Of a stretch of DNA of 32,000 nucleotides, positions 1 to 32,000 are shown in pieces. The number at the start of each line of letters is the position of its first letter. Positions within the stretch are counted from its first letter, which is position 1. The position numbers and the translations under genes were made by a program. This DNA is from Halosolutus amylolyticus (GTDB taxonomy: Archaea; Halobacteriota; Halobacteria; Halobacteriales; Natrialbaceae): positions 610,059 to 642,058 of the forward strand of contig NZ_JALIQP010000001.1 in the NCBI RefSeq assembly GCF_023566055.1, in the 5' to 3' direction. The notes below the pieces were generated by a model. The model was not told where the DNA came from. It did not search any database and saw only the letters and a list, made by a program, of their open reading frames with translations.

Positions 1-1613
1 TGCGGATCAAACAATGCTTGCCAGTTGCGACACGGGGATAACTGTGTCTGCTCTACACGGTTGACGAACCCCCAGTCCGTACTACCGTGCTGTCTACTAT
101 TGACTGCCTCGCGGAGCGTTGCAGTTCCGGGCCACTCGTCAATACGGACAAACCGCGTCGTACCTACAGGCTCTGTACACTCTTTCGCCTCAAGGAATGC
201 GATGAGAGCGGTCGTTTGAGCTGTCTCGAAAACTCGTTCACCGGCTGGGTCAAACTGCACGAGCGCTTTGACGTCAAACTCATCCAGCAAGAACTGTTTG
301 AGGGACTCACCGTAATTCGTCGCAAGCCAACTCTGCGGAGTAATGATCGCAGCACGATCACCTGTATCGAGAAACTGTCGTGCGTGGTACCAGAAGTACG
401 CATACAACGGTGTTACGGCGCTTATTGTTCGTCCCGTTTCTTCCTCGGCTTGCGCGATTACCATCTCTTTGTAGGTTGTTGGAAGTTCGTGGTGACGGGT
501 GTATGGTGGGTTGCAAATAATTGCGTCAACGGCCTCATCAAGATCGTCTGGTGACAAAGAGAGAAAGTCGCTCGCTAATGGTTCATGTGCTTGACCGGCG
601 AGTCGCTGAGCGGTTATTCCCATGTGAAGTGCGAGTGGACTGCGATCAACTCCAAGAACGCGAGCCGGATCAGTACTGACGCTCCATCGCGGGTGACACG
701 GTGTCGACAACCCGCCAGCACCCATTCCTGGATCAAGGACAGTATTGTTGCCGGTGGCTGCCCACGTGCGCATTAGTTCCCCTAGTTCAGGTGGTGTTCG
801 GTGCTGTCCGAGTTCCCGCCGTTCCTCTTTCGGGATCAGCGATTCGTACAGTGCTCCGATGTCTTCGGCTGGTCGCGGCGAGTACAGCAACCGGTGCCGT
901 TCGTCTACGACTGCTTCTATCTTCTCCTCGCTAGCGAAACAGACGATCTCATCAAGGATCGACTCACAAAACACAGGATCCTCCGTTTGCTTCCCCGCCT
1001 GTCGTACACCCCTTGGAAGGTCATCCGGGAGCGTCGGTACTTCTCCGCACTGGTCGTTGTATTCGCACAGTACCGACCTCAACAAGCGTTCAAAGACGGC
1101 CTGGCGAGCAACGATCCGTAGAACCGTCTTCCTTCGTGACGAATCGATTCCGTGGGTCTCACACCAAGCATCAATATCGTCACGAAGTAACTGCGAGGTG
1201 CTCGCCAGAGAAGGAATGATGGTGTTCGCAGCTGCCTTGATCTTCTCGACGAGTTGCTCTCCAACGCGCGGAAAGAACACGAGAGAGTCCTCATCCCACG
1301 TGTAGTCAAGCCGGTCAGTTACTCGGTCGGTGAACTCATCTTTCTGTTCGGGAATCCACACTGGTATCCCAACGTCAGCACCGGTACGGTAGAGTTCCTG
1401 CTTCGAAAACGGTGCCGGAAGAGGTTGCTCGTTATTCGTGAGGCGATCGATGACGATGTCGATCTGCTCAACTCGAAGCGCTTCCAAACTAACCGGAGTA
1501 ACCGGAACTTCGTTCGTCCCTACTCTATGCTCGATGCGTGGTGAAGTAGCCGAGTCATAGACAGTACAGGCTTCAGACCGCTGCAGTGTTGTTCCTATTA
1601 CAGGTGATACCAT
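1..1613 (-). CDS. gamma-class N6-adenine DNA methyltransferase domain protein (possibly an MmeI/Eco57I-like fused R-M enzyme); 3' end lies beyond the left window edge
   Basis: The ORF track omits it because it runs off the edge. I checked minus-strand codons (plus-strand triplets starting at multiples of 3) and found no stop from base 3 to 1733. ATG at 1613-1611; upstream in-frame stop at 1736-1734. The translation contains GQHRTPPELGELM (771-809), VLDPGMGAGGL (708-740) and NPPY (501-512), the X-I-IV motif order of gamma-class amino-methylases. About 270 aa precede motif X. Confidence 0.8.
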   Translation of the reverse strand, partial: MVSPVIGTTLQRSEACTVYDSATSPRIEHRVGTNEVPVTPVSLEALRVEQIDIVIDRLTNNEQPLPAPFSKQELYRTGADVGIPVWIPEQKDEFTDRVTDRLDYTWDEDSLVFFPRVGEQLVEKIKAAANTIIPSLASTSQLLRDDIDAWCETHGIDSSRRKTVLRIVARQAVFERLLRSVLCEYNDQCGEVPTLPDDLPRGVRQAGKQTEDPVFCESILDEIVCFASEEKIEAVVDERHRLLYSPRPAEDIGALYESLIPKEERRELGQHRTPPELGELMRTWAATGNNTVLDPGMGAGGLSTPCHPRWSVSTDPARVLGVDRSPLALHMGITAQRLAGQAHEPLASDFLSLSPDDLDEAVDAIICNPPYTRHHELPTTYKEMVIAQAEEETGRTISAVTPLYAYFWYHARQFLDTGDRAAIITPQSWLATNYGESLKQFLLDEFDVKALVQFDPAGERVFETAQTTALIAFLEAKECTEPVGTTRFVRIDEWPGTATLREAVNSRQHGSTDWGFVNRVEQTQLSPCRNWQALFDP

Positions 1614-1702
1614 GGAAACCTCGCTACGGGAACGATCCGCAGTACGCCAGCCACTACGTGAGTAGTGGAGTTCCGAGGCGAGCCCTATAGCTACGTGTCG
1701 AC

Positions 1703-2002
1703 TCAATGCTCGAATTCGTCGATGACGATGCTGCTATGGATAGCGCGGTTCTCACACCAGTCCAACGCCGCTTCTTCATCGAAGAGACGAAGCTCTTCAC
1801 CAGCCACCCACTCACCCTCACATAGTTTCGCGTACTCTGTAGCAGCCCCGCCTTCGCAGTGGAGAAGGTACTCTCCGTCTGTAGTCTTGTACAGGGTTTC
1901 AATTAGGTAATGGTAGTCTCCTCTGTCGGTGCTATGCGCGTACTGGACGATCTGTTCTGCTCGATCCGTGTCGTACAATTTCCGGTCGATCACTCGTTGC
2001 AT
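1703..2002 (-). CDS. small acidic hypothetical protein (99 aa) upstream of the methylase
   Basis: ATG-initiated ORF with acidic composition. It is co-directional with the methylase and ends 89 nt before the methylase ATG. A TATA-like box lies about 30 nt upstream of its ATG. No family recognised. Confidence 0.55.
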   Translation of the reverse strand: MQRVIDRKLYDTDRAEQIVQYAHSTDRGDYHYLIETLYKTTDGEYLLHCEGGAATEYAKLCEGEWVAGEELRLFDEEAALDWCENRAIHSSIVIDEFEH

Positions 2003-2027
2003 CGCAGACAGGTGAAATAACCTGATG

Positions 2028-2036
2028 TATATAATA
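2028..2036 (-). promoter_or_regulatory. TATA-like box for the 99-aa gene / methylase transcription unit
   Basis: The minus strand reads tattatata, centred about 30 nt upstream of the ATG at 2002. This spacing fits an archaeal TATA box with a leaderless mRNA. Confidence 0.35.
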
Positions 2037-2094
2037 CCTTGCCCAGAGAATACCTCGATACTACGCTATTACGCCGTGTAACACCGAAATCCAG

Positions 2095-2129
2095 ACTCAC
2101 AGCACGACCCTCATACTGACAGCACGACC
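2095..2129. repeat. 15-nt direct repeat x2 with a 20-bp period in the herA / 99-aa-gene spacer
   Basis: Read directly: 2095-2109 actcacagcacgacc and 2115-2129 actgacagcacgacc (14/15 identical). Confidence 0.7.
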
Positions 2130-2325
2130 ATATCGCCAATAGTGTTGATTATTTGACTTTATTGGGTGAGACCAACTACGAACCAAGCAATTCGCCGCGC
2201 GCGACGACCAGGACAAGCATAGCTAACAATGACTTCTTCGAAATCCAGAGACGGCTCCAGCACCTCCAAAAGAACGGATTGGACTGAAGCAGTAGACGAA
2301 TAGCCGTGATCTGGATGGGACGGAA

Positions 2326-4002
2326 TTAGTCGAGACTTTGGACGCCAGTTGAGTCGCCCTCACCGAAGTCAGCTGCTTCGGACCGCGATGGTTCGCGCTG
2401 GCGCTGATCATAGGCATCACGCCATTCGTCGATCACTGCGCGACTCTCAGCACCGTGTTCTGTGCGCCGACGTCGCACTTGGATGAGTGCTGGCGTGTTC
2501 ATCGCGTCGCCTGAGACAATTGCTTGCCCGGGCGTCAGTCCAGGTAATTCGCGGGTGACGTCCTCACCAGCAGCCTCGACAGATTTCTTAATCGCGTCCT
2601 GGTCGTTCGGATTCCGGATTTTCATTGAGATCTGTGTCCCGCACTGCGACAGCACGTCCGGGTCAATCTTTGACGGGCGTTGACTGATGATTCCGAGTCC
2701 GAACCCGAACTTACGCCCCTCGGACGCGATCGTCCGCATGATCCCAAGTGATGGGGCATCGCCTGACGCGGGAGCAAACCGATGCCCTTCTTCGAACAGT
2801 GCAAAGATAGGATGGTCAACCTCAGTGTCACGTCCTCGCACGTCATCGAGGCGCTCTCGGTAGAGTCGGCGGACGAGAACTGTCGTGATAAGCTGCTGAT
2901 CCCGTTTGTCCAGTGTGTCCATCTGGAGGACTGTACATTGGCCAGGGTCCACGATATCATCAAGCGGAACGTTTTCTTCAGGGTGGAACAGGTCGTTCCG
3001 TTGAATCGAGCGGCGAAGCCGCCATTCCAACGCCCCGACGCTGGAGTCATCTTCACCGTAGATTCGTTCCATTTCGTGGATGAGGTCATCTACTCCCCAA
3101 GTACGGCTCTCCTGGTTCTGCATCGAGCGCCACGCTGTCGAGAGCCGTTCTTGCATCCTGTTGCTCGGGTTATCCAGGATTGCCATGACGTCTCCGATCT
3201 CCAACTCGGAAATCCGAACGTGGAGCCGATCCGGATTGTAGTACACGACATCCGGCCTGTATCCGTCCTCACCCTCGAACGCCTCGTGACCCTGCATTTC
3301 GTCCAGCGTCCCGTATTCGCCGTGTGGGTCGAACACCAGTAGTGAGGCGCGGGAACTGGGCCGCATCATCTCTTCAATTAAGACGGACGCGGTGTAGGAT
3401 TTCCCGCTACCAGTCTCTGCGAGGATCGCTAAGTGCGTCGAGACGAACTCCTCAATAGGGACATGGATATTCGTCGCTTCCTCCGCTCGATTCAGTAACC
3501 AGCCAATGTGCGCGACGCCTCCCAACTCAGTCACGTCGACGCGGTCGGTTTCGCACCCGAGGTTCGGCAGCACCGTTTCGAGCTGAGGATCCGGTGCAAT
3601 AGACAAGGGCGTTCCCGGATCAGGAAGTTGCCGCGGGTTAGCGAACGTCGTCATATTCGCATCATAGTACCCGATAACCGTCGCTGTCAAACGGTACAAC
3701 TCCGTGTCGTCGTTCGGGACACCAAGTGTCGCCGCGACCGTGTCTGGCGCAACTCCCGGATCAGCGAGGAACCCCTCCGGGAGCCCTCTGATCAACTCAC
3801 GGTTCGTCACGCGAGCAAACACCGACCGGGTTTCGTCTTCGACCGAGACCGAGTACGTGATGAACTCACCTGTCTTGATCGTCCTGTCCGCTGGTGCAAC
3901 GAAGACGAACTCGTTCGGTCCGTCCCCAGGGCCGGCGACCGTCCCGATGACGTCCGAGCGGGCCGCCATTAGACCACCCCTCGCTGCTGGCGCGCCTGCC
4001 AT
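2326..4002 (-). CDS. herA: HerA-type FtsK/HerA-family hexameric ATPase/helicase
   Basis: Walker A in AILAETGSGKSYTASV. N-terminal HAS-barrel-like strand pattern (VIGTVAGPGDGPNEFVFVAP...GEFITYSV). FALFEEGHRFAP and GLGIISQRPSKIDPDVLSQCGTQISMKIRNPNDQ are typical of COG0433/DUF87 HerA. An alternative ATG at 3969 gives a TAATG junction with the upstream gene stop, so the true start may be 3969. Confidence 0.85.
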   Translation of the reverse strand: MAGAPAARGGLMAARSDVIGTVAGPGDGPNEFVFVAPADRTIKTGEFITYSVSVEDETRSVFARVTNRELIRGLPEGFLADPGVAPDTVAATLGVPNDDTELYRLTATVIGYYDANMTTFANPRQLPDPGTPLSIAPDPQLETVLPNLGCETDRVDVTELGGVAHIGWLLNRAEEATNIHVPIEEFVSTHLAILAETGSGKSYTASVLIEEMMRPSSRASLLVFDPHGEYGTLDEMQGHEAFEGEDGYRPDVVYYNPDRLHVRISELEIGDVMAILDNPSNRMQERLSTAWRSMQNQESRTWGVDDLIHEMERIYGEDDSSVGALEWRLRRSIQRNDLFHPEENVPLDDIVDPGQCTVLQMDTLDKRDQQLITTVLVRRLYRERLDDVRGRDTEVDHPIFALFEEGHRFAPASGDAPSLGIMRTIASEGRKFGFGLGIISQRPSKIDPDVLSQCGTQISMKIRNPNDQDAIKKSVEAAGEDVTRELPGLTPGQAIVSGDAMNTPALIQVRRRRTEHGAESRAVIDEWRDAYDQRQREPSRSEAADFGEGDSTGVQSLD

Positions 4003-4634
4003 TTTACGTTCTGCTCAACCACGTCTAATACACGCTGACTCGAATCGTCCTCCGGAAGCATCCTTCGCAACCGGTCGATGAGCGTCACGACCACTTCTGA
4101 CCCGAGATCGCCTGCAATATCTACGAGTCGATCCATATACGCCAACTGTATTTGCCCATCGACGCGGTGGAACGCTTCAACGAAGTGGTTCGGACAGTGG
4201 GACACCGTGTCGTCGACTTCCAGCGTCCATCGCGGCATTTGGTGACTTGGATCCGTGATCGCCCGATCGTCAGTGATGACCGCGGTTCCCAGCAACGCAA
4301 TTCCGACAAGCGTCGTTCGCTCCTCAATGTATCCTGGAGTGAACTGTGCCTGATCGTCTTGCGCTAATCGTGGCCCAGTTCGTCCCTGATCTGGATCCAC
4401 TAACTGCGTGTCGTAAATCACGCCGACAATCGCGTGTTCAGTCCCGTCAACAGTCTTCTTCATGAAGACCGGTTGCCCGAACTCGCGTTCGTGCAGTTCC
4501 GGCGGTCGGTCGCAGTCCCGTTCCTTGTACACCTCCGCGACGTAATCGAGGTGGCTGTTCGAGGACACGATGCTTCCGATCCGGACACACGAGTCTACGT
4601 CCGGTGAATCACTGGGTGTTGATGCGTTTGTCAT
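3969..4634 (-). CDS. hypothetical acidic protein (221 aa) between nurA-like and herA-like genes; N-terminus has a possible HAS-barrel/OB-like strand pattern
   Basis: ATG-initiated ORF in a coupled arrangement with herA. The N-terminal VRIGSIVSSNSHLDYVAEVY...FGQPVFMKK...HAIVGVIYDTQLV resembles the beta-barrel pattern at the HerA N-terminus. No family recognised. Confidence 0.6.
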   Translation of the reverse strand: MTNASTPSDSPDVDSCVRIGSIVSSNSHLDYVAEVYKERDCDRPPELHEREFGQPVFMKKTVDGTEHAIVGVIYDTQLVDPDQGRTGPRLAQDDQAQFTPGYIEERTTLVGIALLGTAVITDDRAITDPSHQMPRWTLEVDDTVSHCPNHFVEAFHRVDGQIQLAYMDRLVDIAGDLGSEVVVTLIDRLRRMLPEDDSSQRVLDVVEQNVKWQARQQRGVV

Positions 4635-4704
4635 AGATTTCGATTGGTGTTACTGCGTGTTGCTTGCTCAATGCGGGCTCCCGAGCCAATGCGATGAGCG
4701 ATCA

Positions 4705-5970
4705 TCATCGGCGGCGGAGTTCCTTACTGAGTGCTTTCGCGTTCCATTCGAGCGGCACGTCATTTGAGTCAGCCCACCGCTGGACAATCCGGTGGAACTG
4801 TTGACGATCTTGGTGATCGAGTACGGCGTCACTATCGGCCTGCTGGAGAATTTCAGGGTATCCCCGCCCGACACCGGCCTCTGCACGAACGATTTCAACA
4901 GTGTATTCGTACATCGAGTCATACCCAGCAGGCCCGTCGCTTCGACATAGCCAACCGGGGAACTCGATCCGGTCGAGACCGGCACCAGGCGGGACGTTCA
5001 GGTACGAAAATAGGATATCGTCCCGGAACTCGTACCGCTCGCCCTCATACGTCGTCTGTAACGCGTCAACACTCCCATCACGCTTCGATATAAACGGAAT
5101 CGTCGTATCGCCCCACGGACTCATCAACTCGGTCAAGACGTGCGCATCTGGGATGACGCGATCAGTCTCGAACTCATCCTGCAATAGGAGTCGCGTCATC
5201 TTCACGAGTTCAGTCGCGCTCGTGCCCGCAACGTATCCAACCAGCGGGATTTCGTGGTGTTGACTCGCCGCGATCACCCGGCTTAGCGTCGATATGTATC
5301 GATCGCGCGTCTCCGGCTTCAACGGATTCGCAAACGATGCGATCAGCGGCCCGTCATAGAACACGATCGGCGTGTGTTCTATGTCACCGGCATCACGAGC
5401 AGCTGCCAGGTTTACGAGTTGTTTGATGAGTAACGAGCCCTCGTATTCGAATCGGTGGTGGCCAACGAGTTGCGAATCGACGAACCGGTAATCTCCGTCC
5501 TCTGATTCCTGCGTGATCTCGTCGGGTGTCAACAGTCGCCCGTCGACACCTCGGTCGAGTCGCCCGTCGGCATGATGGTAATTGACCGCCCACGCCGCCT
5601 GCACGTACGCCAGAGGCACGTTGAACTCTGTAGTTGGTGGGAGTTGCGACCCGTCGACAGCCATAACCGGCACATCACGGAGAATCCCGCGCGCCCACTC
5701 GTTGATCTCCTCGTGGTTTTCCCACCCATCACTTTCGGAATGGGGGACAACGAGACTGCTAGCGGAATCGAACTCGTCGGTCGGGTACGCTCCAGGATAT
5801 GACGCCTGCTGTAACGCGTCACGTATCTTCTCGCTCGTCCACTCCTCAGGGAGCCGCTGGAACGCGTCTTGATACCGCTCGACGATCCCCGTACCATCGT
5901 CCAGATACGCTTCGATTGTCTCAACGCTGGACTCCAACTCGGCAGCAACCCCGTGTTTGTCGATCGGCAT
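4705..5970 (-). CDS. nurA: NurA-like 5'-3' nuclease
   Basis: Contains VMAVDGSQLPP (catalytic D-G-S strand), IVFYDGPLI and PLVGYVAGTSATELVKM, in the order expected for a NurA domain. Its start shares a TAATG junction with the rad50 stop (5968-5972). herA lies downstream. Confidence 0.65.
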   Translation of the reverse strand: MPIDKHGVAAELESSVETIEAYLDDGTGIVERYQDAFQRLPEEWTSEKIRDALQQASYPGAYPTDEFDSASSLVVPHSESDGWENHEEINEWARGILRDVPVMAVDGSQLPPTTEFNVPLAYVQAAWAVNYHHADGRLDRGVDGRLLTPDEITQESEDGDYRFVDSQLVGHHRFEYEGSLLIKQLVNLAAARDAGDIEHTPIVFYDGPLIASFANPLKPETRDRYISTLSRVIAASQHHEIPLVGYVAGTSATELVKMTRLLLQDEFETDRVIPDAHVLTELMSPWGDTTIPFISKRDGSVDALQTTYEGERYEFRDDILFSYLNVPPGAGLDRIEFPGWLCRSDGPAGYDSMYEYTVEIVRAEAGVGRGYPEILQQADSDAVLDHQDRQQFHRIVQRWADSNDVPLEWNAKALSKELRRR

Positions 5971-8681
5971 TAATTCACGGTCACCTCCGACGACTGCTGG
6001 TCCTTCTCCACGGTGACCGTGTAATCCGTCATCGAATCGAACGTCTGATCGTGGCTAATGACCGTAAGCTGTTCAAAACTGTCCAACTGCTTCAACTGCG
6101 TGACCAGATTCCGCTTCTTCTCCCGGTCCAGATTCGCCGTCGGCTCGTCGAGGAACGCCACCCCGACCGACGCCAACTGTTCAAGGATGGCAAGCCGTAC
6201 TGCAAGCGCAGCCGCCATCTTTTCACCGCCACTCAGCGTCGTGAACGACTTCCGCACGTCCGCATCGTGCACGACGATCTCGTAATCGCTCGTCCACTCC
6301 AGCGTCTCCGCGGATGCGCCACGGATCGTCCGGAACAACTCGTTCGCTCGTGTACCGATCCGATCCGTAATGATCTCACGCATCTTCGGCCCCGCTTCTC
6401 GCACGTTCTCCCGTACCCACGTAGCAAACTGCTGATCCGCTTTCAACTCCTTCAACTGCTGCAACTTCTCCTGGCGCTCCTCTAACTTCGCCTCTAACTC
6501 TTCGATTTCCTCTTGCGTCTCGGTCAGCGCTTCTTCTTTATGCTCTAATGACCGCCGATCACCAGCCAGTTCCTCTTTCAAGTCATCGATCTCTCCGTCA
6601 AGCGTCTCGAAGCGTTCTTCATCAAACGATGCTTGTGTCTCTTCCAGCTCAGCCTCCGTCTCTTCGAACTCGGCTTCGAGCTCCTCAAGGTCATCTTCCA
6701 ATTCCTCGACTCTCTCCCGACGTTCCTCAACTTGCGACGCCTGCTGCTCGTACTGTAGATACGTCTGATATGCCTCCTCCGTCTCTTCTAGCGTTTCCTC
6801 GACCTCAGCGATCTTCTCATCCAGCCCGTCGAACTCGTCTAACTCATCCTCAATCCAGTCAAGCACCGACTGTTCCTCTTCTAACTCAGAGCGCTTTTCT
6901 TCCAACTCCTCTGGTGCATCCGCGTGCTCGTCTACCCGGAACTCTGCCTTCTGGTACTCGTCATACGCCTCTTCCAAGTCATCACGTTCAGCTTCGAGGT
7001 CCGGGAGTTCCGCTAACTCGTCTTCTAACTCCGACAACTCCTCCTCAGTCCTCTCTTTCTCCTCACCGAGTTCGTCGAGATCGCCTTCTAACGACTCGAT
7101 CTTGTCCTGATGAAGAGAAATCTTCTCAACGCGCTGTTTGACCTCGTTCGCTGCCTCATGCCGCTCACGGAGCTTCTCAAGCTCTTCAGCAAGATCCGCA
7201 CGCTCCGCTTCAATCTCCTCAATTCGCTCTTCTCGCTGCTCAATCGTCTCCGACCGATGTTCTTCGTTTAATGGCTGATCACACGTCGGGCACGGCGCAT
7301 CAGCATCCGTATCACGCAACCGCTCTAACTGCTCTTCGAGTCGTTCCCGCTCGTTCTTCAGCTGTTTCCGACGAACCTCTTTGTCGTTAATCTCCTCCCC
7401 GATCTCGTCCGGATCCGTTGTCTCCGCCCACTCTTCTTCGATCTCGGCAATCGTCTCTTCTAACGACTCAATCTCCGCTTCCGTCTCCTCTATTTCTGCA
7501 GCGAGTTCCTCGATCTCCTGCTGGAATTCCTCGACGTCGTCTTCGCGGTCTTTCAGTGACTCAATCCGGTCATCCAGTTCCTCATACCGCTCCTTCTCAG
7601 TTTCAAGCGACTCTAACGTCTCTTGTGCTTCTTCCAGCGTCTCTGACTGCTCCTCAAGCTGCTCAACTCGGAACTCGATCGATTGAATCTCCTCTCTCTG
7701 TTCGTCGCGCTGGTCCTCAAGCGCGTCTCGCTCTTCCTCCTCCTCTTCTAACTCATCTAGTCGATCACTCGCATCCTGATACTGCTGATACCCGTCGCGG
7801 TTTGCCTCGCACTTGTCTTGGGCTTCCTCGGCAGCTTCAAGTTCCTCCTCAGCGCTTTCCAGTTGGTCCTCTGTCGCCTCGATTTCCTGATCCAAGGACT
7901 TAACCTCGTTTTCGAGGGACTCGATCTTCGCTTCGACAGCCTCTAACTCCTCATACTCTGCTTCTTTCTCCGATAACTCGGCCTCTTTCCGCTCGATACG
8001 CGCTTCGATCTCGTCAACTGCTTCAGCCAACGATTCTGCTTCCGCTCGTTCCTTCGGTAGGTTCTGCACTTCGCCAGTGAGCGTATCGATATCACTCCGA
8101 AGATCCTGCTGTTGCTTCTCAATCGCGTCCGGGATGTCTTTGAGTTGCTTCCACGATTCCTCGTACGCATCGAGATTCAGCAACGCGTCAAACGTCGATT
8201 TCCGATTCCGAGCCGTCTGCGAAAAGTCAGACAGGAACCGCGTCTGCGGGACCCCGATACACGACTCCCACAAGCTTCCTAACTCATCGCCATCCTCAAC
8301 GTCGAACCGAACGCATACCCAGTCCATCAACTGGCTTTTCGAATCGATGTCCTGGTCTATCCACTCATCACTTTCAGCGTCGTAGCGATGCACCCCGTAG
8401 TTCGACCGGCCAACCGACCTAGTAACTCGGAACCGCTCCGTCCCGTTTTCTGTGGGCGTGTCGAACGTGACCTCGACGGTCCCTGAGCTCGCGCCTTCTC
8501 GAACGAAATCCTTGTTGTTGAACGGCAGCGAATCGAATAACGCGAATCCGATCGCTTCCTGAATCGTTGATTTTCCTGCCCCGTTCTCACCGAGAATCGC
8601 CGTCACACCGCCCTCGATCGGTACCACTGTCCGGCCTTCGTACGACTTGATGTCTTCCAACGCGACTTCCGTGATTCTCAT
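5970..8681 (-). CDS. rad50: Rad50/SbcC-family SMC-like ATPase
   Basis: Walker A ILGENGAGKST. Very long E-rich coiled coil with a central zinc hook CPTC (7281-7292). Signature LSGGEKMAAALAVRLA and Walker B VAFLDEPTANLD. ATGA overlap with the mre11 stop (8678-8681). Confidence 0.9.
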   Translation of the reverse strand: MRITEVALEDIKSYEGRTVVPIEGGVTAILGENGAGKSTIQEAIGFALFDSLPFNNKDFVREGASSGTVEVTFDTPTENGTERFRVTRSVGRSNYGVHRYDAESDEWIDQDIDSKSQLMDWVCVRFDVEDGDELGSLWESCIGVPQTRFLSDFSQTARNRKSTFDALLNLDAYEESWKQLKDIPDAIEKQQQDLRSDIDTLTGEVQNLPKERAEAESLAEAVDEIEARIERKEAELSEKEAEYEELEAVEAKIESLENEVKSLDQEIEATEDQLESAEEELEAAEEAQDKCEANRDGYQQYQDASDRLDELEEEEEERDALEDQRDEQREEIQSIEFRVEQLEEQSETLEEAQETLESLETEKERYEELDDRIESLKDREDDVEEFQQEIEELAAEIEETEAEIESLEETIAEIEEEWAETTDPDEIGEEINDKEVRRKQLKNERERLEEQLERLRDTDADAPCPTCDQPLNEEHRSETIEQREERIEEIEAERADLAEELEKLRERHEAANEVKQRVEKISLHQDKIESLEGDLDELGEEKERTEEELSELEDELAELPDLEAERDDLEEAYDEYQKAEFRVDEHADAPEELEEKRSELEEEQSVLDWIEDELDEFDGLDEKIAEVEETLEETEEAYQTYLQYEQQASQVEERRERVEELEDDLEELEAEFEETEAELEETQASFDEERFETLDGEIDDLKEELAGDRRSLEHKEEALTETQEEIEELEAKLEERQEKLQQLKELKADQQFATWVRENVREAGPKMREIITDRIGTRANELFRTIRGASAETLEWTSDYEIVVHDADVRKSFTTLSGGEKMAAALAVRLAILEQLASVGVAFLDEPTANLDREKKRNLVTQLKQLDSFEQLTVISHDQTFDSMTDYTVTVEKDQQSSEVTVN

Positions 8682-10177
8682 TCGTTCACCACCTCCGCAG
8701 CCTCATCAGTCTCAGTACGTGACTCCTCACCCTCAGTTTCCGCAGCGTCACCATCCGCGAACGGATCCTCATCAATATCGAGGACGACGTCGTCAGCTAA
8801 CTCCGGGAACAGATCCCGCCGCGCTGAACTAACCGAGTCTTGGATGTCCTCAACCGCTTCTTCGGCTTGCGCCATCTGATGTGCGTCACCTAGCACGTCA
8901 GCTACATCCGACGCGTTCTCAGCGTACATTGACTCCTGCGCGATCGTCTCGAACACGCTATCCTCCAACGCTGCCGTGTTCAACTGACCGTCTTTGAACA
9001 CCTCTCCCTCATCAATCTCCGAGATGAGTTGCTGCACGTTCGCAGTCCGAATCCCAGTATTCACCTGAACGTACAGCGCTTCACACGTCTCTTCCGCGTA
9101 CGCCGCGAGTTCGTCTGTTCGGAAGTCCCCGCGGCTAAACTGCAGGGTTCCTGTGAACCGCAGATCAAGAATCGGATCTCGCGGCTCACCGCGCGCCGTA
9201 TACTTCGACTGCCCACAGTACTCCTTGACCGCCGACTGTTCGCCTTGCACGTGCTCCTGGAACGCCGACTCTAACTCGCCTGGCGACTCGTGCGGCGTCA
9301 CATCGAACTCGATACGGTAGTACGGCCGGCGCTTCGACTCGTGATGCGCCACCTCGTAGTTAACCGACTCATCGCTTCCGGACGCATCGGGACTCAGGTT
9401 CACCGAATAGTATCCGTGTTCCCAGTCATCCCGTCCTTCACGCGTATTGTGTGCTTCTGGTGAACCGGGGTTGTAGATCCAGTCACCGGCCTCGTACCGT
9501 TTGTGGATATGCCCGAGCGCAAGGTAATCCACGACCTCCTTTACCCCCCGCAGTTCGGTGTGCGTCACTGTCCCACCTAACGTCGGCACCTCGTCTTCCA
9601 TCCCGAAGTGCGCCAGCAATACCGTGAACGCCGGCTCACCGTACTCCTCGTTCGCTGCTTGGATCCCATTCGCCACTTGCTGAAGCGCCTTCCCCGTTTT
9701 CGCGCCACGCCACTGCAACCCGAACACACGAACCGGACCATCGAACTCCTCCCTATTGAGGTCATAGAACCCCGCGTACTCGCCCGGATCCTCGGGATCG
9801 TACGGTTCGAATCGAGCCGTATCCGGATCCGCATCCAGATCGGCTTTCAGGAAGACAACTTGACCGCGTTGGTGCAGGTAATTCAGCCACGTTACGTCAC
9901 GCGGCGTCAAATTCTCGTCGTGGTTCCCACGCGAAGCCAGGACTGGAACGTCGTCCGGTATCTGGTCGAGTTCTTGCTCGGTCTGATGGAGAACTTTTGG
10001 GCGGAGATCCCGAGAATGGAACAGGTCCCCTGGTAACACGATCGCCTCAGTCTCGCGCTTCTCAACCATTTCTTGGAAAGCGGTGCGTGTAGACGACACC
10101 ATGTCGTCCTCACGTTGGTTCAGTCCATACTGTCGATGGCCCAGGTGTGTGTCCGCGATGTGTCCAAATGTTAACAT
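8678..10177 (-). CDS. mre11: Mre11/SbcD-family calcineurin-like phosphoesterase nuclease
   Basis: Phosphoesterase motifs in order: GHIADTHLG, LPGDLFH, RGNHDE, LLAHFG, LGHIHK. Acidic C-terminal tail. Lies immediately upstream of rad50. Confidence 0.9.
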   Translation of the reverse strand: MLTFGHIADTHLGHRQYGLNQREDDMVSSTRTAFQEMVEKRETEAIVLPGDLFHSRDLRPKVLHQTEQELDQIPDDVPVLASRGNHDENLTPRDVTWLNYLHQRGQVVFLKADLDADPDTARFEPYDPEDPGEYAGFYDLNREEFDGPVRVFGLQWRGAKTGKALQQVANGIQAANEEYGEPAFTVLLAHFGMEDEVPTLGGTVTHTELRGVKEVVDYLALGHIHKRYEAGDWIYNPGSPEAHNTREGRDDWEHGYYSVNLSPDASGSDESVNYEVAHHESKRRPYYRIEFDVTPHESPGELESAFQEHVQGEQSAVKEYCGQSKYTARGEPRDPILDLRFTGTLQFSRGDFRTDELAAYAEETCEALYVQVNTGIRTANVQQLISEIDEGEVFKDGQLNTAALEDSVFETIAQESMYAENASDVADVLGDAHQMAQAEEAVEDIQDSVSSARRDLFPELADDVVLDIDEDPFADGDAAETEGEESRTETDEAAEVVNE

Positions 10178-10435
10178 TGTCGGTGAATCATAGATGGTCA
10201 GTGTTTCGCTGAGAGTGGTCCCAAATTACGCGACTGAACGTCTATGACTACATGAAACCGGATAGCTATTAAACGTCAGTTAACCAAAGTGGAAGTGAAA
10301 ATATAGACTCGTGACAATAGCCACCGCCGAGTTACCGGTGTCCCCTGTTCAAGTGTGATTCAGAGTACCAGCTACTCGGGTGGCACTCATGGAAACGCTC
10401 AAGCAACCAGAGATTGTTGGCCAATCCAGAATCAG

Positions 10436-10933
10436 ATGCCACGGATCGACCAAATAGACCGACGAACCGACGTGGTGTTCATTCTTTTCCACCATGCGGG
10501 ATCGATTCACGGCATCACGAAGCTCCAGAAACTCCTCTTCCTAGTTGAGGAGGAAACTGAGTTTTTCAAGGAATACGGCGACGAATTAGCTTTCGAGTTC
10601 ACCGCCCACAAAATGGGACCGTTCTCACAGCATGTTTATGAGGAAATTCGCTTCCTCCAGCAATTAAAGGCGATTGAGACAGAACCAATGCCGGGCGAAC
10701 CCGACGACGAAGCGTTAACAAACAAAGTGTTTCATATCACTCCGAAAGGAGAGAAAATAGCATCAGAACTATCAAATAGACTTGAAGACGAATACGATAA
10801 CGAGCTCAAAGAGTTAGTTGAGACATATAACTCAATGAAGCTGCGAGAACTACTTCGATACGTCTACAAGGAATATCCCGCGTTCACAACAGAATCAGAG
10901 ATCAAGGATGAGATATTAGCAGAGGCCTCATAA
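10436..10933 (+). CDS. GepA/SocA (DUF4065, Panacea)-like winged-helix protein, possible antitoxin or regulator
   Basis: GITKLQKLLFLVEEE...FEFTAHKMGPFSQHVYEEI matches the KLxKLLYf...w.yGPv..vy pattern of COG3600/DUF4065. The track start (GTG at 10355) adds 27 non-acidic residues, so I prefer the ATG at 10436. The stop shares a TAATG junction with the next gene. Confidence 0.5.
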   Translation: MPRIDQIDRRTDVVFILFHHAGSIHGITKLQKLLFLVEEETEFFKEYGDELAFEFTAHKMGPFSQHVYEEIRFLQQLKAIETEPMPGEPDDEALTNKVFHITPKGEKIASELSNRLEDEYDNELKELVETYNSMKLRELLRYVYKEYPAFTTESEIKDEILAEAS

Positions 10934-11424
10934 TGAGTACAGAAGATCTGATCCGAACAATCCAAGTTGAAGAAAATAAAGCAACAACCGGTAGCGAAAA
11001 CGAATTTTACATCCCAGAAAAATATCAGTTAGGTATTTTAACAGACCATCTCAAAACCCACGGCTTTGAGTACACGACAGAGGGGCGCATATTCTGTTAC
11101 CCTATCGATATTCTATGCGCTCGTGGAGAGACAACTGTTGCAATTGAAATGAAGGCAGACAAAGTAAGTCGGGGAATTGATCAGGCATGGCGGAACACAG
11201 ATTTTGTTGATTTCTCCTACCTCGCAGTGTGGGAAGAACGAGTGACTGACTCCCTGATCGAACGTGTTGAGGAGACTCCAGTCGGCTTGTATGCGATTTC
11301 AGAAGACGTAGAACAAGTCTCTACACCCCAAAAAACAGGGGAACAATTATGTAGCCGGAGTGTCGTGTTCTCCTCAATAGAAGATAATGTTCGAAACGAC
11401 ACTTCGGTACAACAGCCTGAATAA
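10933..11424 (+). CDS. PD-(D/E)xK nuclease-fold protein (Hjc/Mrr-like core)
   Basis: 11101-11160 encodes PIDILCARGETTVAIEMKAD, i.e. D-x13-E-x-K. An upstream acidic helix (SENEF/PEKY) and a downstream Q (IDQAW) are also present. The 163-aa size fits archaeal Hjc-type resolvases and minimal restriction-endonuclease folds. Confidence 0.6.
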   Translation: MSTEDLIRTIQVEENKATTGSENEFYIPEKYQLGILTDHLKTHGFEYTTEGRIFCYPIDILCARGETTVAIEMKADKVSRGIDQAWRNTDFVDFSYLAVWEERVTDSLIERVEETPVGLYAISEDVEQVSTPQKTGEQLCSRSVVFSSIEDNVRNDTSVQQPE

Positions 11425-12643
11425 CAAGCATGCCGTCGAAGGAGAATACCCTCGGTACGATTCGCTCATCATCGACGGGAAGATGCTCGCTTATTCTAAA
11501 AAGGCACTTCCGCAACTCATCCAGAACCTGAATCAAGAGCGAAGTCTAGATTACTACATTGATCCGATAATCTCTGACTTCAGAACAGGAGATAATTTCA
11601 GGTATTCTGACGGCACAATACGAGGATGGTACGACAGCTACGTGGGAGAATTAGGAGACCCCCTGAAGCAAACTCTATTTGAGTTCGATAACGTGAACCC
11701 TCGTCACTTAGACGAGGAAACTATTCGCGGGATCAGCAGGTCAGTCGTCCTCTATCAAGAGAACTTTGTTGCAACTCAACTGGAAGAGGAATCGGGAAAA
11801 TACGAAGAGGTTGACCCCACCGAAGTAACGCCAAAAGCCGTAATCCCATGGCATCACCGCATCAACGAGAAAGCGGATCTAGGACCTAATAGAACAATTC
11901 TAGACACAGCAGCAGCTGAGGCTATGCTTCCTCTCAAACCGTGCATCCACACAACCAAGTCGTTCATCCGAGACCGCTCAAATAGAGCAAGCTTAGTTGA
12001 GTTGGTACAGGCCTATGATGTGAACAAGTGCTTCTTATTGATCGAAGAACTTGGGAAACACGACACCTACGAAAGCACCTATAGAGACGTTATCGACCTC
12101 GTCTACGATATTTCTGAAACAGGAATTAAACCCCATTTCTACTACGGAGATTACTTCTCAAATCTTCTCTCCTACTTCGGATTAGGTGGAACAACATATG
12201 GCGTAATGTATGGCGAAGAGTACACTGAAACCACAGAATATACCGATCAGAGCGGGATGCTTCTCCGATACTATGTAGATCAGATCAAAGACTTCCTCAA
12301 GGTACCTGCAGCAGTCGAGTTGATGAAACGAACAGACTCTACGATGTGTGAATGCGACATCTGTCAGCGCCATTATGACGACTGGAACGAGATCATAGCA
12401 CACCAAGAGAGCGATGAACCCCTCATGAACCATCTCCAGAAACACTACGTAGAAAAGAGATGGCGTCACGCACGCCAGGTAGAAGAAAAATCGTTTGACA
12501 CGGTTCTGTCGGAACTAGAATCCGATTATGAGGAATACGTCTACCCATATACAAACGCCCGGCAAATAAGCCCCAACAAGAACTTCGATTACCTCCCTCG
12601 ATGGATTCACGCGATCAAGGACCGGGCAGAGCTCGCGGAATAA
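11387..12643 (+). CDS. hypothetical protein with a CxCxxC...H motif (possible TGT/DpdA-like fold)
   Basis: 418-aa acidic ORF that overlaps the previous gene by 38 nt (alternative ATG at 11483). 12347-12445 encodes CECDICQRHYDDWNEIIAHQESDEPLMNHLQKH. No other family motif recognised with confidence. Confidence 0.65.
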   Translation: MFETTLRYNSLNNKHAVEGEYPRYDSLIIDGKMLAYSKKALPQLIQNLNQERSLDYYIDPIISDFRTGDNFRYSDGTIRGWYDSYVGELGDPLKQTLFEFDNVNPRHLDEETIRGISRSVVLYQENFVATQLEEESGKYEEVDPTEVTPKAVIPWHHRINEKADLGPNRTILDTAAAEAMLPLKPCIHTTKSFIRDRSNRASLVELVQAYDVNKCFLLIEELGKHDTYESTYRDVIDLVYDISETGIKPHFYYGDYFSNLLSYFGLGGTTYGVMYGEEYTETTEYTDQSGMLLRYYVDQIKDFLKVPAAVELMKRTDSTMCECDICQRHYDDWNEIIAHQESDEPLMNHLQKHYVEKRWRHARQVEEKSFDTVLSELESDYEEYVYPYTNARQISPNKNFDYLPRWIHAIKDRAELAE

Positions 12644-12890
12644 CGAGACACCTCATCGTATTGGGGATACAATGTCAGGAACTATCAGTAACGGCTGACG
12701 GACGCTCCACGACAAATATGGGCGGACCCCGGCTATTGACGAGACAAATGACTGAGGGCAATAGGAAAGTCGAAGAATCTGTGGCTAAATTACTAAGCTG
12801 GGTCACTAACTCAGCGTTTGTACTTCTTCGCCGAAATCAAACCATACGTCCAAGCTGTCCATTAGTAGCTTAGGCGGAATAGAAATTAGG

Positions 12891-13130
12891 TCACTCGGAT
12901 GGATCATTGATCGGCGGCCGTAAGTCACGCCAGCGGAAGTCGGCTTCCTCACCGGAATTAAAGGCGACTCGATATAGACGAGAATCCCGTGTATCATTGG
13001 TGACCGAACTCGCATCATCAGTTAGCACTGCAGTGATACGGCCGTGCTCTCCGTGATACAGTTCGTAGTCCGGATCAGTCTCATCAGGAATATCAATCCG
13101 AACGCGATCGTCAACTGAAAAGCGTTGCAT
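12891..13130 (-). CDS. small acidic hypothetical protein (79 aa from ATG), composition typical of small haloarchaeal proteins; family not identified
   Basis: MQRFSVDDRVRIDIPDETDPDYELYHGEHGRITAV...YRVAFNSGEEADFRWRDLRP. The track start at 13157 is TTG. The ATG at 13130 has an A/T-rich box (aactaattga on the minus strand) about 25-35 nt upstream. Confidence 0.6.
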   Translation of the reverse strand: MQRFSVDDRVRIDIPDETDPDYELYHGEHGRITAVLTDDASSVTNDTRDSRLYRVAFNSGEEADFRWRDLRPPINDPSE

Positions 13131-13218
13131 TTGTGTTGTGTATGGTGTTGGCCTCAATTAGTTTCTGCAGTTGGTCTACCTCTGGCGGCGTTCATCTATA
13201 GTCACGTCAACGGTATAC

Positions 13219-13225
13219 CTTTATG
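13219..13225 (+). promoter_or_regulatory. TATA-like box for the mcrB-like gene
   Basis: ctttatg is centred about 30 nt upstream of the ATG at 13252, in the 121-bp divergent spacer. Confidence 0.3.
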
Positions 13226-13251
13226 TGGTTCCTGTGACGATTCCTGACAAG

Positions 13252-16200
13252 ATGACTACTACGCCTTCGTCTTTGGATCTGAAGCAGTTGGTAGAAAAAT
13301 ATATTGACGATCATGACTGGGGGCGAGATAAGGCCCATGTTCAGAATACGTCGGAAGCAGTCCGTCAACTGGTTGAGGGGCTCGTCGAAACAGGTTCTAT
13401 CGACGAGTCGGCGATGCGAACGGTGTACAATCTGTGTCAGAACGATAACGCCCTAAAACCAGAGACGAAAAAGCAGCGGATTGACGATCTCGATATCGAC
13501 GCTAACACAAAAGCTCCCATCAAGGAACGGATCGACGAAGGAACAGGTATCATCGGGAAAGGCACCTACTCTGTACCGATTGAAGGATATGAGGAGGAAG
13601 CGTTCAGCCTTCTTGCTACGGCAATCAGGTCCGATGACCGGACTGAGATTGACGCAGCAATTGAAGAGTTCGCTGCCCTCGAAATCGAAGGGATACAGAA
13701 CGGAATCATTTCTCCAATCCTCTACTTTCTCCACCCAACAAAATACCCGATCAGTAACGACCGTTCACGAACCGGAATGCAGCAGTTCTTCAACTACGAG
13801 ATGTCTGGTCGCCTCACAGCTTACCTTGATGAGGTAGAGCGATTCTATGAGGTTCGAGCTAACTATCCGTTCAAAGAGGATTTCCGGCATCTGGATAGTT
13901 TCTTCAATTGGATCGAACAACAGGAGTCTCCATTAACTGAGTCAACTTCGACGCCACACGTTGAGATCCCCAGTGATGTAGAAATTTACTGGGTGAATCA
14001 GCACAATCCATCTGAAATTGAGGAGGAATATCTTAGAGCAAAGACCGATGGTCTCTGGCATCACAACCTACCGAAATTGTCTGTCGGAGATGTAGTCTTC
14101 CACAACTTCGACAATGAACTCATTGGCATTTCCACTGTAGCTGATACTGCTGAAACGTACACATCACGGGGCGAGGAATACTATCGAGTAGAGGTTGATC
14201 TGCGCTCGTTCGGTAAGCCAGTGGTTGTTGACGATGACCTCAAGGAAAGACTCGGGCAAGACGATCATCGTTTAGAGAAGTATTACCCAATCGATAAGAA
14301 CGAGAATCTCAACGAAGCATATTTGGCGAACCTATCCCGGTCTGCTGCGGAGTTTCTGTTAAGCCAAGTAGATTCGGTTGAGGCAACCAAACCCTCCGAC
14401 AAAGCTTCAGACGCTCCGAAACGAATCTGGCAAATCACGCCTGCGAGAGGCGGCACATACTGGGAGACGTGGGAGCAAACCGGAATCGCGTCTATCGGAT
14501 TCGGACTCGACCACAAGATAACGGACGACGTAGAGGACATTGACGACGTGGACGAGTTATCCGAAGAGGAACTCGTCGAGATTGCTGCAGACACCGGCGA
14601 CAACCACGGTCGTGGTATGGCTTACCGGTTCCAGTACGAGATCGACGAAGGTGACGTGATAATCGCAAAACAGGGACGGCGTTCGACATCAGAACCAGAC
14701 GTAATCTATGGAATTGGAGTTGTTACCACTGATCATCACGAGAAAGACTTCTCTGAGATCCATCACACAAGCATCGTTGATGTTGACTGGAAAGTGACTT
14801 TCGGGCAAAGTGGAGTAGACGTGACTGTCGATAGTGATTCTGATTCGATCAAAGCCTACACACTTGATACGCTCGACCCCGAATACTACCACCAACTAGC
14901 ATCTGAACTCGCCGTAGAGGGCGACACGGACCTTGATGAGCTTCTCGCCCTCGTCTTTGATGAGTCAACTGGCATCGATGAGAGCGAAATAGTAACGGCG
15001 AGCGAGGGTGCGGACTACTTCTGGATCTCTGCTAACCCCGCGATTTGGGAAGTCGACAGCATCAAAGACGGTGGTGAGGTTTTCTATACTGCGTACAATC
15101 GCAAGGGGAACAAACGCCGAATCTTCGGCGCATTCGAGGAAGCTGCTCCCGGCGATAAGGTACTGTTCTACGAGTCTCACCCAGTCCAAGCTATCGTCGC
15201 AGAGGGTACGATCGTGGAGGGACTTCACGAAGGAGAACACGAAAAGTACGACAACCCGGTCAAGGGGATTACCATTGAGTACAGCCGCCCCATCGAAAAC
15301 ATCTCGTGGGAGCAACTCACCGCAGTTCCTGATATTGAGGGGGCCGCACCCATTAAAAACCGAGCTCAGGGAAGTCTCTTCCCACTCACCGAAGACGAAT
15401 TCGAAACTATCCTCGCATTAGAAGACCCGATCAAAGATGGTGTCTCACAAGACGCAATCGACCAACTTACAGCGAAACTCACCACTCCTGAGATCGAAAT
15501 AACCGTCCCCGACAGCCTCTACTTCGACAATAACGATCGGCTGCGACGCGAAATCGAAGCCTCACTACGGTCTGGAAAACACATTATTCTCACCGGTCCG
15601 CCTGGAACCGGGAAAACCAAACTCGCCCAAGCAATCTGTGAATCTGCAACGACCTACGAACAAGTCGATGACTACCGGTTCACGACCGCCACATCCGAAT
15701 GGACCGCCTTCGACACAATCGGTGGATACGTCCCATCCACGAGCGACGGGGGTCAGAAACTCCTCTTCGAACCCCGTCTCTTCCTCAAGTGCTTTCGACG
15801 AGACCGTGTAGTCAATGAGTGGCTCATCATCGACGAAATCAACCGCTCAGATATCGACAAAGCGTTCGGTCAGCTCTTCTCAGTCCTCTCTGGCGATTCA
15901 ACTGAACTCCCCTACGAACGGGATCGTACCGTCGAACTCCTCTCACTATCAGAATCGACGACCGACGAAGAACTCGCAGACATCATTGGAAATCCGGACG
16001 CCTTCCCGGTGACACCATCCTGGCGGTTAATCGCCACAATGAACACGTACGACAAAACCTCGCTGTACGAAATGTCGTACGCGTTCATGCGACGCTTCAA
16101 TTTCATCCACGTTGGTGTCCCGCCGCTCACTAACGACGGCGAGGTCCGAACGTCACTCCTCGATCCAAACGGAGCTGATAACTACGCGACCGCCTGGCTT

Positions 16201-16563
16201 GACGACGACGAGACGCTCCGCCCAGTTCTCCAAGACATCTACCCAGTCATCGCGGTCCTGTGGCAACGCATCAACGAACACCGCGTTATCGGCCCATCAA
16301 TCGTCTACGACATTATCCGGTACCTCGAATCATACAACGACACCGATGGCGAGCATATCAATGCCCTCACGTCCGCCGTCGTCTCACTCGTGTATCCACA
16401 ATTGGAAGGCATGCGGCCTGAACAGCAGAAACGACTAATCCGATCACTCACCGATACAAACGTCGCTACCGAAAACGGTTCTGTTAACCTGAATCTCGAC
16501 GGAGAGCGACTCCGACAGCAAGCATCTGATTTCTTCGGCATCACCTTCACGGATGACTCGTAA
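13252..16563 (+). CDS. mcrB: McrB-family AAA+ (GTPase-type) restriction subunit with an extended N-terminal reader region
   Basis: The C-terminal AAA_5/McrB core has HIILTGPPGTGKTKLAQAI (Walker A, about 15595-15618), WLIIDEINRSDIDKAFGQLFSVL (Walker B, about 15823-15843) and WRLIATMNTYDKTSLYEMSYAFMRRFNFIHV. The track start at 13171 is TTG and adds 27 hydrophobic, non-acidic residues, so I prefer the ATG at 13252. Confidence 0.85.
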   Translation: MTTTPSSLDLKQLVEKYIDDHDWGRDKAHVQNTSEAVRQLVEGLVETGSIDESAMRTVYNLCQNDNALKPETKKQRIDDLDIDANTKAPIKERIDEGTGIIGKGTYSVPIEGYEEEAFSLLATAIRSDDRTEIDAAIEEFAALEIEGIQNGIISPILYFLHPTKYPISNDRSRTGMQQFFNYEMSGRLTAYLDEVERFYEVRANYPFKEDFRHLDSFFNWIEQQESPLTESTSTPHVEIPSDVEIYWVNQHNPSEIEEEYLRAKTDGLWHHNLPKLSVGDVVFHNFDNELIGISTVADTAETYTSRGEEYYRVEVDLRSFGKPVVVDDDLKERLGQDDHRLEKYYPIDKNENLNEAYLANLSRSAAEFLLSQVDSVEATKPSDKASDAPKRIWQITPARGGTYWETWEQTGIASIGFGLDHKITDDVEDIDDVDELSEEELVEIAADTGDNHGRGMAYRFQYEIDEGDVIIAKQGRRSTSEPDVIYGIGVVTTDHHEKDFSEIHHTSIVDVDWKVTFGQSGVDVTVDSDSDSIKAYTLDTLDPEYYHQLASELAVEGDTDLDELLALVFDESTGIDESEIVTASEGADYFWISANPAIWEVDSIKDGGEVFYTAYNRKGNKRRIFGAFEEAAPGDKVLFYESHPVQAIVAEGTIVEGLHEGEHEKYDNPVKGITIEYSRPIENISWEQLTAVPDIEGAAPIKNRAQGSLFPLTEDEFETILALEDPIKDGVSQDAIDQLTAKLTTPEIEITVPDSLYFDNNDRLRREIEASLRSGKHIILTGPPGTGKTKLAQAICESATTYEQVDDYRFTTATSEWTAFDTIGGYVPSTSDGGQKLLFEPRLFLKCFRRDRVVNEWLIIDEINRSDIDKAFGQLFSVLSGDSTELPYERDRTVELLSLSESTTDEELADIIGNPDAFPVTPSWRLIATMNTYDKTSLYEMSYAFMRRFNFIHVGVPPLTNDGEVRTSLLDPNGADNYATAWLDDDETLRPVLQDIYPVIAVLWQRINEHRVIGPSIVYDIIRYLESYNDTDGEHINALTSAVVSLVYPQLEGMRPEQQKRLIRSLTDTNVATENGSVNLNLDGERLRQQASDFFGITFTDDS
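13975..14238 (+). other. PUA/EVE-like module 1 within the McrB-like protein
   Basis: VEIYWVNQHNPSE...LSVGDVVFHNFDNELIGISTVADTAE...YYRVEVDL: an aromatic-W start, then a GD-hydrophobic strand, then a hydrophobic-G-hydrophobic strand. Confidence 0.4.
14419..14810 (+). other. PUA/EVE-like module 2 within the McrB-like protein (contains an acidic insert)
   Basis: KRIWQITPARGGTYWETWEQTGIASIGFG...EGDVIIAKQGRR...VIYGIGVVTTDHHE...IVDVDWKV. Confidence 0.4.
15013..15420 (+). other. EVE-like module 3 within the McrB-like protein
   Basis: DYFWISANPAIWEVDSIKDGGEVFYTAYN...RRIFGAFEEAAPGDKVLFYESHPVQAIVAEGTIVEG...ITIEYSRPIENISWEQL. This is the closest of the three to the EVE pattern yWl..nP..w....GD.v.fY.s....ivg.g.v. 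Confidence 0.6.
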
Positions 16564-17911
16564 GCTCACCGCTGACGACCTCGTCGACGCTACTACCGAA
16601 GAGTTACTCACCTATCTTCGGACCGGCGCGTTAAACACGCAAGCGCTCACCCACTCCCTCAATTACGAAGGCCTCGATATCGAGGACTGGGATCGCCTCA
16701 AACGCATCCACTTCTGCCTCACTGACGACGTTCACAACTTCATTACTGCACTCCCAGACCGCGTCCGGCGCATCAAAACCGAACACCAGCGCGAACACCT
16801 CCAAACCCGCGGTGAAATTCGCGGCTCAATCAACTGGGGCTCAACCCTTCGAGTTCAATCCGAAACCGGTTACGCCGACCGTAGCCAATTCGTCTGCAAC
16901 ACTCCCTACACCGAATACGACATCCCCGAAAACCGAGTTCTGAAACGTCTTCTCTGGGAAATCCACCGAACCGTCACGAAAGAACTTCAGAGCATCGAGT
17001 ACGAGTGGCGACGAGAAAACTGGACTGACGACCAACTCACCCAGTTCACACGGTTATACAAACAAAACGTCCACCTCAACCGCATCACTGACGGTCAATC
17101 AATCTCTGTCTCTGGGAAAGACATGAACGCGGCTCGACGATCACGCCTCTCGATTTACTCCGACGCATACGACCTCTACGACAAATACCAACGCCTCCAA
17201 TCCGACACCTTCGACCCAGACATCACCGACCTCCTTGCTGAAACACTCGTCATCCCAACCGAGACACCAACACTATTCGAACTGTTCTGCTGTTTCCGCA
17301 TTATCCGAATACTCGATCGCCGCGTTCCTGGGTTCTCACTTCACCCCATCGACGGGCAAAGCAACGCCCTTGCTCACCTCGAATCAGACGAGACACGCAT
17401 CGAAATCTACCACGACAGCACCGGAAACCTCAGCTTCCATGAACCACTCAACCCAGAACACCGACCGACACACCCTTCGTTCGCCCGCTACCACGATGCC
17501 CTCACCGACTACAGCAACACCCTCGAAACCCTCACCGGCAACTCCCACGACCCCGTCCTCTACAGTGGCCGCCCCGACCTCATCATCGAAATCTACGACA
17601 CCACAGCCGACGATCAACTCGTCTCCGTCCTCCTCGGCGAAATCAAACACTCAAACACGACACAAACCTTCAAACAAGGCCTCGAAGAACTCCTCACATA
17701 CCGCCAATTCGCCAACCATGATGGGTACCTCATCGACGACCCAGACGTCACAGTCACCACCCTCCTCATCACAAACGGCGTCACAACTTCAGGCGAAAGC
17801 AGCACCGTCACCCATCTCGACGGAACGGACCTACTTACTCCGCAATCAGAACAACCCCACGATTGGATCAACTTACTCACCGACCCACTTGCCAACCTCA
17901 ACCAAGCATAG
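16553..17911 (+). CDS. mcrC: McrC-like PD-(D/E)xK nuclease subunit
   Basis: Overlaps the mcrB-like stop by 11 nt. The C-terminal GRPDLIIEIYD...VLLGEIKHS (17576-17647) is a PD...ExK motif. Size and position match McrC. Confidence 0.7.
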   Translation: MTRKLTADDLVDATTEELLTYLRTGALNTQALTHSLNYEGLDIEDWDRLKRIHFCLTDDVHNFITALPDRVRRIKTEHQREHLQTRGEIRGSINWGSTLRVQSETGYADRSQFVCNTPYTEYDIPENRVLKRLLWEIHRTVTKELQSIEYEWRRENWTDDQLTQFTRLYKQNVHLNRITDGQSISVSGKDMNAARRSRLSIYSDAYDLYDKYQRLQSDTFDPDITDLLAETLVIPTETPTLFELFCCFRIIRILDRRVPGFSLHPIDGQSNALAHLESDETRIEIYHDSTGNLSFHEPLNPEHRPTHPSFARYHDALTDYSNTLETLTGNSHDPVLYSGRPDLIIEIYDTTADDQLVSVLLGEIKHSNTTQTFKQGLEELLTYRQFANHDGYLIDDPDVTVTTLLITNGVTTSGESSTVTHLDGTDLLTPQSEQPHDWINLLTDPLANLNQA

Positions 17912-18042
17912 TACTCCAACTACAGCTGGTACACTCATCAACGGGACTCTAGGTCTTGACCTTCTATAGTTGAGTGCAATAATTGTGCCACTCACATGAA
18001 CATCTTTCAAGTTTTCAATTACAGCACCAGATAGGGTAGGGT

Positions 18043-18050
18043 ATTAAATC
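18043..18050 (+). promoter_or_regulatory. TATA-like box for the zinc-ribbon repeat gene
   Basis: tattaaat is centred about 27 nt upstream of the ATG at 18073. Confidence 0.3.
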
Positions 18051-18072
18051 TGATGAGATTGTCAATTCGACT

Positions 18073-18552
18073 ATGAGTGAGGCTACCACAACCTGTGATC
18101 AGTGCGGGATAGAGATACCAACCGAGGAAGAGCAAATCACCATCTACCCAGAGACGTACTGCTTCGACTGTTTCGACGGCGACTGTGCTCGCTGCGGTGT
18201 TGATATTAGCGATGCCGATGATCGAGTACAGAAATTTGATGATTATTTTTGTACAGAATGCGCCGAGCGGTTATGCTACAACTGTGGAAAACACATCGAG
18301 GATTTAGATAATCGGAACGTGATCCGAGGACTCGTTCGTTGTAATCAGTGTAAATGGCATATGCTCGGCAATCTTTGCTGTGGTTGTGGGACAGATATTT
18401 CGAATTCAACTCAAAAAGTGGCTGCGGGAGGGACACACCGATACTGCGCTGATTGTAAGAAAGATTTACCCGATGATGTGGAAATCGAGGAATACCCCTT
18501 CGATTTTGAGTCTCCCAACGACAATAACGAGGAACAAGACGCGCCATTCTGA
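18073..18552 (+). CDS. cysteine-rich protein built of four tandem zinc-ribbon (CxxC...CxxC) repeats with an acidic tail
   Basis: Four units: CDQCGIEI..x..CFDC, CARCGVDI..x..CTEC, CYNCGKHI..x..CNQC, CCGCGTDI..x..CADC. Acidic C-terminus DFESPNDNNEEQD. A/T-richer than the neighbouring genes. Confidence 0.7.
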   Translation: MSEATTTCDQCGIEIPTEEEQITIYPETYCFDCFDGDCARCGVDISDADDRVQKFDDYFCTECAERLCYNCGKHIEDLDNRNVIRGLVRCNQCKWHMLGNLCCGCGTDISNSTQKVAAGGTHRYCADCKKDLPDDVEIEEYPFDFESPNDNNEEQDAPF

Positions 18553-18685
18553 ATACTACTCTACCGGGTTATCATTTCCTCGCAATCTATACTGGTACTT
18601 AATCAACTTCGACACTTCACAAAGACTCTGGCATTGTACTAACCGCTATGTTACACCACGTTGCTCCGTCAGTTCAATCCCTATT

Positions 18686-19672
18686 CTACACCCACGCGAG
18701 TGACGCGTTGTGCTGCGCAAGGTACTCCGGATTCAGGATCTTATTTCGAAGCGGGACTCGTTCACCGTCTTGCTCGATAATCGTTCGCTGTAACAACTCG
18801 CTTTGCGTCTTGAACGACGGATTTACGTGCAGTCGGTAGTCTCGATCGATCGTGAACAGGCCACGGTCGAACGCAGCGTGATGCGTCTTACTCAGCGGGA
18901 GTACGTTCATCAAATCCGCCCTGTACTCCGGGTAGTCACTCCACGATAATACGTGAGCCACGTCCAACAACCCAGGGTGATCAACACCCGAGATCGGGCA
19001 TTCTTGGTCATGACGCGAAATCACCGTCGCACGGAACTCAGGATCAACCGCACGAGCGTGAATCGTCGTCGCGTACGTCCCAGCACTCATTACCTCGTCG
19101 TCCATTGACGGCGCCCAGTCTGAATCACCCCATTCCGCAACAGCGTTCTCGACGAACGACCGGCCTTCATTCGTCAACATGAACGCGTCGCCTCGCTCCT
19201 CGACGAGCCCCATGCTCCGCAACCAATTCACTCGCTGACGAGCCATATCCGTCTCCCCACGACTCCACCCTAACTCCGGATGCGTATCCAACTGCTGGTC
19301 ACTCACCTCCCCAAGCGTCATCGGCCCAGCCGACAACGCATACAGCAGACTCCGAAGCCCAACATTCCGATCACACATAATGCGAAGCAACGTCCCCACA
19401 TCACCCTGCTCAATGTACTCACGGCCAGGATCACCGAGTCCCCAATGGTCGTTCGTCTGGCGGAGGAACCCGACCTGCTGTAAATAACTCACCCGGCGCA
19501 TAATCGAGTCCCGACTCGACACGTTCTGGAATGAACCACGATGCCACCCTACGAGTTCATCCGTCGTCGGGTGATGCGCCGCCACGAACTCAAGCACCGC
19601 ATCCAACGTCTCAACATACCGCGTCCTACCACCGAACATCGGGACAATACTACGCAGACGATTCGGAGCCAT
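18686..19672 (-). CDS. HNH (HNH_2-type) endonuclease with tandem N-terminal winged-helix domains
   Basis: The C-terminus CPISGVDHPGLLDVAHVLSWSDYPEYRADLMNVLPLSKTHHAAFDRGLFTID fits the HNH_2 pattern (aaHI.p...NgL.L...H..FD.g). The N-terminus contains an internal duplication (RRVSYLQQVGFLRQTNDHWGLGDPGREYIE / QRVNWLRSMGLVEERGDAFMLTNEGRSFVE). Confidence 0.85.
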   Translation of the reverse strand: MAPNRLRSIVPMFGGRTRYVETLDAVLEFVAAHHPTTDELVGWHRGSFQNVSSRDSIMRRVSYLQQVGFLRQTNDHWGLGDPGREYIEQGDVGTLLRIMCDRNVGLRSLLYALSAGPMTLGEVSDQQLDTHPELGWSRGETDMARQRVNWLRSMGLVEERGDAFMLTNEGRSFVENAVAEWGDSDWAPSMDDEVMSAGTYATTIHARAVDPEFRATVISRHDQECPISGVDHPGLLDVAHVLSWSDYPEYRADLMNVLPLSKTHHAAFDRGLFTIDRDYRLHVNPSFKTQSELLQRTIIEQDGERVPLRNKILNPEYLAQHNASLAWV

Positions 19673-19898
19673 GTGGAAATAGTGACAGGGTCCGATGATG
19701 ATACTTTCCCCCGATCAACAGTAAAGTGTTGACGGAGAATGAACGTCGGTACGACTCTGGAATCGTCAATCGGTGGCTGCAGGCTCACAGCGGGTTCTGT
19801 TGAATCTCTTTGCCACCGATCTCAATGTAGATCGATGAAAATCGTTATCGGATCAATCTGGCAGCGGTATCACCCTATGACGGGTTATCTTCAGACGA

Positions 19899-22373
19899 TT
19901 AGTCTGTGACTTGGGATTGCAAACCGCCAAGCCGCCGGTCTTCTAACCGGTTCCGCATATCTCGTTTTACGAGCTCTTCGATATCGTCTTTAACAGTTTC
20001 AAATTCATCAGGTTGTGTCGAGAACGCGAGCGAATCCAATGTGTCTGCGATGAGATCTGCCTTTCGGGAAGCAACATTTTGATAATTCCAGTAATGGTTG
20101 AAATACTTCTCAACCTCGCTGAGGTTAGCTTCGTTCGATTCGTCAGTCGTAAAGTCAATCTCAGATGACTGGAGCTTTTCCAGTTTTCTTCTATCCAAAT
20201 CACCATCTGCAGTAAGATGTTTATTAGCTCCAATCTCACGAAAATCGTCATCTAAGTAACGGTAGAGTTTCCGAGAGAAGAGACGATTTTGAATCGATGT
20301 ATTGATATCTTCGCGGAGGAGAATCACATTCCCCAGATCGCGGACAAACCGGTCCTGAATACCGGAAATGATATCTTCCGCTCGTTGCGCAGCCTGACTA
20401 TCATCATTCAGATTGATAGCGTCTAACTGTTCAAGTTCTACAACTTGGTTCGCAATCTGAGTGTCAACGTCATCAGTTTTGAAGAACAATTTTAGCCACG
20501 CATAAGGGTCATAGGCATCCTCACGAAGCATATTCACTGGAAGTACGTGTTCTAAATGAATACTATCTACATTCAGTTCAACAGAGATTGAGGATGCACC
20601 ACTTTGCTCGTAGTGCATCTCTGAGGAGAGTTTCCAAAGCAAATTCTTCAGGTTCTTGTTCCCCCACTCAGTTTTTTGTACAAGCGTTGTTACGAACCCT
20701 GATCCAAACATTTGTGGTGCCGCTTCACGGGCCTCTCGGACCATGAAGTTCTCTAAATCAGAGGCAGAAAATTCATCCTCGTCTTCAAGCCGCCGAAATT
20801 CATGTGTTGCCTTGACATATAGTGGCTCAACGGTATTTGCTGGCGTCTCGACGAACACCCGTCGAAAGCTAATATTCTCAACAGCTCGCATGACTTTGAG
20901 CAATAGTTGGTTCCCACCCGGAGATTGGTCTACAGACTGGTAGACATATGTAACGAGCGGACGCCACTGAATCGTTCGAAGACCATCTAATCGAGCAAGT
21001 ATCTCTTCACATTCTCGCTTGATGCCACTGATATCTGATTGCGCACTCGTGAGTTCGCCACGTTTGATATCTAAATAGTACCGTTTGAAGGTCCCAATTT
21101 CCGTTAAAAGCTCTCTCGCTTCATCAGCGGTCTCCATCCGTGGGTCCGCGCCAGATTCACCGTCTTTCGTCCGGAACACGTCAAGCAATGCTTTGTTCAC
21201 ATCAGAGAGTTTCGAGATAGACTCATCAGTAGCAGCAATAAAATACGTCAGGAACCGCTTGATCTCTCGGCTATCAGCGCCAAAGGACTTGATTACGTCT
21301 TCCCAGATCTCAGTGTACTTATCAGCATCAACTTCCCCAGCAAACCGATTGAGAATTCGCGCTCGAATTAGGTCTATTTCGGCTAAATCTAGACCCTTAT
21401 CATTGAGCGACTCGAAAATATTCATCCGGAGTGTCGCCTCTTCTGACTCAATTGAACAAAGTGAGATCACAAATGACCGAAGAACGTAATTCTTGAGATT
21501 AATTAACAGGATAACTTGTCGTTCTTGATCGTTAATATCCTCTAAAAGAGCATCGAGATGGTTATCAAAGAAATTGTAGGCGTGAATGAGCCGCTTGTGC
21601 GATTCGGCGAAATAAATATATTCATTCTGTTCAGCGTCTTCAAATTCACTTTTAAGAGACGAATCTCCAATTCTATCAATTAGCTCACCTACCTGAATAG
21701 CCTCTTTGAAACGTGCGTCGTATTTTCCCCGATCCATCTCTTGTCTGTCTTCAAGATACTCCTGTCGGCGAGCCGGTTGTAGGAGGAATTTATTATAGAA
21801 GTCAGTGTCGTGTTTATTGAGTCGAATTGATGTTGTTGTAGCTGTAAATTCCCCAGTATCATACAGTACGTCTTTCAGTTGGTCAAGTGTGCTATTGACG
21901 AACGAAGCTAAATCCGGATATAGATCATCCGCTCGTTCTTCCAATTTTTGTTTAAGAACAAACAGGAATATTGAGGTGGTTGTCAGTCTCTGTTGTCCAT
22001 CGATGATTTCAAGCCGTGATCCACTCCCATCTTCGGCAATATAGATGCTACCAAAATACAGTCCAAAAACTTGCTCCCCCGACTGTTCTGCCGGCATATG
22101 AACGAAATCTGTAATGACTTCCCAGAATTCTTTGATCTGTTTATGTTTCCACGAATAAAGTCGCTGATACGGCGGAACGGCAAAATGATTATCAAGTAAA
22201 ACTTCATGTAAATCCTTCCGATCAATTTCCATTTTATCCTTGATTGACTCGCCAAAGGCAGAGAGGTTCCCAAATGGAATTTCGCTATCAAACCGTAGGT
22301 CATCGGATCCGCCTGCTGATTCGTCTAAATACGCAATCACCCGAGAGGAAGCGATATTGGACGGGTCAGTCAT
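19899..22373 (-). CDS. GmrSD-family (DUF262 + DUF1524) type IV restriction-like nuclease
   Basis: N-terminal DUF262 motifs AVPPYQRLYSWKHKQIKEFW and IIDGQQRLTT (21978-22001). C-terminal DUF1524/HNH-like motifs IHLEHVLP and GNVILLREDINTSIQNRLFSRK. The track start at 22481 is GTG and adds 36 non-acidic residues, so I prefer the ATG at 22373 (MTDPSNIASS). Confidence 0.85.
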   Translation of the reverse strand: MTDPSNIASSRVIAYLDESAGGSDDLRFDSEIPFGNLSAFGESIKDKMEIDRKDLHEVLLDNHFAVPPYQRLYSWKHKQIKEFWEVITDFVHMPAEQSGEQVFGLYFGSIYIAEDGSGSRLEIIDGQQRLTTTSIFLFVLKQKLEERADDLYPDLASFVNSTLDQLKDVLYDTGEFTATTTSIRLNKHDTDFYNKFLLQPARRQEYLEDRQEMDRGKYDARFKEAIQVGELIDRIGDSSLKSEFEDAEQNEYIYFAESHKRLIHAYNFFDNHLDALLEDINDQERQVILLINLKNYVLRSFVISLCSIESEEATLRMNIFESLNDKGLDLAEIDLIRARILNRFAGEVDADKYTEIWEDVIKSFGADSREIKRFLTYFIAATDESISKLSDVNKALLDVFRTKDGESGADPRMETADEARELLTEIGTFKRYYLDIKRGELTSAQSDISGIKRECEEILARLDGLRTIQWRPLVTYVYQSVDQSPGGNQLLLKVMRAVENISFRRVFVETPANTVEPLYVKATHEFRRLEDEDEFSASDLENFMVREAREAAPQMFGSGFVTTLVQKTEWGNKNLKNLLWKLSSEMHYEQSGASSISVELNVDSIHLEHVLPVNMLREDAYDPYAWLKLFFKTDDVDTQIANQVVELEQLDAINLNDDSQAAQRAEDIISGIQDRFVRDLGNVILLREDINTSIQNRLFSRKLYRYLDDDFREIGANKHLTADGDLDRRKLEKLQSSEIDFTTDESNEANLSEVEKYFNHYWNYQNVASRKADLIADTLDSLAFSTQPDEFETVKDDIEELVKRDMRNRLEDRRLGGLQSQVTD

Positions 22374-22687
22374 ATTGATGAATGCTACTGATGTTGGCAG
22401 CTGTTTAATTATTCTGCTTTGTAAAGTGGAGCCGAATGTAAATAAGCTAGAATAAAACGTTCTGTCAATATTTCTTCGCACTACTTCCCGTCACATCGAT
22501 CTGTAATCATTTAGCCTATACAAACAGAACAGGCGTGTCGTACTCGCCGTGATTTGTGTTGTCTCCACCCGAACATATACCGAGACCCGTTCCCGAATGG
22601 CTGGTTCTGCCTACCTAAGGAATCATTATAATTTTGATTTTGTAAGTTGATCTCCTATTAAGGTAAATCATCAAGAAATATATTTTC

Positions 22688-24874
22688 TCACCAAGTTAGT
22701 AAAGCTATAGGAGGCAACATCTCATGAAGACTAATTCCACCATGGACATATCGATCATCGTCACTGCTATTTGTTAGAATGGTCCGATGTTTTGCGAAAA
22801 TGAAATCTTCATCAGGTAGCCGATAGTCCTCGCTTGCACTATCCATTGCTAAGTGGCATCCTTTCGGTTTCTCCCACGGACCACCACGGGCATATCTTGT
22901 ACCTGATTTGTATGCATCGTAGTTGCTCACTCGGCGTTCATCATCTGCTCTGGTAGCTCCATGGTCACTAATGAGTATGATAGCACCTTCGTCAGATGGA
23001 TCCAATTCTGGAATTTGTGTGATTTGATGGGCTATATTGTCTTTGAAGAATTGGATTGGAATCTGTCGGAAAGATCGGTCTCCTTGAAGCTGTGAAGTTA
23101 TACTTGACTGACCGCCAAAGTTGTGAGTCAGCTTATCTGAGAAGTGGTAGATGAGCGATTTGAGCCGTGCCTCCGATTTCATGATCCTTTCTGCTTTCCG
23201 TCTCTTGCTGGATACACCAGCCGGGTTCTGATATTTTAAATCGTCTCCGTGTAGTCCAGTGGAATCACGGAACCAGTCCTCTTCATCTGCATTCCCTACG
23301 TTGTACAGGTATTTCCCGTACTCATGCTCAAGTTCCCTTGGGGACTTCCCGGTCAATAGAGTATTGCGGGCGTACGGTGTTGCCGTCGGAAGAATCGAGA
23401 CGTAGGGGTGATCTTCAACTATAGAGAAGGTGTCATTGAGGGTTTCTCTAATACCTAGCCAATGATCAAACCGGAGACCATCAAAGACAATTACATAGAC
23501 TGTGGGGTAGTCTTCGACTGCCTCCAGAATATATTCGTCTAAGATATCCCAGCTGAGTGTGACATTTGAATCGTGGATCCACGAGAGGTAGTGGTCATCG
23601 ACTGCGTCACAGAAGCTCTGGTCGGTCCTCTGCCACAGGTCTTCGAACTTCCAGACCAGTTCTTGGCGGTTGATCTCGTCGACGATGTGGCCTAGTTCGG
23701 AGAGGTCTTGGAAAATGTCCAACCAGTGGTTGGCATCAGAGATCTCACTGTCTATTTCTTCGTTGATGCTGGCGAAGCGGTTGATGAAGTCAATTGCCTT
23801 GGACAGATTATCGACATCGTGATTTGCTGCCTGAAGTTCTGTAAAGACAGTCTCGTGGCTGGTTTCCACTTCCTGTGCTTCTACTATAGAATCAACAGTT
23901 TGAGAGGAAATTGATGAAGCCGCGGTAGGCAAAAGAAATCCGGTTGCTGCTTCTGAGGGTGAGGAGTTCCCTGCACGTGTCTGAAGGGTTTCTCTATTGA
24001 TGTCCCTGTCTGCTTGATTGATTTGATCTTGGAAACGGTCTGGGTCGAGTTCTAAGGCAAGGCCGAGAATTTCACTATAGTCTTCATCAGGTGGTGACTC
24101 AAGTAGTGCGTCAACCCAATCAAGGTCCTGACCAAGCGAGTTCAAGCACCGGACAGTCCAGACGGCATTAGCAAATCTTCTACGCTCCTCATCAGACGAT
24201 AGAACTGGAGCAAATTCCGCTACCTTCGGCAAACGAGATTTTGCTTCAGCCTCAAGAACATCCTGAACCGTGATTTTAAGATCTGTATCATCGAAATCAG
24301 ATGTCTCGAAGATCCCTTTCTCTGTAGCCAGATTATATTGATCATTGACATTAACCGGGTTCCGGAAATCCACCTCTGAGGCATAGTATAACAGCAGTTC
24401 GATGGTCTCTTCTCTATCAAACCGTCCAGTAATCCCGTTCCATTTACAAAACGAGATAAAGTCCTCTATCTGTTCCGAGAGATAGTTGTCAGCAACTGCG
24501 TCAAGGATCAGCGGAAACTCTACTTCACGCAGAAGATCTGTCGGAGTAAGTTCGACGGGTGCAGAGATACCCTGTTCGTCAAGGATATCTCCCAACTCTG
24601 CTGTGAGCTGTTCGCTATCCCATGTGGAGAGAGCGATGACCATTGGTTGCCCCGTTTCCCGTGAGGATTCATATTCCTCTCGAAAATCTAGGTAGCGGTA
24701 GCGGTCGTATGTGATTATCTCGTACTCATAGTGATCAGTTCCAATCTCCTCATGATCAAGTTCATCCAGCAGACCATACTGGTCATCGATAAGAACAACA
24801 GGAGAGGCTCTATCAGAGAGAAACCCCGTAACTAACTCCTGAAATGTATCTGTCTTAGCTGAAGCCATGTTCAC
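22688..24874 (-). CDS. pglZ: PglZ-domain alkaline-phosphatase-superfamily protein (BREX core)
   Basis: VYVIVFDGLRFDHW, AIILISDHGAT and RYVHGGISLHEMLPPIALL lie in the C-terminal half, with a roughly 450-aa N-terminal domain as in BREX PglZ. The start is GTG at 24874 (GTGA overlap with the brxC stop) or ATG at 24868. Confidence 0.85.
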   Translation of the reverse strand: MNMASAKTDTFQELVTGFLSDRASPVVLIDDQYGLLDELDHEEIGTDHYEYEIITYDRYRYLDFREEYESSRETGQPMVIALSTWDSEQLTAELGDILDEQGISAPVELTPTDLLREVEFPLILDAVADNYLSEQIEDFISFCKWNGITGRFDREETIELLLYYASEVDFRNPVNVNDQYNLATEKGIFETSDFDDTDLKITVQDVLEAEAKSRLPKVAEFAPVLSSDEERRRFANAVWTVRCLNSLGQDLDWVDALLESPPDEDYSEILGLALELDPDRFQDQINQADRDINRETLQTRAGNSSPSEAATGFLLPTAASSISSQTVDSIVEAQEVETSHETVFTELQAANHDVDNLSKAIDFINRFASINEEIDSEISDANHWLDIFQDLSELGHIVDEINRQELVWKFEDLWQRTDQSFCDAVDDHYLSWIHDSNVTLSWDILDEYILEAVEDYPTVYVIVFDGLRFDHWLGIRETLNDTFSIVEDHPYVSILPTATPYARNTLLTGKSPRELEHEYGKYLYNVGNADEEDWFRDSTGLHGDDLKYQNPAGVSSKRRKAERIMKSEARLKSLIYHFSDKLTHNFGGQSSITSQLQGDRSFRQIPIQFFKDNIAHQITQIPELDPSDEGAIILISDHGATRADDERRVSNYDAYKSGTRYARGGPWEKPKGCHLAMDSASEDYRLPDEDFIFAKHRTILTNSSDDDRYVHGGISLHEMLPPIALLTW

Positions 24875-27800
24875 TGACTCACTTCCTGCTTCACAACCTG
24901 TTTCTCAGAATCCTCACCCTCCAGATGGACTCGTGCCATGATGTTCTCAGCCGACACCGACTGCTTCTTTTCGTCGATCTCCCGTTGGATGGCCTCTTGT
25001 AGTTGCTCAATCTTTCCGTCAAGCTCGCCTGGAGCAACTGGCTCATCGAACATCTCTGTAGACACGTGGACGTCGATAACCGCGGTATTAAGCTCTTCAA
25101 TGACCTCGTCAATTTGGCCGACTAGCCCTGACCGGTCATGAGAAGACATACTAGCGACCTCTGAGGCATCTGCAGATAGGAAGTCCTCTAGCCACTCTGC
25201 CTCGATACTGGGGTCCTCTTCCGCTTCTTCCAACACGTCCTGCAAACTCGACAACGCCCTCTCAAGATAGCTATCAGGCTTTAAGCTGCTGATATCCGGC
25301 TTGTCGAAGGTATCTCCCAGTTCAAATCCGCAACTACAGGTCAGGTTCACGCCCTGAAGCTGCGAACTCACTTCCCTGTTACAGGGCTGTCCTACATCTA
25401 ACTCTTCTAACTGCTGGCGTAGAGCGGACGCGAGTTCGTTATCCGCAAAGTTGTAATCGACCTTGTTCAGGTCTTGTAGCGCCTTGAACGAGTCCGAGGT
25501 TAGCCGGGTTTCAATCTCTGTATTAACCTCTTCTACCTTGTCGTAGTAGTCATGGTGGGCTTGGCGGTACCGTTTCGTATACTGATCCTCGAACTCCTCG
25601 ACAGTAGATTGAAGATTCCCGGCTGCAACCTCATTTCTGATGACCTTGGGGAAGTCAAGATTATCGCGGACCTCCTGAACATACGAGTCCAAAGAGTCAT
25701 CAGGCCAGTCTTGGAGAGCCTGGCTAGCTCGGGTGACAATGTTTTCATAGTCACTGAGGAAGACGGACAGGGAATCAAAAGTATCTACAGCATCTTCGAA
25801 GTCATCGACACTTCCGCATGTATCGATAACCGTGTCGTACACCTTCTCCAAGTTACCGCCAGCACTGGTTGCATTGTAATCGGCGGTGATGACGGTCTTG
25901 AGGTCTTCAAGATCGGACGTGAGCGTGGGATCTTCCTCCACTTCCGACATCAGGCGTTCATATCGGTTAATTCGGTCATCGATGTCGTCAGTTAAATCCT
26001 CGAAACGGTCTTGGAGAGAGGTCCAAACAGCGTTGTAGTTCTCCTGTTTGCGTTCTCGGCTGACATCCTCCGATAGAACGATATCTGCTATGTTTACGAT
26101 ATTAGTCCAGTTATCAGGAGCAGTCGGCGTCCTGATCGTCTCTATCTGCTTCCCGAGGTCATTATTCGTGAACTGGGCATCCTCAATGTTGGTGCTGGAG
26201 ACGACACCGCCCTCAATGATATTGCCAGTCACGGTTGCTTCTAACTTACTCTCCTTCACCAGTGAGAGGACGTAGATCGCAATGATTCGGGAGCTTAGGC
26301 CGATTGGCTGTGTCCGCAGCTCATTGTGGATTCGCTGGATAGGAAGACTGTCATCGTCATCTTCCGTCTCCTCCTTCAGAAGCTCAATGATCTTGTCCGT
26401 GTACTGATTGTCTGAAAGATCGAGTTCCTGTGGATTCCTTTGGGTGGTAATCTTGAGGCCTTGAGCAAAGTTGTTCGCTGCGCTCTCATACCGGGAATCC
26501 ATGGAGGTCGTTATCTTCCCGTATTTGACGATGCCCTCCAAGATTTTGTTCGTCTGCTTGTCTTCCCAGACGTTGTTCGAGGGGAAGGTGAGCTCGTTTT
26601 CGTTGTAAGTCCGGTTTAGAGGCTCTTGTACGATTTCTTGGACGTTGTTCTCAAGGCTTTGCTGGAAGGTGAAGTCGATGTCCGATAGTTCTGCAGAGAA
26701 GGCGTTTCCTTGGCGGAAGCAGTCCTTGATTATGCTTGGAAGCTCCGTCTCCACATCTTCTAACTGGCTTGCCGCCATTTCGCGTTTCTCGCTGGCATGG
26801 GGAGCATCGCTTCGCTCGTAGTCAGTAACAAGCTCAGTTAGTGCCTCGTATTCTTGGAGTTTGTTCACTTGGCGGTCGGACAGATCACGGGGGAGCCATG
26901 CGACGACACGTTCATCGTCTGCAGTGTCGAGAAGATCTTCGACATCGTCCCTAGCATCAGGGTCAGGGCGTTCTTGCACGTAGAGCCAGAACCGTTGGTC
27001 TTCGAAGTCGTCAGGTGTATTGACGCTTTTCCACCCGGTCAGATCTGCGATTGTGAGCTCCCCATCGACCTTGATATTCGTTTTCGTCCACGTGACGCTG
27101 AGGCTCTTGTCTTGGTCGACGTCTTGGAAGAGACCATACTCACCTAGTACATCTGCGAAAATGTCCCTGGCGTTGTCCTTGTCTTTCTCTCCGATTTTCT
27201 GGTTCTTGTCCTCCTGGATTGTGATTTCTTCTTCGACTTGGAACTCGTACGTACCGTTGTTACTGACGATGTACGGGACCTGGGTAAGATCCTCAAGGAC
27301 CTCTTCGTAGTAGATAACGTTCCCTTCAGGATCCTCTACCACTTCTCTCATCAGCGAGTTTGCTACACCGTGAGGCGTGATGCCTCGCTTGGAGATCGCA
27401 TTGAGGAAGAGGACCTTGATCACGTTGTTGGCAAACTCTTGATCCTCTATGGAGGGCAGATAATCTTCGACAGTTCTCTGGTAGTTCGAGTAGAGCTGAG
27501 GATGATGGGTTTTTAGGGAGTTAGTAGTTGTATCGCCGTATTCAGCGCCGAACTCATCGAAGAGGTAGTCGGGAGTGATGAGAGTTTGCTCCTTGGCGTG
27601 GTGCTGAACGGCACTGTGTAGTGCCTTGATCCCTGTTCTGTTGGTGTTATCGAAGGAGCTTGCCCGGTTAGCTAGTTCAAGGGTTTGCGGTGTGAATGGG
27701 AAGATCTCCTTGAAGTCCCCTATACGGGCATCGTCTACCCAGTCAAACCGGTCAGCAAAGTAGGAGTAGTACTCCTCGACGTATCGCTCGTTCTTACACT

Positions 27801-28773
27801 CCTTTATAACACGGTTGACAGCTATCTCTTGGAACTCGCGTTTCGTCCGGGTGAGAGTGAGGTTGTGTAGCCGGTCCTCGGCAATCAGCTTCCCACGTTG
27901 ACTGGTAACCCTCTCATTCTGCTCTAATGACTGCTGGGCAGCCATCACCATGGTAAACGGGAACTCGTCTTTGAGATCAGCTAGCGAGAAGAGAACGTCT
28001 TCGTCGTTCTTTGCCTCATCACCCCGTCGATTGAGGAACTCAGATATCTCGTCAACGATATAGAAGATGTGATCGAACTCCTCAAGAATCTCATCTAAGG
28101 CCAGTTCGAAAGAAGTTCTAAAGTCCTCGTCGACATCCAGGGAGATGCTTTCCTCTCGAAGCCAGGTGCGGATAGCACCCACGAACATCTCCTTGTCCGT
28201 ATTTTCCCAGGCCTCTTCGTCCCATGTACCGCCAGACTTCTCCAGGTAGTCGAAGAACGCTCGCTTATCCAGAGAAGCATCCTCGAAAGCATCGATGAGC
28301 CGGTCGTCCCGGCTTACAGGAAGCTCATTGCCAGTGGCCTCCAGGTATGCATCTTTCGTCTGCTCAATGATGTTTCTGTGCAGACTTTCTTGTACGTCTC
28401 CTCCTCCAGCTAAACTGAAGGGGATGACGAGTACATCTTTCTCAGAAATTGGGCTTCCGAGACTGACGAGCGAGTCCCGTTCAAGGTATTCGTAGGCTTC
28501 CGGAGTGTGAAGCCGGAAGAGACTGTAGAGGCTTGCGAGGACGTGGCTTTTACCGCTTCCGAACTCGCCCTGAAGCCAGAATGTCCCGCCTTGATCGTCG
28601 GGGATTCCAGAGAGTATTTTGACGAGATGTTTTTCGAGTTCGTCTGTGACGATGAAGTTGTCCAGAATATCATCTGGATCTTCTTCGGCGTGTTGAAGGT
28701 CGATTGCTCCACGAATCTTGTCGGGAAACGTGATTACCTCGTCGAGAGGTTTGAGTTGATCTCTGGATGTCAT
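24871..28773 (-). CDS. brxC: BrxC/PglY-like large P-loop ATPase (BREX core)
   Basis: 1300 aa. The N-terminal FWLQGEFGSGKSHVLASLYSLF is the DUF499/BrxC-type Walker A context. Positioned directly upstream of pglZ and downstream of two small genes. ATGA overlap with the upstream stop. Confidence 0.8.
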   Translation of the reverse strand: MTSRDQLKPLDEVITFPDKIRGAIDLQHAEEDPDDILDNFIVTDELEKHLVKILSGIPDDQGGTFWLQGEFGSGKSHVLASLYSLFRLHTPEAYEYLERDSLVSLGSPISEKDVLVIPFSLAGGGDVQESLHRNIIEQTKDAYLEATGNELPVSRDDRLIDAFEDASLDKRAFFDYLEKSGGTWDEEAWENTDKEMFVGAIRTWLREESISLDVDEDFRTSFELALDEILEEFDHIFYIVDEISEFLNRRGDEAKNDEDVLFSLADLKDEFPFTMVMAAQQSLEQNERVTSQRGKLIAEDRLHNLTLTRTKREFQEIAVNRVIKECKNERYVEEYYSYFADRFDWVDDARIGDFKEIFPFTPQTLELANRASSFDNTNRTGIKALHSAVQHHAKEQTLITPDYLFDEFGAEYGDTTTNSLKTHHPQLYSNYQRTVEDYLPSIEDQEFANNVIKVLFLNAISKRGITPHGVANSLMREVVEDPEGNVIYYEEVLEDLTQVPYIVSNNGTYEFQVEEEITIQEDKNQKIGEKDKDNARDIFADVLGEYGLFQDVDQDKSLSVTWTKTNIKVDGELTIADLTGWKSVNTPDDFEDQRFWLYVQERPDPDARDDVEDLLDTADDERVVAWLPRDLSDRQVNKLQEYEALTELVTDYERSDAPHASEKREMAASQLEDVETELPSIIKDCFRQGNAFSAELSDIDFTFQQSLENNVQEIVQEPLNRTYNENELTFPSNNVWEDKQTNKILEGIVKYGKITTSMDSRYESAANNFAQGLKITTQRNPQELDLSDNQYTDKIIELLKEETEDDDDSLPIQRIHNELRTQPIGLSSRIIAIYVLSLVKESKLEATVTGNIIEGGVVSSTNIEDAQFTNNDLGKQIETIRTPTAPDNWTNIVNIADIVLSEDVSRERKQENYNAVWTSLQDRFEDLTDDIDDRINRYERLMSEVEEDPTLTSDLEDLKTVITADYNATSAGGNLEKVYDTVIDTCGSVDDFEDAVDTFDSLSVFLSDYENIVTRASQALQDWPDDSLDSYVQEVRDNLDFPKVIRNEVAAGNLQSTVEEFEDQYTKRYRQAHHDYYDKVEEVNTEIETRLTSDSFKALQDLNKVDYNFADNELASALRQQLEELDVGQPCNREVSSQLQGVNLTCSCGFELGDTFDKPDISSLKPDSYLERALSSLQDVLEEAEEDPSIEAEWLEDFLSADASEVASMSSHDRSGLVGQIDEVIEELNTAVIDVHVSTEMFDEPVAPGELDGKIEQLQEAIQREIDEKKQSVSAENIMARVHLEGEDSEKQVVKQEVSQ

Positions 28774-29291
28774 TTTTTAACCTGGATAACTGTGGTGAAC
28801 GGCGTAGTCTCTAATTCTTTACCATTTACGTATATGTGCTGTCCTTCAACCGTGGCGTCGGCCAGCACAACTGCCTTCTTCTCGTTCTGCGCGATCCTCT
28901 GAACTGCAGGAATCAAATCGAAGTCATATCGAAGCGCGACCTCAAACCTCTCTAACATTACGAGAGAGGCAGGTTCAAACTGTTCTTGGAGAATAGACTC
29001 AGTGGCATCAGAGATCCTCTGACGGATATGCTTAGGTTCGCCAGTAGTTCGTTCTGCCATCACCAACTGCTCGTAATCTTCTTGCTTCGTCACCAACTCA
29101 CTAACGGATTTATTCAAATTGACAACTGGGAACCCATGTGCGTCCGCTATCTGACCCTTGACTGCTTTGTCAAGAAGATCGCGCTCTCCAACAATCAACC
29201 AGACTTCTTTCCCACCGTCGCCTTCAGCGTGGCTCTCCAGAGCATCAGCGAGTTCCGGCAACCGCATCTCGTAATTTGAGAGCTCGGTCAT
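28770..29291 (-). CDS. brxB: BrxB-like (DUF1788-like) small protein
   Basis: 173 aa, immediately upstream of and overlapping brxC, which is the canonical brxB position. Loose resemblance to the DUF1788 layout (KEVWLIVGERD...GFPVVNLNKSVSELV early, a hydrophobic VVLADATVEG strand late). The assignment rests mainly on context and size. Confidence 0.5.
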   Translation of the reverse strand: MTELSNYEMRLPELADALESHAEGDGGKEVWLIVGERDLLDKAVKGQIADAHGFPVVNLNKSVSELVTKQEDYEQLVMAERTTGEPKHIRQRISDATESILQEQFEPASLVMLERFEVALRYDFDLIPAVQRIAQNEKKAVVLADATVEGQHIYVNGKELETTPFTTVIQVKK

Positions 29292-29298
29292 GGTCTAC

Positions 29299-30090
29299 TC
29301 ACGTGGAAACCCCGTTTTCTGCACCGGACTCAGAGAGTCCAGCCAGCTCCGAGCTGATGTCCTCTGGATTATACCGTAACTTCACTTGCTCCATATCACT
29401 GATAAACGAATACTCCCACACGTCGGCATTCCACCCATCATAGATGAATTCCTGCAGGGCCTCATCATCGAACAGGCCTGCACGCCTGGTTAGTGAATTC
29501 TGAATATCCTCAACGAAGTACATCTGAGGGTCACCCAACTCGTGGTGGAGAGAATACACAAAAGCCGGTAAGGAACGATTCCCTGTAAGAAGATACCTGT
29601 CTTCATCTCCATCCGCCTTCTCGATAAGATTGAACTGAGTGAAGCACCGGAGGATATCCTTCGTAGTTCTCTCCTCGTTCCCTACCTCTTTAGTCTCGAA
29701 GAAGTTCTCTAACTCTGACTTCGTAATCGAATTGACATCGTTGAGCTTTGGTGCAAAGAACTCTTCGAGAACCGTGGATAGAACCTTGTTGGACAAAGCG
29801 TAGTGATAGAAAATCGCAGACCTGAGTGAGTCATCCGAGAGATTCTTCGCAGACCCTACGAGAGGAGTACTAAGAGGGTCCTCGTTTGCCTCATCGAAGT
29901 AGGGATCGTCGACGAACAACCGCTTAGCGAGAATAGCGGCGTACCGCTTTCGAACCTGCTTGCTATTCTGTGGAAGCAGATCTTCCACAACATGCTGCTT
30001 CAACGCCTCCAGCGAGTCAAACTCAGAAGCCTCTCGAACAACTTGGATCGCTTCGTCAGCCAGAACCACACTGATATCTTTTCCTTCCAT
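29299..30090 (-). CDS. brxA: BrxA-like (DUF1819-like) protein
   Basis: 263 aa, 7 nt upstream of the brxB-like gene. SKQVRKRYAAILAKRLF and LRSAIFYHYALSNKVLSTVLEEFFAPKL...ITKSELENFF...TKDILRCFTQFNLIE resemble the helical DUF1819 pattern. The assignment is partly contextual. Confidence 0.5.
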   Translation of the reverse strand: MEGKDISVVLADEAIQVVREASEFDSLEALKQHVVEDLLPQNSKQVRKRYAAILAKRLFVDDPYFDEANEDPLSTPLVGSAKNLSDDSLRSAIFYHYALSNKVLSTVLEEFFAPKLNDVNSITKSELENFFETKEVGNEERTTKDILRCFTQFNLIEKADGDEDRYLLTGNRSLPAFVYSLHHELGDPQMYFVEDIQNSLTRRAGLFDDEALQEFIYDGWNADVWEYSFISDMEQVKLRYNPEDISSELAGLSESGAENGVST

Positions 30091-30095
30091 GTGTA

Positions 30096-32000
30096 CTACT
30101 CCTGGTCAATGTCCCCTAACGTAGATTGTGCCGGATCGATCTCGGGATCGCTTTCCTCATCGCCTCCGTCTGTCTTTTCGGCCTTGGCCTCGCTGATCCG
30201 GCGACGTCGACGGATGTTACTCTGTACGTCATCAGGTAGTTCCTCGATGTCGATGTAGTCGTAGAGGAGAAGTGCGTCTCGGTGACGGTCCTCGTCTTGG
30301 AGATACCGGATACCGTACTCCAAGACGTGTAGTGGAGGTGCCTCTTCGATGTGTTCGTTGTTTTCGAGCTTGGAGACAAACTGGTCGACGGCATGTTCTT
30401 GATGACCTTCCTGACGTCGCTCGACCTCTAGTTTCTCGTCCTCCGTTTCTGGCAACCGCCACTTCTTACGGTCCTTGATGAAGTTCCGCTCAAGCAGTTC
30501 ATCGAAGTTCTCCGGTTGCTGATCGACCTCGTTGGTGACAACCTCGTAGAGGTCGGAATACGTGGAGCCACCGTTTTCTTCGAGGTATTCTTCGATAGCG
30601 CGTTGGGCAATCAGGTCTGTGGAGAAGTACTCCAGATCGGGGTCGTATTCTTGGTGGTAGTCAGGTGGATGCCACCTGGTCCTGCCACGATCATCGATGT
30701 TCTTCTCGTAGTTCTCCTCCAAGATTGATTCCCAGTCGGGACGGAGATTCAGGGCGTTGTTCTTCTTTAGAGTTTTAATCACTTCATGGAAGACTTGTTC
30801 TGGGAGGACTCCCCGACCGAGATATCCTGAACGGACGACGTTGTCTATCGCTGTCGTGACCCTCTCCATGATGTCTTTCGGTATCTCCTCGGGAGGGGTT
30901 TCGAACTCAGCATCGTCCATAGATTCTGGAAGTTTGAAGTAATTGACAACGGTGTCTCGCCGCTGTGCTTTGTCCTCCTTCATCTGCTTCCAGGATTTCT
31001 GCTTCATGTCCAGAGATAGGCTACCATTGTACGGGGTGAACCCGATGTCAATGATGGCGTTGTTGAACCTCTCCCACATAGCAGGATCACTATTGTTGAA
31101 GGTAATCGTCACCCAGCGACCAGGCTTGAGTTTAGCGTAAATTTCTTCAAAGACCTCATGAATCTCCTCCTCCCATTTGTCCTCATCTTTGTCCTCTCGC
31201 TCACTGCTATCGCTTACGACAATTTCCTTCTGAAAGTCTTCCTCTTCTTCTAACCATGCTGTCCAGAGAAGGTTCACCTCTGCGTATGGAACCGTATCGC
31301 CGTATGGCGGATCTATGAAGACGTAATCAATTGATTCATCAGGAATGTCATTGAGATCCCGGGCGTCATCTGTAAATACTCGGGCGTCACTATCTGGATT
31401 ATAGTCACTCTCAACGAGGTCCTTGAAGTGTTCCCTTGCTTTCCGGACGTAGCGATTATATTTGTTGTCGAAAGAGTTCCAGACATTGATCTCCTTGTTT
31501 TTCGGCGGGATGTAATAGGTCCCCTTCATAATACTCGTGTTTGGCCGGTCTTGAGCCATTTTACTCGTATTAGCGGCTATCCCGGTGAAGGCGAAGAGTA
31601 GGTGTTGTCGAATAGGACCTTCCTCTGTTTCGTTGACAATAGCCTCTCGGAGCTTCGCTAGGGCAAGTAGGTTTCTTTTGCTATATAGGTCACAAACCCT
31701 CATTCCTTCAGAGACGTTGATACGGGAGTTAGGTAGGAGTTCCTTAGTTGGATACCAGTGAGGGTTTTCTTTTTTCTCGATTTCATCAAGGAGATCAACA
31801 TCTTTTTGATCGATATCGCGCTGTTTGTTGCCTCGCCCACCGCAGCTCGGGCAATCTAATGCAACCCCAACAGGGACACGATCAAGAGCTTCCTGAGTAC
31901 CTGGCTTAAATTCGTTATCACAATTCGGGCAGATATATTTCGATGTGTAGTCTTTCTTCTCTATCTCATCTAAATTCAGCTCTGACCCACACCGCTTGCA
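30096..32000 (-). CDS. DNA (adenine/cytosine-N) methyltransferase with DPPY motif and inserted zinc ribbons (COG1743-like); 5' end lies beyond the right window edge
   Basis: The track ORF starts at an internal Met (31703). My translation of 31704-32000 in the same frame is open to the window edge (99 codons): CKRCGSEL..x..CPNCDNEF...DCPSCGGRG...NPHWYPTKELLPNSRINVSEG. Downstream lie LYSKRNLLALAKLREAI, then IDYVFIDPPYGDTVPYAEVNLLWTAWL (DPPY at 31302-31313) and LKPGRWVTITF. The stop is 5 nt before the brxA-like start. Confidence 0.8.
   Translation of the reverse strand, partial: CKRCGSELNLDEIEKKDYTSKYICPNCDNEFKPGTQEALDRVPVGVALDCPSCGGRGNKQRDIDQKDVDLLDEIEKKENPHWYPTKELLPNSRINVSEGMRVCDLYSKRNLLALAKLREAIVNETEEGPIRQHLLFAFTGIAANTSKMAQDRPNTSIMKGTYYIPPKNKEINVWNSFDNKYNRYVRKAREHFKDLVESDYNPDSDARVFTDDARDLNDIPDESIDYVFIDPPYGDTVPYAEVNLLWTAWLEEEEDFQKEIVVSDSSEREDKDEDKWEEEIHEVFEEIYAKLKPGRWVTITFNNSDPAMWERFNNAIIDIGFTPYNGSLSLDMKQKSWKQMKEDKAQRRDTVVNYFKLPESMDDAEFETPPEEIPKDIMERVTTAIDNVVRSGYLGRGVLPEQVFHEVIKTLKKNNALNLRPDWESILEENYEKNIDDRGRTRWHPPDYHQEYDPDLEYFSTDLIAQRAIEEYLEENGGSTYSDLYEVVTNEVDQQPENFDELLERNFIKDRKKWRLPETEDEKLEVERRQEGHQEHAVDQFVSKLENNEHIEEAPPLHVLEYGIRYLQDEDRHRDALLLYDYIDIEELPDDVQSNIRRRRRISEAKAEKTDGGDEESDPEIDPAQSTLGDIDQE

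Follow-up and report, generated by a model that had tools for sequence, protein, structure and literature searches.

The window analyzed here is a 32,000-nucleotide stretch of the Halosolutus amylolyticus genome in which five co-directional minus-strand ORFs, mre11, rad50, nurA, a gene termed X and herA, span positions 2326 to 10177 with their catalytic motifs intact. The first of these (8678-10177) encodes a 499-residue Mre11 paralogue, the nuclease subunit, and is followed by a rad50 paralogue (5970-8681) encoding a 903-residue ABC ATPase with a coiled coil and a zinc hook, and by nurA (4705-5970), which specifies a 421-residue 5'-3' exo/endonuclease. X (3969-4634; DUF8166/PF26500) encodes 221 residues predicted to form a stand-alone HAS-barrel with a C-terminal helical hairpin, and herA (2326-3969) encodes a hexameric DNA translocase of 547 residues, or of 558 residues if translation begins at position 4002. 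Read directly from the sequence, the mre11/rad50 junction is an ATGA at 8681-8678, the rad50 stop overlaps the nurA start in a TAATG at 5972-5968, and a second TAATG at 3971-3967 joins X to herA and provides the alternative herA start at 3969; RefSeq annotates the plasmid-borne herA orthologue of Natrinema zhouii from this TAATG start. The sole gap within the cassette is a 70-nt spacer between nurA and X (4635-4704), and the initial annotation thus had the five ORFs, their junctions and this gap right. The length of the spacer differs among other haloarchaeal clades; in Geoglobus acetivorans (L135) it is absent and the two genes overlap by 4 nt, and at locus L133 they lie 2 nt apart, with X and herA overlapping by 4 nt. 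An A/T-rich intergenic region upstream of mre11 (10178-10354), common to a divergent Panacea gene, is the presumed promoter region. The same gene order is found again in more than 50 independent loci with identities down to 36-50%, which is far beyond chance.

The neighbors are as first annotated, a methylase on the left and defense genes on the right. The N6-adenine DNA methylase (1-1706, minus strand) runs off the window, which holds the N-terminal 568 of its 855 residues, and harbors Eco57I, N6_Mtase and TaqI_C domains; convergent with it, just outside the window (genome C1:606898-609177), lies a gene for a 760-residue PLD-family nuclease with PLDc_2/RE_NgoFVII domains. Upstream of the methylase is a 99-residue ORF (1703-2002, minus strand) for which Pfam, NCBIfam and PADLOC searches returned no family; it recurs beside the cassette and the methylase elsewhere, with homologues of 60-68% identity adjoining the cassette at loci L036, L072, L076 and L109. 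To the right of the cassette are genes for a Panacea protein, an EVE/AAA_5 McrB-like protein, an HNH protein, GmrSD and a PglZ (BREX) protein.

Family identity and catalytic motifs

The four enzymes are readily assigned to families, and the curated haloarchaeal models for Mre11, Rad50 and HerA are missed by a wide margin. The Mre11 paralogue contains a Metallophos domain and has Mre11 models as its top NCBIfam matches, all under the curated cut-offs (Mre11_Halo, 49.4 bits against 550; Mre11_Pyroc, 62.9 against 600; Mre11_Sulfo, 57.5 against 500). The calcineurin-like phosphoesterase motifs I-VI of Mre11 provide the ligands of two Mn2+ ions; alignment to Pyrococcus furiosus Mre11 (1ii7) reveals that all phosphoesterase motifs are kept (DxH, GDLFH, GNHD, the motif IV H and GHIH), with D9, H11, D51, N85, H86, H190, H223 and H225 each at least 95% conserved across 37 orthologues. 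The Rad50 paralogue matches PRK03918 over its full length at 253.4 bits (cut-off 700) and Rad50_Halo at 162.7 bits (cut-off 1000), and conserves the Walker A motif G31-T39, Q146, the signature S817-GGE, the Walker B residues D845-E846, H877 and a CxxC zinc hook, C464-P-T-C467. NurA belongs to PF09376 (77.7 bits, cut-off 21; residues 102-383); D106-G-S, Y205-D206-G and other acidic positions reach at least 95% conservation among 38 orthologues, and further Asp, Glu and His residues are also conserved. HerA belongs to PF01935 (131.5 bits against 23.2), conserves the Walker A motif G198-SGKS and E404-E405, scores 172.5 bits against NF040819, under the cut-off of 970, and has the HerA proteins of Thermococcus kodakarensis and Sulfolobus solfataricus as its nearest relatives in the PDB. 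Its profile alignment to the S. solfataricus protein begins at position 99, and in its AF2 model the N-terminus forms an all-beta domain of its own (residues 7-124); HerA thus retains its barrel alongside the stand-alone barrel protein X. Pfam and PADLOC searches found no sensor or toxic effector domain in the cassette, and no PADLOC system model fits it.

Profile searches against Pfam, NCBIfam and PADLOC assigned no family to X; PF26500 (DUF8166) is precomputed for 120 of the 120 listed X homologues, one of them 99% identical, and X itself went unmatched in the Pfam search. An AF2 model of X (pLDDT 82.6) compared with the PDB using Foldseek gave HerA chains only among the best 34 matches (E values of 6e-6 to 2e-2), so that X is predicted to adopt the fold of the HerA N-terminal HAS-barrel. 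A near-invariant motif, V79-DPDQGRxGPRL-90, falls partly within a low-confidence segment of the model (residues 85-95). In all loci compared, the gene lies invariably between nurA and herA.

Distribution and origin of the cassette

The initial annotation had offered two readings, the first being that this is the housekeeping resection operon of the cell, vertically inherited, around which an island later grew. The operon is complete and its motifs are intact, as that reading would expect, yet a search of the genome for a second mre11-rad50 pair and other copies of nurA recovered both. A Mre11_Halo/Rad50_Halo pair that passes the curated cut-offs is present on another contig (C3:308403-312382), unlinked to nurA or herA, and a core nurA is located on C5; the housekeeping Rad50 shares just 29% identity with that of the cassette. 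Rad50_Halo occurs in 39 of 41 relatives and core NurA in 38, with identities that follow taxonomy, whereas the cassette occurs in seven and in neither of the two congeners. The cassette sits within a 78-kb insertion that includes an integrase and has a GC content of 44-60%, against 65% for the genome, and the GC content of the cassette agrees with the island and not with the genome. Both congeners lack the entire island, the flanks of which are there ~1.4 kb apart, so synteny marks the cassette as variable. With empty sites in both congeners and a separate housekeeping pair in the same genome, the housekeeping reading is refuted and we attach practically no weight to it.

The phylogenetic evidence points the same way. 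One other genus has cassette proteins of 91-95% identity to these but a core NurA of only 82% identity; within the same family, cassette identities fall to 37-54% where core NurA is 72-74% identical. These values contradict taxonomy, and the HerA tree mixes sequences from different haloarchaeal families. X is found in ~41 of 401 haloarchaeal species (~10%) and in 29 of 91 genera. Cassette copies are borne on four plasmids, and four copies are decayed; conservation is confined to the five genes, and the flanks vary. Searches of phage records and IMG/VR viral contigs did not recover the cassette. Patchy distribution, incongruent phylogeny and plasmid-borne and decayed copies bear out the other part of the early proposal, an accessory paralogous set, and we are highly confident that the cassette is accessory and horizontally acquired.

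The source of this set is an operon type found well beyond the haloarchaea. The five-gene order occurs in eight non-halobacterial families, the Archaeoglobaceae (54 of 64 genomes), Methanonatronarchaeales and six more of the phylum, and we found no description of it there in the literature. In the Rad50 tree the cassette falls among the Rad50s of five-gene operons, apart from the housekeeping clade, and the HerA tree likewise groups it with the five-gene operons of the non-halobacterial families. The cassette is an acquired copy of such an operon, an ancient five-gene unit for DNA-end resection of the Archaeoglobus type. X belongs to the ancestral gene set of these operons in Archaeoglobi and related families and is thus no marker of defense, and the earlier argument that the extra 221-residue gene signals a defense derivative fails. 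Within the haloarchaea, the cassette is the sole Mre11-Rad50 set of Halococcoides cellulosivorans, and in Halococcoides and Halococcus it has a native-looking GC content.

Genomic linkage and candidate roles

In 17 of the 41 X-bearing genomes, X has a PLD-family gene no more than 10.5 kb away, and in several deep clades a PLD gene (29-32% identity) is positioned directly 5' of mre11 and co-directional with it. Prokaryotic Argonautes (pAgo) recur as well: two genomes have a pAgo-PLD-mre11 order, genome G014 (L038) has a long-pAgo operon divergent from mre11, and four other loci have pAgo-like matches at the same position, each incomplete at the edge of the locus. In the five genomes that harbor both X and Piwi, the pair is never more than 27 kb apart. 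Other immediate neighbors of the cassette include SngC, PsyrT, BrxH, Old/GajA-like, DpdF and CARF proteins.

What is known of these families suggests how the module might work. Mre11-Rad50 would recognize and open DNA ends, a HerA hexamer would translocate the duplex and a NurA dimer would digest the strands. X may be an additional HAS-barrel ring or an adaptor subunit in complex with HerA and NurA, a placement prompted by its gene, which is invariably found between nurA and herA and coupled to the start of the latter. In haloarchaea, the module would be a RecBCD-like arm of nucleolytic defense that degrades or processes ends cut in foreign DNA by neighboring nucleases, namely the PLD-family nuclease and methylase here and pAgo and PLD nucleases elsewhere; it would still be able to repair breaks in host DNA. 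What points to foreign DNA ends as its target is that PLD nucleases, pAgo and other defense genes recur as its neighbors, and we judge the chances to be evenly balanced that the cassette is a mobile end-resection module with such a defense-supporting role. Several observations weigh against this role. Orthologues of the 760-residue PLD nuclease occur without the cassette in ~23 genomes, most cassettes of the deepest clades have no PLD gene, the genome carrying the window has no pAgo, and X and Piwi co-occur at the genome level no more often than by chance (5 observed, 4.4 expected). Moreover, HerA scores 172 bits against models of archaeal repair HerA and just 104-108 bits against anti-phage ones. 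Since islands collect accessory genes of any function, a defense neighborhood is by itself weak evidence.

Some of these data would suit an accessory DNA-repair or recombination module that has no defense role, improves survival of double-strand breaks (UV, desiccation, oxidative stress) and is found in islands merely because acquired DNA lands there. The operon is near-universal in Archaeoglobaceae and in other families, in which it is presumably ordinary repair machinery, it stands alone as the Mre11-Rad50 set of H. cellulosivorans amid native-looking GC, and all catalytic motifs are kept in a cassette free of recognizable effector domains. We nonetheless hold this to be the less probable account, although a serious one: the PLD nuclease is linked closely, and often co-directionally, across deep clades, pAgo operons recur too, haloarchaea already own a conserved Mre11-Rad50 pair and core NurA, and presence in about a tenth of species together with decayed copies agrees with fluctuating selection on a dispensable function.

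The cassette might instead serve a mobile element or its neighboring nucleases and not the host, either by repairing breaks made in the chromosome by co-transferred restriction, PLD or pAgo nucleases, which would help these to become established in a new host, or by supporting recombination-dependent maintenance of islands and plasmids in the manner of phage T4 gp46/gp47 (Rad50/Mre11-like). Its presence on plasmids and on an integrase-bearing insertion is consistent with this, as is its travel with PLD/methylase and pAgo modules; in genome G019, the methylase is cut down to a 57-residue remnant and the adjoining PLD gene is intact beside the cassette. That it is missing from the viral records searched, that five conserved genes amid variable flanks reveal no tie to one element and that many copies have neither PLD gene nor pAgo nearby make this explanation rather improbable.

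Returning to the defense-supporting module, a bolder form of it, which we put forward tentatively and think somewhat unlikely, is that these five proteins supply archaeal DNA interference with its missing RecBCD analogue, that with a co-evolving PLD nuclease, joined in several lineages by a long pAgo, the machine makes up an undescribed multi-gene defense system, and that X is a new regulatory HAS-barrel subunit of HerA-NurA. If so, the nuclease would cut first, and Mre11-Rad50 and NurA-X-HerA would destroy invader DNA and perhaps supply pAgo guides.

Comparison with known systems

Bacterial anti-phage HerA systems (SIR2-HerA/Nezha and DUF4297-HerA; 8sub, 8j4u, 8ziq) and bacterial NurA-HerA share with the cassette a HerA hexamer, a partner on the HAS-barrel face and residence in defense islands, and the best structural matches of X include anti-phage HerA barrels; in the cassette, however, the partner is NurA, Mre11-Rad50 is added and there is no SIR2 or DUF4297 effector. 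PADLOC returned partial, generic P-loop-head matches, the Rad50 head to LmuB and mad3, HerA to mad8 and the methylase to mad2. MADS, whose eight-gene mad1-mad8 operon includes kinases and the OLD-type pair MAD3-MAD4 (PMC13662399), was rejected, as the partial mad2, mad3 and mad8 matches leave a different composition. Lamassu was likewise rejected, with a partial LmuB match on Rad50 (112 bits) and no LmuA or LmuC in the cassette.

RecBCD/AddAB is a partner of bacterial restriction, CRISPR adaptation and pAgo interference, an example being the CbAgo work of Kuzmenko et al. (2020). By analogy, the cassette may act as an ATP-driven, end-processing helicase-nuclease that degrades DNA after cuts by other defense nucleases, and may supply guide or spacer precursors, which its pAgo/PLD linkage would fit. 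The proteins of the cassette are unrelated to RecBCD/AddAB, and we know of no Chi-like control for it.

Among archaeal systems, the haloarchaeal housekeeping Mre11-Rad50 (Mre11_Halo NF041030, Rad50_Halo NF041035), studied in Haloferax volcanii (PMC7776575), belongs to the same families and is encoded in the same genome, but forms a separate clade and is far more widespread among the relatives. The resection machinery of thermophiles (structures 4d2i and 9x1l-9x1p) comprises the same four enzymes, likewise tightly coupled and with matching catalytic motifs, and provides the best solved relatives of cassette HerA and Mre11. In Sulfolobus and Pyrococcus the order is herA-mre11-rad50-nurA, unlike that of the cassette, which also has the fifth gene X, is accessory, island-borne and mobile in its host and does not reach the curated equivalog cut-offs. 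The Mre11-Rad50-HerA-NurA operon of Sulfolobus and Pyrococcus/Thermococcus is attributed to Constantinesco et al. 2002, 2004, as cited in PMC7776575. Finally, the five-gene operons of Archaeoglobaceae (G. acetivorans, Archaeoglobus veneficus), Methanonatronarchaeales and the six further families have an identical order, including a small X homologue between nurA and herA, and are the closest clades to the cassette in both the HerA and Rad50 trees. Their HerA proteins are 38-44% identical to that of the cassette, and their X proteins are shorter (150-190 residues), with just the N-terminal strand and C-terminal helices matching the haloarchaeal profile over most of the length; the operon is near-universal and presumably housekeeping in those families, whereas the cassette is accessory in its host.

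Gene content and active sites of the cassette

All five co-directional ORFs proposed in the initial annotation are found on the minus strand of the window: mre11 (10177-8678; Metallophos in Pfam/NCBIfam), rad50 (8681-5970; matched end to end by Rad50 models), nurA (5970-4705; PF09376, 77.7 bits), an ORF of 221 aa denoted X (4634-3969) and herA (4002-2326; PF01935, 131.5 bits). The tight coupling described there also holds: mre11 and rad50 overlap in an ATGA (8681-8678), rad50 and nurA meet in a TAATG (5972-5968), a single gap of 70 nt separates nurA from X (4704-4635), and a TAATG at 3971-3967 joins X to an alternative herA start at 3969, which is the start that RefSeq assigns to an orthologue encoded by a Natrinema zhouii plasmid. 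A promoter and terminator scan of the cassette used bacterial-type models and is uninformative here. The flanking genes are likewise as first described, with an 855-aa N6-adenine methylase on the left that extends beyond the window, and a Panacea protein, an EVE/AAA_5 McrB-like protein, an HNH protein, GmrSD and PglZ on the right.

Alignment to Pyrococcus furiosus Mre11 reveals that every phosphoesterase motif is retained in the cassette protein. Among the 36 to 39 orthologues counted per protein, the Mre11 metal ligands, the Rad50 Walker A and B motifs, Q-loop, signature, H-loop and CPTC zinc hook, the NurA DG motifs and the HerA Walker A and B motifs are each kept in at least 95%. Judged by these motifs, all of the cassette enzymes look active. 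A sequence search of the PDB with NurA returned nothing.

Relation to the housekeeping resection genes

The cassette proteins score far below the cut-offs of the curated NCBIfam models of the haloarchaeal housekeeping pair (49 bits against 550 for Mre11_Halo; 163 against 1000 for Rad50_Halo), and HerA reaches 172 bits against 970 for its curated equivalog. The search for a second mre11-rad50 pair and for further nurA copies, suggested in the initial annotation, found such a pair at C3:308403-312382, above both haloarchaeal cut-offs, and, on contig C5, another gene with a NurA domain. Rad50_Halo is conserved across relatives (39/41), and this core NurA is present in 38/41, with an identity that declines with taxonomic distance (96% and 89% among congeners, 72-89% for most of the family's remaining genera and 51-64% for most other families). 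The cassette occurs in seven of these 41 relatives and is missing from both same-genus genomes. Its identities contradict taxonomy: they reach 91-95% in a different genus (Natronobacterium gregoryi, G019), where core NurA is 82% identical, and fall to 37-54% in two same-family genomes, where core NurA stands at 72-74%.

The genome has a GC content of 65%, and the stretch C1:598000-674000 (contig NZ_JALIQP010000001.1), which includes the entire window, has 44-60%. The sequences flanking this stretch (left to C1:597010, right from C1:675000) are 78 kb apart in the host, ≈1.4 kb apart in one congener and ≈1.4-2.3 kb apart in the other; because they are nearly adjacent in both, the cassette either came with an inserted island or moved into one. 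The first of the two options initially considered, a housekeeping operon around which an island has grown, is refuted by the absence of the 78-kb insert from both congeners. An integrase gene lies inside the island, and no tRNA is found at either island border. That the cassette is an accessory, horizontally acquired, island-borne copy of an ancient five-gene resection operon we regard as settled. Haloarchaea thus have two Mre11-Rad50 lineages that are deeply separated, and one of the two behaves as a mobile accessory module.

Core nurA lies at C5:135885-137186, with a HerA-like ATPase frame ≈3 kb away (C5, around 132590). In two other haloarchaeal families, a core-type nurA directly follows housekeeping-type mre11-rad50 (L160, G030:C16:83119-90671; L161, G035:C1), and in the former genome a weak HerA-like gene, without X, is next in line; this arrangement may be an unsplit form of the haloarchaeal core set. 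HerA and NurA are stated to be absent from Haloferax volcanii (review, PMC7776575); the Pfam NurA model nonetheless also matches in our H. volcanii control genome.

Identity and ancestry of the fifth gene

X has no match in local Pfam, NCBIfam or PADLOC libraries; UniRef names it DUF8166 (PF26500), and our literature search found no mention of X or DUF8166. An AlphaFold2 model of X (pLDDT 82.6) consists of an N-terminal β-barrel followed by a helical hairpin. Its best 34 structural matches in the PDB are without exception HerA chains, both from archaeal repair HerA and from the bacterial SIR2-HerA and DUF4297-HerA systems, and the next are the crown barrels of F1-ATPase subunits. The barrel is the HAS-barrel, which in HerA forms the docking face for NurA or defence effectors. 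We considered whether X is a piece split off from HerA and rejected this, since the cassette HerA has an all-β N-terminal domain of its own (the alignment of Sso HerA to it begins at position 99), and X and HerA share no sequence similarity by BLASTP or hhalign; X is thus an additional barrel rather than part of a split gene. X is likely a HAS-barrel subunit of the HerA-NurA machine, and we infer that it serves as subunit or adaptor of this complex, to which it would bind. The most conserved motif of X, V79-DPDQGRxGPRL-90, falls partly in a low-confidence segment of the model (residues 85-95) and could be where X contacts a partner or DNA.

The closest HerA proteins outside Halobacteria are 38-44% identical over their full length and belong to families of the same phylum, in which they are near-universal. 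One of these families (54/64 genomes) is Archaeoglobaceae (Geoglobus acetivorans, Archaeoglobus veneficus) by look-up and one further family matches a Methanonatronarchaeales record, these identities resting on a few look-ups. An ORF of 150-190 aa directly upstream of herA matches the X profile in 17 of the 20 non-halobacterial loci, and the full mre11-rad50-nurA-X-herA order is found in 12 of the 13 longer operon-holding regions, from eight families; the Geoglobus operon has 4-nt overlaps among its three downstream genes. This order, shared by eight non-halobacterial families, shows X to be ancestral to the operon type as its fifth member and no add-on, and the extra 221-aa gene can no longer be read as the mark of a defence derivative. 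The phylogeny proposed in the initial annotation, carried out for Rad50, groups the protein of the window with all Rad50s of five-gene operons (support 100) and places the housekeeping haloarchaeal clade apart (support 100); this and the HerA tree below are quick searches with support by SH-aLRT only.

Spread, nuclease neighbours and possible roles

X homologues occur in ≈41 of 401 haloarchaeal species and 29 of 91 genera. Since the sampled genomes are related and cassettes spread as blocks, these counts and those below overstate how many events were independent. The five-gene order is the same among 43 named loci, down to 36-50% identity, and clustering of all flanking ORFs finds these five genes alone to be common to the loci. 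The HerA tree unites the haloarchaeal cassettes in a single clade (support 100) inside which haloarchaeal families are mixed, and four copies are frameshifted or partly deleted. Four plasmids carry cassette copies, and in genome G011 the cassette spans an 86-kb contig end to end. A viral origin was rejected, as phage records and IMG/VR contain no match to the cassette. On the N. zhouii plasmid unnamed4 (L162, 2180-8230 and 21815-28663), the cassette has a TerB-N protein, an ATPase and a DEAD-box helicase on one side, and a second "DNA repair exonuclease" plus AAA ATPase (SbcCD-like) pair with another helicase on the other. Typical haloarchaeal cassettes also turn up on five contigs binned in MAGs labeled Halanaerobiaceae, Syntrophomonadaceae, Hadarchaeia, Gammaproteobacteria and Thermoplasmata; these contigs probably stem from haloarchaea in hypersaline samples and were mis-binned.

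Just outside the window, convergent with the methylase, lies the gene for a 760-aa PLD-family nuclease (PLD760; C1:606898-609177, L020:14839-17121). Its family is found in 90/401 genomes, namely in 26 of the 41 that bear X versus 64 of the 360 others, and 17 of the 41 have a member at most 10.5 kb from X. In the crown clade, the PLD gene follows herA in either orientation, at times with the methylase alongside; in three deeper clades, a member 29-32% identical to that of the window is directly upstream of mre11 and co-directional. In G017, the gene at that position (L044:598-2863), a PLD760 orthologue of 84-88% identity, is split into two frames at codon 295/296, by a frameshift or else by an error in sequencing. 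The PLD-cassette association is recurrent and old, and it is not obligatory, because ≈23 genomes have close PLD760 orthologues but no cassette, and a PLD gene is missing from many cassettes of the deep clades. The methylase was rejected as an operon member, being convergent with the PLD nuclease and having a homologue detected in only 6 of the 43 loci.

A sequence search of the PDB with PLD760 returned nothing, and NCBIfam and PADLOC nothing useful; the recognizable PLD domain is confined to the first ≈170 residues and leaves ≈590 unassigned. Relatives of ≈30% identity adjoin pAgo genes in ≈20 haloarchaeal genomes, where this family is the usual pAgo neighbour, and PLD760 looks like a member of a pAgo-associated nuclease family that is here paired with a methylase instead. 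In N. gregoryi, the methylase is reduced to a 57-aa C-terminal remnant (L037:1905-2075) beside a full-length PLD760 orthologue, so the PLD protein may not be a classical methylation-checked restriction enzyme. In two genomes, an HFX_2341_N/DUF6293_C protein (Csa3-like Rossmann plus winged-helix) is divergent from the PLD-mre11 operon (L165:3274-4026; L168:14607-15371) and is possibly its dedicated regulator.

As for prokaryotic Argonautes (pAgo), two genomes have an 838-aa long pAgo before the PLD gene (pAgo-PLD-mre11-rad50-nurA-X-herA). In G014 (L038:567-10173, minus strand), a six-gene pAgo operon divergent from mre11 encodes a wHTH/Csa3-like regulator, a 239-aa unknown protein, a DUF2797 protein, a long pAgo (PADLOC pAgo, 1145 bits), an RNase H-like/HhH protein and a DEAD/MZB helicase; several of the small upstream ORFs cluster across four to six loci. 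Four other crown-clade loci give pAgo-like matches at the same upstream position, truncated by the locus edge. The five of 401 genomes with both X and a Pfam-detectable Piwi domain hold them within 27 kb of each other in 5/5 and within 10 kb in 4/5 (27 kb in N. gregoryi), and at the genome level the two co-occur about as often as by chance, and not more (5 observed, 4.4 expected). No pAgo is present in the genome of the window. Strong matches among the genes closest to 38 cassettes, two on each side, include SngC, PsyrT, BrxH, DpdF, TmtA, Old/GajA/AriA-like ATPases and CARF proteins. Partial PADLOC matches to mad2, mad3, mad8 and LmuB had suggested a methylation-associated system using the adjacent methylase; these are generic P-loop and methylase matches, and membership in MADS, whose eight-gene composition differs from that of the cassette, or in Lamassu was rejected.

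The recurrent, partly co-directional linkage to PLD and pAgo genes, together with the island context, points to a RecBCD-like role in which the module would process DNA ends made by defence nucleases, a proposal that we consider evenly balanced. A role in serving the mobile element, or in buffering self-inflicted cuts, is improbable. A purely accessory role in repair is less likely than the RecBCD-like one but plausible, its case being that the same operon is the ordinary repair machinery elsewhere, and that the complete genome of Halococcoides cellulosivorans, which is without Rad50_Halo, Mre11_Halo and core NurA, has the cassette (C1:1533677-1541676) as its sole Mre11-Rad50 set, with a GC content of 65-72% like that of its surroundings.

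The literature presents Mre11-Rad50-HerA-NurA end resection in archaea as a system of four proteins that belongs to thermophiles. What is new here is a conserved fifth gene, a predicted stand-alone HerA-like barrel, in operons of Archaeoglobi, Methanonatronarchaeia and other families, which predicts an unrecognized subunit of the HerA-NurA machine. To our knowledge, archaea are without RecBCD, and in a RecBCD-like role the cassette is a concrete candidate for disposing of cut DNA after archaeal nucleolytic defence, or for supplying guides to pAgo.

Follow-up and report, generated by a model that had tools for sequence, protein, structure and literature searches.

The window, i.e. the whole stretch of 32,000 nucleotides of Halosolutus amylolyticus DNA that was analysed, carries three consecutive plus-strand genes that run divergently from mre11 (8678-10177, minus strand), from which they are separated by 258 nt. 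The first encodes a Panacea/SocA-domain protein of 165 amino acids (10436-10933; WP_250138958.1), the second a predicted PD-(D/E)xK nuclease of 163 amino acids (10933-11424; WP_250138959.1) and the third a protein of 418 amino acids (11387-12643; WP_250138960.1) whose modelled fold places it, as a divergent member, in the TGT superfamily of tRNA/DNA-guanine transglycosylases, enzymes that exchange guanine for 7-deazaguanine bases. Genes 1 and 2 are joined by a TAATG junction (10931-10935), with the TAA stop at 10931-10933 and the ATG start at 10933-10935, and genes 2 and 3 overlap by 38 nt (11387-11424); both features, as well as the three open reading frames (10355/10436-10933, 10933-11424 and 11387-12643), had been pointed out in the original prediction and were found at these positions by direct reading of the sequence. 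The overlap is coding in two frames, encoding the conserved V153 and R154 of gene 2 together with the conserved F2, E3 and Y8 of gene 3, and its counterparts in other haloarchaeal loci measure 8-65 nt, mostly 35-41 nt. Each gene has at least 65 full-length homologues, so the three are real and not chance reading frames. The A/T-richness ascribed earlier to this divergent cassette is likewise evident, with a G+C content of 0.43-0.47 over 10.5-12.5 kb versus 0.55-0.59 in rad50/mre11; the fall of about 0.12 occurs precisely at the mre11 boundary and the low values extend past the cassette through the remaining defence island. Repeats in the 258-nt upstream region were examined and included no convincing operator, and the window has no tRNA genes.

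The product of gene 1 matches the Pfam family SocA_Panacea (PF13274) with 29.4 bits (cut-off 25.7; E = 1.7e-6) over profile positions 1-109 of 113, which bears out its earlier assignment to DUF4065/Panacea, and it also matches phrog_14939 (E = 7e-17); NCBI names WP_250138958.1 a SocA domain-containing antitoxin. The mechanical reading frame opens at a GTG at 10355, and this start had been taken for that of the gene; the gene itself stands, but the N-termini of its homologues, all MPRIDQIDRRTD, and NCBI's own 165-residue protein place the true start at the ATG at 10436. Two further matches link gene 1 to catalogued systems. The PADLOC model PDC-M19A is matched with E = 1.3e-16 in its N-terminal half only (positions 4-133 of 294), whereas PADLOC has no model that recognises genes 2 and 3 or 35 distant relatives, and a literature search found no description of PDC-M19. 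The C-terminal toxin-binding region of DarG also resembles gene 1 (PADLOC E = 2.5e-5; NCBIfam E = 7e-5), and the partner enzyme in DarTG acts on a DNA base; however, the score reaches 22 bits against a cut-off of 250, and the cassette has neither a DarT ADP-ribosyltransferase nor a macrodomain.

Sequence searches of gene 2 against Pfam, NCBIfam, PADLOC and PHROGs retrieved nothing meaningful, and the nearest Pfam family, matched weakly by a distant homologue, is 'DNA repair protein MmcB-like'. Its AlphaFold2 (AF2) model (pLDDT 80.8) displays the alpha/beta secondary-structure order of restriction endonuclease-like proteins, and Foldseek searches of the PDB retrieved 3dnx as the best match (E = 1.2e-7), followed by SfsA, AF1548, PaqCI, Hjc and Can2. 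The catalytic motif P57-x-D59-x12-E72-x-K74 (11101-11154) is accompanied by E29 (11017-11019) and Q84 (11182-11184): E29, E50, P57, D59, E72, K74 and Q84 are invariant among 28 haloarchaeal homologues, and D59, E72, K74 and Q84 also in all 51 unique homologues of a distant clade, whose cassettes contain an equivalent gene detected by the gene 2 family HMM with E-values of 1e-16 to 1e-33. Gene 2 thus encodes, as had been proposed, a small protein of the PD-(D/E)xK nuclease superfamily with an intact catalytic motif, and is a predicted nuclease. Two particulars of that proposal need amendment: the motif had been given as D-x13-E-x-K at 11101-11160, one residue too many in its spacing and too far in its end, and the label 'Hjc/Mrr-like' agrees with the presence of Hjc among the fold matches but not with 3dnx being the best of them.

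Gene 3 had been left without a recognisable family, and profile searches give the same impression: it has no match in Pfam, NCBIfam, PADLOC or PHROGs, the Pfam TGT model (PF01702) matches neither gene 3 at E <= 0.1 nor 38 distant relatives at E <= 0.01, and a PDB profile search with gene 3 returned no TGT at E <= 10, the designer PPR repeat proteins that it did return being spurious. The family was revealed by structure. The AF2 model (pLDDT 90.9, pTM 0.91) comprises eight strands alternating with helices in a TIM barrel, a zinc subdomain and a C-terminal helical region, and its best Foldseek matches in the PDB, i.e. 1iq8 ArcTGT (E = 2.7e-6), 7owz, 1j2b and 1q2r, all with probability 1.00 and TMq of 0.47-0.52, are archaeal ArcTGT, QTRT and bacterial TGT, generic TIM barrels ranking lower (TMq about 0.3). 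Relatives of gene 3 bear in UniProt the name 'tRNA-guanine(15) transglycosylase-like domain-containing protein'. The N-terminus MFETTLRY, of which F2, E3 and Y8 are invariant in 31 homologues, is conserved, which confirms the start. The zinc-type motif noticed in the original prediction proved to be the CxCxxC...H site of TGTs (C321-x-C323-x2-C326...H353; 12347-12445): hhalign paired residues 318-329 with residues 299-310 of E. coli Tgt (C302, C304, C307), and the last cysteine lies 27 residues ahead of the histidine versus 26 in Tgt. Over 66 + 44 homologues H353 never varies and the cysteines hardly do, three divergent members lacking the zinc cysteines. On the evidence of the modelled fold and this site, gene 3 is a very divergent TGT-superfamily member with a TIM barrel and a CxCxxC...H zinc subdomain.

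The active site of TGT and DpdA relies on three invariant Asp residues, a general acid/base, a base-recognising residue and a nucleophile (PMC10164549). Since hhalign against a small bacterial Tgt alignment paired the zinc motif only, these residues cannot be mapped onto gene 3 by sequence. Strand order points to D59 (YYIDP, end of strand 3; 11561-11563) as a candidate equivalent of the general acid/base Asp; it is retained by 56/66 and 42/44 sequences, with N or Q in its place in 3/31 haloarchaeal ones. For the nucleophile, strand order singles out a glutamate, E277 (YGE; 12215-12217), as a candidate; it lies 44 residues ahead of the zinc motif, versus 38 for the nucleophile Asp in E. coli Tgt, and is shared by 59/66 and 35/44 sequences, other residues replacing it in 9 of the 44 distant ones. 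Strand order and conservation over the 66 + 44 sequences offered no candidate for the base-recognising Asp. As neither D59 nor E277 is invariant, the gene 3 protein is perhaps no enzyme, or the residue mapping may be wrong.

The three genes travel together, as expected of the conserved unit that had been anticipated. The order gene 1-gene 2-gene 3 recurs at every one of the 14 haloarchaeal loci that have sufficient upstream DNA and in 42/42 metagenomic loci of the distant clade, whose gene 3 proteins share about 20% identity with the haloarchaeal ones, and homologues of gene 3 were never found alone or in metabolic contexts. The nuclease and the TGT-like domain are joined in one natural fusion protein (P0235), and one variant locus (L079) lacks the nuclease. 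In the distant clade, a gene for either a PIN RNase (Pfam E-values of 1e-12 to 1e-16) or a membrane protein with two to four transmembrane segments directly follows the Panacea gene; this fourth, exchangeable toxin gene makes the system a core with a swappable effector rather than a triad. The gene 3 family comprises 626 clusters at 50% identity and the cassette occurs in many archaea and some bacteria, including plasmids of Haloarcula and Halorientalis. Tblastn searches of plasmid records hit three Haloarcula plasmids with the haloarchaeal query and none with the distant one, and neither protein has a relative in 50,697 phage records; the haloarchaeal clade is absent from IMG/VR, where the four-gene form occurs on two contigs, both matches lying no more than 8 kb from a contig end. 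A pattern scan of species genomes, with narrow patterns, retrieved seven loci only. Haloferax gibbonsii LR2-5, for which a virus is known, carries the cassette natively. There it consists of HfgLR_01330 and the two genes that precede it, HfgLR_01335 being the nuclease gene. Literature searches on the triad and its locus tags found no description of it.

The flanks vary among genomes and often harbour restriction and other defence genes, as had been expected: type I and MmeI-type restriction-modification genes, HNH, SRA-HNH, SIR2, Mrr, McrBC-like, GmrSD, BREX and integrases, the latter adjoining the cassette at four loci (L002, L009, L010 and L011), whereas L004 and L025 have no recognisable defence neighbour. 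A pleolipovirus-type provirus lies near L009, but the cassette itself does not belong to the replication module of a provirus. The published 'BRC' systems, which include a TGT, suggested a connection with the BREX cluster next to the cassette; this connection was rejected because PglZ/BrxC genes are missing at all other loci, and a link to mre11/rad50 was equally discarded, no other haloarchaeal locus adjoining these genes.

Taken together, the domain identities, the invariant nuclease residues, the co-occurrence and order of the genes, the fusion, the toxin slot and the variable flanks suggest that the cassette as a whole is a self-contained conflict module, spread by horizontal transfer and acting in anti-virus defence or in a toxin-antitoxin-like manner, a reading whose chances we judge to be about even; in either case the cassette is most likely a new system that has no name. 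Panacea antitoxins neutralise diverse toxins, such as membrane disruptors and RNases, via direct binding (PMC8832971). In our reading the Panacea protein, whose translation comes first and is coupled to that of gene 2 by the TAATG junction, would bind the harmful component and keep it restrained in the absence of a trigger, in the manner of Panacea antitoxins from other systems. The PD-(D/E)xK protein would be an active nuclease that is physically associated with the TGT-like protein. Within this complex, the TGT-like protein would recognise, and might also chemically alter, a purine or 7-deazapurine base flipped out of a nucleic acid. This core would, in other lineages, also control an exchangeable second effector, either the PIN RNase or the pore-/membrane-type protein; exchangeable effectors are a typical trait of defence systems. 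The haloarchaeal version would have lost this extra effector, or never had it, and the effector role would then fall to the nuclease. We infer here that the proteins form a complex, which partner the Panacea protein binds, on what substrate the TGT-like protein acts and that there is a defence phenotype; the earlier proposal that gene 1 gates the nuclease while gene 3 senses or modifies fits the evidence.

One precedent for this arrangement is provided by the PanA-PanT pairs (PMC8832971). The Panacea gene of the cassette comes first and is immediately followed, in translational coupling, by genes for potentially harmful proteins, it has its partner within 100 nt and keeps it across species, as Panacea operons are defined, and in the distant clade its next gene encodes a PIN RNase or a membrane protein, the commonest PanT toxin classes (PMC8832971). 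The cassette could be no more than an addiction or toxin-antitoxin module carried by mobile elements and take no part in virus defence. Panacea would then be the antitoxin and the toxin would be either the nuclease or the TGT-like protein, the latter removing or replacing guanine or archaeosine in tRNA, and the module would stabilise plasmids and integrated elements. The antitoxin-first order with its stop/start coupling, the tRNA substrate of ancestral TGTs, the integrases beside four loci, the presence on plasmids and the fact that validated Panacea-paired toxins mostly target translation or membranes (PMC8832971) speak in favour of this alternative. However, the Panacea gene of the cassette is always accompanied by two more conserved genes, those for the nuclease and the TGT-like protein, and in haloarchaea no classical PanT is present at all; a toxin-antitoxin pair would not require three or four conserved components, cassettes with a separate PIN or membrane toxin still retain the nuclease and the TGT-like protein, which are therefore not merely another toxin, and restriction and other defence genes are frequent neighbours. 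We consequently regard pure addiction as unlikely, although by no means negligible. Addiction and defence roles are not mutually exclusive. The survey of Kurata et al. (2022; PMC8832971) was restricted to operons of up to three genes and mentions no transglycosylase.

Another precedent is the Dpd system (DpdA, 7ui4; PMC10164549), in which a TGT-superfamily TIM-barrel protein is likewise encoded with one or more nucleases in a defence context. DpdA, a homologue of TGT, writes dPreQ0 in DNA as the self mark of restriction (PMC10164549; PMC12839542), and virus-encoded DpdA alone can draw on the host preQ0 pool (10.1101/2021.05.26.445827). By analogy, the TGT-like protein, with its superfamily fold and zinc site, might insert a host-made 7-deazaguanine (preQ0) into the cell's own DNA while the nuclease would cut unmodified DNA entering the cell and Panacea would only tune the nuclease. 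Archaea make preQ0 for archaeosine, and the constant adjacency of the nuclease to the TGT-like gene, once as a fusion, is what such a restriction-modification pair would display. Several lines of evidence argue against it and make it quite improbable. DpdB, DpdC and preQ0-synthesis genes are absent beside all of about 70 loci, and neither the annotation tables of 13 loci nor the window contain dpdB, dpdC, dpdD-K or preQ0-synthesis genes; the Pfam TGT model is unmatched, DpdA (7ui4) is missing from the top 50 fold matches, and strand order recovered in gene 3 no invariant counterparts of the three Asp of TGT and DpdA. Dpd systems, in turn, have neither a Panacea gene nor a toxin slot, so that the obligatory Panacea gene and the exchangeable PIN/membrane toxin would be left unexplained, and a modification enzyme fused to its own restriction nuclease would be unusual without separate control. 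Type IV CBASS, with Cap10 and the QueC-like Cap9 (10.1101/2025.04.06.647259), offers another case in which a protein built on the TGT-family scaffold, its active site remodelled, has been recruited against viruses, but no CD-NTase or QueC-like gene was found in any locus examined, PADLOC detected no CBASS component, and Cap10 acts on a protein N-terminus, of which gene 3 gives no sign.

That the cassette represents mere housekeeping or provirus genes, either a repair accessory of the herA-nurA-rad50-mre11 operon or genes that serve the replication or recombination of an integrated virus, is very improbable, for the short distance to the divergent mre11, the MmcB-like family nearest to distant nuclease homologues, the provirus near L009 and the two IMG/VR contigs with the four-gene form are outweighed by the absence of mre11/rad50 next to any of the other 14 haloarchaeal loci, the G+C drop right at the mre11 boundary, the lack of relatives in phage records and of the haloarchaeal clade in IMG/VR, the location of both IMG/VR matches close to contig ends and a patchy distribution such as is typical of accessory genes.

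Within the reading as a conflict module, which we prefer, it is tempting to speculate on what the TGT-like protein would recognise. Haloarchaeal tailed viruses, e.g. HVTV-1, use 7-deazaguanine-type bases to escape restriction (10.1101/2021.05.26.445827). The TGT-like protein, derived from an enzyme family that natively binds such bases, might be a reader or glycosylase for them in virus DNA that steers the partnered or fused nuclease, in a new kind of modification-dependent restriction held back by Panacea; elsewhere, the Panacea adaptor would also free the PIN or membrane toxin as a second layer, of abortive infection. This specific version we consider rather doubtful. It would share with type IV restriction enzymes and the antiviral DNA glycosylases Brig1 and Dag1/Dag2 (10.1101/2025.10.29.685425) the possible coupling of modified-base reading to DNA cleavage, but a TGT-like reader fold is undescribed in such a role, and these systems have no counterpart of the Panacea gate or of the exchangeable toxins.

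The established substrate classes of the TGT superfamily are tRNA (TGT, ArcTGT), DNA (DpdA) and a protein N-terminus (Cap10). The gene 3 family adds a fourth, very divergent branch with fixed partners of its own, the nuclease and the Panacea protein, to whose 626 clusters Pfam, NCBIfam, PADLOC and PHROGs are blind. The archaeal immune repertoire is poorly charted, and if the cassette is a defence system it would be an unnamed addition to it that is widespread in archaea. If true, the proposed mechanism would also put Panacea in control of a system that has several components and exchangeable effectors, beyond its part as a two-gene antitoxin. The cassette is directly testable because Haloferax gibbonsii LR2-5 carries it natively and has a known virus, and should the TGT-like protein indeed read or remove 7-deazaguanines, hosts would use it to counter directly a strategy by which viruses commonly evade restriction.

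The best PDB matches of the AlphaFold model of gene 3 (11387-12643, plus strand), which the original prediction had left without a recognisable family, are tRNA/DNA-guanine transglycosylases (TGTs). The model, obtained with the 65 full-length haloarchaeal homologues (pLDDT 90.9, pTM 0.91), runs from a (beta/alpha)8 barrel through a cysteine-rich subdomain to a helical tail, and is closest to 1iq8, an archaeosine tRNA-guanine transglycosylase (E 2.7e-6), the further top matches being 7owz (the eukaryotic queuine enzyme), 1q2r and many other bacterial TGT structures; TMq was about 0.5, the alignments spanning more than 420 columns, and generic TIM barrels scored clearly lower. The zinc-type motif previously noted in this protein is present and is the TGT zinc site: hhalign paired C321-x-C323-x2-C326 with C302, C304 and C307 of E. 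coli Tgt, and the invariant H353 lies 27 residues past the last cysteine (26 in Tgt). Three divergent proteins grouping with the haloarchaeal family (P0062, P0063 and P0065) lack the three cysteines and keep H353; the zinc site can evidently be lost, and one of these members is encoded in a four-gene form of the cassette with a membrane protein (L007:320-3122).

Two relatives of gene 3 carry the automatic UniProt name 'tRNA-guanine(15) transglycosylase-like domain'. The TGT models of Pfam and NCBIfam matched neither gene 3 nor 38 relatives, none of the four libraries searched (Pfam, NCBIfam, PADLOC and PHROGs) contains a curated model for the family, and DpdA (7ui4), the DNA-acting TGT homologue of the Dpd system, was not among the top fold matches. 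Three aspartates have been reported as invariant in TGT and DpdA (PMC10164549); they were not recovered in the gene 3 family. The order of strands makes D59 and E277 plausible counterparts of the TGT acid/base and nucleophile, respectively; neither is invariant across homologues, and no candidate was found for the base-recognising Asp. Gene 3 is far from both canonical TGT and DpdA.

Gene 2 (10933-11424, plus strand) matched no family model, and PADLOC holds no model for either gene 2 or gene 3. The assignment of gene 2 as a small PD-(D/E)xK protein is borne out by an AlphaFold model (pLDDT 80.8) matching 3dnx (E 1.2e-7) and then SfsA, AF1548, PaqCI, Hjc and Can2; one distant homologue also has a weak Pfam MmcB-like match. 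The predicted nuclease motif exists, but with the spacing P57-x-D59-x12-E72-x-K74 (11101-11154) instead of D-x13-E-x-K. E29, E50, P57, D59, E72, K74 and Q84 are invariant in an alignment of 28 sequences, and D59, E72, K74 and Q84 in all 51 unique distant homologues. Since the catalytic residues are invariant and the model matches PD-(D/E)xK folds, gene 2 is taken to encode a catalytically competent nuclease, as predicted from sequence and model.

Gene 1 (plus strand) belongs, as anticipated, to the DUF4065/Panacea family (Pfam SocA_Panacea, 29.4 bits against a curated cut-off of 25.7). Further matches are to the N-terminal half of PADLOC PDC-M19A (E 1.3e-16) and to phrog_14939 (E 7e-17), with a weak one to the toxin-binding C-terminal part of DarG. 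Its start, earlier placed at 10355, had to be moved to the ATG at 10436, yielding 165 aa, because all homologues begin with MPRIDQIDRRTD and the NCBI entry for the product has the same length. The C-terminal stretch (10811-10966, approximately residues 126-177 of the 192-aa ORF) weakly resembles two small adaptors from defence systems whose effectors are exchangeable, Lamassu LmuC (PADLOC E 2.6e-4) and the 'middle component 2' of ABC-3C (Pfam E 0.04). The role of Panacea proteins as antitoxins has been validated by experiment, and the toxins they bind are highly diverse, most of them inhibiting translation or disrupting membranes (PMC8832971).

The proteins of genes 1 to 3 are identical in sequence to WP_250138958.1, WP_250138959.1 and WP_250138960.1. 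The other features of the original prediction hold: three plus-strand genes, a TAATG junction between genes 1 and 2 (10931-10935), a 38-nt overlap of genes 2 and 3 (11387-11424) and a G+C content of 0.43-0.47, compared with 0.55-0.59 in rad50/mre11. The overlap is real, given that the gene 3 N-terminus MFETTLRY is conserved, with F2, E3 and Y8 invariant in 31 homologues; in other haloarchaeal loci it spans 8-65 nt, mostly 35-41 nt. The stretch 11387-11424 holds conserved residues in both frames (V153 and R154 of gene 2; F2, E3 and Y8 of gene 3), which from the sequence would make it an unusually constrained dual-coding region.

The triad is conserved as a unit: HMMs recovered the order gene 1-gene 2-gene 3 on a single strand in all 14 haloarchaeal loci with enough upstream DNA. 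An exhaustive profile search (E <= 1e-3) extended the gene 3 family to 626 clusters at 50% identity; its more distant members come from Asgard and Thermoproteota genomes as well as from at least one phylum of bacteria, and are only about 20% identical to the window protein. Among 62 metagenomic loci of the distant clade, the 42 with enough upstream sequence all encode Panacea, a middle gene, PD-(D/E)xK and TGT-like proteins, with one of the 42 lacking a middle ORF of at least 100 aa; four more loci from genomes and metagenomes show the identical four-gene arrangement. The middle gene, which haloarchaeal cassettes do not have, is exchangeable: its product is predicted to span the membrane 2-4 times in about 23 loci and has a PIN domain in about 16-18 (Pfam PIN, E 1e-12 to 1e-16). 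P0235, a metagenome representative, is a 560-aa natural fusion of an N-terminal PD-(D/E)xK domain (residues 36-118 match the gene 2 HMM, E 7e-13) with a full TGT-like domain, which argues that both proteins may act together physically. In an activated-sludge metagenome (L079:5172-7308) a longer, 270-aa Panacea protein directly precedes the TGT-like gene, no nuclease gene being detected. Natrononativus amylolyticus carries a second Panacea-family gene (L008:5911-6402, minus strand; E 1.3e-19 with the gene 1 HMM), which lies upstream of the cassette there at a distance of about 600 nt and is oppositely oriented.

No flanking gene of the cassette is conserved. Its neighbours include type I restriction-modification genes and an HNH gene in Haloferax gibbonsii, an MmeI-type enzyme and SIR2 in Haloarcula, SRA-HNH and type I restriction-modification genes in Natrononativus, a C5 methyltransferase, integrases and a pleolipovirus-like provirus in Halovenus, an Eco57I-type methyltransferase and HicA on a Halorientalis plasmid, and Mrr in Haloarcula sediminis; integrases immediately adjoin two distant cassettes, three Haloarcula plasmids carry the cassette, and some loci (L004, L025) have no recognisable defence neighbour. 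In the window, the canonical archaeal operon of herA (DUF87/HerA), a 221-aa gene without family assignment, nurA, rad50 and mre11 (2326-10177, minus strand) lies to the left, and the low-G+C island starts exactly at its mre11 end. Directly downstream, an 88-aa acidic ORF on the opposite strand (12891-13157, minus) has no family match, and its adjacency is not kept in other genomes. Beyond it a series of defence genes begins. A 1130-aa protein (13171-16563, plus) combines EVE (residues 616-749) and McrB-type AAA_5 GTPase (804-976) domains, its approximately 600 N-terminal residues having no domain assignment; with the 452-aa gene overlapping it by 11 nt (16553-17911, plus; very weak McrC match, E 0.05) it probably forms a restriction system of the modification-dependent McrBC type whose partner is unusual. 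Between this pair and an HNH_2 gene with a winged-helix region (18686-19672, minus) lies a 159-aa cysteine-rich protein (18073-18552, plus) with weak DUF1272, LIM and DksA-type zinc-finger matches. GmrSD (19899-22481, minus) and a BREX-type cluster (22688-31703, minus) follow, the latter comprising PglZ (22688-24874), a BrxC-like 1300-aa protein (24871-28773), two genes without family assignment (28770-30090) and a PglX-like methyltransferase (30096-31703). A functional tie of the cassette to mre11/rad50 or BREX was discarded: no other locus examined adjoins either, and therefore both adjacencies are incidental.

As a general model, we give about even credence to a mobile conflict module. Because the nuclease residues are invariant, the two genes strictly paired and their domains fused in P0235, we propose that the nuclease and the TGT-like protein form a complex acting on nucleic acid, in which the TGT-like subunit would supply base-level recognition or chemistry. 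The Panacea gene is always first and translationally coupled; most simply, its product would be a neutraliser or adaptor silencing a harmful activity. The slot behind it, occupied in other lineages by PIN or membrane proteins, would be an exchangeable effector position like that of many defence systems, these proteins matching the two commonest toxin classes of Panacea toxin-antitoxin pairs, and in the haloarchaeal form the nuclease would be the sole effector. A pure addiction module is unlikely in view of the additional conserved genes and the defence genes as neighbours; addiction and defence are nonetheless compatible. It is doubtful that the TGT-like and nuclease genes are a Dpd-like self-modification/restriction pair, which would leave the Panacea and toxin genes unexplained and whose Dpd partners are missing; no preQ0-synthesis genes, DpdB/C, QueC-like gene or CD-NTase occurred in any examined locus. 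That these are housekeeping or provirus genes is highly improbable; the cassette is absent from 50,697 phage records and its haloarchaeal clade from IMG/VR. The four-gene form is also present on two contigs classed as 'viral' in IMG/VR, 62 and 72 kb long and with a G+C content of about 60% (L090:3589-6620, L091:2815-5822; Panacea of about 215-223 aa, PD-(D/E)xK of 137 aa and TGT-like of 451 aa, with a 202-aa gene in the L090 toxin slot), where it lies less than 8 kb from a contig end and may represent cargo of a prophage or adjoining host DNA.

7-Deazaguanines occur in tailed viruses of haloarchaea, HVTV-1 among them, and it is tempting, if speculative and rather improbable, to imagine the TGT-like protein reading or excising these bases. 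We found no description of this gene combination in the literature searched. Its domains are of known kinds. We rate the cassette as a putative multi-gene system, defensive or toxin-antitoxin-like, in which Panacea is the control element and gene 3 contributes a new TGT-superfamily branch as the core.

What the first reader, a model, noticed from the sequence alone, without database searches (positions are those of the whole stretch)
22688..32000. BREX-like operon with non-canonical composition: Zn-ribbon DPPY methylase, brxA-like, brxB-like, brxC, pglZ; no PglX, BrxL or helicase in view
Seen in sequence: five co-directional minus-strand genes are joined by 4-nt overlaps or gaps of 5-7 nt (junctions at 30090/30096, 29291/29299, 28770-28773, 24871-24874). 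The products are (i) a methylase with DPPY preceded by CxxC zinc-ribbon elements, (ii) a 263-aa and (iii) a 173-aa protein in the brxA/brxB positions, (iv) a 1300-aa GEFGSGKSH P-loop protein, and (v) a PglZ protein. Established knowledge: pglZ plus brxC/pglY define BREX. The brxA-brxB-brxC order belongs to subtypes (1, 5, 6 of Goldfarb et al. 2015) whose methylase is the large gamma-class PglX, placed between brxC and pglZ and accompanied by BrxL or a helicase. Here brxC abuts pglZ directly. The methylase is of a different class (more like the BREX type 3 PglXI or DISARM DrmMI style) and sits 5' of brxA. No Lon-like or helicase gene follows pglZ. Inference: this is an unclassified or hybrid BREX architecture, possibly a minimal haloarchaeal variant.
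Basis: partly seen in the sequence, partly recalled or inferred. Interest (0 to 1): 0.75.

Follow-up and report, generated by a model that had tools for sequence, protein, structure and literature searches.

The report
Helicase-less haloarchaeal type-3 BREX cassette
This is a real five-gene anti-virus (BREX) operon of a salt-loving archaeon, a rare and very divergent relative of "type 3" BREX that has a different gene order and no helicase gene, so it could serve as a natural minimal version for finding out which BREX parts actually stop viruses.

Summary
Five tightly packed minus-strand genes (22688 to beyond 32000) encode a methylase, a 263-aa protein, a 173-aa protein, BrxC and PglZ. The window comes from Halosolutus amylolyticus.

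All five parts belong to the BREX type-3 lineage, so this is not a hybrid.
- The methylase is PglXI-type, with two nested Cys4 zinc ribbons in its target-recognition insert.
- The 263-aa protein is BrxA.
- The 173-aa protein is BrxF, the type-3 inactive P-loop counterpart of BrxB. It is not DUF1788.
- BrxC is of the DUF6079 type.
- PglZ aligns over its full length with BREX-3 PglZ.

The canonical order is brxF-brxC-pglXI-brxHII-pglZ-brxA. Here it is pglXI-brxA-brxF-brxC-pglZ, with no BrxHII or BrxL.

The same order occurs in every related locus that shows the whole cassette, in two clades. Flanks vary, and DNA similarity ends exactly at the PglZ stop codon. Four genes are under strong purifying selection, while the methylase recognition region is hypervariable. 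The family is tiny: two 50%-identity clusters among 1.84 billion representatives.

Caveats: a GmrSD nuclease follows pglZ, and the closest relatives carry an AddAB-like helicase-nuclease pair just upstream of the methylase, which lies beyond this window's edge.

Verdict: a new variant of a known kind, of moderate interest.

The parts
30096..32000 (-). pglXI-type N6-adenine DNA methyltransferase. This is the C-terminal 634 aa; about 170 N-terminal residues lie beyond the window edge.
   Evidence: The frame is open to base 32000. PADLOC PglXI scores 4.7e-54. The full-length orthologue in L002 (803 aa) scores PglXI 1.1e-85 and Pfam N6_N4_Mtase. It is 26% identical over 543 aa to the methylase of a canonical BREX-3 locus.
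31572..32000 (-). Hypervariable target-recognition insert of the methylase, with nested Cys4 zinc ribbons (CKRC, CPNC and CPSC in view; the outermost CxxC lies beyond the edge).
   Evidence: Motif coordinates are and the orthologue alignment. Nucleotide similarity to otherwise 87-90%-identical loci is lost from about 31572. Amino-acid identity here is 46-72%, against 89-97% in the other four proteins.
31302..31313 (-). DPPY catalytic motif IV of the methylase.
29299..30090 (-). brxA-like gene (263 aa), predicted DNA-binding protein.
   Evidence: All 12 of 12 family members hit Pfam BrxA (best E 1.4e-5; the window copy scores 1.6e-3, below the curated cutoff). In the AF2 model residues 1-180 are confident, and its top PDB match is 3bhw_A (prob 1.00, TM 0.61, E-value only 0.066). 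From my own knowledge 3BHW is the DUF1819/BrxA-family structure. NCBI's annotation pipeline names the Halorarius orthologue 'BrxA family protein'.
28770..29291 (-). brxF-like gene (173 aa): an inactive P-loop (iSTAND) protein, the type-3 counterpart of BrxB.
   Evidence: 9 of 11 family members hit NCBIfam NF033453 BREX_3_BrxF (best E 1.8e-4). hhalign against Roseicitreum BrxF gives P = 3e-4, collinear over residues 30-155 versus 19-131. The Walker A position reads GERDLLDK instead of GPPNSGKS. There are no Pfam or PADLOC hits, and the AF2 model is poor (pLDDT 61).
24871..28773 (-). brxC (1300 aa): AAA+ ATPase with Walker A GEFGSGKSH (28543-28569) and Walker B YIVDEISE (28039-28062).
   Evidence: PADLOC BrxC scores 1.9e-21 and NCBIfam PglY 2.9e-12. 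The orthologues carry precomputed Pfam BrxC-PglY_N and PglY_4th hits and PADLOC BrxC hits to the C-terminal part. No hit to a DUF499-type family was listed in any scan.
22688..24874 (-). pglZ (728 aa, or 726 aa from the ATG at 24868), with an alkaline-phosphatase-fold domain at about residues 360-726 and a BREX-3-like N-terminal region.
   Evidence: Pfam PglZ scores 1.6e-9. NCBIfam gives PorX 4e-44 and BREX_PglZ_3 5e-19, both below their curated cutoffs. hhalign of the family against BREX-3 PglZs aligns residues 11-727 with 6-679 at E = 1.5e-41. The metal-site motifs are invariant in the family.
22482..22687 (.). AT-rich spacer that marks the downstream boundary of the conserved cassette.
   Evidence: Nucleotide similarity to L002, L011, L012, L013 and L014 stops at 22687/22688, the PglZ stop codon. 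Sequence read.
19899..22481 (-). GmrSD-family type IV restriction nuclease (860 aa). It is an accessory neighbour and not part of the conserved cassette.
   Evidence: Pfam GmrSD_N scores 8e-29 and GmrSD_C 1e-7. It is absent at this position in all other loci. GmrSD next to BREX is a known pattern (PMC12839542).

Best explanation
This is a self-contained five-gene BREX operon of the type-3 lineage (pglXI-brxA-brxF-brxC-pglZ). It is carried in a defence island of Halosolutus amylolyticus and on related haloarchaeal plasmids and elements.

Shown:
- The identity of the five proteins.
- The fixed gene order.
- The absence of a helicase or Lon-like gene.
- The exact downstream boundary of the cassette.
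- Purifying selection on four of the genes.
- A hypervariable target-recognition region in the methylase.

Inferred, by analogy with type-1 BREX and the BREX-related MANTIS system:
- PglXI methylates one strand of a short asymmetric motif, read by its zinc-ribbon insert, and so marks host DNA.
- BrxC, an ORC/Cdc6-like AAA+ ATPase, forms a core complex with the inactive P-loop protein BrxF and with PglZ. These three genes are contiguous and translationally coupled here. The complex loads and licenses the methylase on DNA.
- On unmethylated incoming DNA the same complex switches to restriction, with the metal-dependent PglZ phosphodiesterase/nuclease as effector. BrxA acts as a DNA-binding modulator.
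- No dedicated motor is needed, or one is borrowed from elsewhere in the cell.
- Exchange of the recognition region changes the specificity of both modification and restriction.
For: Component identities:
- Methylase.
- BrxA.
- BrxF.
- BrxC.
- PglZ.

Canonical type-3 order for comparison: the Roseicitreum plasmid has brxF, DUF6079, (an RNA-binding-domain gene), methylase, helicase, pglZ, then a 242-aa gene.

Same order without a helicase in L001, L002/L006, L003, L004, L005, L011, L012, L013, L017, L018, L019 and L020. These form two clades at about 40% PglZ identity, with at least six different downstream contexts.

Cassette boundary at the PglZ stop codon.

Selection: dN/dS is 0.04-0.12 for brxA, brxF, brxC and pglZ. 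The PglZ metal-site residues and the BrxC Walker motifs are invariant.

Mechanistic analogies from the literature:
- BrxB, BrxC and PglZ form a core complex (PMC13326643).
- In MANTIS an AAA+ ATPase plus a small co-factor load the PglXI-like methylase (10.64898/2026.09.23.753747).
Against: - No function has been tested for any type-3 BREX. Types III-VI were uncharacterised as of April 2026.
- In type 1, BrxL is generally needed for restriction but not for methylation. A cassette without the equivalent gene could therefore be competent for methylation only.
- The BrxF and BrxA assignments rest on weak, though consistent, scores. The window's own 173-aa copy gave no BrxF hit on its own (part A). 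Its AF2 model was too poor for fold matching.
- All type-3 NCBIfam models score far below their curated cutoffs.
- The methylase N-terminus, the promoter and the upstream neighbours of this particular genome were not visible.
Confidence: 0.7

Rival explanations
1. The cassette is incomplete on its own. The missing motor or nuclease is supplied by a linked but separately transcribed module, most plausibly the AddAB-like UvrD-helicase/PD-(D/E)XK pair encoded divergently just upstream of the methylase. This pair would process DNA that the BREX complex has marked or nicked.
For: - An intact AddA-like (1226 aa; UvrD plus PDDEXK_1) and AddB-like (1062 aa; PDDEXK_1) pair abuts the methylase, divergently, on the Halorarius plasmid. 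An 86%-identical AddB-like gene is at the same place in L011.
- A 226-aa remnant, 31% identical to the AddB-like N-terminus, occupies the same position in the distant Halorubrum sp. SP9 locus. This suggests an old linkage.
- A second, unrelated AddAB-like set lies downstream in L004, L005 and L018.
Against: - The pair is absent from the L012/L013 clade and from upstream of L004/L005 and L020.
- In SP9 it has decayed while the cassette is intact.
- It is transcribed from the other strand.
- Defence islands often place helicase-nucleases next to each other by chance.
- This window ends before the region in question.
Confidence: 0.15
2. The cassette is a modification-only remnant of type-3 BREX. 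After loss of the helicase it only methylates DNA, for example to protect its plasmid or element from other systems or for an epigenetic role, and it does not restrict.
For: - In type-1 BREX, host methylation needs only a subset of the proteins, while restriction generally needs all of them (PMC13326643). From my own knowledge that subset is PglX, BrxB, BrxC and PglZ, which matches what is kept here.
- The cassette sits among stand-alone nucleases (GmrSD, HNH, McrBC) that attack modified DNA.
Against: - PglZ nuclease activity is dispensable for methylation in type 1 (PMC12205998). Yet every metal-site residue of PglZ is invariant across both clades, and pglZ has dN/dS 0.09.
- BrxA is also retained.
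- The recognition region diversifies quickly, as expected under pressure from viruses.
- The cassette is kept intact in at least six different genomic contexts.
Confidence: 0.12
3. The methylase belongs to a separate restriction-modification unit that merely sits next to a brxA-brxF-brxC-pglZ module.
For: The nearest plasmid-borne relatives of the methylase core (about 30% identity) sit in ordinary non-BREX methylase contexts.
Against: - The methylase is joined to brxA by a gap of 0-9 nt in most loci (5 nt in the window), and by at most about 100 nt in the Halorubrum-type metagenome loci. It is present in every locus of both clades that reaches that far.
- Its best profile is the BREX PglXI model (286 bits).
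- No cognate endonuclease gene is conserved beside it.
Confidence: 0.03

Closest known systems
BREX type 3 (Goldfarb et al. 2015; re-analysed in PMC12839542). Example: Roseicitreum antarcticum plasmid pRA04, locus L008.
   Same: - A PglXI methylase with a TRD insert carrying Cys4 zinc fingers.
- BrxF, an inactive P-loop protein.
- BrxA.
- A DUF6079-type BrxC.
- A PglZ that is collinear over its full length with BREX-3 PglZ.
   Different: - There is no BrxHII helicase.
- The gene order is pglXI-brxA-brxF-brxC-pglZ instead of brxF-brxC-pglXI-brxHII-pglZ-brxA.
- Sequences are very divergent (26% identity for the methylase; BrxA and BrxF are undetectable by BLAST). All curated type-3 models score below their cutoffs.
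- The recognition insert has two nested zinc ribbons instead of one.
- The family is known only from haloarchaea.
BREX type 1 (brxA-brxB-brxC-pglX-pglZ-brxL)
   Same: - The local order A, B-like, C is the same.
- The B-like gene, brxC and pglZ form a linked core. These are the proteins that form a complex in type 1.
- Self-marking is presumably by hemimethylation.
   Different: - The methylase is of another class (alpha-like PglXI rather than gamma-class PglX) and sits first in the operon.
- There is no BrxL.
- The 173-aa protein does not match DUF1788.
- The PglZ domain is closer to PorX and BREX-3 than to type-1 PglZ. No solved BREX PglZ chain appeared at E <= 1.
Type-3 BREX-related (BR) systems of Rakesh and Krishnan 2026 (DUF499 ATPase, methylase, BrxHII-like helicase, stand-alone PglZ, iSTAND)
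   Same: - The methylase is of the same broad family. A subset of BR-3 methylases also has two Cys4 fingers.
- PglZ and an inactive STAND protein are present.
- The group is frequent in archaea.
   Different: - The ATPase here is BrxC/DUF6079-like and not DUF499.
- PglZ carries a roughly 350-aa BREX-3-like N-terminal region and is not a stand-alone domain.
- BrxA is present.
- The helicase is absent.
MANTIS / Gao_RL (BR type 2; 10.64898/2026.09.23.753747)
   Same: An AAA+ ATPase plus a small accessory protein load a PglXI-related methylase for hemimethylation. This is the best experimental analogue for the modification half of the system.
   Different: The MANTIS effector is a helicase-PLD nuclease (MtsD). 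It has no PglZ, BrxA or BrxF.
BrxU / GmrSD next to BREX (E. fergusonii pEFER type)
   Same: A GmrSD type IV nuclease directly follows the BREX operon in the window.
   Different: Here it is a variable neighbour, present only in this locus.

Membership tests
BREX superfamily | Co-encoded PglZ (alkaline-phosphatase fold) and BrxC/PglY AAA+ ATPase | tested here: met
   Pfam PglZ scores 1.6e-9, above the curated cutoff. PADLOC BrxC scores 1.9e-21. The two genes are adjacent and overlapping.
BREX type 3 | PglXI methylase (PF01555 core split by a TRD insert with a Cys4 zinc finger) | tested here: met
   PADLOC PglXI scores 4.7e-54 for the fragment and 1.1e-85 for the full-length orthologue. N6_N4_Mtase is hit. 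Motif I lies N-terminal of the insert and DPPY C-terminal of it, and CxxC pairs lie in the insert.
BREX type 3 | BrxF (small P-loop/iSTAND protein) | tested here: met
   9 of 11 family members hit NF033453 BREX_3_BrxF (best E 1.8e-4). hhalign against a PGAP-named BrxF gives P = 3e-4. The scores are weak, the window copy alone gives no hit, and the structure test was inconclusive.
BREX type 3 | BrxA homologue | tested here: met
   12 of 12 members hit Pfam BrxA. The top structural match is 3bhw_A. There is no sequence similarity to the Roseicitreum gene in the brxA position.
BREX type 3 | Type-3 PglZ | tested here: inconclusive
   Profile-profile comparison gives a full-length match at E = 1.5e-41. 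However, NCBIfam BREX_PglZ_3 scores 68 bits against a cutoff of 250, and PorX scores higher over the catalytic domain.
BREX type 3 | BrxHII Swi2/Snf2 helicase in the locus | tested here: not met
   No helicase lies in or next to the operon in the window or in any related locus. The literature reports BrxHII in 77% of type-3 loci.
BREX type 3 | Gene order brxF-brxC-pglXI-brxHII-pglZ-brxA | tested here: not met
   The order here is pglXI-brxA-brxF-brxC-pglZ in all loci. The canonical order was seen in L008.
BREX types 1, 5 and 6 | PglX gamma-class methylase between brxC and pglZ, BrxB (DUF1788), and BrxL or a helicase | tested here: not met
   There is no PglX, DUF1788, BrxL or Lon-like hit in the Pfam, PADLOC or NCBIfam scans. 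brxC abuts pglZ.
BR type 3 (DUF499-centred) | DUF499 ATPase, stand-alone PglZ and a BrxHII-like helicase | tested here: not met
   The ATPase hits BrxC/PglY models only. PglZ has a BREX-3-like N-terminal region. There is no helicase.
BREX-related capture (BRC) system | HerA/FtsK translocase universally present, TGT/GNAT components, and no methylase | tested here: not met
   A methylase is present. The HerA at 2326-4002 belongs to the Mre11-Rad50-NurA-HerA operon. A convergent HerA-like gene occurs only in the L012-L014 clade.
BREX type 4 | BrxP PAPS reductase and BrxL in place of a methylase | tested here: not met
   No such hits.
BREX (functional definition) | Site-specific hemimethylation of host DNA and exclusion of unmethylated virus DNA | not testable with these tools
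   This needs methylome sequencing and infection or transformation assays.

The most novel reading that the evidence does not exclude
The five genes are a complete, naturally minimal BREX. Methylation-guided defence would work with PglZ as the only dedicated effector and with no BrxL- or BrxHII-type motor. That would show which BREX proteins are sufficient for exclusion. An alternative reading is that the system has swapped the BREX helicase for an AddAB-like helicase-nuclease in an archaeon.
Probability: 0.3. Interest if true: 0.65.

Novelty: new variant of a known kind. Interest (0 to 1): 0.45.

Why it matters
How BREX stops viruses is still unresolved, and no type-3 system has been tested experimentally.

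This lineage keeps the methylase, BrxA, the BrxB-like protein, BrxC and PglZ under strong purifying selection, but it has dispensed with the helicase or Lon-like component. It is therefore a ready-made natural experiment on whether that component is needed for exclusion, and on whether PglZ is the effector.

It sits in genetically tractable haloarchaea, where a type-5 BREX has just been shown to work. Sister loci with different recognition regions would allow specificity-swap experiments.

It also shows that curated type-3 models miss this family. NCBI's annotation leaves BrxC and BrxF as 'hypothetical protein'.

Tried and rejected
- Exact look-ups of window proteins failed, so the sequence to the right of base 32000 could not be read.
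- The single genome-contig scan, with a BrxC alignment, returned only one locus because the derived peptide patterns were too specific. The metagenome scan added six loci, all in the same two clades. The viral scan found none.
- A profile search of the 173-aa family against PDB sequences found nothing.
- hhalign of BrxA against the Roseicitreum gene in the brxA position found nothing. hhalign of BrxC against a single canonical BrxC gave only a weak N-terminal match.
- The supplementary locus lists of PMC12839542 are not held as text. I therefore could not check whether these accessions were already counted there as type 3.
- I considered and rejected BR type 3, BRC, BREX types 1/5/6 and 4, DISARM-like, and a separate R-M unit. 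The reasons for all but DISARM-like are in the membership table and the rival explanations.
- MADS was considered because of weak PADLOC mad2 and mad8 hits, but these are far weaker than the PglXI and BrxC hits.

Full report
**Observation.** The ORF list shows five co-directional minus-strand genes, at 22688-24874, 24871-28773, 28770-29291 and 29299-30090, plus one ending at 30096. The methylase frame is open to base 32000. By comparison with an 803-aa orthologue it lacks about 170 N-terminal residues. PglZ may instead start at the ATG at 24868, which would leave a 2-nt spacer. The products are very acidic (pI 4.2-4.8). The PglZ protein is 100% identical to WP_250138966.1 of the haloarchaeon Halosolutus amylolyticus.

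**Identity of the methylase.** The methylase fragment matches the PADLOC PglXI model at 4.7e-54. Full-length orthologues match at 1.1e-85 and 9.7e-75. They carry Pfam N6_N4_Mtase. The L002 orthologue is 26% identical over 543 residues to the methylase of a canonical BREX-3 locus. Motif I (LDGCSGSG) lies N-terminal of a large insert and DPPY lies C-terminal of it. The insert holds two nested CxxC...CxxC zinc ribbons. This matches the published description of the type-3 methylase, except that one Cys4 finger is the rule there (PMC12839542).

**Identity of BrxA and BrxF.**
- All 12 members of the 263-aa family hit Pfam BrxA (best E 1.4e-5). The confident N-terminal 180 residues of its AF2 model have 3bhw_A as their top PDB match (prob 1.00, TM 0.61, E-value only 0.066). 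From my own knowledge 3BHW is the DUF1819/BrxA-family structure. NCBI's pipeline calls the Halorarius orthologue a BrxA family protein.
- The 173-aa protein has no Pfam or PADLOC hit. However, 9 of 11 family members hit NCBIfam BREX_3_BrxF (best E 1.8e-4). A profile of the family aligns collinearly with a PGAP-named BrxF (P = 3e-4). The strand-1/Walker A and Walker B positions are in register, and the Walker A is eroded. It is therefore the type-3 inactive P-loop counterpart of BrxB and not DUF1788.

**Identity of BrxC and PglZ.**
- BrxC matches PADLOC BrxC (1.9e-21) and NCBIfam PglY. Its orthologues carry BrxC-PglY_N, PglY_4th and C-terminal BrxC hits. No hit to a DUF499-type family was listed in any scan.
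- The PglZ catalytic domain is closest to PorX-type proteins. Even so, a family profile aligns over its full length (residues 11-727 against 6-679, E = 1.5e-41) with a set of BREX-3-type PglZ proteins, N-terminal region included. That set consists of one PGAP-named BREX-3 PglZ plus six sub-cutoff relatives, three of which were checked against the BREX-3 model.

**Architecture.**
- A canonical type-3 locus (Roseicitreum plasmid) reads brxF, brxC, (an inserted gene), methylase, helicase, pglZ, then a brxA-position gene.
- The order here is pglXI-brxA-brxF-brxC-pglZ. It is identical in all related loci that span the cassette: L001, L002/L006, L003, L004, L005, L011, L012, L013, L017, L018, L019 and L020.
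- These loci form two clades. One is Halosolutus/Halorarius-like, at 74-96% protein identity. The other is Halorubrum-like, at 39-52%.
- None has a helicase or Lon-like gene in the operon.
- Nucleotide similarity between the window and five other loci ends exactly at the PglZ stop codon. What follows differs from locus to locus:
  - GmrSD and HNH in the window.
  - A metallophosphoesterase in L002.
  - DUF8139 in L001 and L011.
  - A convergent HerA-like gene in L012-L014.
  - A DUF4143 ATPase followed by an AddAB-like set in L004/L005.
- The five genes are thus a discrete, mobile unit.

**Selection and diversification.**
- Between the window and the 90%-identical Halorarius locus, dN/dS is 0.12 for brxA, 0.04 for brxF, 0.08 for brxC and 0.09 for pglZ.
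- The BrxC Walker motifs and the PglZ metal-site motifs (DGLR, PTAT, SDHG, HGG) are invariant.
- The methylase is mosaic. Its recognition insert and flanks are 46-72% identical where the other proteins are 89-97% identical. Nucleotide similarity is lost from about 31572. This is what is expected if specificity is being exchanged under pressure from viruses.

**Rarity.**
- An exhaustive phmmer search of 1.84 billion cluster representatives found only two full-length relatives of this PglZ. The next hits match the catalytic domain only.
- The word-index searches found 10, 6 and 11 clusters for PglZ, BrxF and BrxA respectively, all from haloarchaea or hypersaline metagenomes.
- The plasmid collection holds one copy, on the Halorarius halobius plasmid.

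**Mechanism (inferred).**
- In type 1, BrxB, BrxC and PglZ form a core complex (PMC13326643).
- In the related MANTIS system, an AAA+ ATPase plus a small co-factor load a PglXI-like methylase to hemimethylate asymmetric sites.
- Here brxF, brxC and pglZ are contiguous and translationally coupled. The most likely model is that PglXI marks host DNA once loaded by BrxC-BrxF, and that on unmodified DNA the complex restricts through PglZ.
- The invariant PglZ active site argues against a modification-only role, but that rival cannot be excluded without experiments.

**The helicase question.**
- A 2026 survey reports BrxHII in 77% of type-3 loci, so helicase-less loci have been counted. No such lineage was described in the parts of that paper I could read, though. 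No type-3 system has been tested.
- One lead concerns the region just beyond the window. An AddAB-like UvrD/PD-(D/E)XK pair lies divergently and immediately upstream of the methylase in Halorarius and in L011. A decayed 226-aa remnant sits at the same spot in the distant Halorubrum sp. SP9 locus. A different AddAB-like set lies downstream in L004, L005 and L018.
- This pair is absent from other loci. I therefore rate it a possible but unproven partner.

**Verdict.** The finding is real. 'brxB-like' should read BrxF, and 'hybrid' should read 'reordered, helicase-less type 3'. It is a new variant of a known kind and of moderate interest, mainly as a natural minimal BREX in a tractable group of organisms.

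Noticed in passing
L006 5094-11955 (Halorarius plasmid), L011 3-1958, L001 1372-2052, L004/L005 14401-20799: An AddAB-like helicase-nuclease pair (UvrD plus PDDEXK_1, 1226 aa; PDDEXK_1, 1062 aa) lies divergently and directly upstream of the methylase in two loci. A 226-aa remnant (31% identity) sits at the same position in Halorubrum sp. SP9. A second, unrelated AddAB-like set lies downstream in other loci. From my own knowledge, AddAB-type enzymes are unusual in archaea. The window ends before this region.
   Followed up: partly
window 19899-22481 (-) and 18686-19672 (-): A GmrSD-family type IV nuclease (860 aa) and an HNH protein that resembles phosphorothioate-DNA-binding restriction enzymes follow pglZ. 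Both are absent at this position in all related loci, so they are variable inserts in the island. A 159-aa ORF at 18073-18552 (+) has only a weak DUF1272 hit.
   Followed up: partly
window 13171-17911 (+); L002 17512-22171 (-): An McrBC-like pair lies convergent to the BREX cassette: a 1130-aa EVE plus AAA_5 protein and a 452-aa partner. It is conserved next to the cassette on the Halorarius plasmid too (77% nt identity), with different genes inserted in between.
   Followed up: partly
window 31572-32000; alignment of the methylases of L002, L011, L012, L017, L001, L003 and L020: The methylase recognition insert is a diversification hot spot. Its amino-acid identity drops to 46-72% in loci whose other four proteins are 89-97% identical. 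The Halorubrum clade has CxC in place of the last CxxC of the outer zinc ribbon.
   Followed up: yes
L012 2-2135 and 12267-13097; L014 6046-7308: In the clade with 78% PglZ identity, the cassette has a NucS_C-like protein and a metallophosphoesterase upstream and a convergent HerA-like (DUF87) ATPase downstream. Metallophosphoesterases also flank the cassette in L002 and L001.
   Followed up: no
L001 16216-21239; L006 34491-39759: The Halorubrum sp. SP9 locus and the Halorarius plasmid locus share a downstream block: a 314-aa gene, a gene of about 100 aa (DUF8156 in L001), a family-B DNA polymerase and Orc1/Cdc6. This suggests the cassette travels on related plasmid-like or integrative elements.
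   Followed up: no
window 2326-10177 (-) and 10355-12643 (+): There is an Mre11-Rad50-NurA-HerA repair operon, with strong negative GC skew in Rad50. Next to it is a SocA/Panacea-domain gene followed by two unannotated ORFs. The defence island (about 10000-32000) has G+C of 0.43-0.55, against 0.54-0.60 for the repair operon.
   Followed up: no
NCBI annotation of NZ_CP101162.1 (L006 15581-20004): NCBI's annotation pipeline labels the BrxC and BrxF orthologues 'hypothetical protein'. All curated BREX-3 NCBIfam models score far below their cutoffs, so standard annotation may not recognise this family as a BREX system.
   Followed up: partly
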